Source: Candidatus Thalassarchaeaceae archaeon (GTDB taxonomy: Archaea; Thermoplasmatota; Poseidoniia; Poseidoniales; Thalassarchaeaceae). From it: a DNA stretch of 45,070 nucleotides. The DNA lies in NCBI GenBank assembly GCA_013329905.1, contig DUJH01000016.1, forward strand, positions 22,192 through 67,261, given 5' to 3'. Numbering within the stretch: the stretch's first letter is position 1; each line of letters begins with the position of its first letter. Shown in pieces: positions 1 through 45,070 of the stretch. The position numbers were made by a program, and so were the translations under genes. The notes below the pieces were generated by a model that saw nothing but the letters and a program-made list of their open reading frames with translations, was not told the DNA's origin and made no database searches.

Positions 1-327
1 TGACATCTCATCAGGAATCGGAATAGCTCTCTCTGCGGAGATTTGAACCGATTGTGAGTATCCTCCGAATCCAGTCATCGCAAGCACGCGCTGACCGACT
101 TCGAGACCTTCTACTCCTTCACCAATCGCCGAGATCACTCCGCTTGCCTCATATCCGGGTGTAAATGGAAAATCCGGCGCCGACCCGTAGAGTCCTTGCC
201 GCATCATCAGGTCGGCGAAATTAATCCCTGCTCGTGACACCCGCACACGAACTTCTCCAGGTCCCGGAATGGTCTCCTCAAACTTCTCAATAGCAATTGA
301 ATCGAGCCCTCCGGCTTTCGTATACAT
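1..327 (-). CDS. Quinone oxidoreductase / zinc-type alcohol dehydrogenase (MDR) superfamily protein, N-terminal 109 aa only (gene runs off the window)
   Basis: Hand translation of the minus strand from the ATG (rc of 325-327) gives MYTKAGGLDSIAIEKFEETIPGPGEVRVRVSRAGINFADLMMRQGLYGSAPDFPFTPGYEASGVISAIGEGVEGLEVGQRVLAM... This is the GroES-like N-domain pattern of Qor/MDR enzymes. It is absent from the ORF track because no stop lies in the window. Confidence 0.75.
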   Translation of the reverse strand, partial: MYTKAGGLDSIAIEKFEETIPGPGEVRVRVSRAGINFADLMMRQGLYGSAPDFPFTPGYEASGVISAIGEGVEGLEVGQRVLAMTGFGGYSQSVQISAERAIPIPDEMS

Positions 328-339
328 AATTCGTTCCAT

Positions 340-654
340 TCACTCACCCATTCGAAATTCACTCGCCGGCTTACCTCCGGCGAGATGCTCGACGATGCGT
401 GCGATAGCCGCATCGTCGTCAGGAATAGTATACCAGATTCCATCTGGATAAATGACACAAGAGACTCCCAGCTCGCAGCGGTCGAGACAACCTGATTTGT
501 TCACTCTTACATCGCTGATTCCAGCAGCACGAGCAGCCCGCTTTAGCCGCGTCATCACATCGAGTGAGTTCTTCGCAGCACAACATTCTCGTGGCTTGCT
601 TGGGTCACGCTGATTCGTACAGACGAAAGCGTGTAAACGAAATTCTTTCGACAT
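340..654 (-). CDS. Thioredoxin-like [2Fe-2S] ferredoxin
   Basis: 104 aa. The Cys pattern FVCTNQR...RECC...SGCLDRCELG is typical of (2Fe-2S) ferredoxin-domain proteins. It is tightly spaced with flanking minus-strand genes. Confidence 0.7.
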   Translation of the reverse strand: MSKEFRLHAFVCTNQRDPSKPRECCAAKNSLDVMTRLKRAARAAGISDVRVNKSGCLDRCELGVSCVIYPDGIWYTIPDDDAAIARIVEHLAGGKPASEFRMGE

Positions 655-663
655 AAATTCACC

Positions 664-990
664 TCAAATCTCATCGAATTTGGCGGCCAAAATGAAGTCG
701 GATTCGGTTAGCCCGTCAATCTTGTGTGTCCAGATGAGAGCCTTTACTCGGCCCCAGCCTAATTCGAAGTCGGCGTGATGCCCCTGTTGCTCGCAGATAG
801 CGCCGGCTGCATTGACAAAATCAAGCGCCGATTCAAAGTCAGAAAAAGTCCAGACTCGCTCAAGATGGTGGCCATCTATTACATCCCAATCGGAATTCAC
901 TTCCGACTTCATTCCCTCCGCTTCTTGAGCGGTCATCGGAGGTATACCTCCTTTGCAAGGAATACATTCCCGATTCGCAAGGTCTGACAT
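664..990 (-). CDS. phhB: Pterin-4a-carbinolamine dehydratase (PCD/PhhB family)
   Basis: 108 aa. Contains CIPCKGG...W...LERVWTFSDFESALDFVNAAGAICEQQGHHADFELGWGRVKALIWTHKIDGLTESDFILAAKFD, which matches the PCD fold signature (HHP/HHAD ... TH ... GLT..D). Confidence 0.8.
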   Translation of the reverse strand: MSDLANRECIPCKGGIPPMTAQEAEGMKSEVNSDWDVIDGHHLERVWTFSDFESALDFVNAAGAICEQQGHHADFELGWGRVKALIWTHKIDGLTESDFILAAKFDEI

Positions 991-993
991 ATT

Positions 994-1449
994 TCATCCC
1001 CAAAGATGGCTGTCATCAGAGCCGCCATCGGCTTGGCGTTCGGCTTGTTCGTGAACGTTTGAGCGCCGCCGCATATCTTCTTTCTCGAAGGTTAGCAGCT
1101 CCTCATCTTCGATGTATGATTTGCGAAGGTGAGTCACCAGACGTACTTCGACAATGACGTCGCGGGCAATTGAGCGGTATTGACTGTCCGCGTCTAGCAT
1201 CTCTACCGCATTTCGTGAGGTGGCGAGTAGCATCCCGCGTACCCATGGGTCAACATCTTCTCGCAATGCGCGGGCATCGATTAGTAATTCGATTAGGTCA
1301 TCTTTGCGAAGTCCACTCCTTCTATCGATCAAGGGACCGAAGAAGATGTCCTGTCGACCGTCCAGATTCGTGGCTCCATATTCCTTCGCAAGACGCTTCG
1401 CCCAGTCGGGTAGGTCGTCGATTCTCTTACCGCGGCGTTCACCGGTCAT
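994..1449 (-). CDS. Hypothetical protein (start uncertain; the ORF extends to 1641)
   Basis: The ORF track gives 994..1641 (215 aa). The first 64 codons would overlap the divergent GTPase gene, so I prefer the internal ATG at 1449 (MTGERRGKRIDDLPDWAKRL...). No recognisable family motif. Confidence 0.4.
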   Translation of the reverse strand: MTGERRGKRIDDLPDWAKRLAKEYGATNLDGRQDIFFGPLIDRRSGLRKDDLIELLIDARALREDVDPWVRGMLLATSRNAVEMLDADSQYRSIARDVIVEVRLVTHLRKSYIEDEELLTFEKEDMRRRSNVHEQAERQADGGSDDSHLWG

Positions 1450-1528
1450 GGGGTCGCGTGCAGATGGCCATAGAAAAGCACGCTGATTGAAGAAGGATGA
1501 GCGGAGCCGCTTGGACGGAGGAGAGGTC

Positions 1529-2662
1529 ATGGCTTCGGTGGAGTGGCGTAGGATTCCGACTGTTCTGTATCCACAGGAGGTCTTGGACAAGGCATTCCGT
1601 CGCGCCAGCAAGCAATCACTCCTAGTCGAGGATCCCGACAAGTATCATCGTGTCCGCAAGCAGATGTCGCGGATGGTACAGGCTGCCAGTGACACGATTG
1701 CTGAGACTTTGTTGAAGTGGATTGACTTGTGGCCCAGCCTCAATGCGCAATCCTCCTTCGATCAAGCACTGGTCGATGCGGCGGTTGGAGCGGACGAATT
1801 CCGCAAGAATCTCGGCGCAATTCAGTGGGCCGCTGAGAGAGTCCGAAAAATCGCCGGTGAATCGCAAGCGAAGATGCTGAGATTCCGTTCAATAGAGCCA
1901 TTTCACGCCGAACGCAGGCATGCCTATGGTCGGATGTCATCAATCATTGAACAAATCAGCGACAATATCCTCTGGTTGGGGGAGGCCCGCGACATTCTGA
2001 GGCAACTCCCATCAATCGATGCCGCAGAGCCGTGCATCGTTGTCGCGGGCGCGCCCAATGTAGGTAAGTCCGCGTTAATCACTGAACTTTCAAGCGGCGA
2101 ACCTGAGGTTGCCGCTTACCCATTCACTACTAAGCGCCTGCACGTAGGGCATTTCGAACACCGCAGGCGAACCTACCAGATGGTCGATACACCAGGTTTG
2201 CTCGACCGCCCGATGGTCGACCGTAATCAAATCGAAATGCAGGCTATCGCCGCTTTGGAGAACGTCGGAGATGTTGTTCTCTTCCTCATCGACCTATCTG
2301 AGAAGAGCGGAATTAGCCGTGAGGATCAGGAACACCTCCTAGGTGAGGTCCGAGGGCTCCTCGCCGAGAGGCCACTCATCCTTGTCCATTCCAAGTCAGA
2401 CTTGCACGAATTGATTGAGGGAGATGAAGAAGTCATTCGCATCAGTTCGCACACAGGCCAAGGAATCGATGAGCTGCGAAGCCTGCTAATCGAGTCAATA
2501 GCCGCCGATGAGGTGAGCGACCCCCTTGCTCTGCCAGAGACATGGCCTCGTCAGGTGGAGGAGATCGAGCCTGTTGGCTCGCCAGAAGAGATTCTAGCAC
2601 GCAGAGAAGAAGCGATACGCAATTCGCCCAGACCTAAGCGTGGTCGGCGAGACAACCGTTGA
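1529..2662 (+). CDS. NOG1-family GTP-binding protein (archaeal Nog1-like)
   Basis: Has the N-terminal NOG1 helical region (RIPTVLYPQEVLDKAFRRASK). G1 is GAPNVGKS, G3 is DTPG, and HSKSD is NKxD-like. The ORF opens at 1487, but ATG 1529 (MASVEWRRIP) matches the usual family N-terminus. Confidence 0.8.
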   Translation: MASVEWRRIPTVLYPQEVLDKAFRRASKQSLLVEDPDKYHRVRKQMSRMVQAASDTIAETLLKWIDLWPSLNAQSSFDQALVDAAVGADEFRKNLGAIQWAAERVRKIAGESQAKMLRFRSIEPFHAERRHAYGRMSSIIEQISDNILWLGEARDILRQLPSIDAAEPCIVVAGAPNVGKSALITELSSGEPEVAAYPFTTKRLHVGHFEHRRRTYQMVDTPGLLDRPMVDRNQIEMQAIAALENVGDVVLFLIDLSEKSGISREDQEHLLGEVRGLLAERPLILVHSKSDLHELIEGDEEVIRISSHTGQGIDELRSLLIESIAADEVSDPLALPETWPRQVEEIEPVGSPEEILARREEAIRNSPRPKRGRRDNR

Positions 2663-2679
2663 TTGTGTGCAGCCGCGCA

Positions 2680-2799
2680 TCATTCAGCGTGGAACTGAGC
2701 CCCACAAGTGACGCAGTAGATGGTGTGGCCACCGTGAGATCTTGCAAGACCCTCGGCCCTAATCTGAGCACCGCATGTTTTGCACTCGGTAACCGCCAT
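2680..2799 (-). CDS. Candidate small CxxCG/CxxCG zinc-ribbon protein (39 aa from ATG 2799; the ORF extends to 2895)
   Basis: MAVTECKTCGAQIRAEGLARSHGGHTIYCVTCGAQFHAE carries two CxxCG knuckles 21 residues apart. Other frames in this 225-nt gap give no motif. Small size makes the call uncertain. Confidence 0.35.
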   Translation of the reverse strand: MAVTECKTCGAQIRAEGLARSHGGHTIYCVTCGAQFHAE

Positions 2800-2887
2800 G
2801 CACCCTCGAGGGTCAACCAGTTCTTCAACCCTCTCGGGACCGTTGTATGGTTCTTCCAATGACTGATTACACTCTGTGGTGAATCTA

Positions 2888-3472
2888 TCAAGCATTGACG
2901 AACTTCTTCCAGAAGAGCTTGATTGGGAAAATCATCTCGAAACCTCCAACCATCAGTAATATCCCTATGAGAGCGAGCATAATTTCGCCGACAGTCGAGA
3001 TGTGAATTGAGGTGCTGATAGTCACCAATTGGTCGTCGAGATTCGCCCCATCACGTCCAGCGCTGGTAAAGCGATAATCGCCTGGCTCGAGAGAGAAAGT
3101 GAATTCATCGTCATAATCCGGGCCCCCCGCAACGAACTCAAAATCCTCCGCCTCACAGGTAGTCAATCCATTGGAGTCCGGCGGACAAGATTCTGCATAG
3201 TCAGCGTCGACAACGCCGATCCAAGCCTTTGCCGGCTCGCTCCACTCGATAGTCACTTGAACATCGAGCAAACTGAATCCCCAGGGGACATAGAAGTTCG
3301 AGCCGGTCATTCCGACTGGACATCCTCCTGCGTCGTCGTCCAAACATGGAACTGTTGTAGCGCTGACACGCGTCTCCTCGAGGTTGATTCCAACAAGACT
3401 CGCGGTGACCAAAATCAGGCATACGAATCCGACGAATCCGGGAAGGACTCCGAGGACTCGAACCATCTTCAT
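2888..3472 (-). CDS. Hypothetical secreted/membrane-anchored protein
   Basis: 194 aa. It has an N-terminal hydrophobic signal/anchor (VLGVLPGFVGFVCLILVTASLVG) and a C-terminal TM (IMLALIGILLMVGGF). No family motif recognised. Confidence 0.55.
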   Translation of the reverse strand: MKMVRVLGVLPGFVGFVCLILVTASLVGINLEETRVSATTVPCLDDDAGGCPVGMTGSNFYVPWGFSLLDVQVTIEWSEPAKAWIGVVDADYAESCPPDSNGLTTCEAEDFEFVAGGPDYDDEFTFSLEPGDYRFTSAGRDGANLDDQLVTISTSIHISTVGEIMLALIGILLMVGGFEMIFPIKLFWKKFVNA

Positions 3473-3520
3473 GCAGATTGCCCCATTGTGCTGAGTGTTG
3501 AACCTGACGATGCCTCGTCG

Positions 3521-3829
3521 TCACAGAGATGAGAGTAATGCGAGAAGAATAGCAATTGCTGGGAAGAGATAGAGCATGATTGTCAGACGCTTCCTTGACT
3601 TTTCTCGTTTCTCGTTCGTTGCTTCGCACTCCTCGTCGGAGCACACCGGGGGTTCTGCTTTGAGCGGGATAGGCGCCCAGCAGACTGAGCAGTGCCTATG
3701 TGGGCTGACTCCAGATGCGCTGGTGGTTCGCTTGCTCCGGCCGCGCTCACGCGCGGCCGTATCTCTTGCCTGAGCCGCTGTTCTTGTTGCGGCCTTTGCA
3801 ATTCTGTCCTTCCGACTCATACGAATCAC
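3521..3829 (-). CDS. DUF2116-like zinc-ribbon protein with C-terminal TM helix
   Basis: HRHCSVCWAPIP...PVCSDEECEATNEKREKSRKR followed by IMLYLFPAIAILLALLSSL matches the H-C-x2-C...C-S-x2-C pattern of archaeal DUF2116. It directly abuts the pyrH stop. Confidence 0.6.
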   Translation of the reverse strand: MIRMSRKDRIAKAATRTAAQARDTAARERGRSKRTTSASGVSPHRHCSVCWAPIPLKAEPPVCSDEECEATNEKREKSRKRLTIMLYLFPAIAILLALLSSL

Positions 3830-4540
3830 TCATTCTTCTTCGGACTCGATCACAGTGCCCTCGAAAGCCTCGCCTTCGATGGCGGATCGGATGAGGGCTG
3901 GTTTTCGTCCGTCGAGGATGCACAAGGTCATCCTCGCTTCGGCAGCGTCGGCCACTCCCATGGGGTCGACGACGCCGGTTGGTCCTGCGCGATTGTGTTC
4001 GGCTGGCCCAACGATTTCCTGTAATTCATCGTGGGTCAATGAGTCGTAAGAACGGGCGTCCGCGTCTGTTCGTGGATCTGAAGTATAGACGCGGTCGACA
4101 TTGGTGCCGATGATGCAGCGGTCGGCTCCGCTAGCGATTGCTAGGCGGATGGCGACTGCGTCGGTCGTATGGCCAGGGGTCGTACCACCCATGACCACGA
4201 CCGGTCTCTCGTCGAAGAGCATGGTCGCTTCGTTAATCGAATGAGGAATGGTTCCTGAGACCATGACTCCGGCATCAGCCAGCGCCTCTCGCACCATTGT
4301 AGCGTTCAGACGAGTCGCTGCGATGCCGATTCGGTCGAGGCGATCCTCGTTATCGACAATTGGGCGAGCGAGGGCAATTCCCTCCCTCGCCGGAGCGCCT
4401 CCGCCGACGACAATTCCGATTCTATCGTCGACCGTAACACGGTCGCGGATGATGCCAACAAGCTCCTCAAGCCACGCGTGTCGCTCGTCGACCTCGGGCC
4501 TCAGAAGACTGCCTCCGAGGGCGAGTACTATGGTCGCCAT
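3830..4540 (-). CDS. pyrH: Uridylate (UMP) kinase, archaeal type
   Basis: MATIVLALGGSLL..., GGGAPAREGI and MGGTTPGHTTDAVAIRLA form the amino-acid-kinase fold pattern of archaeal PyrH. The ORF opens at 4570, but ATG 4540 fits the family N-terminus. Confidence 0.85.
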   Translation of the reverse strand: MATIVLALGGSLLRPEVDERHAWLEELVGIIRDRVTVDDRIGIVVGGGAPAREGIALARPIVDNEDRLDRIGIAATRLNATMVREALADAGVMVSGTIPHSINEATMLFDERPVVVMGGTTPGHTTDAVAIRLAIASGADRCIIGTNVDRVYTSDPRTDADARSYDSLTHDELQEIVGPAEHNRAGPTGVVDPMGVADAAEARMTLCILDGRKPALIRSAIEGEAFEGTVIESEEE

Positions 4541-4640
4541 CGTCCATTCGGGGATGAGTGCCCCTTTCAATGCCTTCGTTGGATACGCGCGAGAGGGTTG
4601 AAATGCCGCTTGCTGCGGCCTTGCGGATGGAGGCTTTGCT

Positions 4641-5888
4641 ATGGCTGATGACTTGGAGATGCAGCAGCGAAGGCTGCGTATGAAGAAGTCCTTCGAGGAG
4701 CTTCAAGGCATGCGCGGGATGGGCACCGAACTCGTCACCGTAATCATCCCGCCAGACCGACTGATTAGTGATGTCAGAGGTCAGCTAGGGCAAGAGTCTG
4801 CTCAAGCAGCCAACATCAAGTCGAAGTCGACTCGAAAGCACGTAGGAGATGCCATCGAGTCGGCTATCGCAGTTCTAAATCGCTACAAAACAGCGGGGGA
4901 GAACGGCCTAGGAATTTTCGTGGGCCACGTAATCGTGGGGAATAACAAGTCTCGTTTGGTCACTGTTGTAATCGATGACCCACCAGAGATTTTCTCATCA
5001 TTCCGATATCGCTGCGATTCAACATTCGAACTCACCCAACTCGAGGACATGCTGATCGATCGCACCTCATACGGACTTTTCGTCATCGACCGCGGCGAAG
5101 CCGCTTTCGGAATCGCCACGGGTAAGCGCATCCATTGTCAGGAGGAATTGCAATCCAATATCATGGGTAAGCACCGACAAGGAGGTCAATCAGCCCAGAG
5201 ATTCGAGAGATTGATCGAGGAGGCTGCTCATAATTTCTTCAAGCGGGCCACCGAGCACGCCTGCAATTACTGGCTACCAAATATCGCCGACATCAAAGGA
5301 ATCATCGTCGGTGGCCCTGGCCAAACCAAGGACTTCGTCGTGAAGAACGACTATTTCCACCACGAGATCAAGAAATTGGTTCGCGAGCCCTTCTTCGACG
5401 TTGGCTACTCGAATGAGAGTGGCCTAAGGGAACTCGTTCAGCGCGCGGGCGCGCTGATGGATCAGATTGAACTTGATGCTGAGCGTAAGATCGTCGACAA
5501 TTTCCTGCGCGAGGTTATGCAGGCCCATCCCAAGGCGACCTATGGTGAGATGATGATTAGGTCGGCGCTCGATCAGGGCGCTGTCGATATGTTGCTGCTT
5601 TCTGAGGGGCTGCGAAAGCGCCGTGTTGGATGGAGATGCAAGCCCTGCAAGCACGAATGGGAAGCGAGTCAGAACCATCGCTCGGAGATTCCAGATTGTC
5701 CGAAATGTGATTCGGAGGATGTCAAGGAAGATCCAGATAGAACCATGGATATGATTGATGAATTGACACAATTAGCGGGACACACTTCTGCCAAGGTGCG
5801 TTTGATTTCGATGGATTCCGAGGAGGGTGCGACCCTTTACACTTCATTCGGCGGAATCGCTGCAATGCTGAGGTACTCTCTTACTTGA
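4641..5888 (+). CDS. prf1: Peptide chain release factor aRF1
   Basis: 415 aa. Carries the NIKS motif (ANIKSKSTRK) and GGQ motif (HRQGGQSAQRF) and has the eRF1/aRF1 three-domain length. Confidence 0.95.
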   Translation: MADDLEMQQRRLRMKKSFEELQGMRGMGTELVTVIIPPDRLISDVRGQLGQESAQAANIKSKSTRKHVGDAIESAIAVLNRYKTAGENGLGIFVGHVIVGNNKSRLVTVVIDDPPEIFSSFRYRCDSTFELTQLEDMLIDRTSYGLFVIDRGEAAFGIATGKRIHCQEELQSNIMGKHRQGGQSAQRFERLIEEAAHNFFKRATEHACNYWLPNIADIKGIIVGGPGQTKDFVVKNDYFHHEIKKLVREPFFDVGYSNESGLRELVQRAGALMDQIELDAERKIVDNFLREVMQAHPKATYGEMMIRSALDQGAVDMLLLSEGLRKRRVGWRCKPCKHEWEASQNHRSEIPDCPKCDSEDVKEDPDRTMDMIDELTQLAGHTSAKVRLISMDSEEGATLYTSFGGIAAMLRYSLT

Positions 5889-5889
5889 G

Positions 5890-7626
5890 GTGGATGAAAT
5901 GCGAGATTTGGTAGAAGCGATTCGCCCCCTTCTCAAAGCGGTCATGTCTGATTTGGAGGTGGGTGAGGAAGATTGGTCTGGGCTGCTCGCCGGCTCGACA
6001 GTTTCGGACTTCGCTGATGTTGCGATGCCGTGCCATTCTCTGTCGCGGGTTTTGCGTAAGTCTCCGGCTGTAATTGCAGAGGATATGTTGGCTGGTTTAG
6101 GTTCCAGTACCGCGGGGATTTGCACGGTCAGTTCGGTCAATGGCTTCCTCAATTTCACCGCTGATTCTGAGTGGTTGTCGATGCGGATGGAGGAGGCGGC
6201 TGCCGATGAGCGGCTCCGTGTTGCCGTCGAAGACTCCCGCATCATTGTCATCGACTATTCTTCACCAAATGTCGCGAAGCACATGCATGTTGGACACCTC
6301 CGATCCACGGTCATCGGTGATGCACTGAATCGCATGCTTACCTACAAGGGACATACAGTCGTACCTGAGAACCACGTTGGTGATTGGGGCACGCCATTCG
6401 GTATGCTCATCGAGCATCTTATCGATATCGGCGTCGAGACTCCTCCTGACGAGATTGATCTCGGTTCATTCTACTCTGATGCTCGCAGTAAATTCGATTC
6501 CGACGCTGCCTTTGCCGACCGCGCGCGTAAGAGAGTAGTTCGGATGCAAGCGAGTGAGCCAGAGACGATTGCTCACTGGCATATGCTCGTGAATCGCTCG
6601 TTGCTCCACTTCAACGATGTCTACCAGATGATGGGAGTTCTGCTGACCGATGATGACCTTGCTGGTGAGTCGAAGTACGAGGCAGCGCTGCCGGATGTTG
6701 TCGATATGTTAGCAGCGGCAGGGCTGCTTGAGGAGAGCGAGGGAGCTAAGGTAGTCTATCCTGAGGGTTGGATAAATCGCGAGGGTGAGCCGCTGCCTCT
6801 GATTATCCAGAAGGCTGACGGTGGCTACAATTATGCAACCAGCGACCTCGCCTGTATCATCGATAGGATTCAGAATGTCGGCAGCCGAGATTTCCTCTAC
6901 GTAGTCGGCGCCGAGCAGGCTCAGCACTTCGCGATGGTATTCGAAGTAGCGCGAAGTGCTGGCTTTATGGACGAGTCCGTCAATGCTATTCACGTTCCAT
7001 TCGGCCTCGTTTTGGGAACAGATGGCAAGAAACTCGCGAGCAGGACAGGAGGCGCTGTGCAACTCAAGGACCTACTCGTCGAAGCAGTCGAAAGGGCTGA
7101 TTCGCTCATCGCAGAGAAGAACCCAGAACTCCCTGCAGATGAGCGCGCCGAAGTTGCTCACATGCTTGGAATCGGCTCTGTAAAGTATGCCGACCTATCC
7201 ACAGATCGAACCAATAATTACACATTTGACTGGGAGAAGATGCTCTCCTTCGAAGGTAATACTGCACCCTATCTGCAGTACGCACACGCACGTATCTGCA
7301 GCATCTTCTCCAAGGCCGAAATCGAGCGAGATAGTATCCAGAATGCCTCAATCTCGCTCGATGATGAGCGCGAAGCAACACTTGCCAGAGCCATCATTGC
7401 TTTCCCCCAAGCGCTCGACTTGGCCTGTGCAACCCACTCGCCGCACAAGTTAGCCACACAACTCCACGCAATCGCCCAGGCCTTCGCTTCATTCTACGAA
7501 TCCTGCCCCGTCCTCGCATCCGAGGGCTCGACCCGAGAGAGTCGCTTGGCCCTTTGTGATCTGACGGCCAGAACTCTCGAAACCGGACTTTCACTCCTCG
7601 GAATTAGCGTCCCTCAACGAATGTGA
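5890..7626 (+). CDS. argS: Arginine--tRNA ligase
   Basis: 578 aa. Has a class-I HIGH-type motif (SPNVAKHMHVGHLRS) and a C-terminal DALR anticodon-binding signature (APYLQYAHARICSI). GTG at 5890 lies 1 nt after the aRF1 stop; an alternative ATG is at 5899. Confidence 0.95.
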   Translation: MDEMRDLVEAIRPLLKAVMSDLEVGEEDWSGLLAGSTVSDFADVAMPCHSLSRVLRKSPAVIAEDMLAGLGSSTAGICTVSSVNGFLNFTADSEWLSMRMEEAAADERLRVAVEDSRIIVIDYSSPNVAKHMHVGHLRSTVIGDALNRMLTYKGHTVVPENHVGDWGTPFGMLIEHLIDIGVETPPDEIDLGSFYSDARSKFDSDAAFADRARKRVVRMQASEPETIAHWHMLVNRSLLHFNDVYQMMGVLLTDDDLAGESKYEAALPDVVDMLAAAGLLEESEGAKVVYPEGWINREGEPLPLIIQKADGGYNYATSDLACIIDRIQNVGSRDFLYVVGAEQAQHFAMVFEVARSAGFMDESVNAIHVPFGLVLGTDGKKLASRTGGAVQLKDLLVEAVERADSLIAEKNPELPADERAEVAHMLGIGSVKYADLSTDRTNNYTFDWEKMLSFEGNTAPYLQYAHARICSIFSKAEIERDSIQNASISLDDEREATLARAIIAFPQALDLACATHSPHKLATQLHAIAQAFASFYESCPVLASEGSTRESRLALCDLTARTLETGLSLLGISVPQRM

Positions 7627-7700
7627 GTGAGCCAAAGCCAGAGTGATTTGGGGCAATTCGCCTCGCGCGACCTTGAAATTGGTGATTCCCTCGCGCTGTC

Positions 7701-8159
7701 ATGGTTTCAGTAGGCGACATGGCACCCGATTTCGAATTGATGGCTTTCGACAAGACAATGTTTCGACTCTCCGATTCAATCGGAAATCGAGTCGTGATCC
7801 TGTTCTATCCTGCAGCATTCACAGGCGTCTGTAGCAAGGAAATGTGCACCTTCACCGATTCGATGAATCGCCTCGAAGCCGCTGAAGCCGAAGTCCTCGG
7901 CATCTCAGTAGATGGCATATTTGCCAATGCGGCATTCGCTGACGCCAACGAAATTGGCTTCCCACTTCTTTCAGACACTGACCGCATCGCCACCGATGCA
8001 TACGGCGTAGGCATTCCATTCGTCATGCCGGATTATATCGCAGCCCAGCGCTCGGTCTTCGTAATCGAGGCAAATGGCAAAATCAGTTATGCTTGGATTG
8101 CCGAGAACCCGGGAATCGAGCCAGACTACGAAGCCGTTCTATCACACCTCGAAAATTGA
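7701..8159 (+). CDS. Peroxiredoxin (AhpC/TSA family, Bcp/PrxQ-like)
   Basis: 152 aa. Contains FYPAAFTGVCSKEMC, the PxxxTxxC peroxidatic Cys motif. Confidence 0.85.
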   Translation: MVSVGDMAPDFELMAFDKTMFRLSDSIGNRVVILFYPAAFTGVCSKEMCTFTDSMNRLEAAEAEVLGISVDGIFANAAFADANEIGFPLLSDTDRIATDAYGVGIPFVMPDYIAAQRSVFVIEANGKISYAWIAENPGIEPDYEAVLSHLEN

Positions 8160-8186
8160 TTCGAGAGCGCGATGCGCGCTCGGCGT

Positions 8187-9797
8187 TCAGTTGCCATAGG
8201 CAAGATGGTAGACGAGAGAGCCGTAAATGATGCCAGAGACTGCTAGGCTCTCCTCGTTGAATCGGCTCATGTCATCGAGATAAGTGTGGTACTCACTCGA
8301 ACCTGAGCCGTAACAGACCACGGCTCGACCATACCGCTTGTCATCCGAGTCGTCCTCGTCGATATTGTAGACGAACGGTGCGTGGTCGGAATTGTAGGGC
8401 ATGTCGGTATTTGCGAGTTTGCGGACGTCGATATTGTAGCTATCCGCAAGTTCTGGATGTTCTTGTTTGAACTTCGCCGTGATTCCCTGAATATGCTCGA
8501 CGTCGGTCTTGTGATTGCCGAAAAGAGTCACACCCGAATTGCGCTCTGCGTCGACGTGATTCATGTCCAAATTGATGTAAAGTCGGAGGTTTTCATACAG
8601 GTTATTCGAGTGCTTATCGACCCAGTTCGTAGATCCATACAATCCCTCTTCCTCGCCTCCCCAAGTGCAGAAGTAGATGGTGTATTTTGGGGTGCCGAGT
8701 TGGCTCTCGATGAGTCCGAATTGCCGAGCCATCTCGAGCACGGTCGCCGTACCGGAGGTATCGTCGACCGCTCCTGGGCCCATGTAGACGGTGTCGTGAT
8801 GGGCCCCAATGATGATCAGTTGTTCTGTTTCACCTTGGATTATCCCGCATGGGACCTTGATTGTAGCTTCCCCTGCATTTTCGACGAAGGTGAGGAATTT
8901 GAGCCTGCCATCTTGATTGATCACATTGTCAATAATTGTCTGGCCAACACTTTTGCTGACCATGATGAATCCCAAGTCGATTGGAATGTTTTCAATCTCT
9001 GAAATCCCGACCGATTTGAAGTAAGGAACGCAATCATTGGCGACGAGTTCATCGCAGTTCTGACGCTCGTTGATGAGGATAAGCCCCTCCACATCATTCT
9101 CCGATGCTCGCTTGAATAGAGGGGTGTTTGACTCCGTTTCATTGGTCATGTGGATGAGCACGACTGCGCTGGCGGCGCTGGACCAGTCGGCGCTCTCATT
9201 CCCAGTTCCGAGGTCGACGACTTCGATATCATCGACGTAGCGGATGAAAGATGATCCGGAGTAACCTTGCAGAACGAAGTCGGATCTGTGATCGAATTCG
9301 ATGAAATCGGCATTGAAGTCGGTTGCGCCGCAGGCGAATGCTGGAAGAGTTTCTCCCACATCGCCTGCGTGACAGATCCCCAGTTCGGGCTCGTCATCAA
9401 TGACGAACATCGGGACGTCGAAGTCCTCGATTGTCGATGGAATCCCCATCGTTGTGAAATTGGATTTGATGAAATCGGCTGTATTGTGCTCTTCGTTCGT
9501 TCCGGACATTCGGCCTTCCCACTCAGGATGGCCGAGGGCGATGATGCTCTCAGCGTAGCCTCGTGCGCTGGCAGGGTCGAACTCGATGAGTTCGTAATCA
9601 GGAGTTCCTTGGATCCAGTCTACAATGTCGTCGCCGTATAGGACTGCGCCACCCATGGTGCCGACGAGCATGATTCCGATTACTGCGAGGACAGAGACTG
9701 GAAGTTGCTTCGTGCGCTGAAACTGTTCCTTCAGCCTCGCATTGAGGCTTGTTGGGCTTTCTTCGGCCGCAATTTCAGCCTTGATGACCTCATTCAT
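8187..9797 (-). CDS. Membrane-anchored M28-family aminopeptidase with PA domain
   Basis: 536 aa. It has an N-terminal TM anchor (VSVLAVIGIMLVGTMGGAVLY). M28 metal-ligand motifs are present: GAHHDTVY..GAVDDTSGTATVLE, WGGEEEGLYGS, SDHAPF. There is an inserted PA-like segment. Confidence 0.8.
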   Translation of the reverse strand: MNEVIKAEIAAEESPTSLNARLKEQFQRTKQLPVSVLAVIGIMLVGTMGGAVLYGDDIVDWIQGTPDYELIEFDPASARGYAESIIALGHPEWEGRMSGTNEEHNTADFIKSNFTTMGIPSTIEDFDVPMFVIDDEPELGICHAGDVGETLPAFACGATDFNADFIEFDHRSDFVLQGYSGSSFIRYVDDIEVVDLGTGNESADWSSAASAVVLIHMTNETESNTPLFKRASENDVEGLILINERQNCDELVANDCVPYFKSVGISEIENIPIDLGFIMVSKSVGQTIIDNVINQDGRLKFLTFVENAGEATIKVPCGIIQGETEQLIIIGAHHDTVYMGPGAVDDTSGTATVLEMARQFGLIESQLGTPKYTIYFCTWGGEEEGLYGSTNWVDKHSNNLYENLRLYINLDMNHVDAERNSGVTLFGNHKTDVEHIQGITAKFKQEHPELADSYNIDVRKLANTDMPYNSDHAPFVYNIDEDDSDDKRYGRAVVCYGSGSSEYHTYLDDMSRFNEESLAVSGIIYGSLVYHLAYGN

Positions 9798-9874
9798 GCA
9801 GATACCTCGCAGAATTGCTGCCGCCTTGGGCGCCTATTGAACCCAACCGCTAGCGGTACCTATGATGATTCGAT

Positions 9875-10492
9875 TCACTGAGAGCCGATTTCATCGCCGG
9901 TCCAACGGCGACCGAGATTGTGGTCGATGTTGAGTTGGTCAAGGATTCGGGCGACAACGAAATCGACGAGGTCTTCGATGGACTCTGGCTTGTTGTAGAA
10001 GCCGGGACTTGCGGGCAGGATAACTACGCCCCATTCGGAGAGGTTTGCCATTGCTCGGAGGTGTGGGGTGGCGTAGGGAGATTCGCGTGGGACGAGGATT
10101 AGTTTGCGCCGCTCTTTCATCGCGACGAGGGCGCTGCGGGTTGCGAGATTGTCTGATATTCCCGCAGCAATCTTGCCGATTGTTGTGCCGCTCGTTGGGC
10201 AGATGATGTAGGCGTCGAAGCGGGCTGATCCTGAGGCAGAGCGAGCGGCGAGGTTGTCGTTATTCTCGAGGGTGATGAGTGAGTTCGATGCGAGTTCTGC
10301 GGGAGTGATTCCGCATTCGAGGTCGAGGTTGATAGCTCCCTCGCGAGTGATGATGAGATGAGATGACCAACCAGCCTCGCAAAGGGCATCTAGCAGTCGT
10401 ACCCCATAACGTGCCCCTGATGCTCCAGTGATGGCAACGACTGCTTCAGGCATGCTTCTCCCTCTTTCCTTCCTCGCTTCAACCTGCCTCAC
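9875..10492 (-). CDS. ubiX: Flavin prenyltransferase UbiX
   Basis: 205 aa. Contains VVAITGASGARYGVRLLDAL...LIITREG...ICPTSGTTIGKIAAGISDNL...LVPRESP, the UbiX/Pad1 flavoprotein pattern. Its start overlaps the upstream gene's stop by 4 nt. Confidence 0.85.
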   Translation of the reverse strand: MRQVEARKERGRSMPEAVVAITGASGARYGVRLLDALCEAGWSSHLIITREGAINLDLECGITPAELASNSLITLENNDNLAARSASGSARFDAYIICPTSGTTIGKIAAGISDNLATRSALVAMKERRKLILVPRESPYATPHLRAMANLSEWGVVILPASPGFYNKPESIEDLVDFVVARILDQLNIDHNLGRRWTGDEIGSQ

Positions 10493-11694
10493 TGAGAATC
10501 GCGCAAGGCATGGGCGAGGTATTCATACTGCTCGATTGAGTTGTAGAGATATGCCGAGATGCGGAAGTAGCGCATCTCGTGGTGTGGCCAAGGGAAAACT
10601 GGAACCTGAATCCCCCAATCGTCGAGCAGACTGTTGTGCAAGGCATCGCCTCGAAAATCTGGTGGTCCGTCGTAAGTTCCTGGCAGATCGATAGTGGCCA
10701 TTGCTGTAAGCATCGAATCGGCTATTGGGGGCTCGGTTTCGAGAGTCTCACAGAGGATATCACGGCCATTGCGGGCGAGCGAATCGTTGTGTTCCATAAC
10801 GGCTTCAAATCCACCTGAAATCATCGATCCGAGAGTTTCGATGGCCTTTGGGATGCAGAAGATTCCAGATGGGTCAGAGGTTCCCTGCCAATCATACTCG
10901 AAGCGAAATTTCTCCACCGGCGGAAGGTCTGCTGTGTAACCGTGACTGATTGTCAGCGGTTTTGTTGATTCACGCTTGTCCTCACGTATGTGAAGGAAGG
11001 CCGAGCCTTTCGGGGTGCACAGCCACTTGTGGCAATTGCCGGCTATCCAAGCTGCATCCAACGAGGTCAAATCGAGCGGCACCAAACCAGGCCCATGTGC
11101 CGCGTCGAGCAAAACATCCACGCCTCGCGACTGAAATTCATCGACTAATCGCTCGAACGGCATTCTGATTGCAGTCGGACTCGACACGGTGTCAATCATC
11201 GCCAGAACTGTGTGAGGGGTAATCGCGGCGAGTAGTGGCTCGATGATATCATCTTCAGACTCACATCTGAATGGCAGTTCGACGACGACTACCTTTGCCT
11301 TCCAGCGTCGAGCAACGAATTCAATCGTATTCCAGCATGCTTGGTAAGCATGGTCGGGGACAATAATCTCGTCACCGGAATTTAGCACAAGGCTGCGCAA
11401 CACGGTGTTTATCCCGCCAGTAGCATTGTGGCAGAAAGTCATTCCATCTTGGTCAGCGTTGAGAAATTCCGAAAGAGAACCGACCGCTCCAGCCATCATT
11501 TCGACAGCATCGCGCTCGAAAAACCGGACCGGATCCGCCTCCATCTGCGCACGGATCCTCGATTGCTCTTCGAGTAAGACGGCAGGCGTTGCGCCGAAGG
11601 AACCGTGGTTCAGAAAAGTGGTGTCGGGGTCGAGTGACCAGTGGTGAGACAATTCGCTCCCCGCGGGTCTCAGGCAACCAACCCCGGAGTCCAA
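10489..11694 (-). CDS. Class-V (PLP) aminotransferase, isopenicillin-N-epimerase/cysteine-desulfurase-like
   Basis: 401 aa. Contains FLNHGSFGATP and GNCHKWLCTPKGSAFL (PLP lysine). Confidence 0.8.
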   Translation of the reverse strand: MDSGVGCLRPAGSELSHHWSLDPDTTFLNHGSFGATPAVLLEEQSRIRAQMEADPVRFFERDAVEMMAGAVGSLSEFLNADQDGMTFCHNATGGINTVLRSLVLNSGDEIIVPDHAYQACWNTIEFVARRWKAKVVVVELPFRCESEDDIIEPLLAAITPHTVLAMIDTVSSPTAIRMPFERLVDEFQSRGVDVLLDAAHGPGLVPLDLTSLDAAWIAGNCHKWLCTPKGSAFLHIREDKRESTKPLTISHGYTADLPPVEKFRFEYDWQGTSDPSGIFCIPKAIETLGSMISGGFEAVMEHNDSLARNGRDILCETLETEPPIADSMLTAMATIDLPGTYDGPPDFRGDALHNSLLDDWGIQVPVFPWPHHEMRYFRISAYLYNSIEQYEYLAHALRDSQ

Positions 11695-12356
11695 TCCTCA
11701 GGTTTCATCGGGACGCGTCCGAGAAATTCCTCTGCATGAACCAGCAGTGCCTCTTCAAATCGGGCGCGGTCGAGTAGACGTCCTTCGAGGTCATGAGTGT
11801 GACCGACTGCAGCGAGAGAAGTGGTTGTGCCCGCATCGAGTCCACAGCAGGTCAATGCCTCGATGCGACCCTCGTTAGTATTGTAATTGATAGCTAATCC
11901 GTGGCGGCTGACCCAGTGTTTGAAGGCCAGCCCGATGGAGCAAACCTTGCGGTCCTCAAGCCAGACTCCCATCATCCTCTCGTCGCGATATCCTTCGATT
12001 CCACAATCTGCGAGAGCAGCCATAACCCAGTCCTCGATTCGGTTGATGATACTGCGAACGGATTGCTCGTCCTGTTGCCATTTGATAATTGGGTAGCCGA
12101 CGAGTTGGCCGGGTCCGTGGTAGGTCATTCCACCACCTCGGTCGACGATTGTCGTCGAGTAATCTGCTAATGCTGGATCTTCCAAAGCCCCGTCGCGCTT
12201 CGCCTTCGGTCCAAGGGTTACGACTTCTGGATGTTGGACGAGGATTAGCGTGTCGGAAATCTCGTCCTTGATGCGCTGTTGCTGCATGATTCGCATCGCT
12301 TCGTCGACCGCTGTGTGCGGTTCAATTCCTGCTAGAAGGATGCGCAGCGGTCGCAT
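11670..12356 (-). CDS. lipB: Octanoyltransferase (lipoyl(octanoyl) transferase) LipB
   Basis: 228 aa. Contains HPEVVTLG, RGGGMTYHGPGQLVGYPI and KVCSIGLAFKHWVSRHGLAIN. Confidence 0.85.
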   Translation of the reverse strand: MRPLRILLAGIEPHTAVDEAMRIMQQQRIKDEISDTLILVQHPEVVTLGPKAKRDGALEDPALADYSTTIVDRGGGMTYHGPGQLVGYPIIKWQQDEQSVRSIINRIEDWVMAALADCGIEGYRDERMMGVWLEDRKVCSIGLAFKHWVSRHGLAINYNTNEGRIEALTCCGLDAGTTTSLAAVGHTHDLEGRLLDRARFEEALLVHAEEFLGRVPMKPEDWTPGLVA

Positions 12357-12384
12357 CTTTGTTGCCCCGTTTTCTTTCTCCGCC

Positions 12385-13821
12385 TCAGGCCGCGTGAATT
12401 GCGTGACCGAGGGTCTTGAGGATTCCCTCGTGGAAGGCCTCTGTCATCGTCGGGTGAGCGTGTACTACGTCTGCAATGTCCTCGAGAAGTGCCCCCATTT
12501 CGAGGGCAAGGACGAATTCGCCGTGGAGTTCAGCCACATGACTTCCCACGGCTTGGATTCCAAGTATCACGTGGTCGGACTCACGCGCAGTGACGCGGAT
12601 GAATCCCCCTGTCTTCTCCGCTTCGAGCGTGAGTGCACGTCCGTTGGCGGCGAGTGGGAACTTGCCGGTGATTATCTGCTCTCCTCGCTCCTTTGCTTCG
12701 TCGGGAGATAGGCCGACCGAGACGATTTCTGGCTCGGTGAAGACGATTGCTGGGATTGCCACCTTGTCGAATTCTCGGTGGTGGCCGGCGAGGATCTCTG
12801 CGACCATCTCGCCCTGTGCTGATGCCTTGTGGGCGAGCATTGGCTCTCCGGCGACATCTCCAATCGCATAGACACCGGGAACGTTGGTTCGGCACTGTCG
12901 GTCGATTCGGATGAAGCGGCCGCCGGTATCCATTCGCACTCCCATATTCTCTATTCCCCATCCTTTGGTATTGGGGCGGCGTCCAACGGTAACAAGCACC
13001 TTGTCGACCTTGATGGTCTGCTCTTCGCCGTCCTTCTCAAAGGTCAGGTGAGCCTTGCGACTGGCTCCCTTGCCCTTGATTTCGGTACCGCGGGCTAGGG
13101 AGTTGGTGTGGATTGTGACCTTGTGTCGCTTGAGCCAGATTTCGAGCGGTCGTCGAATCTCTTTGTCCATGATTCCGAGAATCGAATCCATTCCTTCGAC
13201 GACCGTTACATCGGTGCCGAGTTTGCTCAGAGCGCAGCCGAGTTCAAGGCCGATGTAGCCGCCACCAACGATGGCTGCTGACTTTGGTAGATTCTGTAGG
13301 TCGAGGGCTCCGGTGGAAGAGAGGATGAATTCCTCGTCACAAGGCATGAATGGAAGGTCGATATGGCTAGAGCCAGTGGCGATAATGACGTTCTCCGCCT
13401 CGATTTCGACCGGCCCGTCACTTGTTTCAACGGTACATTTCTTCGGGCCGGTGAAAGTCGCCCAACCCATCACGAGCTCGGCCCCCGCTCCCTTGAGAAG
13501 AGACTCGACGCCTTTGTTGAGTCGGGTGACGATGGCGTCTTTCCAATCGACAAGCGCGGCCATGTCAACTTCCGGTTTGCCCGCCACAGACAGTCCCATG
13601 TGACCGCCTTCGCCGGCGTGTTGCCGCAACGCCTCAAAGCGCTCAGCAGCGTGAATAATCGCCTTACTCGGGATACATCCGCGAATCAGACAGGTGCCAC
13701 CCGCTTTGTCTCCCTCGACGATTATAGTGTCCAATCCGAGCTGAGCGCTGCGAATTGCTGCGACATAGCCACCGGGTCCAGCCCCAATGATGAGAACCTT
13801 GCATTTACGAGTGTCAACCAT
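12385..13821 (-). CDS. lpdA: Dihydrolipoyl dehydrogenase (E3)
   Basis: 478 aa. Has an FAD motif (GAGPGGYVAA), redox disulfide (GGTCLIRGCIPSK), NAD motif (GGGYIGLE) and the C-terminal HAHPTMTEA. Confidence 0.95.
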   Translation of the reverse strand: MVDTRKCKVLIIGAGPGGYVAAIRSAQLGLDTIIVEGDKAGGTCLIRGCIPSKAIIHAAERFEALRQHAGEGGHMGLSVAGKPEVDMAALVDWKDAIVTRLNKGVESLLKGAGAELVMGWATFTGPKKCTVETSDGPVEIEAENVIIATGSSHIDLPFMPCDEEFILSSTGALDLQNLPKSAAIVGGGYIGLELGCALSKLGTDVTVVEGMDSILGIMDKEIRRPLEIWLKRHKVTIHTNSLARGTEIKGKGASRKAHLTFEKDGEEQTIKVDKVLVTVGRRPNTKGWGIENMGVRMDTGGRFIRIDRQCRTNVPGVYAIGDVAGEPMLAHKASAQGEMVAEILAGHHREFDKVAIPAIVFTEPEIVSVGLSPDEAKERGEQIITGKFPLAANGRALTLEAEKTGGFIRVTARESDHVILGIQAVGSHVAELHGEFVLALEMGALLEDIADVVHAHPTMTEAFHEGILKTLGHAIHAA

Positions 13822-13830
13822 TCTTTCACC

Positions 13831-15129
13831 TCACATGAAGATCATTGCAGGATGCTCAAGTATACGCTTGAGTGACTGCACCAGAGCCGCTCCATTGGCT
13901 CCATCGACGATTCGGTGATCGAATGAACTCGAGACGTTCATGATGCGGCGGACGACAATCTCGCCCTTGCGCGCCACGGGCATTTCGCGCGCCTTGTGGA
14001 CGCCAAGTATAGCGACCTCTGGGTGGTTGATGATTGGAGTCGCACCGAGGCCACCATCGCGACCGAGGCTGGTGATTGTGAAGGTTGAACCAGTCAGGTC
14101 ATCGAGGGTTGCGGTACCATTGCGGGCCGCTCCCGAGACGCGCTGCATCTCTGTCGCGGCCTGCCAGACATCCATCGCTTCAGCGTGTTTGACGACCGGG
14201 ACGAAGAGTCCACGGTCGGTCTGCGTAGCGATTCCAAGGTTGATGGCTCCATAACGGCGAACCAAACCATTGGCCTCGTCGTAGTGTGCATTGCATTCGG
14301 GGTGATTTGGCATCAGCTTGGCTAGTGCGAGCATTATGAACGGTAGATAGGTGAGTTTGGGCTGCTCTGGCGATCGCGTTGCATTGAGCGTCTGTCGCAA
14401 TTCTTCCAACTCTGTTACATCGATTTCCTCGAAGTAGGAGAAGTGCGGAATGTGGCGCTTTGAGAGGGTCATTGCTTCAGCAATTTTGCGGCGTAGGCCG
14501 ACGACCTTGATTTCCTCTACATCGGTTCTGCGTGTCGAATATGCGACAGGTGCAGCGCCCTGGACCATTCCTCCAGCGGCGATGAATGCGTCTAGGTCAG
14601 CGTGGCGAATGCGTCCGGCTGGTCCACTGCCGCGAACCGCGCTCAGATCGATTCCTGCCTCGCGCGCACGCCGGCGCACAGCAGGACTCGCCAACGCCTT
14701 GCCACCAGCGCTGGGCGCTGGTGCAGAGACCGAGGGAAGTGGTGCAGGTGCAGAGATTGCCGGTACGGGTGGCGGTGCCACTGGTGCCGTTGTAGCCGCC
14801 GGAGCAGGTGCTGCGGCAGGTTCTGGTGAAGGTGCAGGAGTAGGCTCGGGTGCAGCCTTCTCGGCCGGCTCAGCAGCAGGCGAATCGCCGCTGCCATCGA
14901 ATTCAACTAGAGCTGCGCCAACAGCGACCATATCGCCAACTCCGCCATGTAGCGCAGTAATCTCACCATCATACGGCGAAGGAATCGTCACGGTCGCTTT
15001 ATCGGTCATCACATCGACCAAAGCATCGTCTTCGGCGACTATATCCCCGACCGAGACGTGCCACTGCACGACCTCGCCTTCTACAACTCCCTCTCCGATA
15101 TCCGGTAATTTGAACGCTCTATTCGTCAT
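13831..15129 (-). CDS. Dihydrolipoamide acyltransferase (E2) of a branched-chain-type 2-oxoacid dehydrogenase complex
   Basis: 432 aa. Has a lipoyl domain (VMTDKATVTIPSP), a long Pro/Ala linker, an E3/E1-binding domain (ASPAVRRRAREAGIDLSAVRGSGPAGRI) and a catalytic DHR motif (SSSFDHRIVDGA). Confidence 0.9.
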   Translation of the reverse strand: MTNRAFKLPDIGEGVVEGEVVQWHVSVGDIVAEDDALVDVMTDKATVTIPSPYDGEITALHGGVGDMVAVGAALVEFDGSGDSPAAEPAEKAAPEPTPAPSPEPAAAPAPAATTAPVAPPPVPAISAPAPLPSVSAPAPSAGGKALASPAVRRRAREAGIDLSAVRGSGPAGRIRHADLDAFIAAGGMVQGAAPVAYSTRRTDVEEIKVVGLRRKIAEAMTLSKRHIPHFSYFEEIDVTELEELRQTLNATRSPEQPKLTYLPFIMLALAKLMPNHPECNAHYDEANGLVRRYGAINLGIATQTDRGLFVPVVKHAEAMDVWQAATEMQRVSGAARNGTATLDDLTGSTFTITSLGRDGGLGATPIINHPEVAILGVHKAREMPVARKGEIVVRRIMNVSSSFDHRIVDGANGAALVQSLKRILEHPAMIFM

Positions 15130-15131
15130 TT

Positions 15132-16151
15132 TTATTCCTCCATTACTTTCTTGATCGCGTCAGCGATTCTTGCGGGACTCGGCATGTAATCCCACTCAGT
15201 TGTGTGCGGGAATGGTGTATCCCATCCCGTGACTCTCTTAATTGGTGCTTCGAGGTGGTAGAAGCATCGCTCCTGCACACTCGCAGCCATCTCAGCGCCG
15301 AATCCACTCGTCTTCGGGGCTTCGTGAACAATTACACATCGCCCCGTCTTTTCGATTGAATTTACGATTGTATCTCGGTCCCAAGGAATCAGCGTTTGTA
15401 AATCGATTAGATCGCAGCTGACGCCGCAGTTATTGATGGCTTGCTCGGCAACGTGGACCATTGCTCCCCAAGAAATGACTGTACAATCGCTGCCCTCCAT
15501 GGCTAACCTTGCCTCGCCCAAGGGAACTGTGTAATGCGCCTCAGGAACCTCTGCTTCGGGGTGGTCCTTCCAGGTGGGGACATTGTGAGGGTCGCCGTAG
15601 AAGGGGCCGCGATAGCAGCGCTTGGGCTCGAAGACGACGACGGGGTCGTTGGATTCGATTGCGGCTATGAGGAGCCCCTTCGAATTGTATGGGGTCGATG
15701 AGTACACCACCTTCAGTCCGGAGGTGTGGGTGAATTGTGATTCTGGGCTCTGCGAGTGGTGGTGACCTCCGCGGATTCCACCTCCGGCTGGTGTTCGGAT
15801 GGTTATCGGGCACCAGAATTCGCCTCCGGAGCGGTGGCGAACCTTGGCGATTTCATTGACGATTTGGTCGTAGGCTGGGAATATGTAGTCGGCGAATTGA
15901 ATCTCCGCCACCGGGCGTAATCCGTTGATTCCCATTCCGAACGCAATCGCCGCGATTCCACCCTCAGAGAGTGGCGTATCGAAGACGCGATGGCTTCCGT
16001 GCTTCTCTTGCAGACCATCAGATGTACGGAATACACCTCCGAAATATCCAGCATCCTCGCCGAAGAAGAGGACATTCTCGTCACGCTCAAGCATATTGTC
16101 GAGTGCGGAGTTGACCGCTTGAACAATGTTCATTTCGACCATTTCAATCAC
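15132..16151 (-). CDS. 2-oxoacid dehydrogenase E1 component, beta subunit
   Basis: 339 aa. Contains FGEDAGYFGGVFRTSDGLQEKHG..RVFDTPLSE, a transketolase-like pyrimidine-binding pattern. Confidence 0.9.
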   Translation of the reverse strand: MIEMVEMNIVQAVNSALDNMLERDENVLFFGEDAGYFGGVFRTSDGLQEKHGSHRVFDTPLSEGGIAAIAFGMGINGLRPVAEIQFADYIFPAYDQIVNEIAKVRHRSGGEFWCPITIRTPAGGGIRGGHHHSQSPESQFTHTSGLKVVYSSTPYNSKGLLIAAIESNDPVVVFEPKRCYRGPFYGDPHNVPTWKDHPEAEVPEAHYTVPLGEARLAMEGSDCTVISWGAMVHVAEQAINNCGVSCDLIDLQTLIPWDRDTIVNSIEKTGRCVIVHEAPKTSGFGAEMAASVQERCFYHLEAPIKRVTGWDTPFPHTTEWDYMPSPARIADAIKKVMEE

Positions 16152-17403
16152 CGGTCCATTGCTTCATTTCGTCCCATTGTTCCTGCAGATGCCAAGGAAC
16201 GGTCTCGTAGACCTCGGTGAAGATAGTGTCAGCAGATGGGTAGGGACCGTTGGCGAGGTCTCCATGGGTGACCGCTTCCTTGTAGGCGGCCATGACCTCT
16301 CCATCGATGCGCTCTTCCATCTCAGTTTGCTGCTTATCAGACCACTCGCCGATGGCGATAAGATGGCCTGCTAATCGGTCGATAGGATCGCCGCCTGGCC
16401 AGGATTCGGCCTCATCGCTAGGTCGGTAGCGGCTGGGGTCATCGCTCGAAGAATGGGCGCCGGTGCGGTAGGTTAGCACCTCGATATGAGTAGCCCCTTC
16501 ACCGGCAGCAGCGCGCTCTCGTGCCCATTTGGTGACTGAATAGAGCGCGAGGAAATCATTTCCATCGACGCGAATACATGGGACATTGTACGCCAGCCCG
16601 CGAGCAGCAAAGGTCGGGCTGCCGCTGGCGATATTTCTGTGAGTTGAAATCGCCCATTGATTGTTGACGATATTGAGGATGACTGGCGGCTTGAAGACAG
16701 AGGCGAAATTGAGGGCGTAGTGGTAATCGCCCTCAGCACTGGCACCGTCTCCGATCCAGGTGATGGTGACCTCGTCAAGCCCTTTGTACTGCGATGCCAT
16801 AGCTACTCCAACAGCTTGGCTGAATTGGGTTCCAACAGGGCTGGATATAGAGATGAAGCGTCCCTCTTTGTAGGTGTAGTGAACTGGCATTTGCCGTCCT
16901 TTGACATTGTCTTCGACATTGCCTATACAGTGGTTGATCATGCTCACCATATCACGTCCCCGGACGAACTGGGCACCCGGTTGTCTGTAGGAGGGGAAGA
17001 TCCAGTCTTGAGTTTCGAGCGCCATCGTTTGGGCGATGGCGACCGCCTCTTCTCCGAGCGAACGCATGTAGAATGACAGCTTACCTGTGCGTTGCATCTT
17101 CATCATGCGCTCATCGAAGATGCGCATACGGGCCATGTGTTCGAGTCCTTGGCGGAGTTCATCGGGAGTTAGTTGTGGATCCCATGGTCCGCTGGCCTTT
17201 CCTTTGAAATCGAGAACTCTGACTAATCCATTTGCCAAGTCGGTGGTGTCGGCAGCGATGCAAGTGATAGGGTCAGGGCGAGGTAAATCGCCAGGCTCAT
17301 TGACGAATGGGTCGAAATTTGCTTCGTCACCGGGGCGAAACGGGGCAGTTGGAATCTGCAGGGATTTTTGCTTCTTCTTCGCCGCCATGCTTCTTTCACC
17401 CAT
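16144..17403 (-). CDS. 2-oxoacid dehydrogenase E1 component, alpha subunit (BCKDH-like)
   Basis: 419 aa. Has a TPP motif (IGDGASAEGDYHYALNFA...NN) and YRTGAHSSSDDPSRYR as in BCKDH E1alpha. It overlaps E1beta by 8 nt. Confidence 0.9.
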   Translation of the reverse strand: MGERSMAAKKKQKSLQIPTAPFRPGDEANFDPFVNEPGDLPRPDPITCIAADTTDLANGLVRVLDFKGKASGPWDPQLTPDELRQGLEHMARMRIFDERMMKMQRTGKLSFYMRSLGEEAVAIAQTMALETQDWIFPSYRQPGAQFVRGRDMVSMINHCIGNVEDNVKGRQMPVHYTYKEGRFISISSPVGTQFSQAVGVAMASQYKGLDEVTITWIGDGASAEGDYHYALNFASVFKPPVILNIVNNQWAISTHRNIASGSPTFAARGLAYNVPCIRVDGNDFLALYSVTKWARERAAAGEGATHIEVLTYRTGAHSSSDDPSRYRPSDEAESWPGGDPIDRLAGHLIAIGEWSDKQQTEMEERIDGEVMAAYKEAVTHGDLANGPYPSADTIFTEVYETVPWHLQEQWDEMKQWTGD

Positions 17404-17410
17404 TCCTCGT

Positions 17411-18523
17411 TCATATCGTTTGATACTCGGACGACAGCCGCGCCTCGTTGGTTGCCAACAGGCTCTTGTTCTTACTCGTGAGAAGGTCCTTGCTGGGATT
17501 GAGGTGGCTTATCGCCGACCCCGTCGAATCTCTTGTTACGACTGGCTCACCACCCATCGCTTCCTCCCAGAGAAGACCTGCTCGGTAGGATGAGCGGACT
17601 AAGGGGCCGCTCGCGACGGCTTTGAAGCCCATCTCACGAGCTGCCTTGTCCCAAGCAGCAAAGGTGGATGGTTCTGGGAATCTATCGATTGCTAGATGCT
17701 TCCAACTCGGCTGGAGATACTGACCGAGGGTAATCAGTTCGACACCTGCTTGGCGCAGCAGACCCATCGCCTCGACGACCTCTTCATCAGTTTCTCCGAC
17801 ACCGACCATAATACTCGATTTGATGACCAAATCGGGACGTAGTCGCTTAGCTTCGCGGAGTATTTCGAGGGATTGCTCGAAGGATGCGCGAGGGTCACGG
17901 ACTACTGAATCGAGGCGAGGTACGCACTCGACATTGTGAGCGAATACTCGCAGGGGTAGGTCGACGAGTAGGTGAGCGAGTGCGTCGAGATTTCCGTCGA
18001 GGTCCGAGCAGAGTAATTCTAGACCAACATCTGGGCGACGTTCGCGGACGGCCTCGAGGCACTTGCGGTAATGATCTGCTCCACCGTCTGGAAGGTCATC
18101 TCTGTTTACGACGGTGATGACCGCATGGCTGACGCCCATGCGGTCGACCGCTTCTGCCAATTCGTTCGGCTCATTGGGATTCAGTGGAGGGGGAGTTTTC
18201 TGGGTACCGACAGCGCAGAAGCGGCAGCCGCGGGTGCAGACCTCTCCGGCGATCATGAATGTCGCAGTCCCGCGGCCCCAACAATCGTGGATATTCGGGC
18301 AACGAGCTTCCTCACAGACCGTGTTCAATCCATGCTCATGCACGTTTGACTTGGTATCATTGAATCTTGCTTGAGCAGAACCGGTTGGAAGTGTGGTTCT
18401 GAACCATGGAGGAAGTCGCTTCCGCTCAGACTTGCGGCGCTCCTCCGTACTCATCCGAGCCGCCCCACCACAGCCTCCGGCTGAGACTCCAGCAGCATCA
18501 GCCTGTGGCAGCCGCACACTCAT
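17411..18523 (-). CDS. lipA: Lipoyl synthase LipA (likely start ATG 18454)
   Basis: Has the auxiliary cluster motif CEEARCPNIHDCW and radical-SAM CTRGCRFC. The ORF carries about 23 extra N-terminal codons and a C-terminal tail of about 50 aa beyond the usual LipA core. Confidence 0.9.
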   Translation of the reverse strand: MSVRLPQADAAGVSAGGCGGAARMSTEERRKSERKRLPPWFRTTLPTGSAQARFNDTKSNVHEHGLNTVCEEARCPNIHDCWGRGTATFMIAGEVCTRGCRFCAVGTQKTPPPLNPNEPNELAEAVDRMGVSHAVITVVNRDDLPDGGADHYRKCLEAVRERRPDVGLELLCSDLDGNLDALAHLLVDLPLRVFAHNVECVPRLDSVVRDPRASFEQSLEILREAKRLRPDLVIKSSIMVGVGETDEEVVEAMGLLRQAGVELITLGQYLQPSWKHLAIDRFPEPSTFAAWDKAAREMGFKAVASGPLVRSSYRAGLLWEEAMGGEPVVTRDSTGSAISHLNPSKDLLTSKNKSLLATNEARLSSEYQTI

Positions 18524-18627
18524 TGAAGCCGAGGAGCGGACATACGGCGTTAATCGTTCGCCTCGAACCTACACATGAGGTGGTTCGGAACGAGGTGCAA
18601 AATACGAGAGGAGCCTCGGAAGAGTCG

Positions 18628-19416
18628 ATGGCTCGCAGTGCAGCACTAGTGACCGGAGGTGCAAAGAGAATCGGAGCCGCTATCTGCCTTCACCTAGCAG
18701 AAAAAGGATACTCGGTGGCAGTTCACCACAATTCGTCGGCCAAGTCCGCCGAGGATCTAGTCGAGCGACTACGCGAGATTGGAGTCGAGGCTTGTACGGT
18801 TCGTGGCGACTTGAGAAATGCTGATGAAGTCTCGAACATTATCTCTGAAGCGTCATCAAAGATTGGTCCGATTTCTCACTTAGTCAACAACGCATCTCGC
18901 TTTGAATTTGATGATATCGAGAGTGTTGACTCTGATTCGTGGGACTCTCACATGGATGTCAATGCGCGCGCACCGATTTTACTCACGCGCGCGCTACTCA
19001 AACAATTACCAAATTCTAATGCAAAAGCATCGGACTCAGTCGCCGCTTCTGTGGTTAACATTCTCGACCAGAAAATCGCTGCACCTAGTCCAGACCATCT
19101 GTCTTACACCGCTTCGCGCTACGCTTTACTCGGATTGACCGACGCCCTAGCCCGTGGATTGGCCCCTCGCCTACGCGTCAATGCCGTCGCTCCAGGACAC
19201 ACCCTTGGAAGCCAAGATCAGACTGCAGAAGGGTTCGAGCGGGCTCAATCAGAGAGTCCGCTTGGATTCGGCCCGGAGCCGAATGACATTGCAGAAGCTG
19301 TCGGCTATCTCATCGGCGCACGGGCAGTTACAGGCCAGGTGCTTTTCGTCGATTCAGGGGAGAGGTTCCTCTCTCGGAGTCGTGATGTGCTTTTCGAGAC
19401 GGAGGGCGGGTTATGA
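18628..19416 (+). CDS. Short-chain dehydrogenase/reductase of the pteridine-reductase/FolM-like subgroup
   Basis: 262 aa from ATG 18628 (MARSAALVTGGAKRIGAAICLHL). Contains TGGxxRIG, NNAS, Y-T-A-S-R at the YxxxK position, and LAPRLRVNAVAPG. The ORF-track start at 18406 would overlap lipA. Confidence 0.75.
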   Translation: MARSAALVTGGAKRIGAAICLHLAEKGYSVAVHHNSSAKSAEDLVERLREIGVEACTVRGDLRNADEVSNIISEASSKIGPISHLVNNASRFEFDDIESVDSDSWDSHMDVNARAPILLTRALLKQLPNSNAKASDSVAASVVNILDQKIAAPSPDHLSYTASRYALLGLTDALARGLAPRLRVNAVAPGHTLGSQDQTAEGFERAQSESPLGFGPEPNDIAEAVGYLIGARAVTGQVLFVDSGERFLSRSRDVLFETEGGL

Positions 19417-19814
19417 GCGGACATTCGGAGGCACTGATGCAACTCATGGCACAGACCCAAGGGGTGACTACGCTATTCCTCGAAAACGTCGTGCGTGAGG
19501 TCGATATTGGCGTGCACGACCACGAATGGGGGTCTCCCCAGCGATTACAATTCGACATTTATGTGATGCTGTCAGGAGTGCCTGAACCGAGCGCGGATGA
19601 GATTGGTGAAGTACTTGATTATGAGTATCTGATTTCCGCGCTCGACGAAACTCTGGAGATGAATCGAGCCGCTCTGCTGGAGACACTGGCGAATCGGCTA
19701 CTCGACAGGGTCCTCGAACCAAACTCAGCCGAAGGAGCGAGCGTGATTCTAACGAAGCTCGATGTGCTCGAAGGTGATGGGCAATTGGGATGCTCGATGA
19801 CGCGTCTGAAGTGA
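19413..19814 (+). CDS. Dihydroneopterin aldolase family protein (FolB/FolX-like)
   Basis: 133 aa. LFLENVVREVDIGVHDHEWGSPQRLQFDIYVML...VLDYEYLISALDE...LLETLANRLLDRVL...VILTKLDV matches the FolB tunnelling-fold pattern. There is an ATGA start/stop overlap with the SDR gene. Confidence 0.65.
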   Translation: MSGHSEALMQLMAQTQGVTTLFLENVVREVDIGVHDHEWGSPQRLQFDIYVMLSGVPEPSADEIGEVLDYEYLISALDETLEMNRAALLETLANRLLDRVLEPNSAEGASVILTKLDVLEGDGQLGCSMTRLK

Positions 19815-19900
19815 TGGTGCAGGGAGCAGGATTTGAACCTGCGAAGCACTATGCACCGGAGCTTAAGTCCGGCCCCTTTGACCAACTCGGGTATCCCTGC
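19815..19900 (-). tRNA. tRNA-Leu (anticodon UAA), type II with long variable arm, CCA encoded
   Basis: The rc reads GCAGGGA-TA-CCCGAGTTGGTCAAAGGGG-CCGGA-CTTAAGC-TCCGG-TGCATAGTGCTTC-GCAGG-TTCAAAT-CCTGC-TCCCTGC-A-CCA. It has a perfect 7-bp acceptor stem, a 5-bp anticodon stem with loop CUUAAGC (UAA), a 13-nt variable arm, a T-loop TTCAAAT and discriminator A. Confidence 0.9.
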
Positions 19901-20035
19901 AAGTCTGCTGGCAAAGCCATTGGACTTGAAACGAGCGGCACGCAACGCCCCCTTTTGGGGGCGCGTGGGGAAAACGATGCATTGTCGGCTCGGACCTCAC
20001 GAACGCTTTAACACCCCGCTGAGAGCCGAAGACCG

Positions 20036-22978
20036 ATGATTGCGAGCAGCAAGTCGATTCACGGGCTCGGTATCGCCCGAACTGCGGTGTTTCTCGCCTT
20101 GCTCATGTTGGCGGCTCCACTGGCTGGAGTAACGGCACCTACAACCACTCTATCCGATGCTTCCAAATCGCAGGCCTCAGATGACCTTGAACTCAAACTC
20201 TACACTCTCTACTTGGCCGAAGCCAACTCCTCCTCTGGAGGTGATGGCCACATCACAACTCGTGTTCCTGAATCGGGTGGTCAATCGACTGCGAGTGCCC
20301 TCGATTCGACTATCGAATTCAGCACCGGCGACCTCATGAGTATGTTGATGATCAACGGCCGCCCCAAGCACGGTTCTTCCTCAGGTCAATTCTACATCCC
20401 AGTGCAACTTTTCCTCCGTGCACAGGGGCCGAGTAACTCCCAGGTCACTTGGGACATTACTATCAGGGCCAATGGTGCCACAGTAGGTTCCGAATCATGG
20501 GAGGCTGATGCGTGCAATCCCGGACTCACGAATTCATGTAATTTCGATCATGAACTCTTTGAGGTCATCCTCGACGATGACGAGGAAGGTTTCGAGGTCG
20601 AGGATGGTAAGGAATTTACTGTTGAGATTTCCGCTGAAATGACCGGTTGCGAGAGCGGGGGTGGTCCTTTCGGAGGCAGTTGTGAGGCTGAGATTGCATG
20701 GAATGAAATCGATGATGAGAGTAACCGTTACTCTCAGTTGGAGGTTGAATCTAATGCCATTGCCGATAGCGAGGTCATCTTACAACGCGACGGTGCTGAA
20801 CTAGCCGATGGCGCCGAACTTGAATGGTATCCGAATGATGTTCTAGCCGACCGAACCATGCAGTTCTCCTTCGATGTCAAGAGCGCCTTTGGGCGTGAAG
20901 ACATGGATTCGGTTCGCCTTTTGATGCGCGACCCAGACGGAAATTATCGCGTTGATCACGAAGTTTCTTCTGACGACGATGGCATCCGCGACACTAGTCA
21001 AGGAATCTTTGGCGAATACACGTGGACATATCCGAGCGGATTACCATCTGGCGAGTATAGCGTTGAGCTCGAAATCACCGACGTGCAAGGTAATGCCTTC
21101 CTCGTCGAGCACGATCCTGTTGAGATGAAGCAGTGGGGAGTCGCAATCAATCACCGCGAGGACCGAACCGTAGAGTATGTGGCTCCCTCCGAGACGACTC
21201 CAGTGCCGCTGCAACTCGTCCATCGCGGAGATTCCACCAAATCTATGACAGTCGAACTCGAGTTGCTCACCAATCTTGGTAGCGCTTGGTTGGTCGAGTT
21301 TGATTCCCCCGGCGGCTACACTCTGAATTCTGGGGGGGACATCCTCAATCCGATTCTAACCATCACCGCCCCAGATGATTTGACAGGAACTCCTGACAAG
21401 ATCGAAATTAGGGCGGTGGCAGAAGCTACCATCGAAGGAGTGCAAACTGTGGTCCACCAAGACCTGCTCTCTCTCGATCTGGAGAAACTCGAAGTTTACC
21501 AGCCACCCGATGTATCGGTGTGGGACGAGGACCACGAAGTCCCAATCGCCAACTCTAGCCGTCCAAGTGACATAGACGCGACAATTCCTCGATACGTCGA
21601 GGACAATCAATTCACCACTTTCTTGCTTGAGATTTTCAACACTGGATTTGACACAGATACATTCCGTGTTGACGTCCTCAAACGTTCAAAGACCATCATC
21701 CAGATTTACGATAATGACACTGGCGAGAGAATCCTCGAAGATGATGGAGATGGCACATTCCACATCCCTGCTCTCGAGCGTCATTCAACTCAGGTTCTGC
21801 GCTTCAATGTCAAACCATCTGCTGACCGAGAAGACCCCGATATCGGAATGCTCGAGCTTGAGGTGATTAGCACTGGAAACGCCTCACTGCGGACTACAGT
21901 GGAGTTCACAATCCAGCGTACCTTTGGAATCCGCGCGGAGGTTTCTCAGGACTGTGATGGCACGCCACTCGGTCACATTCAGGTTTCTCTCTGTTCATCT
22001 CTCTCCGACCCAGAAGTGAACCTCCGCGCGCGTATAACCAATAGTATGACCAGCGGTGCATCCGCCTCACAATGGCGGATTGTCAATCCTGCCAGTCTCT
22101 CAGAGAATACGGACCGTAACGCGGCCTACGGGCAGTGGAATTATCGTATCCTCGACGAGAACGGCTCAGCCCTGCCGACGGTGTCGCTAGGGCCCGGGGA
22201 TTATACTGAAATCTTCGTCGTTGTCACTCTAACCAATCAAGTCGTCGTCGGCAATCACACAGTATATCTCAGAATAATTGAGGAGACCTCAGATTCCAAT
22301 CCACGTTACTTCGATCTCCCAATGGTCTTCGAAGTCGATGCAGACGAACCGGACCTTGAGATTGTCCAAGTCACTTCGAATAGGAAACTCGCTCCAGGCG
22401 AGGATTACGACTTCCAACTCAAGGTCCGCAACAAAGGAAACAGCCCTCTAATCGTCCTCCTTGATGCCGAGGCCGTCGGAGCTACTGGGTGGACGGTCGA
22501 TATCGGTGGTCCAACTGGCTCTCGACTTATCGAACTCGACGCTTTCGAAGAAGTCACTTTCCACCTCGAGGTCTCGGTTCCAGCCTCGGCCAATAACGGA
22601 GATCAGGTAGTCGTTACTGTGACTGCAGAACCGCACGATACAGATCAGAGTTGGCCAGAGGAGTTTACCGCTGAGGAGGAGGTCACATTGGTCGTCGGAA
22701 TTGACGCCATCTTCGATCGTCTGATGAATGAAATTACCAACCCTCGTGCTTCGACTCTCATCGTCATGGTAGTTGCCATACTGCTAGTTTTCGGAGGAAT
22801 CCAGAGCAGGATGAACCGTAGGAAATGGGCAGCCCACCTAGCGCTTCTTGAAGCGATGAACGACGAGGATGAAGAGAATGAGGAAGAGGATATGGGTGAA
22901 GATATCCCTGCTCCTGTTACTGAGGAAGAAGAGCCAGATGAGATGGTTTACGATGATGATGACATCGAACTCATCTGA
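20036..22978 (+). CDS. Large secreted, C-terminally anchored surface protein (CARDB/NEW3-like, COG1470-like beta-sandwich repeats) with a highly acidic cytoplasmic tail
   Basis: 980 aa. Has a signal peptide (ARTAVFLALLMLAAPLAGVTA). Segments such as LKVRNKGNSPLIVLLDAEAVGATGWTVDIGG...FHLEVSVPASANNGD are typical of archaeal CARDB/NEW3-type surface proteins. A TM (STLIVMVVAILLVFGGIQS) is followed by a tail ending DEDEENEEEDMGED...EEEEPDEMVYDDDDIELI. Confidence 0.75.
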   Translation: MIASSKSIHGLGIARTAVFLALLMLAAPLAGVTAPTTTLSDASKSQASDDLELKLYTLYLAEANSSSGGDGHITTRVPESGGQSTASALDSTIEFSTGDLMSMLMINGRPKHGSSSGQFYIPVQLFLRAQGPSNSQVTWDITIRANGATVGSESWEADACNPGLTNSCNFDHELFEVILDDDEEGFEVEDGKEFTVEISAEMTGCESGGGPFGGSCEAEIAWNEIDDESNRYSQLEVESNAIADSEVILQRDGAELADGAELEWYPNDVLADRTMQFSFDVKSAFGREDMDSVRLLMRDPDGNYRVDHEVSSDDDGIRDTSQGIFGEYTWTYPSGLPSGEYSVELEITDVQGNAFLVEHDPVEMKQWGVAINHREDRTVEYVAPSETTPVPLQLVHRGDSTKSMTVELELLTNLGSAWLVEFDSPGGYTLNSGGDILNPILTITAPDDLTGTPDKIEIRAVAEATIEGVQTVVHQDLLSLDLEKLEVYQPPDVSVWDEDHEVPIANSSRPSDIDATIPRYVEDNQFTTFLLEIFNTGFDTDTFRVDVLKRSKTIIQIYDNDTGERILEDDGDGTFHIPALERHSTQVLRFNVKPSADREDPDIGMLELEVISTGNASLRTTVEFTIQRTFGIRAEVSQDCDGTPLGHIQVSLCSSLSDPEVNLRARITNSMTSGASASQWRIVNPASLSENTDRNAAYGQWNYRILDENGSALPTVSLGPGDYTEIFVVVTLTNQVVVGNHTVYLRIIEETSDSNPRYFDLPMVFEVDADEPDLEIVQVTSNRKLAPGEDYDFQLKVRNKGNSPLIVLLDAEAVGATGWTVDIGGPTGSRLIELDAFEEVTFHLEVSVPASANNGDQVVVTVTAEPHDTDQSWPEEFTAEEEVTLVVGIDAIFDRLMNEITNPRASTLIVMVVAILLVFGGIQSRMNRRKWAAHLALLEAMNDEDEENEEEDMGEDIPAPVTEEEEPDEMVYDDDDIELI

Positions 22979-23053
22979 GTCTACGCTTGAGCAACGTCCG
23001 AACGGCGCTCCATTCCGCTTAAGACCCGTATGAACCGCCGTAGGCGGTAGGGA

Positions 23054-26000
23054 GTGTGCATCTTGTACGTCGATGAGAGGGGGAATTATGCTCGAATCGC
23101 CCGACGCAAGGAGCGTTCAGCTCTTCTCTTCAGTCTCTTGATGCTGTTAACATCATATTCTGCAATCGAATTTGCATCTTGGGAAGCGATGGGTTCGACA
23201 GATACTGATGGTGATGGATTGCCATACGGTCTGGAGTATTACATCGGCACCCAACCGCAGGATTGGGATTCGGATAACGATGGACTTCCAGATGGCTGGG
23301 AGTGGCAATACGGCCTTGATCCGCTATCTGCGACTGGAATTAATGGCTCGACGGGCGATCCTGACGGCGACTCTCTGACTAATCTGAATGAATATCAATA
23401 CGGAATTCCTTCGAATTGGGATTCTGCCTCAACTCCGAACGAATTGGATAACGGCGTCTGGTGGAATGGGACGGTTCCCGTCAGCAATTGGGATGAGGAG
23501 AGCGCTATGCAACTCATTCAGGGATTGAATTCTGATGGGGCTGACGAGGATCCTGTCGGTAATCTTTGTTTCAATAACTTCGACGATGACCATGATGGAT
23601 TGGTTGACAATTGGGATGGTGATTTTGATGGAGATGCCGATTGCGCCACCGATGATGATGATGGCGACAATTTAACCGATGAGGATCCGAACGGCTGGGA
23701 TACCGATGGAGATGGAATGCCAGACGGTTGGGAGGTTGCAAACAACCTTGATCCGACCTCGAATTCCGGAGATGATGGAACAAATGGAGATCCTGACGAT
23801 GACGGATTGATAAATCTCTACGAATATGTCAATCCGGCGTGGAGCACTCGCAATGGCTCGGTTCAACCGCCTCGTCAATATTGGAGGCCCGGCCCTGACA
23901 ATAGGACGAGTACTGAATCTCCTTGTAATCCGGTCCAGAATATAGGGCCGGGTGGATGTCAGTTATTCACCGCCGAGGTCGATGGTGTAACTTACACCGA
24001 TCCTAACAATAACGACACCGACGGAGATGGTCTGAACGATTCATACGAGGCTTTGGTTCTACTGACTGATCCGACGCATATTGATACTGACGGAGATGGA
24101 ATTTCAGACGGTGTCGAAGTCAACGGTTCCTATGGTAATCCACCCCAAGCGTCTGACCCACGAAACAACAATACCGATGGTGATCAATTCGACGACGGTG
24201 AGGAGGATACGAACTTCAATGGCGTCGTTGATCTCAATGAAACTGATCCGACGCGAATCGAGGACGCTGGCGACCTTGATGGTGATGGAATACAAAATTG
24301 GGAAGAAAATGCGACCTGTACTCAGTGGAATAATTCCGATACCGATGGAGGAGGTGTCGATGACGGCATCGAATTGACTCCAGCCCACGGAACGGACCCG
24401 TGTAAATCGACTTACGAATTATACCTCGATATCATAGTCTGGGATCCATCCGATAACTCCCTGACGGTGAATAATACCACGAAATTGGATCCCACGCCAA
24501 TCGACTGGAGACAGAACGGAGAACCGATGGCTTGGTTCGAATCACCTAATGGTAGCAGAATGCCATTTTCCTATTCGTCAATCCTTGGTAATACCATCAA
24601 AGGTGTGGACAATGACATGCCATCAGGGGCGTTATTCATCGTCGTCTTGAATGGCTCATGGTGCTGGGACCCAGCTCTTGGAACAGCCAATGAAGCCCAC
24701 TGCGACGACGATTACAAGGATAGTGACGGAGATGGCTTAGCTGATTGGGAAGAAGCCCTCGGGTCTTGGGGATTCATCTCCTTCACGAACATGACAGACT
24801 CTGATGGAGATAGCGTCAGCGACCTCGATGAGGTAATCAACGGAACTGACCCTCTGGAACCATGCAACAATCTCGCTGATTTCGATGGCGATGGTCTAAA
24901 CAATTGGTTCGAGAATAGTACCGGTTGTCCATTGATGTTCGGCATCGGTGGCGGTAATTTGACACAGGACAACTACACCACCCTGTGGAATAACACTGAC
25001 ACAGATAATGGTGGAGTAACGGACTTTCAGGAATATTTCGATGGTACGAATCCACAGAACAATCCAGATGACGACATGAATCCGTTGGATACTGATGGAG
25101 ACGGAATCCCAGACACCATTGAGCAGGAGATTGGAACCGATTGGCGTGATCCCGATACCGATGGTGGTGGAATTCCCGATGGGGACGAATGTCCCCCCGC
25201 ATTCTGGGATAATGACTGTGCGGATGCACAAATGAATCCATGGGATCCGTCGGATGATATTCAGGCGAATATGATGTACTTCTTCGCTGAGAACACCTCG
25301 ATTGGTATTGATTACAACATTACGCATTACTGGCGTTGGCACACCTATGATGCGTACACAGGAGTTTCTTGGGGTGTCAACACTAGCCTCGTTGGCTACA
25401 CACCAATATACCCTAGTTGGTCAACAATGCAGGGCGTCGCTCACCAAGACTTCTGGGACGACTCGGCCCTCTATGGTTGGGAACTAGCCTACCGAAATAA
25501 CGGCATCCTCTACCCTGGTGACGAACTCATCGCGCCTCACAATGCGGTCAATTACACAGATTGGATTGATGTTGGTGTGGGAATGAATTTCTCTAATTAT
25601 ACGCGTGACGTCCTCATCGATTCTTCGATTGTAACTAATCTCTATGTCACTGCAACTCAGGTGACGATGACCGATGTAATCAGGGACAACACCACCGGAT
25701 TCCAGAATAGTTCCTACGCTAAGGATCTCGGAAAGATTGAGTCGTCGGAGAATATCTCTCGCATCGCTTGGGAAGTGGTAAATGAGACTGGATGGACTTC
25801 AGCTTGGGACCAAGTGACGGCTATCCAACAATTCCTTATCAATGGGAATAACACTACGACGTTCTTACGGAATCACGCTGGTTCGAATAGAAGTGATTCC
25901 GCTTCTACACAATTACTGACAGACACATCCTTGTGGATTCTAGAGGAGGTGCGTGAAGGAGACTGTGACGAGTACGCGACCATATTCGCTGCTATGCTCA

Positions 26001-29000
26001 GGGCACTTGACCTACCGACTAGAAAGGTCACGGGATTCTCGGGAGGAACATGGGTAGACAATGGCTTCGAAGTCTATGGTTATGACTTCTCATGGTGGGT
26101 TGAAGTCCATCTCCAAACCAATGCTAATCAAGGCGAACTCGACCTCGGATGGATTCCATTCGAAGCTTGTCCTGAGATGTCTGTTGTCGAGGTCGTCAAC
26201 GAGACTTGGTCACCAGACTCCTATGAGAGAGATTATTCCTCAGGAAACATAACTCTGAATGGTACTCTTCAATTCTCGAGCAATGCTAGCGTTATCGAAG
26301 GAATAACACTCGATCTCTACCTTGTCCCTTCGAATGACACATCTAATGTTCCCGGCGGAGCCGCGACTGCGAATCACCTAATCGGCACCGTGACGACGAA
26401 TGCAAGTGGCTTCTTCTCATTCGATGGGGCCCCCTCAGAGATGATTCAACCTGGATATGGATCTCTAGTCATTCTAACTCATACACTGGGTTACGTAGGC
26501 ATACAGGGTATCTCATTCCCGTGGATGATTAACATCACCGATGATGTCAATCTCTCAATTACTAGTCCCACACCAACATCTGAACCGATGCTCGGCGCCG
26601 GAGTGAATACCACCGTTACCGGTTTGCTCGAATGGTTCAATGCACCACAGACCGATCCTGCTCTCCTCGATACCCTCCAAGTCCTCCTCAACTACACGAC
26701 GGTCGAGGATGGTCCTGTGAATCTAATCGCTGATGTCGGTTCAGGTGGCTATTACGAATTCAATGTTCCAATTTCTGAGAGCGAACCGCTCGGATTTATC
26801 AATGCGAGTCTCGCATTCCTTGGATGGCATCAAGAGGACAAAAACAATCTCACAAATCCTGAGTATCATCTACGTCCAACAACAACTTCCTTCAATTTCA
26901 ACATCACACCATCTCCTAATCTCACCGTTACTCTCGAGGGTATTGATTCCAATATCAGCATCCTCGACATCAACGAACTCGTCTTCATCAATGGAACTGC
27001 AGTCAGTCGGGGACCTATTCCTGAGTCACTCAATGGCACACTAACCTTCCAAGTTCGCAGGACAGGGACCAATGGACCCTACACTACTCTAACGACTTGG
27101 TCTCTGAATGAGAGTAATTGGACTTCGATACCAGGTCAATTCGCGTTGTCATGGGAATTCAACGAATCTTCAGTTCCAATACCATCCGGAGAGATTGAAG
27201 TAAAATTCACCTATGCCGCAGATGGTCTATTCGCCGCCGATGAGGAGAATTTCCCTGCGACTTATGGAATCCGATCTTACGTCCAATTCGATTACATCCT
27301 GAATCCAACCACTCGTGGAAATCAAGCCGCAATCGATGTGCAATTATCCGATCACACTGGCTCTTCTGTAGCTGATTTCCCTGGTTCGTATGCGGTTGAT
27401 TTCAATGGCACGCAGGTGTGGAACGCGACGGATCCTTCCTCGGGCAGATACACAGTGGTTTGGATGCCACAATGGAATATGTTTGCCGGAGATTACACCT
27501 GGGAGATGAATTTCACAGGCTCGACTTGGCTCCGACCCGCAACAGTGCAAGATCAGATTCGTATTCAAGGACGGGCAAATGTCACTGTCACCCTCGGCTC
27601 AGATTGGACACCGAGAGGAACTACAAACTGGGTCTCTGGTGTTGCTCAAGATGTTGTCCATCTAACTCCTATAACCGGTAATAACTCATCTATTGTGATT
27701 CAACTTGAGCAACCATCAGATTTGCCACCCGGCCCCGATGGAAACCCTGCTCCTCCAATTATCATCCGATTGGCTGATGGATGGATCAATCAGACTACGG
27801 GTGAATACAATTACACATTCACCGTACCCGCAGATCTTCCGTCGTCCATTTACATGTTGCGATTCGTTCTCAACTTCGCGACCGGAGCAACATCTCCAGG
27901 TCCATACTTTACTGTGACTGACTCTGTTCGCGTCCCACTTGGAGTACAGAGCGAGTTCGTAGTTGAGGCAGAACCCTCCTCGATTATCGTCGTCGCCGGA
28001 ACAACACTGATTCTCAACGCCACCGTGACCGACAAGGCGGACGGATCCTTAGTTCCGGATGCCAATGTCGACCTTTGGTTCGACTGGGGTGGCGCGAATC
28101 AGACAGTAATCGACAGCACGGTGACCGATGTCGATGGAGTTGCCAGATTTAATCCGACTCTGCTCGCTAATACCGCCCCTGGATTCTACGATTTGAGGGT
28201 TCATGCCCCCGATGACCTGACTGACAATCTGACCGTCGAAAATGCAGGTCGTTGGATCGGAAATGAGACCTTCGTCAATCTCACCGTTCAAGTCGACAGC
28301 TCGGTTGCAATCGATTCGATTCCGGCAGAGGTTACGGCTGGACAAGCATTCACAATCTCCGGGCACGTTCTCGATGGATTCGACAATAATCGATCAGTCG
28401 AGGGGCCTATGGCAATCGAGGTATTCTTCCTCAACGATACCAGCGAGACGCTTGTTGCAAGTCACACGACGTCCAATAACGGTTCATTCACCGTCTCCGT
28501 ACCAACCGACCCACGTGGTGATGGAATTTCCAGCGGCACTAAGACGGTGGTTGTCAGTGTGCTCAACGGTACTACTCCGTTCTACCTGACGGGCACCGGT
28601 GACGCCTCGATTCTCGTGCGTGGTGTGACGCGCTTCATGGATAGAACGCCGATTATCCAAACCATCGTCGATAGGGGTTCTTCTGTGAACTTCGCGGCAC
28701 GTCTCACCGAGTATTCGGATAACGACCAACGATTGGGTGGAATGACCGTCGCAGCTAAATTCCATGACACGTGGATAGGGGAGGTCGTTACTGGTGGAGA
28801 TGGAATGTCAAATTTCTCCTTTGACGTGCCTCATGACCATCCATTGGGTCAAATCGGAATTACCCTGATGTTCAACGGTTCGTCGACATTGCATTCGACG
28901 ACCACCGTGATGAATCAGATCATCGTGCGTTCACCGACCGTCCTCAACGTCTCTGAGGTGATTGATAATCCGGTGGCGGGGGAGTCGTTCAATGTGAGCG

Positions 29001-31993
29001 GAACTCTGCAGTCGAGCAACGGCACAGGCATCATGGACAGATCAGGTTCCTCAATCGTAGCCTTCCTGACTTTCGAGATAGATGGCTCCGACTCTGGCTT
29101 CCAAGTCGTTGGCGGAGCAGTAAATCCAAATGGAACTTGGGACGCAATTGTGACTCTTGGTCTCTCATTCCCACGAGGAACTCACAACCTGACTGCGAGT
29201 TATACTCCATCGGTCAACTACTACGGTTCCAGTAGTGGAACAGGCTTGTTCGACAGCCGTGGTTATTCGCTTATTACAATCGTTGATCCCGCCGATCTAG
29301 ACCCCGACCGTCGAGTCATTCGCGGTGACGACGTTAGCGTCAACATCTCGCTAATCGATAACGCTGGCCAACTCGTCGGTAACGTGGATATCGATATTCT
29401 CGTTGATGGCATCCACCTGCAAACGATACCGACCGATGTTGATGGCCGTGCGACACTAACGATACCTGTCGATTCACTCAGAATTCAAGGACCGATGCTG
29501 ATTACGGCTGAATTCGCAGGTATCAACGGTACGACCGGACTCCAAGGAGATTTGACTTGGACTCGCGTCATAGTTCTGGCACCAACCGTGCTGGAGTTCA
29601 CAGAGATGTCCGGTTCGATGATTGCTGGAGAGAGCATCACATTCACCGGAACTCTGCTCGATGAGCACGGTCAAACTCTCACCGACAGCGGCCTAGTTGC
29701 TGGAGGCATCATCCACATCTGGATAGACGGTGTCGATGTTGGTTCGACATACACAACACGTTCGAACGCATCAGATGGGATGTGGTCGGTCACCTACAAT
29801 CTCCCACTGGATTCTAACTACGGCGCTCACACCGTGACCGCGAAATTCCTTGGAGGCTTCACTTGGGTAGACCCGATGGGTCAAGGTGATTCGCTAAATC
29901 CTGAGTATTACCTCCCGTCAAGCACAACTCAGGTATTCAACGTCACTCAGACTTCGCAGGTAGTCCTGACCACGCCACCAGGGGAGGTGGATCGGAATGA
30001 ACTACTTTTGATAGAGGGAATGCTTACCGATGGAGCTGGACGAACTTTGGGCGATAGGTATCTTGAGGTGACGATGAACAACCAATTCCTCACTGGATTA
30101 CAGGTTACAGAGAATGGCACTTTCAGCATCTACGTCCCTATACCTCCTGATATGGAACTCGGGCCTCGTCTGGTCAAGATCACATACGCTGGAGAAGAGT
30201 TCATCCTCGCATCGAATTCGACGACCGTATTCACCATCTTTGGTCCGGCAATAGTCGCCTTGGAGCCTCCAGTAGCCCATGCAGTCGGCGATGAATTGAG
30301 GCTGCGAGGAACTGTTCGAGACAACCTTCCTCAAGGTTGGCTCGCGAACCATTCAATCGAGATATTCATCGATGGAACTTTGATCGGAATAACAACCACC
30401 GATGAGAACGGTGATTGGGCTTACAATTGGGTAATCTCTGACTTCCTCGACGTTGGAATCCACACAATCACCGTCTCTGCACCTGCACAAGGTTACCACC
30501 GTCCGGGAAGCGTCGACGGGAATCTGACCATTGCTTACCATACGGGAATGAATCTTCAGGTTGACGATGTCTCTGTGACGCGCGGTGAGAAATGGAATTT
30601 CAGCGGGCGACTATTCGATTCTGATACGTCCGGAGCCCCCGGTTTGGTAGGGCGAGAGATTGTGATCACACTCGATGGGGAAGAGATTCACAGGATGACT
30701 ACCGGTCCCGATGGTAATTTCATGTTCGACCACTCGATTGGATATCTAATCGCTCGCGGTGGTCATGACATTCGATTCACCTTCGAAGGACAGACGTTCT
30801 ATCTTCCTGTAGAGTACAACATGACTGTATATGCGCGAGCGGATGTGGTCATCGAGGTGCTTTGGCAAACCGATATCATCATCCGCTCAAATGACGCCTA
30901 TAATATCGAAGTTGTCGGGCGAATTGTCGAGGTCGGAGGCGAAGGCAATGTTATCGAAGAGATGGATATTGTTCTGGTCTGGAATGGTGCTGCTGAGAGT
31001 TCGACTGTGATGTGGGATGATTCGACTGGGCATTTCGACCTACGCTCACCTGCTCGGTCAACAATGCCGCCAGGAGAGCTATTACTGTCTCTTGCTGCGC
31101 TCGCCGATGCCGATCGATATCTTAACGCGGCTGAAATCGAACACATTGTGAATATCCGGGTTCCGGTGACATTCACCTTCAACCCTGATGCTCAACACAT
31201 CAAGGAAGAACAGCGCAGAATCAACGGAACCGTTGCCGTGACAGCCACCGACACAGGTCTTCCAGTGGAGGGAATCTCAATCGTGGCCCGACTGGTCAAC
31301 AGCAGTATGATCCACTTCCAGAACGTGAAGCTTACAGATGCGAATGGAATCATGGATTACGAATTCGTAATTAATGATCAACCATCATTCTACGAGACTT
31401 CTCGATGGGGTGAACTCTCACTCATATTCCAGACGGATTCACAATTGATCAGTCCGGCCGACCGATTTTGGTTAGCCAACGAACATAGTGGAATCCAGAT
31501 GACTTACGAAGACCCGGCTCCACTGTTAACTCCATGGCAAATCATCGCCTTGATTGGTGCTGCGCTCATACTCGGTACCGTGGCCGGACTGGCTCTCTCA
31601 TTGAGGAAGCGCCGGCAAGTTGCATTGGATGAGTTGGCAGGAATCTTCAGTTATACTGCGGAGCTCCTCGCAGCAGGCGATGAAATCCGCGAAGCCATCT
31701 TCAATTGCTATGAGAACCTCTGTAACATTCTGATGCGACACGGATTCCTGCGAAGGGATTTCGAGACAGTCAGGGAGTTCGAGATGGCTATTCGCAAGGC
31801 CTTACCGATTAGTGAGCAGGCTCTAGTCGCTCTCGATAGAATATTCGAGGAAGCAAGATACTCTTCTCACCGGCTAGGCGATGGCCACCGACAAAACGCC
31901 CAGCATGCTCTGTCCATGGTTCTGCAAGAGATCGATGATTTGCAGGAAGTCCCAGAGAGGGATTCCTACGATTTAGCTGAAGCCGCCGCGTGA
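23054..31993 (+). CDS. Giant (2,979 aa) membrane-anchored surface protein with Ca-binding TSP3-like repeats, a transglutaminase-fold domain, a long beta-sandwich repeat array, a TM helix and a cytoplasmic DUF4129-like tail
   Basis: A single uninterrupted ORF. It starts at GTG 23054 (alternative TTG 23063), ahead of the n-region/h-region RRKER-SALLFSLLMLLTSYSAIEFA. Domain evidence is listed under the sub-features below. Confidence 0.85.
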   Translation: MCILYVDERGNYARIARRKERSALLFSLLMLLTSYSAIEFASWEAMGSTDTDGDGLPYGLEYYIGTQPQDWDSDNDGLPDGWEWQYGLDPLSATGINGSTGDPDGDSLTNLNEYQYGIPSNWDSASTPNELDNGVWWNGTVPVSNWDEESAMQLIQGLNSDGADEDPVGNLCFNNFDDDHDGLVDNWDGDFDGDADCATDDDDGDNLTDEDPNGWDTDGDGMPDGWEVANNLDPTSNSGDDGTNGDPDDDGLINLYEYVNPAWSTRNGSVQPPRQYWRPGPDNRTSTESPCNPVQNIGPGGCQLFTAEVDGVTYTDPNNNDTDGDGLNDSYEALVLLTDPTHIDTDGDGISDGVEVNGSYGNPPQASDPRNNNTDGDQFDDGEEDTNFNGVVDLNETDPTRIEDAGDLDGDGIQNWEENATCTQWNNSDTDGGGVDDGIELTPAHGTDPCKSTYELYLDIIVWDPSDNSLTVNNTTKLDPTPIDWRQNGEPMAWFESPNGSRMPFSYSSILGNTIKGVDNDMPSGALFIVVLNGSWCWDPALGTANEAHCDDDYKDSDGDGLADWEEALGSWGFISFTNMTDSDGDSVSDLDEVINGTDPLEPCNNLADFDGDGLNNWFENSTGCPLMFGIGGGNLTQDNYTTLWNNTDTDNGGVTDFQEYFDGTNPQNNPDDDMNPLDTDGDGIPDTIEQEIGTDWRDPDTDGGGIPDGDECPPAFWDNDCADAQMNPWDPSDDIQANMMYFFAENTSIGIDYNITHYWRWHTYDAYTGVSWGVNTSLVGYTPIYPSWSTMQGVAHQDFWDDSALYGWELAYRNNGILYPGDELIAPHNAVNYTDWIDVGVGMNFSNYTRDVLIDSSIVTNLYVTATQVTMTDVIRDNTTGFQNSSYAKDLGKIESSENISRIAWEVVNETGWTSAWDQVTAIQQFLINGNNTTTFLRNHAGSNRSDSASTQLLTDTSLWILEEVREGDCDEYATIFAAMLRALDLPTRKVTGFSGGTWVDNGFEVYGYDFSWWVEVHLQTNANQGELDLGWIPFEACPEMSVVEVVNETWSPDSYERDYSSGNITLNGTLQFSSNASVIEGITLDLYLVPSNDTSNVPGGAATANHLIGTVTTNASGFFSFDGAPSEMIQPGYGSLVILTHTLGYVGIQGISFPWMINITDDVNLSITSPTPTSEPMLGAGVNTTVTGLLEWFNAPQTDPALLDTLQVLLNYTTVEDGPVNLIADVGSGGYYEFNVPISESEPLGFINASLAFLGWHQEDKNNLTNPEYHLRPTTTSFNFNITPSPNLTVTLEGIDSNISILDINELVFINGTAVSRGPIPESLNGTLTFQVRRTGTNGPYTTLTTWSLNESNWTSIPGQFALSWEFNESSVPIPSGEIEVKFTYAADGLFAADEENFPATYGIRSYVQFDYILNPTTRGNQAAIDVQLSDHTGSSVADFPGSYAVDFNGTQVWNATDPSSGRYTVVWMPQWNMFAGDYTWEMNFTGSTWLRPATVQDQIRIQGRANVTVTLGSDWTPRGTTNWVSGVAQDVVHLTPITGNNSSIVIQLEQPSDLPPGPDGNPAPPIIIRLADGWINQTTGEYNYTFTVPADLPSSIYMLRFVLNFATGATSPGPYFTVTDSVRVPLGVQSEFVVEAEPSSIIVVAGTTLILNATVTDKADGSLVPDANVDLWFDWGGANQTVIDSTVTDVDGVARFNPTLLANTAPGFYDLRVHAPDDLTDNLTVENAGRWIGNETFVNLTVQVDSSVAIDSIPAEVTAGQAFTISGHVLDGFDNNRSVEGPMAIEVFFLNDTSETLVASHTTSNNGSFTVSVPTDPRGDGISSGTKTVVVSVLNGTTPFYLTGTGDASILVRGVTRFMDRTPIIQTIVDRGSSVNFAARLTEYSDNDQRLGGMTVAAKFHDTWIGEVVTGGDGMSNFSFDVPHDHPLGQIGITLMFNGSSTLHSTTTVMNQIIVRSPTVLNVSEVIDNPVAGESFNVSGTLQSSNGTGIMDRSGSSIVAFLTFEIDGSDSGFQVVGGAVNPNGTWDAIVTLGLSFPRGTHNLTASYTPSVNYYGSSSGTGLFDSRGYSLITIVDPADLDPDRRVIRGDDVSVNISLIDNAGQLVGNVDIDILVDGIHLQTIPTDVDGRATLTIPVDSLRIQGPMLITAEFAGINGTTGLQGDLTWTRVIVLAPTVLEFTEMSGSMIAGESITFTGTLLDEHGQTLTDSGLVAGGIIHIWIDGVDVGSTYTTRSNASDGMWSVTYNLPLDSNYGAHTVTAKFLGGFTWVDPMGQGDSLNPEYYLPSSTTQVFNVTQTSQVVLTTPPGEVDRNELLLIEGMLTDGAGRTLGDRYLEVTMNNQFLTGLQVTENGTFSIYVPIPPDMELGPRLVKITYAGEEFILASNSTTVFTIFGPAIVALEPPVAHAVGDELRLRGTVRDNLPQGWLANHSIEIFIDGTLIGITTTDENGDWAYNWVISDFLDVGIHTITVSAPAQGYHRPGSVDGNLTIAYHTGMNLQVDDVSVTRGEKWNFSGRLFDSDTSGAPGLVGREIVITLDGEEIHRMTTGPDGNFMFDHSIGYLIARGGHDIRFTFEGQTFYLPVEYNMTVYARADVVIEVLWQTDIIIRSNDAYNIEVVGRIVEVGGEGNVIEEMDIVLVWNGAAESSTVMWDDSTGHFDLRSPARSTMPPGELLLSLAALADADRYLNAAEIEHIVNIRVPVTFTFNPDAQHIKEEQRRINGTVAVTATDTGLPVEGISIVARLVNSSMIHFQNVKLTDANGIMDYEFVINDQPSFYETSRWGELSLIFQTDSQLISPADRFWLANEHSGIQMTYEDPAPLLTPWQIIALIGAALILGTVAGLALSLRKRRQVALDELAGIFSYTAELLAAGDEIREAIFNCYENLCNILMRHGFLRRDFETVREFEMAIRKALPISEQALVALDRIFEEARYSSHRLGDGHRQNAQHALSMVLQEIDDLQEVPERDSYDLAEAAA
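23201..25260 (+). repeat. Array of at least 15 thrombospondin-type-3-like calcium-binding loops (protein-level repeat inside the giant ORF)
   Basis: Repeated Dx[DN]xDGxxDxxE motifs: DTDGDGLPYGLE, DSDNDGLPDGWE, DPDGDSLTNLNE, DTDGDGMPDGWE, DPDDDGLINLYE, DTDGDGLNDSYE, DTDGDGISDGVE, DLDGDGIQNWEE, DTDGGGVDDGIE, DSDGDGLADWEE, DSDGDSVSDLDE, DFDGDGLNNWFE, DTDNGGVTDFQE, DTDGDGIPDTIE, DTDGGGIPDGDE. Confidence 0.8.
25901..26173 (+). other. Transglutaminase/cysteine-protease-fold core inside the giant ORF (non-canonical triad positions)
   Basis: REGDCDEYATIFAAMLRALDLPTRKVTGFSGG...DFSWWVEVHL...GWIPFEACP. The Cys motif is intact (Cys971). The canonical His position reads Ser1013 and the canonical Asp position reads Glu1037. 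Confidence 0.6.
26240..31530 (+). repeat. About 1,750 aa of divergent beta-sandwich (Ig/carboxypeptidase-regulatory-like) repeats, very rich in N-x-S/T sequons
   Basis: Recurrent units of about 95-110 aa of the type ...I.G.V.D..G.P..G..V.......G....T.T...G.F....P... Examples are ILNATVTDKADGSLVPDANVDLWFD...TVTDVDGVARFNP and FTISGHVLDGFDNNRSVEGPMAIEVFF...TSNNGSFTVSVP. Repeat number is an estimate by eye. Confidence 0.55.
31625..31930 (+). other. DUF4129-like cytoplasmic tail following the C-terminal TM helix (TM about 31540-31605)
   Basis: After IIALIGAALILGTVAGLALSL-RKRR comes ...IREAIFNCYENLCNILMRHGFLRRDFETVREFEMAIRKALPISEQALVALDRIFEEARYSSHRL. The T-x-REF...L..L...FE.ARYS pattern is characteristic of DUF4129. 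Confidence 0.6.
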
Positions 31994-32023
31994 TGTTACG
32001 CGACCTGCCAAGCCAGAACGAGT

Positions 32024-32506
32024 TCAATCGAATTTTAAACGAAGGATTTCTCCATCCAACACTGCCGTATCGACGGCCAATGCGGGTGGCAGTGATAGGG
32101 TGTGAACCAAGCCACCAAATCGTTCTGGGGCGATAACGCGAACCAATCTTCGCCCATCGCCGATGCTCGTGCTCACCATCAAATCGGTAAGAGTCTCGGT
32201 CTCGAGAGTGATATCGAATCCGGCTCGGGCAGATGCGTCATCGAGTTCGTCAAACGAAATATTCGGAGTTTCAAACGAACGAGCCGCCGTCATCGAACTT
32301 TCGACGCTCCCAGATGCCATTTCTACGACATTTCCGTGATTCCGTCTTACTGAATCGAGGTGTGGTAAGTCGGCGAGGAAGAGTTGATGCATCGATTCAG
32401 CACTCACATCTAATCCATGTTCAGCACCCTCTGATGAGGACATCCTCAAGTTCTCGATTCCCTCGATATCGACTCTTTCCCACATCGCTCTCGTACCCTC
32501 CAACAA
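32024..32506 (-). CDS. Hypothetical acidic protein (160 aa)
   Basis: An ORF 30 nt downstream of the XPD-like gene on the same strand. The C-terminal part (GFDITLETETL...VHTLSLPPALAVDTAVLDGEILRLKF) only faintly resembles an Hsp20/alpha-crystallin-type beta-sandwich. No firm motif. Confidence 0.45.
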   Translation of the reverse strand: MLEGTRAMWERVDIEGIENLRMSSSEGAEHGLDVSAESMHQLFLADLPHLDSVRRNHGNVVEMASGSVESSMTAARSFETPNISFDELDDASARAGFDITLETETLTDLMVSTSIGDGRRLVRVIAPERFGGLVHTLSLPPALAVDTAVLDGEILRLKFD

Positions 32507-32536
32507 ACCATCTCGGATGAATCCATTGACTACTAA

Positions 32537-34549
32537 TCACTCAATCGCAGGGTCTGGGAAGCGCTCGAAGAAGCGTTTGGCCACACGAGCGGTTCGGTCT
32601 GAATCTTGCGATTTCATTACTTGTAGGCTTGAAGGGAGGCAGAAGCGATACGGCCTCTCTCTCATCCTCTTCTCGAGAATTACTACTAGGGCTCTATCCT
32701 CGGCCTTTCGGATTGGCCGACCAATCGCTTGTAGAACGCGGTTCACCGCTGGTTGATGGCTTGAATAGCGGCGAGCAGCATGAGAGCCGAATCTGTCCTC
32801 GCAATAATCGGTCAAGGCCTTCTGACGTGCACTAGGTGGTGGGACTGGCAGACCGATGCAGATTACGGCGTCGAGGATATTCTCTGAATAATCGACGCCT
32901 TCTGCAAGTTTCCCCGAGAGAACTCCACAAAGTAGAACGCGATCATTCGTACGGCGCTTCCGATAGAGATTTTCAACGAAATCCCCAACTTGCCGCTTTG
33001 ACATTCGAGCAGTCTCCTTCTCGACACGTACACCCCAAGGAACCCATCGATAATCATCGAGAACGATGTCAAGCATGGCATAACTCTGTGCGAAGAGAGC
33101 GACGTGACCTGGAGTGTTTCTGATCACTTCGATGATATGATCGCGAATATTGTTTGTATTCTCCTCGCCGCGTTCGGTGTAGCGCGAGGTTGTATTCTGG
33201 GCGATGAGTACTGGTCGGCGCTCAGAGAGGAATGGTGAATCGTATTCCTTGGCTAATACTCCACGTTCCTTAGGAAGCCTCAGGAGTTCTCGATACATCT
33301 CTGGGGGTGTGAGAGTTCCCGACATCAGAATGGCGCCACGGGAGGCTTTGAACAGAGCTTCTGCGACCACTCCAGGGTCGAGTAGAAAGGATCGTACCCG
33401 AGGCTCGTCGAGTAACTTGTCGAAGACGAGAACGAGAGCCGGCGATTCCTCGTACTGCCCACAGGTCGAGATGAAAGCACCGAGTCGCTCGCAACTAGTC
33501 TCCTTCTCATCTTCATCATCCTCATCAAGATCGACGCGAACCGCATACAGTTGAGTGACTAATCGCTTGAGAGTAGCGTGTTTTGCATTAGGTGTTTCAT
33601 CGAGAGATTCGTTGAGGATTTCTTCCATTTCCTGTAATACCTCCCTTGTCTCGATTCTCATGTCATCATCCTTAGAGCGGGCTAATTGCTTCTCACGAGC
33701 AGAGAACCAGCGAGGCATCTCAGATTGTAGACGCTTGAGAGATCTCTCGGCCCATTCCATCTCATCCAAATCGATTTCTTCATTCCTAGCTGCTGCCCTC
33801 TCTATCTCTTTCTCGAGGTGCTCTTGAACCTCGAATCGAGCGTCGCGGAATGTCTTCGAGATGATGCGACGCTCCATCCCATTTCGAATCCTATCAGGGA
33901 GGTTGTGGGCTTCATCGATGATTAGAATAACATTCTCCAATTCTATTCCCATAGCGGGAAGTGATGCTTCTCTGACACTGTCGATGAAGACGTGATTGTA
34001 ATCACAGATTAGAATGTCACAATTCTTGGCTGCCTCGCGTGCCGCTGCCCATGGACAGAGCTGAATTTTTCGACTGGCACGAATCATGTCGTCAACATGC
34101 ATCGGTACTCGCCACATCTGTGAGCGGATATTACCGCGTAATTCCTCTCTCATCGAGGAGTCGATTTCATCTTCGCAATCACATCGGCCACTGATCCGGT
34201 CGACATTTTCACACATCCCCTCCCGACCAATCAAATCGACAACTCGCAATAGCGGCTCGTTCTGCTCCATCCGCTGATTGATTTGTTTTGCCGTATCGAC
34301 AACGATGCGATGCTGAGATTGCCTCCCTGTAAGGAAGAGGATTCGGATGTTGTCGGCAGAGGAACGCTGGACCGAGATTGCACTGGCGAGAGCCGCAGCC
34401 GTCTTTCCAATACCAGTTGGTGCTGAGGCCATCAGAAATCCTTCAGATAGAAGTGCCTCAAAGCCATCTTCGACCATCTCAGCTTGAGAGTCTCGCACCT
34501 CGCCGTGGGCGAAGTATCTCAGCAAGGAATCGGCTGCCTCGGCAGTCAT
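32537..34549 (-). CDS. XPD/Rad3-family (DinG-like) superfamily-2 DNA helicase with Fe-S domain
   Basis: 670 aa. Walker A is SAPTGIGKT and the DEAH box is IIDEAHNLPD. Four Cys (GMCENV, GRCDCEDE, QLCPW) lie between motifs I and II where the XPD 4Fe-4S cluster sits. The C-terminal helicase lobe reads GVLSGKLAEGVDY...IGLPVPPP...LQAIGRPIR. Confidence 0.85.
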   Translation of the reverse strand: MTAEAADSLLRYFAHGEVRDSQAEMVEDGFEALLSEGFLMASAPTGIGKTAAALASAISVQRSSADNIRILFLTGRQSQHRIVVDTAKQINQRMEQNEPLLRVVDLIGREGMCENVDRISGRCDCEDEIDSSMREELRGNIRSQMWRVPMHVDDMIRASRKIQLCPWAAAREAAKNCDILICDYNHVFIDSVREASLPAMGIELENVILIIDEAHNLPDRIRNGMERRIISKTFRDARFEVQEHLEKEIERAAARNEEIDLDEMEWAERSLKRLQSEMPRWFSAREKQLARSKDDDMRIETREVLQEMEEILNESLDETPNAKHATLKRLVTQLYAVRVDLDEDDEDEKETSCERLGAFISTCGQYEESPALVLVFDKLLDEPRVRSFLLDPGVVAEALFKASRGAILMSGTLTPPEMYRELLRLPKERGVLAKEYDSPFLSERRPVLIAQNTTSRYTERGEENTNNIRDHIIEVIRNTPGHVALFAQSYAMLDIVLDDYRWVPWGVRVEKETARMSKRQVGDFVENLYRKRRTNDRVLLCGVLSGKLAEGVDYSENILDAVICIGLPVPPPSARQKALTDYCEDRFGSHAARRYSSHQPAVNRVLQAIGRPIRKAEDRALVVILEKRMRERPYRFCLPSSLQVMKSQDSDRTARVAKRFFERFPDPAIE

Positions 34550-34642
34550 GGAATCTGTCCTGCGGATAGACCGCCCAAGAAGATTGGCTCAGTCACAGCC
34601 CTGATGTCGGTGTTACTATCAGAGATTATTTGCGCGCGTGCA

Positions 34643-37555
34643 TCATCTGAGAATGATTGCTTCCGAATCTCTGCTGTCGAGTACCACTTTCAGCGGGGAG
34701 TCGAGTCCGATGTGACGCAATGGCCCGATTTCTTCCTCGCTGTCAACGTTGTCTAACCAATCGAAATCCAACATATCATCGGCTGTAATAGTCAGATATC
34801 CAATGTTGAAAGTGACTATGTTTTGGAAGAAGTGGGTGCCTTGACTGGGTTCGACGTGGATATCTGACATTGGCACTTCAATGATGGCTTTCGCTCCCCT
34901 AATTTGTTCCCACGAAACCGGCACTCCCAAAGATGGGTCAGAAGAACCCCAACGCCCAGGTCCTATCAGCAGATATGGGCGTCCTGCTGCTCGCAGTTTT
35001 GCGTCGATTGCCTCGATATGGTCTGTGAGATTGCTTGTTCTCATTCGGTCGAGTCGATTAGGATGAATATAGACAACATCTCTGATATCATCGATTACTC
35101 CGTTGCCGAGCGCGTGGCTCGACATACAGATCGCTCGGGTACGGTCGACCTCGCTCATGTCGATATCGATGTCGACCGTTTCCTCAAGGATTGGACGGAC
35201 TTGGAGAAGAGCAAAAATTTGTGTGTCCGTCTTCTCATCGAGGATTAAGGCGAATTCGATCTCTATTGGTGAATTCAGATATGCTTCGCACCGTGTCAAA
35301 ACGTGATTTAAAATCCCTGCTAGCGGCACTCGCTTGTGTTTGAGAATTGGTGCGAAGGTCACGACTCTTGGGCCTCCATCCGCCTTCACCGAGTCGACAA
35401 TCCTGTCATCGGCCACGATGTAGGTCGAGCCGACCAAGTCGAGTCTCCCATCACTCTCAGCATCCTTCAAACTCAAATTGACGAGGTTTGCTGCCTCATC
35501 GGGTGATACCGGCTTCTCAGATGCTCCCATCGGTATAGCCCAGAAACTCGTCTGAGAAGTCTCCAGCATCGATTCAGTACTATGGAATTGGTGAATCCTT
35601 TTCGGTTGCCCCGGGCTAAATCTCAGGCACTTTTCACCTGATGCGACTTGGCGACCGAGGCCGATGCAAACCGCAGCAATTCCACCCTCTGCCTTCAGCG
35701 GGGAGACTGGGTAATGATTGCGCGAACGGGCAGCCCCAGAAATATGTGGATAGAATCGCCCATTGACCTCGCGGCCGACCAATTCTTGGATGACCACGGC
35801 CATACGCTCATCCTCGATATGCGATGGGGTGGAGGAAACGTACGCCTTCGCTCCCTTGTGGTATGTTGAGGCATAAACCAGTTTGATTGCTTCCTCCAAG
35901 CGAGTCAATCGCACAGAGAGGTCATGGTGATCATTCGCCAGCATGTGAGTGGAGTAGACTCCCGCGAATGGCTGGTGGCTCGCATCCTCGAGCAGGCTCG
36001 ATGAGCGAATCGCCAGCGGCCTCCTCAAGCGCGAAACAATCGTAGTCAAATCTTCGCGAATTTTCTCATCCAGCTCGCCAGCGAGGAATGCAGCATCGAC
36101 CTCAGAATCTTCAAACGCCTCATGTGCGAAGCGTGAAAGATTGTTCTGCTCAATGAATTCCCCGAAGACATCTGTAGAAAGCACAACCGAATTAGGAATG
36201 ATGAATGTGACCTCGGGGAATTCACCTTCCAACCCGAGGTCAGGCATCCGTGTGAAGAAGAAGGCGAGACCACGACCTTTGCCGCCAAGACTACCCCTGC
36301 CAATTCGTTGAAACCCTGTTTCCAAATTCTCAGCATTGTGGTCTCGAATCGTCCTACTTCGAATCTGCAGAACATGCGATTGAATCGAGTCGAGGATGAA
36401 CTCACGAATCTCTTCTGTGGTATCGAAGTCAGAGCGCTTGAGTGGGCGAATCCGAGCAGCGAGAGTAAACTCGGTTCGAGTACGAAGCCAATGTGAGAAA
36501 TGATTCCGCTGGGCATGGTGAACTACGGATTCAATCGGGGCCTCCTTAAGCAGCCTTGTCAGTTCCATCAGAGTCGAAGCTCGGCCGATTTCCTTTCCGT
36601 CTGGTAATTTGAATACGAAATCTCCAAAACTCATCTCTTCAAGCATAAATTCAGCAATCCGACCGTACAATTGAGAATCCTCTTTGTGAACGAATCTAAC
36701 ATTGAGAGCCTCAGCATCTTCCTTCAGTTCAATATTTTTCGATTGAAATAGAATCGGCAGATTCGAATGCCTCGCTCGAGCATATTTGACTAATTTCAAG
36801 CCAGCATCGTCTCTTCCGTCGACCGTGTCGGGGAAATTTCCGTCGGTAAAAATCCCGATGATATTACGGTGATATTTGTCGAAGAGTTCCTGCGCGGTTT
36901 GGTAATCGCTTGCCAAGAGAATTTTCGCACGAGCGCGCAGTCTCAGAACCCTCTCATGCAGATTGCCTCCTTCACCCATCAAGCGCATCGTCTGTTTAAC
37001 GAGTTGAGTGTAGAGTAATGGCAGATAGGCGGAGTAGAATCGTCGACTGTCCTCGACGAGTAGAATCACTTGCACGTCGGCATTTTTGACATCATTAGCG
37101 ACATTTCTTTCATCTTCGATAAGTTTGCAAATCGAGAGCAGAATGCGACTATCACCGGTCCAAACAAAAATTCGGTCTATACCGTCACCAGCGTGCAAGG
37201 TTGCCAATTCTCGCGTATTGTGGCTCAGCATAACTACAGGCAGGTCGGCATTAATGCGTTTTGCCTCACGACCAAATGCATATGCATCCATGACACCGAC
37301 CCTCGCCATCGTAATGACGAGGTCGAAGTTTCTAGTTCGTAGGAGTTCGAGGGCATCGCGGGCTTGAGGGCTGTGAATCATTCGCGGTGCCTGTGAGAGG
37401 TTGAGGTCCGAGTACTCTTGCCGCATAATTTCGGCGAGATAGCCTGATTCTTCGAGCACGTAATGATCGAACGGGCTGGCGACAAGGAGCACATCTCGGA
37501 CGCGAAATGGAGTCAACCTCTCGAATCTCGCGAGGTCCGAGATGCCCACGCCCAT
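34643..37555 (-). CDS. Receiver-like domain(s) fused to a PPDK_N/PEP-synthase-type ATP-grasp domain plus a conserved C-terminal domain; function unknown
   Basis: 970 aa. There are two N-terminal CheY-like segments. The first lacks the acidic pocket (VLLVASPFD...DLVIT). The second has LLVEDS...IFTDG...ILFQS...FVHK. The ATP-grasp signature reads SLGGKGRGLAFF, PLAIRSSSLLEDASHQPFAGVYST, MAVVIQELVG...SGAARS. The C-terminus reads LLIGPGRWGSSDPSLGVPVSW...PSQGTHFFQN. I could not find a canonical GGxT(S/C)HAA swivel-histidine motif. Confidence 0.8.
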   Translation of the reverse strand: MGVGISDLARFERLTPFRVRDVLLVASPFDHYVLEESGYLAEIMRQEYSDLNLSQAPRMIHSPQARDALELLRTRNFDLVITMARVGVMDAYAFGREAKRINADLPVVMLSHNTRELATLHAGDGIDRIFVWTGDSRILLSICKLIEDERNVANDVKNADVQVILLVEDSRRFYSAYLPLLYTQLVKQTMRLMGEGGNLHERVLRLRARAKILLASDYQTAQELFDKYHRNIIGIFTDGNFPDTVDGRDDAGLKLVKYARARHSNLPILFQSKNIELKEDAEALNVRFVHKEDSQLYGRIAEFMLEEMSFGDFVFKLPDGKEIGRASTLMELTRLLKEAPIESVVHHAQRNHFSHWLRTRTEFTLAARIRPLKRSDFDTTEEIREFILDSIQSHVLQIRSRTIRDHNAENLETGFQRIGRGSLGGKGRGLAFFFTRMPDLGLEGEFPEVTFIIPNSVVLSTDVFGEFIEQNNLSRFAHEAFEDSEVDAAFLAGELDEKIREDLTTIVSRLRRPLAIRSSSLLEDASHQPFAGVYSTHMLANDHHDLSVRLTRLEEAIKLVYASTYHKGAKAYVSSTPSHIEDERMAVVIQELVGREVNGRFYPHISGAARSRNHYPVSPLKAEGGIAAVCIGLGRQVASGEKCLRFSPGQPKRIHQFHSTESMLETSQTSFWAIPMGASEKPVSPDEAANLVNLSLKDAESDGRLDLVGSTYIVADDRIVDSVKADGGPRVVTFAPILKHKRVPLAGILNHVLTRCEAYLNSPIEIEFALILDEKTDTQIFALLQVRPILEETVDIDIDMSEVDRTRAICMSSHALGNGVIDDIRDVVYIHPNRLDRMRTSNLTDHIEAIDAKLRAAGRPYLLIGPGRWGSSDPSLGVPVSWEQIRGAKAIIEVPMSDIHVEPSQGTHFFQNIVTFNIGYLTITADDMLDFDWLDNVDSEEEIGPLRHIGLDSPLKVVLDSRDSEAIILR

Positions 37556-37913
37556 GACTGATGATTAGGCTCATCCCCATCAAGGTTCAGCCTACCCACT
37601 CAGGCGGATATAGCCGTATCAGAGTGTCTGAGAAGGGTGTCCCGCCCGAAAAGGACGGGACGGTGTGTGTTTTGATTTTCAGTTATCTCGCTTTTCGAGA
37701 TCGTGGTGGCGACTGCGTGGTGAGAGGTCCGCACGTTCTGGACGTGGAGCCTCTGCCGCGCTGTATCCAATCGCGTTGGAAAGGCGCGCACGGCGTTGCA
37801 GTGCGCTGAATCCTATGGTTAGGACTGCCTTGGAGTGGTGTGGTGCGGAGGGGCGACTGTGTCGCCCCCCCGCGGAGTTCGAGTGCATCCCATTCTCACC
37901 CATGTCTCTCACC
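37556..37913. other. Unusually long, hairpin-dense intergenic spacer (candidate structured RNA or 5' leader; strand unknown)
   Basis: Perfect inverted repeats lie at 37639-37661 (6 bp, followed by TTTT..TTTT on the + strand), 37685-37701 (6 bp), 37786-37806 (6 bp), 37811-37824 (5 bp) and 37850-37868 (8 bp, GGGGCGAC-TGT-GTCGCCCC). There is long-range complementarity between GGTGAGAGG (37719-37727) and TCTCTCACC (37905-37913). Confidence 0.3.
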
Positions 37914-38261
37914 TTATTGTCCGGTCGATTCGTCGAAGCGAGCACGAAGCTCGTCGAGCCTCTTGCGCAGCGCCGCATCGACCGTCGCGTCATCAGCCGA
38001 TGCGCGCGCGATGTGCTCGCGCGCCGCGTATCTCAGAACGACATCAGGCATCTCGCCATGGATTCGACAGAAGTCTTCCAGGCGAGCGCTGAGGTCCGGT
38101 CCGAGGTCGACCTCGACGCGGGTGCCGGAGGGAATGGCTGGTGTGGCAAGGTAACGCCTGATGGCTTCACGGATCACATCAGACCGGTTTCGCATACCAT
38201 CGAACCCAACCCTGCGCTCAAGTTCGAGCAAGTAGTCTTCTGGAATCCTAAGCGATACCAT
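37914..38261 (-). CDS. Ribbon-helix-helix (CopG/MetJ-type) DNA-binding protein
   Basis: MVSLRIPEDYLLELERRVGFDGMRNRSDVIREAIRRYL has the RHH beta-strand/helix/helix pattern at the N-terminus. The ORF track opens at a TTG (38303); ATG 38261 is preferred. Confidence 0.7.
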   Translation of the reverse strand: MVSLRIPEDYLLELERRVGFDGMRNRSDVIREAIRRYLATPAIPSGTRVEVDLGPDLSARLEDFCRIHGEMPDVVLRYAAREHIARASADDATVDAALRKRLDELRARFDESTGQ

Positions 38262-38334
38262 CGGGCTTTGACCTGTCACTCCGCCTTCCTCCTGAGCCTG
38301 CAAGTAGGCTGGGGGGTCTTAAATGTAATGCAAT

Positions 38335-38354
38335 TGAAATACAAATGAAATACA
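38335..38354. promoter_or_regulatory. Direct repeat TGAAATACA x2 with 11-nt periodicity in the AT-rich divergent promoter region (candidate RHH operator)
   Basis: TGAAATACA occurs at 38335-38343 and again at 38346-38354. It is embedded in the AT-rich block 38319-38354, between the RHH gene (minus) and the HD gene (plus). Confidence 0.35.
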
Positions 38355-38463
38355 CAGGACTAGGAAACTTGCCCAGAATTCATTGATTTCCAGATTCACC
38401 ATTTTCTCGCCGGGTAGTTCAGTTGAAGGCGGATGGGCCTCTCGCAGCCGCGCAGGGTTGGTC

Positions 38464-39780
38464 ATGAAGGTCATCAATGACGCGATACACGGGCAATTTT
38501 CGCTCGATGGTGTTCGTGCAGAGTTACTGAAAACACCCGAGATTAACAAATTGAGTCACATCAAGCAATTGGGTTTGGCCCACCTCGTGTTTCCCGGAGC
38601 CCACCACACTCGCTTCGAACACTCGCTTGGGGTTTCGCATGTCGGTGGAATGATGTCCGACTCGATTGGATTGGATGAGTCTGAGAAGACTCTCGTTCAA
38701 GTTGCAGGGATGCTCCATGACGTCGGACATGGTCCATACTCTCACACCCTTGAACATATTCTGCACGAGCGAGGTGGGCTTGATCACATGTCAATCACTG
38801 AGGGTATCATCGTTGGAGAGTACGATGTATTACGAGAGGGTGAAGAAGCGAGTGTCACCGAGCGACAGCGAATCCCCGACATCCTCGAGCGGCATGGCAT
38901 CGAACCGGATGATGTCGCCGCTCTAATCCGCGGTCCTGATGCGCGCGGAACAGAGCGAACTCTACTCTCATGGACCGATGGTAAGGAGGATCTCGTCTCA
39001 GAGGACCGGACTCTCGGTAATTTGGTCCATGGGCCGGTCGATTGTGACCAACTCGATTACCTACTCCGTGATTCCCACTTCACCGGCGTGAAGCATGGAA
39101 TCGTCGACCATCGCCGCCTCATCTCTTGCCTACGCCGTCACGGCGGCGATGTAGCAGTAGAGGAAGGCGGTCTCGCCGCCCTCGAAGGTATGCTGATGGC
39201 GCGCGGTTTGATGTACAGCGCAGTCTACTTCCACCGAGTCACGCGCGTCACCGAAGTAATGCTCAGTCGCGCTGTCGAGCGCAGTGCTGACGAATTACCT
39301 GACCCGACCGATATGCAGCGTCGAGTCGACGCTGAAATCTGGCAGGCACTTTACGAAGCCGGAGACTACGCTCGAGACATGATGCGCCGGCTGAAATATC
39401 GCCAGATGTTCAAAGTCGCTGCTAGCCGGCGCCAGGACGAGCTTTCCACAACACAAATCCAACAGCTCGTTGAAATCGCCCAAAACTCAGAGAATCGTCG
39501 AGAGGTTGAGGATGACCTTGCCCACCGAGCAGGACTCCCCCCGGGGTACGTCGCTGTTGATGTGCCGAGCGTCAAACTTCTCCTCTCGGAACCGAGGATG
39601 GATGCGGTCGACATCCGAATCATAGGCGACGACAACAGAACCCGTTGGTTCCGCGACCACACACCAATAGCAGAGGCCTTGCGCAAAAGACAAGTTAGCC
39701 AAGCAGCAGTGTATGTCATGACCCTCCCTGGGCACGAGAAGAATGTGGCTCGACTTGCAGAGCGTCATCTCTTCGAATGA
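38464..39780 (+). CDS. HD-domain phosphohydrolase (COG1078 / SAMHD1-like dNTP triphosphohydrolase family)
   Basis: MKVINDAIHGQFSLDG..., TRFEHSLGVSHV and GMLHDVGHGPYSHTLEH (HD metal ligands), and DCDQLDYLLRDSHFTG. ATG 38464 is preferred over the TTG-opened ORF at 38383. Confidence 0.85.
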   Translation: MKVINDAIHGQFSLDGVRAELLKTPEINKLSHIKQLGLAHLVFPGAHHTRFEHSLGVSHVGGMMSDSIGLDESEKTLVQVAGMLHDVGHGPYSHTLEHILHERGGLDHMSITEGIIVGEYDVLREGEEASVTERQRIPDILERHGIEPDDVAALIRGPDARGTERTLLSWTDGKEDLVSEDRTLGNLVHGPVDCDQLDYLLRDSHFTGVKHGIVDHRRLISCLRRHGGDVAVEEGGLAALEGMLMARGLMYSAVYFHRVTRVTEVMLSRAVERSADELPDPTDMQRRVDAEIWQALYEAGDYARDMMRRLKYRQMFKVAASRRQDELSTTQIQQLVEIAQNSENRREVEDDLAHRAGLPPGYVAVDVPSVKLLLSEPRMDAVDIRIIGDDNRTRWFRDHTPIAEALRKRQVSQAAVYVMTLPGHEKNVARLAERHLFE

Positions 39781-39806
39781 TTTCAGTAGTCATCATGGCT
39801 AAATTT

Positions 39807-39823
39807 CATCCCCTATGGGGATG
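39807..39823. repeat. Perfect 7-bp inverted repeat CATCCCC-TAT-GGGGATG, 27 nt downstream of the HD gene stop
   Basis: Read directly from the sequence. Function (termination or processing signal) is not established. Confidence 0.6.
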
Positions 39824-39839
39824 TGTCCTAGATGTATGA

Positions 39840-41282
<1,443 letters not shown>

Positions 41283-41341
41283 GTCGCAATTCTAACCGTC
41301 TGAAACATACAGACATTGATTTGAATCACGGTGATTCCCAA

Positions 41342-42085
41342 TCAGTGCTCTTCGTTAATAGAGGAAAGGAATTTTTTCAGTCGATCGGATTTCGGTTCAT
41401 TGACAATTGAGGAGGGACCTTCCTCTGCTACCTGTCCATGATCCATGTAGACGATTCGATCTGCTACATCTCTCGCGAAATGGATTTCATGAGTGACGAT
41501 AACCATCGTCATTCCTTCATCGGCAAGCCCACGAATGGTTTGCAGTACCGATCCAATAAGCTCGGGGTCGAGCGCGCTGGTCGGCTCATCGAAGAGAATC
41601 ACCTCAGGCTTCATCGCTAGCGCGCGAGCGATAGCGACTCGCTGCTTTTGCCCACCTGAGAGATTTCCAGGATAAGCATCGACGCGATCAAGCATATCGA
41701 CTCGTCCAAGTACTTCGAGAGCCACTTCATTTGCCTCCTCTTTACTCATCTTACGAACGTGCCTTAGCCCGAGAGTCACATTATCGAGGACCTTCAGGTG
41801 AGAAAATAACTCGAAGGATTGGAAAACCATGCCGATTCTGCTGCGAACCTCGTTAACATCAGCACTGGGAGTGTTAATCTGTTCATCGCGTAGTAGAATC
41901 GCACCGTCGGTCGGCTCAATCAAACGATTGATGCAACGCAGTACAGTCGACTTACCCGAGCCAGACGAACCGATGATCGCGACCGACTCACCCTCATGTA
42001 CATCGAAGGAGACTCCTCGAACGGCGTGAACTCCGCCTGCGTAGATTTTGTGCAGGTCGCGAATTGAGAGAACGACTTGTGACAT
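41342..42085 (-). CDS. Polar amino-acid-type ABC transporter ATP-binding protein
   Basis: 247 aa. Walker A is GSSGSGKST, the signature is LSGGQKQRVAIARAL, Walker B is ILFDEPTSALD, and there is an H-loop (VTHE). The start abuts the permease stop with zero spacing. Confidence 0.9.
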   Translation of the reverse strand: MSQVVLSIRDLHKIYAGGVHAVRGVSFDVHEGESVAIIGSSGSGKSTVLRCINRLIEPTDGAILLRDEQINTPSADVNEVRSRIGMVFQSFELFSHLKVLDNVTLGLRHVRKMSKEEANEVALEVLGRVDMLDRVDAYPGNLSGGQKQRVAIARALAMKPEVILFDEPTSALDPELIGSVLQTIRGLADEGMTMVIVTHEIHFARDVADRIVYMDHGQVAEEGPSSIVNEPKSDRLKKFLSSINEEH

Positions 42086-44140
42086 TCACGAACCTCCTGA
42101 AATTCCCAAACCTGGTATTCGCGACCAGTCCTCAAGGCGCCTCAACAGCATCGCTAGAGTCCAAGTCACGACAAAGTAGGATATCATCACCAAGCCCCAT
42201 GCTGAGAAGATCTGGAAGGTGGTCGCTACCATCAGCTTACCTTGTCGGGAGAGTTCAGAATATCCGATGACCATCGCTAGAGACGAATTCAACACTAGAT
42301 TGACCATTTCATTCCCAATAGGTGGAATACAGATTCTAATCGCCTGTGGCATAATTATCAACTTCATTGTTCCAATATATGTCAATCCAATACTCCGCCC
42401 TGCTTCCATCTGACCACTTGGAATAGCCGCAATTGCCCCTCGGATTGTCTCACACTGGTATGCGCCAGAGTTGAGTCCGAGCGTGAAAATTGCACTCAGG
42501 AAAGTCCGATCTCCATAGAAGAAGTAGTCGAGGCCGTCCAAACCAGCATCTCCGAATGCCCCCTCGAAGATTTGCTGCAATCTCATCCCCAAACTTAAGC
42601 CGAAGTGGATGAAGAAGAATTGGACAATCAAAGGAGTATTCCTAAAGAAATCGGTGTAGACCGTCGCGAGGGTGTTTAGTGGGCGTACCTTGAATAGAGG
42701 CCCAGAGAGTTTCAAATCCGCAAGACTGAATTGAATTCCCAAGGCCAACAAACCGATTCCGAGTGCAAACATTGCGAAACCTTCTGGGTCACCGACCGGT
42801 GTGAAGATGTACTCCAATCCCTCAAGGCCGAGGGCTCCGAATCTACTACCTCCCGTGTAAATGAGCACCACCGAAGTAACAGAGAGGACCCCTCCTATGC
42901 CTTTGACAATGGATAACTGAACGCCTTCGAAGAGATTCTTGAAAGAGGTTGGAGCGGTCTTCATCATCGCTAGAATAACTCCTATTAAGAAGCCGAACAG
43001 AATTCCGAAGAGGACTACCTTCACAGTGGCGATGAACCCACCTAGTAGCATCTCATCGGCGTATTCAACGAATTCACCGAAGTCATTGTAATCTGGAATC
43101 TCGAATCCAACGCGGTCGTTCTCACCCGCGGATTCGGTGTAGAGGATGACGCCTCCATCTCCAACGACGATTCCGGCCAAGTAATCGAACATGGCGTGAT
43201 CATTGAATGAAGTACTCACGCCTTCCGGCAGAATGTTATCCTCAACATTGAGTCCTTGATCAAGACTCAAACCGAGGAATCCATCTTCTCCTGCGAAGAG
43301 AATCTTGGATGATGAGACCACGTTTAGAGAGCTAAGTGATACTCCCAGAGATGTATTGTATCCCACCGATTCGATTTCCCTTAAATTCCACTCGTAGCCA
43401 CCGACAGAGGTGGAATAGAGAATTTGTCCAGAATCGCTGATAGCGAACATTCGGTATGGATTGAAGTATTCAATGGAGACTAGGGCAGAACCCTCTGCTC
43501 CGGATGGAGTTTCACGGTAATCCCATGACAAACCTCCATCGGTTGTTGCGAGAATCATGCCCTCGTCTCCGACGGCAAATCCATTCAAATCATCACGGAA
43601 AGAAACATCATTCAGATCTTTGTCAAAGACGCTGGTGCGCTCGGTCCAGGTCCCAGTTGAATACTCGAGAATGACGCCTGAATCTCCAACTAGCACCAGC
43701 GATTCGCTCCCAGTCACAGCCAGACTTCTCATGTCCGTACGACTAGAATCAAGAGTCTGCCAATCGGCATTCAGACCCTCCATAAGATAGACCAAACCAT
43801 CCGAGGCAAGAACTGCCATCGAATCCTCGGATGAATCGGCGGCGATTAGGTCGGAATCTCCCAGAGCCGCCTGAATCTCCCATGACAATCCTCCATCCTC
43901 ACTCAATAGAGCCGTTCCGGAATCTCCGAAGACCCAAACAGATTCACCATGAGTCACTGCCGCATTCAGATCCGCATCAGTTCCTGAATCGACGACTTGC
44001 CATCCCGTCTCGATACTCTGACCGACAGCGGGAGCAATCGAGACGACAAGAAAAATGGTGACGAGAAGAGCAACCCTCGACTTTTCATCGAGAGCCGACC
44101 AGGAGAATATCCTCTCTATGCCGGGACGTGTAGTCGTCAC
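42086..44140 (-). CDS. Fusion protein: signal-anchor, BNR/Ycf48-like beta-propeller ectodomain, then polar amino-acid (HisM/GlnP-type) ABC permease
   Basis: 684 aa. The TM anchor is VALLVTIFLVVSIAPAVG. Residues about 44-340 have blade-like repeats with Asp-box motifs SEDGGLSWE and TTDGGLSWD, plus degenerate copies. Residues about 365-684 carry the permease signatures YTDFFRNTPLIVQFFFIHFGL and the EAA loop EAGRSIGLTYIGTMKLIIMPQAIRICIPPIGNEMVNLVLNSSLAMVIGYSEL. Confidence 0.8.
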   Translation of the reverse strand: MTTTRPGIERIFSWSALDEKSRVALLVTIFLVVSIAPAVGQSIETGWQVVDSGTDADLNAAVTHGESVWVFGDSGTALLSEDGGLSWEIQAALGDSDLIAADSSEDSMAVLASDGLVYLMEGLNADWQTLDSSRTDMRSLAVTGSESLVLVGDSGVILEYSTGTWTERTSVFDKDLNDVSFRDDLNGFAVGDEGMILATTDGGLSWDYRETPSGAEGSALVSIEYFNPYRMFAISDSGQILYSTSVGGYEWNLREIESVGYNTSLGVSLSSLNVVSSSKILFAGEDGFLGLSLDQGLNVEDNILPEGVSTSFNDHAMFDYLAGIVVGDGGVILYTESAGENDRVGFEIPDYNDFGEFVEYADEMLLGGFIATVKVVLFGILFGFLIGVILAMMKTAPTSFKNLFEGVQLSIVKGIGGVLSVTSVVLIYTGGSRFGALGLEGLEYIFTPVGDPEGFAMFALGIGLLALGIQFSLADLKLSGPLFKVRPLNTLATVYTDFFRNTPLIVQFFFIHFGLSLGMRLQQIFEGAFGDAGLDGLDYFFYGDRTFLSAIFTLGLNSGAYQCETIRGAIAAIPSGQMEAGRSIGLTYIGTMKLIIMPQAIRICIPPIGNEMVNLVLNSSLAMVIGYSELSRQGKLMVATTFQIFSAWGLVMISYFVVTWTLAMLLRRLEDWSRIPGLGISGGS
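43121..44011 (-). other. BNR (Asp-box) beta-propeller ectodomain portion of the permease fusion
   Basis: S-x-D-x-G-x-[ST]-W motifs lie at residues 80-87 and 199-206. There are repeated G-D-x-G-x-I-L blade patterns (FGDSGTALLS, VGDSGVILEY, VGDEGMILAT, ISDSGQILYS, VGDGGVILYT). Confidence 0.7.
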
Positions 44141-44318
44141 AAGTCAGACGGGTCGAAGTCGGGATATAGACTCGACCCGCGTTGCATCGTACCTTTCACA
44201 CACGAGAGAAATTCTGCTCATGCGGGGCGTTAAAGACAGTCAAATTCCCAAATCTCACTTCTGAAAATGAATTTGAGCATCAGCAATGTTCATCGGCGGC
44301 TGGCGCGGCAGGGGCGAT

Positions 44319-45070
44319 ATGGGCGAGATGATTTACCATGGCAAAGTGAAACAGGTATGGAGTACGGATGATCCCGATGTCATCGAATTTCGCTATACTG
44401 ACCAAATATCAGTCTTCGACCAAATTATCCCAAGTTTAATTCCACGAAAGGGTGAATCCCTCAACCGCACTTCCTGTCATTGGTTCCAATTGGTTGAGGA
44501 AGCGGGAATCTGCGATACGCATGTAATCGAGATGAGCGCTCCGGACCGCGTGTTGGCACGACGCTTCGACGTGGTCCGAGAACCGGGTGCAATCGCAAAG
44601 GACAGAGAAAATGTGTTTGTTCCTCTTGAGGTCATTTGCAGGCATTATCTGGCTGGTAGTGGCTGGCGTAGGTATGCTCGTGGGGATGCGCCAGCAGAGG
44701 AGTTCGGCTTTGAGCCGGGCACAGAATTGAAGCAGGGTGTGAAGCTACCAAAGCCGTACCTTGAAGTTTCTACGAAGTTCGAGAAGTTCGACCGTTTGCT
44801 CGAACGCGAAGAGGCGTTGGAAATTTCGAATTTGACTGGGGAAGAATTCGATGCGATTCTCGACATTGCTGTCAAGGTCGATGAAATCATCGAGATCGAG
44901 GCTGGCGCACGTGGTCTGATTCACGTTGATGGGAAGAAGGAATTCGCTCTTGGCGCTGGCCGTGTACCGGTGCTTGTCGATTCATTCGGTACGCTGGATG
45001 AAGATCGTTGGTGGGATGCTGAGTCATACGCAAACGATGAGATTGTGCAATTGTCGAAGGAATTCGTTCG
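44319..45070 (+). CDS. purC: Phosphoribosylaminoimidazole-succinocarboxamide (SAICAR) synthase, N-terminal 250 aa (runs off the window)
   Basis: Hand translation gives MGEMIYHGKVKQVWSTDDPDVIEFRYTDQISVFDQIIPSLIPRKGESLNRTSCHWFQLVEEAGICDTHVI...LEVICRHYLAGS...LIHVDGKKEFAL, the PurC pattern (GK.K.vy, D..S.FD, KG..LN). Not in the ORF track because it has no stop. Confidence 0.85.
   Translation, partial: MGEMIYHGKVKQVWSTDDPDVIEFRYTDQISVFDQIIPSLIPRKGESLNRTSCHWFQLVEEAGICDTHVIEMSAPDRVLARRFDVVREPGAIAKDRENVFVPLEVICRHYLAGSGWRRYARGDAPAEEFGFEPGTELKQGVKLPKPYLEVSTKFEKFDRLLEREEALEISNLTGEEFDAILDIAVKVDEIIEIEAGARGLIHVDGKKEFALGAGRVPVLVDSFGTLDEDRWWDAESYANDEIVQLSKEFV

Follow-up and report, generated by a model that had tools for sequence, protein, structure and literature searches.

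The window analysed here is a stretch of 45,070 nucleotides from Candidatus Thalassarchaeaceae archaeon, which carries an uninterrupted 8.9-kb open reading frame for a protein of 2,979 amino acids (hereafter the giant protein), directly preceded by a gene for a 980-aa protein (the partner). The features of the locus, numbered from the first position of the window, are as follows.

20000..20015, + strand: promoter-like element of the partner gene, CGAACGCTTTAACACC, with a TATA-like CTTTAAC ~30 nt before the ATG
20036..22978, + strand: partner gene, 980 aa (ORF; synteny)
22996..23027, + strand: near-invariant 32-nt intergenic block, GTCCGAACGGCGCTCCATTCCGCTTAAGACCC (conservation across loci)
23054..31993, + strand: giant ORF, 2,979 aa, GTG start
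23054..23197, + strand: predicted signal-peptide region, residues 1-48 (hydropathy; pattern conserved across homologues)
23198..25270, + strand: distal head, residues 49-739 (motif count, Pfam TSP3_bac, Cys conservation)
25271..26188, + strand: TgpA-like module, residues 740-1045 (beta-sandwich and transglutaminase-fold core)
26189..31498, + strand: Ig-like (MG/Big-like) array, residues 1046-2815 (Big_3_5, Pfam matches of homologues, internal profile matches)
31532..31603, + strand: transmembrane (TM) helix, approximately residues 2827-2850 (hydropathy peak 2.54; AF2)
31604..31990, + strand: cytoplasmic tail of ~130 aa (Pfam DUF4129; AF2 helical bundle)

The giant ORF, present as the first-pass annotation of this DNA had described it, is too long to be a product of chance, the probability of a stop-free run of 2,979 codons being (61/64)^2979, or approximately e^-143. 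The concern raised there that it might be an assembly chimera is removed by an orthologue on a long-read contig of 1.6 Mb (L007), which is exactly 8,937 nt long with 0 indels, and by 119 independent full-length, collinear homologues. This one 8.9-kb gene occupies ~0.5% of a 1.6-2 Mb genome. Its product has a computed mass of ~319 kDa and a pI of 4.05 once residues 1-48 are left out, and by hydropathy it contains two hydrophobic segments only (residues 23-41 and 2822-2851). From the N to the C terminus, it consists of a predicted signal peptide, TSP3 loops, a TgpA-like module, an Ig-like array, one TM helix and a DUF4129 tail. Consistent with the earlier annotation, no characterised protein of such layout was found in the literature searched, nor was a published function for the family, the public names of which come from automatic annotation only.

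The partner displays an N-terminal hydrophobic signal or anchor, an ectodomain of ~860 aa, a TM segment at residues 900-927 and an acidic cytoplasmic tail. Its pairing with the giant gene is real and order-wide: it lies directly upstream in 76 of 84 loci, which are all those with DNA reaching that far, and likewise in L085 and L086. Full-length copies measure 976-999 aa, with the exception of that in L001 (965 aa by ORF call, 961 as annotated); the listed homologues are all at least 67% identical, and the match to a Poseidoniaceae copy extends over 935 aa at 34% identity (E=1e-142). The likeness to CARDB and NEW3 domains first ascribed to the partner falls below the Pfam cutoffs (23.5 versus 24.4 and 17.4 versus 22.7 bits). 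Pfam gives sub-threshold Ig-like matches only, at residues 772-870, and a profile search of the PDB gave no significant match.

Each of the two genes is preceded by a conserved element. Of 21 related loci inspected, most have CGAACGCTTTAACACC ahead of the partner gene; they range from Thalassarchaeaceae to the Poseidoniaceae locus L001 and include L086, and the element was not seen in L003 and L085. Its position makes it a candidate promoter, as does the presence of comparable boxes in front of further first genes of the window. Each of 79 of the 87 sources contains a single copy of GTCCGAACGGCGCTCCATTCCGCTTAAGACCC, on the + strand; the other eight start within the giant gene. The block has 17 invariant columns in 25 order-wide sequences, between unconserved flanks, and includes a TATA-like CTTAAGA ~30 nt before the start codon of the giant gene, preceded by an imperfect palindrome, GAACG-N-CGYTC. 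This block is likely the giant gene's own promoter, combined with a regulator site. An RNA element between the two genes was considered and rejected, there being no Rfam match on the block and no conserved complementary partner; the nearest Rfam match is a sub-threshold ylbH at 22820-22916, in the partner coding region. A scan for sigma-70 promoters and terminators, which is not applicable to archaea, gave sites not above those in shuffled sequence.

The ectodomain and its conservation

Residues 1-48 comprise a basic RRKER segment, a hydrophobic stretch and the sequence EFASWEAMGS, which lies just ahead of the first TSP3 repeat. Homologues retain the n-region, the h-region and the A-x-A-like pattern, in line with the signal peptide or anchor proposed at first pass. 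Signal peptide and topology were assigned from hydropathy, inspection and AF2 models, with the cleavage site judged by eye; on this basis, the protein combines a secretion signal-like N terminus with a single C-terminal TM helix, as archaeal S-layer and envelope glycoproteins do.

The adjoining head resembles animal thrombospondins and TSP3_bac proteins in its multiple DxDxDGxxDxxE Ca-binding loops with interspersed disulfides, but the giant protein lacks the VWA or lectin-like C-terminal domain of thrombospondin type-3 proteins. Residues 50-704 contain 18 matches to [DN]x[DN]x[DN]G, of which ~16 do not overlap (at least 15 loops had been claimed), and Pfam TSP3_bac scores 27.1 bits against a cutoff of 25. 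The Asp and Gly positions of the repeats are invariant across homologues. The head has a net charge of -144 and 12 conserved Cys that form 6 near-neighbour pairs, and its invariant residues number 30-40 per 100 aa at 100-400 and 600-700; together with the cytoplasmic tail, it is the most conserved part of the protein. Its NCBIfam matches to the Myxococcus proteins CglD (E=1e-24; 86.5 bits versus a cutoff of 400) and MtsD (E=2e-15; 56 bits versus 800) are far below cutoff and reflect the repeats alone.

Between the TgpA-like module and the membrane are ~1,770 aa of Ig-like sequence, close to the ~1,750 aa of beta-sandwich-like repeats anticipated, which form ~16-17 diverged domains with a period of ~105 aa. 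Pfam identifies Big_3_5 at residues 1973-2062 (E=5e-18), homologues show matches to MG2, bMG3, MG4, CarboxypepD_reg and Big_1 (the MG ones faint), and the AF2-modelled first domain matches MG, intimin, invasin and ice-adhesin domains in Foldseek. The repeats match one another at E values of 1e-12 or weaker, and the gene contains no tandem DNA repeat other than a trivial one of 18 nt; this divergence and the near-constant length of the protein dispose of a recently expanded repeat adhesin of the Bap or RTX type. An alpha-2-macroglobulin-like trap is likewise rejected, because no Cys occurs between residues 1040 and 2884 and no thioester (CxEQ) is thus possible.

The ectodomain is predicted to be N-glycosylated, given an excess of sequons: 91 are observed, compared with 32 +/- 5 in shuffles (z ~11), none of them in the tail, and no other of the 28 window ORFs tested is enriched (the partner has 6, with 6.4 expected). 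Homologues contain 72-105 sequons each; at 25 alignment columns a sequon is present in 80% or more of the sequences, conserved sites including N372, N419, N533, N635, N848, N1077, N1160, N1543 and N1989, and sequon density declines from 5.0 to 1.6 per 100 aa along the Ig-like array towards the membrane. All 14 Cys of the ectodomain are conserved, in 7 near-neighbour pairs. The threefold sequon excess, the paired Cys and the conserved promoter-like element had gone unremarked in the first-pass annotation.

Relatives of the transglutaminase (TGase) module occur in at least 298 species-representative genomes. Of 120 listed homologues of the giant protein, 119 are 2,936-3,017 aa long, down to 41% identity, and the gap fraction of the alignment is near 0 over its whole length. 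The 80 fetched relatives, all of the named ones from Poseidoniales, share one syntenic housekeeping block with one copy of the giant gene per locus; the gene order LipA-SDR-FolB-partner-giant-small ORF-XPD is encountered again across related loci, the most distant of which retain a partner-giant-XPD core. In the comparison with L007, the gene as a whole has a dN/dS of 0.058, individual 150-codon windows all lie at 0.02-0.11, and its dN is the same as for the neighbouring XPD and LipA genes. At greater depth, the giant protein is no less conserved than XPD, with identities of 41 versus 39%, 54 versus 47% and 61 versus 46%. The giant gene thus behaves as a core structural gene.

This pattern bears on a reading in which the giant protein is a Ca2+-dependent adhesin, its TSP3 head and Ig array binding particles, algal surfaces or cells while the TM helix holds it in place. 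Both TSP3 repeats and arrays of Ig-like domains are features one expects of an adhesin, the matches of the head to CglD and MtsD and those of the Ig domain to intimin, invasin and ice-adhesin domains point the same way, and thrombospondin genes of Poseidoniales have been read as adhesion factors (Rinke et al., 2018; PMC6461757). However, strict collinearity at near-constant length throughout the order, the lack of tandem repeats, uniformly strong purifying selection at housekeeping level and a single copy within a core syntenic block all argue against it, as does the repeat-only, sub-cutoff nature of the CglD and MtsD matches. We consider a dedicated adhesin unlikely, and the earlier description of the ectodomain as adhesin-scale does not hold in that sense, although adhesion and an envelope role are mutually compatible.

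The DUF4129 tail and the transglutaminase fold

The single TM helix proposed to precede the tail is apparent both as the hydropathy peak and in the AF2 model of residues 2812-2979, in which one continuous helix spans segment residues 16-63 (pLDDT >90); RKRR follows directly, as expected from the positive-inside rule. The tail beyond it is modelled as a helical bundle (pLDDT 88.7) and contains a Pfam DUF4129 match at residues 2885-2953 (nt 31706-31912; E=2e-7; 31.3 bits, cutoff 24.8), so that its assignment to DUF4129 stands, with a length of ~130 rather than ~110 aa. It has zero sequons and two invariant motifs, LRRxFETVREFE and LDxxFExARYS, and the last 79 aa include 23 invariant residues. 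A PDB profile search with the tail gave nothing significant, and Foldseek with its model gave nothing below E=0.09, the top matches being HEPN domains and generic four-helix bundles. HEPN membership is not claimed, as the tail has RYSSH (Rx3H) and not the HEPN Rx4-6H.

In TgpA-type proteins (TgpA_N, Transglut_core and DUF4129), which are among the nearest outgroups of the giant protein, the TM helix likewise precedes a DUF4129 at the cytoplasmic C terminus. This arrangement of TGase domain, TM helix and DUF4129 is widespread, essential in Pseudomonas aeruginosa and mechanistically unexplained; TgpA itself is thought to act at the bacterial cell wall. The giant protein resembles P. aeruginosa TgpA (PA2873) in its extracytoplasmic beta-sandwich and TGase-fold module as well, but it is 2,979 rather than 688 aa long, has a predicted Sec signal peptide in place of the six-TM TgpA_N, bears an extra TSP3 head of 690 aa in front, and has its TGase module separated from the TM helix by ~1,770 aa of Ig-like sequence. 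The polytopic TgpA_N (PF11992, ~6 TM) is present in outgroups P0228, P0159 and P0193; in keeping with the first-pass reading, it has no Pfam match here, where only the two hydrophobic segments exist, or in four related neighbourhoods with Pfam tables. Nor does the giant gene have the MoxR and DUF58 neighbours associated with TgpA. In agreement with the earlier annotation, MoxR, DUF58 and TgpA_N are without a match in the 34 window ORFs scanned, which include every ORF of at least 190 aa unless nested in a larger one. Neither MoxR nor DUF58 was found within +/-10 kb in L001-L004, L085 and L086.

Outside-in signalling through the tail is possible. In its fullest form, a transmembrane sensor of the TgpA/MoxR type, with partners encoded elsewhere, would relay Ca2+, a ligand or load from the ectodomain through the TM helix to the DUF4129 bundle. 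The domain order shared with TgpA, a modelled TM helix that runs unbroken into the cytoplasm, and a tail that is among the two most conserved parts, with invariant surface motifs common to DUF4129 generally, would all suit such a function. Nevertheless, we judge it quite improbable: no signalling domain, MoxR, DUF58 or kinase is seen in the window or the four Pfam-tabled neighbourhoods, a predicted glycosylated ectodomain of 2,780 aa seems excessive for a sensor, and the best fold matches of DUF4129 (HEPN and four-helix bundles, E ~0.1) are uninformative.

The TGase module is securely identified. Pfam Transglut_core matches residues 956-1038 (nt 25919-26167; E=7e-11; 42.8 bits, cutoff 23), which places both the core and DUF4129 above their cutoffs, as the first-pass reading required. 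The AF2 model of residues 740-1160 has a pLDDT of 88, and its top Foldseek match is P. aeruginosa TgpA (6g49; E=1e-9; 314 columns), which is also the sole sequence match in a PDB profile search with the whole protein (E=3e-6), a search that returned no S-layer protein. Pfam, PDB profile and Foldseek thus concur on homology to the TgpA periplasmic domain, and the best reading of sequence and model is that the giant protein derives from a TgpA-type scaffold.

The active site is another matter: of the TGase signature proposed at residues ~950-1040, the fold is present and the catalytic His is absent. Cys971 is invariant in 121 of 121 homologues, and the His position, S1013 here, is never His in the same 121 (T67/A18/S17/D8/N6/G4/Q1). 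The Asp position, E1037 here, varies among E, D, Q, N, K, H and Y, with E or D in 97 of 121 sequences and a non-acidic residue in 24. An insertion of 8-12 residues separates the two catalytic strands, and a family-specific, invariant Cys1039 lies two residues past the Asp position; this loop and this Cys are additional relative to TgpA. TgpA-type outgroups, in contrast, retain H..W.E and DPT, and TgpA has the full triad and is active in vitro (PMC3507681).

The TGase-like domain is therefore probably structural rather than enzymatic, and Cys971 probably forms a disulfide bond to Cys1039. Enzymatic cross-linking at the surface, a role envisaged in the first-pass annotation, appears unlikely because the His is lost throughout, the Asp is unconserved and Cys971 is matched by Cys1039. 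An active surface transglutaminase or cysteine protease, with Cys971 as nucleophile and a non-canonical base, that modifies envelope proteins or glycans is very improbable, despite the invariant Cys, the intact TgpA-like fold and the in vitro TGase activity of the TgpA periplasmic domain (PMC3507681), in view of the missing His, the absence of any other invariant His nearby (H1019 in 94 of 121; position 1011 in 25 of 121), the non-acidic Asp positions, the inserted loop and the co-invariant Cys1039. Some thiol chemistry may persist, as Cys971 is invariant.

Loss of the triad from this fold has parallels. Erythrocyte band 4.2 and Rad4/XPC are pseudo-transglutaminases with an incomplete triad that serve as structural or binding modules. 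The likeness consists of a retained TGase fold, an incomplete triad and a scaffold or binding role, whereas the giant protein keeps the Cys and loses the His, and is extracellular and archaeal; the comparison is made at the level of the superfamily. The literature searched yielded no paper that treats transglutaminase together with either Marine Group II or DUF4129, and just two that mention DUF4129.

A proposed component of the cell envelope

We propose that the giant protein is a core cell-envelope glycoprotein of the Poseidoniales (marine group II), neither an enzyme nor a variable adhesin, a reading that seems to us about as probable as its contrary. It would be exported via a Sec-type signal peptide and anchored by the one C-terminal TM helix, with the 130-aa DUF4129 helical bundle in the cytoplasm and an acidic ectodomain of ~2,780 aa projecting outward. 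From the membrane out, this ectodomain would present the 16-17 Ig-like domains as a stalk or sheet that could extend over tens of nm, then the TgpA-derived module, with its TGase fold devoid of the catalytic His and its old active-site Cys probably disulfide-bonded to the family-specific Cys, and finally the ~690-aa head, whose ~16 Ca2+-binding TSP3 loops would be braced by six disulfides. Dense N-glycosylation is predicted, heaviest in the outer two thirds. Copies of the protein could cover the cell as its outer protein layer, in the manner of an S-layer-like canopy or glycocalyx, and the always-adjacent 980-aa type-I membrane protein may take part in it. Head-bound Ca2+ would mediate lateral or distal contacts, and the invariant DUF4129 bundle would link this layer with some conserved partner in the cytoplasm.

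Archaeal S-layer proteins include the Haloferax volcanii SLG, the Nitrosopumilus maritimus SLP and Staphylothermus tetrabrachion, and the SlaA/SlaB genes of Sulfolobales offer an adjacent two-gene arrangement. The giant protein shares with archaeal S-layer glycoproteins a predicted Sec export, a C-terminal anchor, acidity, dense sequons and Ig arrays or stalks, and differs from these examples in being approximately twice the size and in its TSP3 head, TGase fold and structured domain on the cytoplasmic side. At ~319 kDa, it is to our knowledge larger than known S-layer protomers. No homology to a known S-layer family was detected in the PDB profile search with the whole protein, nor was an S-layer entry among the best 50 Foldseek matches, and the literature searched gave no description of a Poseidoniales S-layer. 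More tentatively, the giant protein and its partner might together make up the Poseidoniales outer envelope as an S-layer or canopy of a new kind, with TgpA-derived protomers of ~320 kDa that combine a disabled, probably disulfide-locked active site, a Ca2+-binding head and a coupling DUF4129 bundle. That the partner is not enriched in sequons would be odd if both proteins were exposed.

The Poseidoniales, never yet cultured, rank among the most abundant archaea of the plankton and are the most abundant in the surface ocean. It is at their surface that viruses attach, particles are contacted, nutrients are captured and grazers act, and nothing published on its composition was found in the literature searched. 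For their main surface structure, the giant gene is the obvious candidate to consider first, as it is large, near-constant in length throughout the order and as slow to evolve as its housekeeping neighbours. It also provides concrete targets, namely 25 conserved glycosylation sites, a head suited to antibodies or FISH-style probes, and a promoter-like element. For the TgpA family, it represents a natural experiment in which fold and tail have been kept without the catalytic His; part of what TgpA-type proteins do may, on this evidence, be to act as a scaffold or coupler independently of catalysis. Should the more tentative envelope reading prove true, DUF4129 and TgpA-type proteins generally would also gain their first clue to function.

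Architecture and constraint of the giant gene

The giant gene (window positions 23054..31993, + strand) begins with a GTG start codon. As the first-pass annotation had claimed, it is uninterrupted over its 2,979 codons. Four Pfam families exceed their curated cutoffs in its product, including the transglutaminase (TGase) core and the DUF4129 domain that had been proposed for it.

Pfam families over curated cutoffs in the giant protein (residues)
956-1038, Transglut_core (E=7e-11)
1973-2062, Big_3_5 Ig-like domain
2885-2953, DUF4129 (E=2e-7)
TSP3_bac repeats

The motif [DN]x[DN]x[DN]G occurs 18 times within residues 50-704 (~16 non-overlapping), in agreement with the earlier count of at least 15 TSP3-like Ca-binding loops. 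Hydropathy reveals two hydrophobic segments only (23-41 and 2822-2851). At the N-terminus, basic residues are followed by a hydrophobic stretch and an A-x-A-like site right before the first TSP3 repeat, a signal-peptide-like pattern that is kept in homologues; the second hydrophobic segment, a predicted single transmembrane (TM) helix, precedes the DUF4129 match in the cytoplasmic tail. The Ig-like domains match one another weakly with a period of ~105 aa, which implies roughly 16-17 such domains within residues 1046-2815, the long beta-sandwich-like repeat region described previously.

Searched against 5.8 billion proteins, the giant gave 1,407 matches. Among the best 120 of these, drawn from both Poseidoniales families, 119 are full length (2,936-3,017 aa, 98-100% query coverage, 41-96% identity), the one exception being a record of 2,660 aa, and the gap fraction in the 121-sequence alignment is near zero over the entire length. 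The closest homologue (P0001) is 96% identical, and the closest species genome for the TGase module is a Candidatus Thalassarchaeaceae MAG (98% identity). The orthologue on a long-read 1.6-Mb contig (L007) is exactly 8,937 nt and without indels, which, together with the 119 full-length homologues, dispels the worry that the ORF is an assembly chimera. Relative to this orthologue, the overall dN/dS is 0.058, each 150-codon window lies within 0.02-0.11, and dN (~0.02) is the same as that of the neighbors XPD (0.017), LipA (0.016) and the 980-aa partner (0.022). At deeper divergence, giant versus XPD identities are 41 vs 39%, 54 vs 47% and 61 vs 46%. Judged from these comparisons, the giant is a real gene under strong constraint, conserved at depth no less than XPD.

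The ‘thrombospondin genes’ of Poseidoniales have been interpreted as adhesion-related (Rinke et al., 2018; PMC6461757), and by this reading the giant protein would be a Ca2+-dependent adhesin. However, no tandem DNA repeats were found in the gene, and this property, together with near-constant length and constraint at a housekeeping rate, points to evolution unlike that of repeat adhesins, such that we regard an adhesin as unlikely.

Surface chemistry, cytoplasmic tail and TgpA-like module

The giant ectodomain contains 91 N-x-S/T glycosylation sequons, versus 32 ± 5 in composition-preserving shuffles, and the cytoplasmic tail contains none. Its homologues carry 72-105 (~33 expected), and 25 sequon columns recur in 80% of sequences or more; ten of these are complete (121/121). 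Of 28 window ORFs tested, the giant alone is enriched; the partner has 6 sequons versus 6.4 expected. Per 100 aa, sequon density is 3.2 for the head and 4.3 for the TGase module, and falls along the Ig array toward the membrane (5.0, 3.0, 1.6). The net charge of the TSP3 head is -144, and the processed protein (~319 kDa) has a pI of 4.05. At the level of sequence, the giant thus looks like a surface protein with heavy glycosylation.

The last 130 residues rank with the TSP3 head among the best-conserved stretches of the protein, and include the invariant motifs LRRxFETVREFE and LDxxFExARYS. In the AlphaFold2 model of the tail (pLDDT 88.7), the TM helix runs ~25 residues into the cytoplasm and is followed by a helical bundle. 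Neither Foldseek nor profile search yielded a significant match to a solved structure; for the tail (window 31601-31990), Foldseek ranks HEPN domains and generic four-helix bundles highest, at E ~0.1. The top two, HEPN domains 2hsb and 8yuf (probability 0.96-0.99), fall short of significance, and the conserved RYS[SR]H of the tail differs in spacing from the HEPN Rx4-6H. In the literature searched, just two papers mention DUF4129. That the protein is a sensor passing a signal through this tail seems improbable.

With both a 400-residue region and the whole-protein profile as queries, the sole PDB chain matched by sequence is 6g49, the periplasmic domain of Pseudomonas aeruginosa TgpA. The confident AlphaFold2 model of residues 740-1160 (pLDDT 88, pTM 0.86) likewise has 6g49 as its top Foldseek match (E=1e-9, 314 aligned columns, TM 0.57 on target), ahead of animal transglutaminases, and its last domain resembles macroglobulin and intimin Ig-like domains. 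In an exhaustive search of 1.84 billion representatives, scores drop steeply beyond the family's own members and fragments, and later matches include canonical TgpA_N + Transglut_core + DUF4129 proteins. The proposed TgpA-like module is therefore well founded as a fold.

Its catalytic signature is not. The TgpA catalytic-His motif H-A-W-V-E is replaced in the giant by S-W-W-V-E, and the 121 homologues have T67, A18, S17, D8, N6, G4 and Q1 at the His position (His, 0/121), with none found in a motif scan of 81 loci, mostly species-representative genomes. The Asp position is also variable (E65, D32, Q12, N7, K2, H2, Y1). TgpA-type outgroups retain both residues, and TgpA, with its triad intact, has in vitro TGase activity (PMC3507681). 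The giant family additionally has an 8-12-residue insertion separating the two catalytic strands, and the DPT of outgroups has become [ED][AP]CP, creating an invariant Cys1039 beside the invariant Cys971. All 14 ectodomain Cys are conserved, and the other 12 form six near-neighbor pairs in the TSP3 head. From these conserved and paired Cys and the altered catalytic residues, we infer that Cys971 and Cys1039 form a disulfide and that the fold is catalytically dead. The suggested surface cross-linking role has thereby lost its basis, and the absent His and variable Asp make an active enzyme the least probable reading, very unlikely indeed.

TgpA_N, MoxR and DUF58 were found in 0/34 window ORFs scanned, and MoxR and DUF58 are absent from every related neighborhood with a Pfam table, bearing out the reported lack of a polytopic N-terminal domain and of MoxR/DUF58 neighbors. 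Without three of the five TgpA-defining features (TgpA_N domain, catalytic triad, MoxR/DUF58 context), the giant is not classed as TgpA and is instead a new form built upon the TgpA module. Public names of the family, all automatic, are ‘transglutaminase domain-containing’, ‘DUF4129 domain-containing’, ‘hypothetical’ and once ‘AAA ATPase’. The last belongs to AIF13705.1 (KM3 fosmid, 2,976 aa), a member of P0001's 90%-identity cluster, and looks like a misannotation. The literature searched contained no link between transglutaminase and Marine Group II.

The partner gene and the surrounding locus

A partner orthologue lies directly 5′ of the giant, on the same strand, in 76/84 loci, which are all those with DNA reaching upstream, and likewise in two further loci (L085 and L086). 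Full-length partners measure 976-999 aa (961-965 aa in the Poseidoniaceae locus L001), with identity as low as 29-34% at the loci farthest removed. Having a hydrophobic segment at its N-terminus, a TM helix at 900-927 and an acidic tail, the partner is also a type-I membrane protein. Its Pfam matches are Ig-like and below threshold, and the PDB gave no sequence match; the reported pairing with a 980-aa surface protein holds across these loci, and the CARDB/NEW3 likeness ascribed to it stays below the Pfam cutoffs. The order LipA-SDR-FolB-partner-giant-small ORF-XPD is syntenic throughout related loci, and even the most divergent relatives, P0131 (3,088 aa) and P0125, sit in a retained partner-giant-XPD core. 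The latter (L086 5237-14152) is called as two ORFs, of 2,701 aa and then 249 aa with DUF4129, the cause being a frameshift or misassembly, or else a true separation of ectodomain from tail.

Conserved non-coding elements of the window
20000-20015, partner's conserved promoter-like box CGAACGCTTTAACACC, ~30 nt before the partner ATG
22996-23027, + strand, 32-nt block GTCCGAACGGCGCTCCATTCCGCTTAAGACCC, within the 75-nt partner-giant spacer

The 32-nt block is nearly invariant across the order, and a single copy, on the + strand, is present in each of 79/87 sources (the window and 78 related loci); the eight others are loci beginning inside the giant gene. Seventeen of its columns are invariant in 25 order-wide sequences and its flanks are unconserved, in contrast to coding synonymous sites, which are saturated even among closer lineages. 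It has no Rfam match. Its 3′ end is a TATA-like CTTAAGA, ~30 nt before the giant start codon. Similar boxes occupy that position ahead of other first genes of the window, the partner among them. Upstream of CTTAAGA is an imperfect palindrome, GAACG-N-CGYTC, a possible regulator site, and the block as a whole is probably the giant gene's own promoter. Farther upstream of the partner box, the motifs TTGAAnCGAGCGG and AACCGATGCAT are conserved in many loci.

The window is otherwise archaeal housekeeping DNA, encoding aRF1, a NOG1-type GTPase, ArgRS, a 2-oxoacid dehydrogenase operon, lipoyl synthase, XPD helicase and glutamate dehydrogenase.

Other features of the window
4641-5888, + strand, aRF1 release factor with a zinc-ribbon/treble-clef insert (DUF4379, Zn_ribbon_8; residues 326-362) inside domain 3
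19815-19900, - strand, tRNA-Leu (anticodon TAA) between FolB and the partner gene
32024-32506, - strand, acidic 160-aa ORF that shares its strand with XPD, lies downstream of it and converges with the giant gene
34643-37555, - strand, 970-aa ORF with a weak response-regulator receiver match, DUF5752 and PPDK_N (PEP-utilising)
41342-42085, ABC ATPase gene following the 684-aa ORF
42086-44140, - strand, 684-aa ORF, a BNR/YCF48-like propeller (PSII_BNR, E=1e-13) fused to an ABC-transporter permease (BPD_transp_1)

The 160-aa ORF has no Pfam match and probably belongs with XPD rather than with the giant; related loci with gene tables have a 140-166-aa ORF at its place. The 970-aa ORF was detected in only 22/84 loci, though many of the 84 end short of that position. 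As mechanically called, the SDR ORF (18406-19416, + strand) overlaps the divergent lipoyl synthase gene (17411-18523, - strand) by 118 nt. Its true start probably lies later, since the SDR match in distant loci starts only near residue 75 and the gene is called at 253 aa in L003 and L004.

A proposed role in the cell envelope

Core synteny, near-constant length, a housekeeping rate, a predicted Sec signal and a C-terminal anchor all point to a structural envelope glycoprotein, as do acidity, paired Cys and a threefold, positionally conserved sequon excess that fades toward the membrane. We hold with roughly even confidence that the giant is such a glycoprotein, required by nearly every Poseidoniales cell. 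No description of a Poseidoniales S-layer was found in the literature searched. As a structural glycoprotein, the giant may build an S-layer-like canopy as its protomer, perhaps jointly with the partner, although that it forms a lattice is somewhat doubtful. In such an envelope, the TGase fold would serve for scaffolding or binding, Ca2+-dependent contacts would come from the TSP3 head, and the DUF4129 bundle would link the envelope layer to a conserved cytoplasmic component.

Follow-up and report, generated by a model that had tools for sequence, protein, structure and literature searches.

We found that a marine planktonic archaeon of the Marine Group IIb (MGIIb) type encodes an ABC importer permease of the polar-amino-acid (PAAT) family with a Ycf48-like beta-propeller fused to its N-terminus, and that the fusion is a genuine gene under selection. 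A type I ABC importer is generally understood to need a Venus-flytrap binding protein, and to our knowledge the domain fused to a permease has so far been a Venus-flytrap binding domain; here, a different fold is permanently fused to the permease together with new outward loops. The propeller is most likely an add-on, not a substitute for a binding protein, because another surface protein of this genome retains a binding domain that looks intact. The host group comprises abundant ocean archaea that live on dissolved protein and amino acids and have no periplasm; we know of no cultured representative of the lineage, in which the fusion is a defined, testable target. Should the propeller guide or select tethered receptors, substrate delivery in organisms that lack a periplasm would be subject to a new level of control; should it be the part that binds substrate, the binding-protein rule would be broken. 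A literature search returned no paper on a propeller-permease fusion and no characterised importer with one, as the initial annotation of this DNA had supposed.

The window, i.e., the whole stretch of 45,070 nucleotides that was analysed, contains the following features:

39918 to 41282, forward strand: gdhA, convergent to the two-gene unit
41342 to 42085, reverse strand: GlnQ/TcyN-type ABC ATPase (247 aa; ABC_tran, 131.6 bits)
42086 to 44140, reverse strand: propeller-fused PAAT-type ABC permease, whole ORF (684 aa, GTG start)
42086 to 42682, reverse strand: core permease TM2-TM5 with TPLIVQ, the EAA loop and the C-terminal IPGLG motif (BPD_transp_1; mean identity 0.81)
42683 to 42955, reverse strand: lineage-specific insert (residues 396-486), a two-TM hairpin with outward loop LGLEGLEYIFTPVGDPEGF (from hydropathy, AF2 and conservation)
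42956 to 43033, reverse strand: core TM1 of the permease (residues 370-395; hydropathy 2.85; first stretch of TIGR01726)
43034 to 43105, reverse strand: conserved acidic linker (residues 346-369, FEIPDYNDFGEFVEYADEMLL) from the propeller to TM1 (identity 0.72; invariant F354 and F357)
43106 to 44017, reverse strand: seven-bladed Ycf48-like beta-propeller (residues 42-345), predicted extracytoplasmic (from PSII_BNR, AF2, Foldseek and motifs)
44021 to 44083, reverse strand: signal peptide or signal anchor (residues 20-40, SRVALLVTIFLVVSIAPAVGQ; hydropathy peak 2.24; AF2 helix 19-34)
44141 to 44285, no strand: divergent intergenic spacer between permease and purC (from sequence and synteny comparison)
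44286 onwards, forward strand: purC, divergent, separated from the permease by the 145-bp spacer

The coordinates agreed with the earlier description of an ATPase gene that abuts the permease gene with zero spacing, flanked by convergent gdhA and divergent purC. The ATPase ATG directly follows the permease TGA and is preceded 6 nt upstream by GGAGGT; judging from this junction, the ATPase gene is translationally coupled to the permease gene. Against the NCBIfam models, the ATPase scored 285.7 bits with GlnQ (equivalog cut-off 379) and 273.8 bits with TcyN. A TATA-like TCTATATCC lies approximately 24-28 nt upstream of the permease GTG within the spacer, and the same spacer is the site of an anchored SBP-like gene in relatives. 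The order HD-gdhA-ATPase-permease-purC was largely kept across the 23 loci examined. The SBP_bac_3 profile had no match in the window or elsewhere on its contig, consistent with the claim that the locus has no binding-protein gene, and the only matches in the genome were on another contig (C32).

The intact, full-length fusion was present in 82 of 124 sampled genomes of the window's family, distributed over six genera (g1, 17/17; g4, 17/17; g6, 10/10; g8, 19/20; g12, 12/13; g13, 7/7). Neither the 19 other sampled genera of this family nor the sister family (0/124) yielded it.

The architecture given by the initial annotation, i.e., a 684-aa protein with a signal anchor, a propeller-like region and a polar-amino-acid-type permease, was confirmed by the ORF, Pfam and AF2. 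Two of the profiles that it named scored above their Pfam cut-offs: PSII_BNR matched the ORF with 51.3 bits (cut-off 27) and BPD_transp_1 matched residues 482-668 with 54.9 bits (gathering score 26.4). AF2 modelled residues 42-345 as seven four-stranded blades with a pLDDT of about 80-93, and the top 12 Foldseek matches in the PDB were all Ycf48 (TM 0.71-0.77 over approximately 300-330 columns); that is, the Ycf48-like propeller proposed for the N-terminal region was recovered by profile, model and fold comparison. The two Asp-boxes (SEDGGLSW at residue 80 and TTDGGLSW at residue 199) and the five [GS]DxGx[IA]L blade motifs (residues 72, 152, 191, 235 and 327) reported earlier were all located in the ORF. 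Although the Asp-boxes are canonical, the Pfam BNR profile reached only 16.1 bits against a cut-off of 27.

The permease is a PAAT-family type I ABC importer permease (TC 3.A.1.3; BPD_transp_1). It has the domain, the EAA loop, the TIGR01726 signature and an adjacent HisP/GlnQ-type ATPase; SBP_bac_3 is not co-encoded. TIGR01726, the His/Glu/Gln/Arg/opine N-terminal three-helix signature, scored 52.2 bits (cut-off 42.2), and its match falls into two parts, interrupted by the hairpin insert. The EAA loop, the TPLIVQ motif and the extra hydrophobic insert noticed previously are all present: EAGRSIG begins at residue 579 in the EAA coupling loop (residues 579-598, positions 42347-42406), with E579, A580, G581, R582, S583 and G585 invariant across 51 sequences, TPLIVQ is at residue 502, and the insert after TM1 spans roughly 90 aa with two hydrophobic helices (residues 409-432 and 452-472). 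The outward loop of the hairpin is nearly invariant (L437, L439, G441, E443, I445, P448, V449, G450 and F455; identity 0.68), and the insert ranges from 80 to more than 300 aa depending on the genus. No such insert occurred in the PKD-permease or ordinary relatives compared. The linker is also better conserved than the propeller (mean identity 0.72 vs 0.54 in 50 homologues). When helices are counted backwards from the cytoplasmic EAA loop, the N-terminal domain, and with it the propeller, comes to lie on the predicted outer side; K/R-rich loops follow TM1 and the second hairpin helix. The AF2 membrane domain was of low confidence (pLDDT 40-60, pTM 0.47); therefore, no contact between the propeller and the membrane domain can be read from it. 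The best NCBIfam permease matches were of the cystine/GlnP/EhuC type, and all were under their equivalog cut-offs (cystine permease, 135.9 vs 300; GlnP, 118.5 vs 303). Since the cut-offs for GlnP, TcyL, EhuC, HisM and ArtQ were not reached, the models assign no substrate. A Glu/Gln-like substrate is only hinted at by the similarity to GlnQ and GlnP and by the conserved gdhA neighbour.

We compared the protein with known systems. Canonical PAAT binding proteins are separate soluble or lipid-anchored proteins, usually encoded in the operon, and the permeases of Art(QN)2-ArtJ, HisQMP2-HisJ and GlnHPQ are approximately 220 aa long with no ectodomain and no insert; with these systems, our permease shares the five-helix core, EAA loop, TIGR01726 signature and HisP/GlnQ-type ATPase. 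Homodimeric GlnPQ of Lactococcus lactis likewise has a signal sequence and an extracytoplasmic domain N-terminal to a GlnP-type membrane domain, with a GlnQ-type ATPase, and the propeller indeed sits where such fusions carry their binding domains. However, in GlnPQ the fused domain is the tandem SBD1-SBD2 (PDB 6h30), whereas here it is a Ycf48-like propeller, and SBP_bac_3 has no match in the ORF; our membrane domain also has the extra two-helix hairpin, and a lipoprotein encoded apart from the permease carries the candidate binding domain. Among outgroups, the closest membrane domains (39-40% identity) are those of two uncharacterised metagenomic PAAT permeases, P0350 and P0377, which share the C-terminal IPGLG and have, behind a signal peptide and in the same place as our propeller, an ectodomain that is not an SBP. 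Their ectodomain is PKD, however; they have no hairpin insert, and in both operons the gene directly upstream of the permease encodes a canonical colinear SBP_bac_3 protein.

The initial annotation had considered that orthologous loci might consistently carry an adjacent gene for a cognate binding protein. An anchored SBP_bac_3-like gene was divergently adjacent to the fusion in three of the six genera (g6, 5/5 loci; g12, 2/4; g4, 1/3), i.e., patchily, and not in the window's genus; no SBP gene was present at the fusion locus in g1 (5/5), g8 (4/4) or g13 (2/2). The anchored SBP was also not found elsewhere in the five genomes G027, G023, G035, G087 and G055. In the permease tree, the SBP-adjacent loci are spread over three distinct, well-supported clades, which implies an ancestral gene with repeated loss; the adjacent gene thus looks ancestral and appears to have been lost repeatedly, including in the window's genus. 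The canonical carboxylate-binding Arg was missing from the encoded protein in 8/8 orthologues, so that it argues only weakly for an ordinary receptor.

A search for binding proteins elsewhere in related genomes led to a conserved SBP_bac_3 module on a LivK-type lipoprotein in all six fusion genera (g1, 15/17; g4, 17/17; g6, 10/10; g8, 20/20; g12, 13/13; g13, 7/7). In the window's genome, contig C32 encodes this lipid-anchored protein of 1025 aa, which has the module at its N-terminus followed by two LivK-type domains and lies in a Liv-type operon. The module is circularly permuted and 71-97% identical across genera, and it is colinear with the GlnPQ SBD1-SBD2 tandem (chain residues 42-270). 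Its invariant R76, G120-T121-T122 and D160 correspond, in the alignment, to the Arg, GT and Asp with which GlnP SBD1 and AncCDT-1 bind their ligands; its amino-acid-binding signature looks intact, and the module is predicted to be ligand-competent. With one exception, the module was absent from the LivK-type proteins of genera without the fusion. The SBPs of the PKD-permease systems matched it far better (E 2e-16) than the AapJ-like SBP of the genus did (E 0.03). The AF2 model of the module, built on an alignment of eight sequences, had a pLDDT of 28 and was discarded.

The partner that we infer for the propeller-permease in the window's genome is most likely this C32 module. We had considered pinning the module to the fusion on the assumption that the propeller-permease was the sole PAAT permease of the genome; this was ruled out by a canonical AapJQMP-like PAAT operon in the same genus, which the module could serve instead. 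The module and fusion genes are unlinked and, in G027, lie approximately 0.87 Mb apart; the phyletic coupling of the two may stem from just one event or a handful of events in the evolution of related genomes. In G117 (86% complete), the module was present and a PAAT permease was not detectable. SBP_bac_3 matches of roughly 410-550 aa were considered as GluR0-like channels and rejected; in G027, the match is a colinear LAO-type SBP of the AapJQMP-like operon.

On balance, we lean towards a homodimeric PAAT importer with an accessory propeller: the likely receptor would be not this ectodomain but the C32 module, docking on a lineage-specific platform. Such an importer would consist of two permease subunits and two GlnQ-type ATPases. 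Each permease would run from the signal or anchor through the propeller, permanently attached outside, and the acidic linker to a seven-helix membrane domain, i.e., five canonical helices plus the inserted hairpin with its conserved outward loop. The tethered C32 module would capture a polar amino acid and, once loaded, dock against the outside of the permease dimer, on the lineage-specific platform or guide built from the linker, the conserved hairpin loop and the propellers; import would be powered by ATP hydrolysis. We infer the role of the propeller as docking platform, guide or tether from these comparisons, and likewise the substrate; either of the milder suggestions of the initial annotation, a propeller that recruits the receptor or one that tethers the transporter, may hold. 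The findings also suggest that a conserved MGIIb triple binding protein may serve two transporter families. In a more speculative variant, one triple-domain lipoprotein receptor would feed both PAAT and HAAT transporters, with the propeller as its dedicated docking site.

It is unlikely that the propeller stands outside the transport cycle, as a structural spacer or as a tether under the S-layer or to an extracellular polymer or particle. PKD domains, which are typical archaeal surface modules, occupy the same position in relatives, and no other large part of the protein is under weaker sequence constraint than the propeller. Its nearest non-permease counterparts are repeats in giant bacterial YCF48-related surface-type proteins, which are of unknown function and therefore give no functional lead. 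However, the propeller always occurs with the conserved linker and the conserved outward hairpin loop, both exclusive to the fusion, suggesting an integrated unit with the membrane domain. Moreover, the window's genome has no second propeller of this kind, and a PSII_BNR search of G000, G027 and G045 matched nothing else, indicating that it is not a general surface module there.

About as unlikely is the proposal of the initial annotation that the propeller replaces the substrate receptor, i.e., that the propeller and the extra outward loops bind the substrate and that genera without an adjacent SBP-like gene have a binding-protein-independent type I importer. No natural type I importer that dispenses with a binding protein is known to us. 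The locus does lack an SBP gene in g1, g8 and g13, the adjacent gene looks dispensable given its repeated loss and its missing Arg, and the propeller is intact in all 82 genomes at the exact position of the GlnPQ binding domains; Ycf48, the closest fold, binds a peptide tail (title of PDB 5ojr). Nevertheless, the PKD-permease outgroups keep canonical SBPs, an SBP_bac_3-like gene persists beside the fusion in half of the genera, and the conserved, ligand-competent-looking module co-occurs with the fusion in all six. The propeller also evolves faster than the core membrane domain (identity 0.41 vs 0.71 in distant members), and its invariant residues are mostly structural Gly and Trp.

Highly improbable is a relay in which the propeller, like AztD, would first capture a ligand, or its precursor in the form of a peptide or protein, and then hand it to the tethered binding domain. 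AztD of Paracoccus denitrificans, a periplasmic beta-propeller, hands zinc directly to AztC, the SBP of an ABC importer (PMC6689063), which makes a beta-propeller an extracytoplasmic accessory of an SBP-dependent importer, and the Ycf48 fold can bind peptide. However, AztD is a separate soluble chaperone that handles a metal and not an amino acid, its transporter is a cluster A metal importer and not PAAT, and our propeller has no sequence relation to it and no conserved polar pocket that we identified. Ycf48/HCF136, the photosystem II assembly factor (PDB 2xbg and 5ojr), shares the seven-bladed fold (TM 0.75-0.77) and the PSII_BNR match with our propeller. However, identity is 16-18%, the equivalog NF010237 scored 59.7 bits against a cut-off of 326, and the domain is here covalently fused to an ABC permease, whereas Ycf48 is a stand-alone lumenal or periplasmic protein of oxygenic phototrophs. 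The D1/PSII assembly role has no counterpart in the two genes, and MGII archaea are not known to be oxygenic phototrophs.

That an assembly error or frameshift joined two genes, a concern raised by the initial annotation, is practically excluded, since the same continuous ORF without stops recurs intact in the 82 genomes of six genera and in approximately 290 database proteins from many independent assemblies, and the shorter database entries are truncated calls that still hold propeller blades or TM1. Five entries tried as unfused close relatives (P0146, P0211, P0279, P0287 and P0278) were all such truncated calls of the fusion. PF25852 also appears in precomputed annotations of homologues.

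The gene under study joins an N-terminal propeller to a permease of the polar-amino-acid ABC importer (PAAT) family, and it lies next to the gene of an ATPase.

42086..44140, minus strand: propeller-permease fusion, 684 aa, GTG start.
41342..42085, minus strand: GlnQ/TcyN-type ATPase gene, downstream of the permease with zero spacing.

We found in the ORF every motif that the initial annotation had listed: Asp-boxes SEDGGLSW (residue 80) and TTDGGLSW (residue 199), five GDxGxIL-like blade motifs (residues 72, 152, 191, 235 and 327), TPLIVQ at residue 502 and the EAA loop EAGRSIG at residue 579. In Pfam, the protein matched PSII_BNR with 51.3 bits (cut-off 27) and BPD_transp_1 with 54.9 bits (cut-off 26.4). 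The AlphaFold2 model, built on a 51-sequence alignment, showed seven four-stranded blades over residues 42-345 (pLDDT about 80-93), and the best twelve PDB matches of this region in Foldseek were all Ycf48 (TM 0.71-0.77, about 300-330 columns, 16-18% identity), in agreement with the suspected beta-propeller. The fold is common with Ycf48, but at 59.7 bits (cut-off 326) the propeller is not Ycf48 itself; outside permeases, its closest relatives were repeats in giant, functionally uncharacterised YCF48-related proteins of bacteria. The membrane part was modelled weakly (pLDDT 40-60); the helices were nonetheless clear and, together with the sequence, gave the following order.

Residues 370-395: TM1.
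Residues 409-432 and 452-472: two extra helices between TM1 and TM2, the hydrophobic insert already noticed after the first TM.
After the extra helices: TM2-TM5, the EAA helices lying between TM3 and TM4.

The EAA loop has to lie in the cytoplasm, and counting helices back from it places the part that precedes TM1 on the outer side of the membrane; the two-helix insertion keeps the topology parity. K and R abound in the loops that follow TM1 and the second extra helix, and the loop joining the two extra helices is acidic. From the helix count and loop charges, the propeller is predicted to lie outside the cytoplasm, at the site where GlnPQ-type fusions carry their binding domains, as the initial annotation had proposed. 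Unlike those fusions, the ORF has no SBP_bac_3 domain. The membrane part grouped with polar-amino-acid permeases in NCBIfam (cystine, GlnP, EhuC, HisM and ArtQ models) and exceeded the cut-off of TIGR01726; no NCBIfam equivalog cut-off was reached, and therefore the substrate cannot be assigned. By these family tests, the protein belongs with PAAT type I importers, except that a binding-protein gene is missing from the operon.

The permease-ATPase junction reads GGAGGT-TCG-TGA-ATG, which bears out the reported abutment of the two genes; its zero spacing and SD-like element would fit translational coupling. The flanks were likewise as described, with gdhA convergent and purC divergent across 145 bp, a spacer in which the TATA-like TCTATATCC precedes the GTG by about 24-28 nt. 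The order HD-gdhA-ATPase-permease-purC was largely kept in the 23 loci examined. The HD-domain gene and gdhA lay beside the transporter in the majority of loci sampled from four of six genera; the g8 and g13 stretches sampled lacked them. That gdhA is a conserved neighbour hints weakly at a Glu/Gln-like substrate. In the window, an HD-domain protein (HD and HD_assoc_2) and gdhA at 38383-41282 adjoin the transporter genes.

A word-indexed search returned 294 homologues of the fusion. All listed full-length homologues had the same two-domain architecture (41-100% identity, 653-918 aa), and their sources, where named, were Thermoplasmatota, Euryarchaeota, Thalassarchaeaceae or Poseidoniales MAGs. 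Shorter database entries, considered as separate unfused relatives, were rejected as truncated calls of the same gene. Across 251 genomes sampled from the order, intact copies of the fusion occurred in 82 of the 124 from the window's own family and in 0 of the 124 from the sister family. Its distribution by genus was near all-or-none: 17/17 genomes in g1, 17/17 in g4, 10/10 in g6, 19/20 in g8, 12/13 in g12 and 7/7 in g13, and none in the 19 other sampled genera. The fusion is thus specific to one clade and is not a frameshift or assembly artefact, which the initial annotation had wished to see checked in related genomes. Databases name the protein "ABC transporter permease subunit" or "hypothetical protein", and literature searches found no description of a propeller fused with an ABC permease.

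Mean identity was 0.81 in the core membrane domain, 0.77 in TM1, 0.72 in the linker between propeller and TM1, 0.68 in the outward loop of the hairpin and 0.54 in the propeller; the rest of the insert fell below the propeller, and the insert's length ranged between about 80 and more than 300 aa. The linker and the hairpin loop (LGLxGxExIFxPVGDP) are unique to the fusion and better conserved than the propeller. On the permease tree of the 23 loci, the g4 and g6 labels were not monophyletic: one g4 locus (G007) clustered with two of g6 (G195 and G085), and two others (G055 and G125) with other g6 and g8 loci. This mixing could stem from inter-genus transfer, from hidden paralogy or from weak resolution of the tree's backbone.

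No binding-protein gene had been seen in the window locus, and our genome search placed the SBP_bac_3 matches of the window's genome (G000) in one place only, contig C32. The search for orphan binding proteins thereby yielded a candidate.

C32:6476-9694, minus strand: lipoprotein-like triple binding protein, 1025 aa, outside the window (L001).
C32:2460-6362, minus strand: 1300-aa frame, putative fused LivH/LivM-type permease containing large non-membrane inserts; part of the frame reads as withheld bases (X).

The 1025-aa protein has a signal ending in AAFAGC, an N-terminal SBP_bac_3 module and two Peripla_BP_6 (LivK-type) domains; its gene is in an operon with the 1300-aa frame and two further ORFs that look like Liv ATPases. 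The module was 71-97% identical across g1, g4 and g8. Its invariant R76, G120-T121-T122 and D160 align to ligand-binding residues of GlnP SBD1 and AncCDT-1, and judged by these residues it looks fully ligand-competent. The module is circularly permuted: residues 50-214 correspond to canonical SBP 106-277 and residues 222-278 to 16-87; in canonical numbering its order is 91-277, then 16-87. Its best PDB match was the GlnPQ SBD1-SBD2 tandem, colinear across the domain boundary, suggesting permutation by duplication, with the module cut from a tandem. Module and fusion shared the same set of six genera. In fusion-less genera, the LivK-type proteins were without it (single 394-aa proteins in g5, about 780 aa in g10), and g9 gave no SBP_bac_3 match. 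One genome, G117 (86% complete), is an exception, having the module and no detectable PAAT permease. As kin are not independent, the coupling may reflect very few evolutionary events.

Some relatives carry an anchored SBP_bac_3-like gene beside the fusion, between purC and the permease and divergent from the latter.

L025:7686-8666, minus strand: adjacent SBP-like gene, with orthologues in L029, L031, L034-L036, L040 and L048.

Its product, 323-326 aa long, has a signal peptide, matches SBP_bac_3 above the cut-off and carries a C-terminal membrane anchor. The gene was present in 5/5 g6, 2/4 g12 and 1/3 g4 loci and absent from those of g1 (5/5), g8 (4/4) and g13 (2/2). In five genomes whose locus was without it (one single-contig, one 97% complete) no copy was found elsewhere, the C32-type module being its sole relative. 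Loci with the gene fell in three separate well-supported clades, interleaved with loci without it, on the outgroup-rooted permease tree. Because these clades are interleaved, position and orientation are constant and orthologues diverge down to 34% identity, the simplest reading is an ancestral gene lost repeatedly. The protein is also circularly permuted (191-292 corresponds to AncQR 22-115, 54-144 to AncQR 147-231), with breakpoints different from those of the C32 module. None of the eight orthologues keeps the TxxR-motif Arg that binds the alpha-carboxylate (V, I or M instead), and in six of eight the alpha-amino-binding Asp is S or P. With such substitutions it is predicted to be no ordinary amino-acid binder, and a standard alpha-amino acid would be an unlikely ligand, if it has any.

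Beyond the fusion family similarity fell steeply, and the closest membrane domains there were ordinary permeases of about 220 aa and two metagenomic PKD fusions.

L049:1079-2413 and L050:960-2018: PAAT permeases with one or two N-terminal PKD domains.

Both share the C-terminal IPGLG motif of the propeller-permease, and each is flanked by a canonical SBP_bac_3 gene directly upstream and by a downstream ATPase gene. With PKD, this permease lineage shows a second type of non-SBP ectodomain. The C32 module was much closer to the SBPs of these systems (E 2e-16) than to the AapJ-like SBP of its own genus (E 0.03).

Non-SBP ectodomains thus coexist with binding proteins in the outgroup and inside the clade; therefore, the propeller did not arise as a receptor replacement, contrary to one of the options in the initial annotation. 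In the window's genus, the adjacent SBP-like gene is gone and a strongly conserved module of the same permuted lineage stays on a tethered protein. Since ectodomains coexist with SBPs and an apparently ligand-competent module remains in the genus, we somewhat favour a PAAT importer with a continued need for a receptor; its propeller, conserved linker and hairpin loop would form a lineage-specific outer platform guiding or selecting the tethered receptor. It is unlikely that the propeller is a purely structural tether or spacer: it was the only PSII_BNR match in each of three genomes checked and is therefore a dedicated part, not a general surface module. That the propeller is itself the substrate receptor appears about equally unlikely; it has the right position for one, but PKD permeases and some members of the clade keep binding proteins beside their ectodomains. 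An AztD-like relay (PMC6689063) is very unlikely.

The propeller-permease is not the sole possible partner of the C32 module, because the genus also holds a canonical PAAT operon of AapJQMP-like type, which encodes a colinear SBP of 423 aa. In one such operon (G027), a 403-aa ORF without Pfam or NCBIfam match (L027:3675-4886, minus strand) lies between the SBP and two permease genes, and the permeases, at 343 and 550 aa, are far above canonical length.
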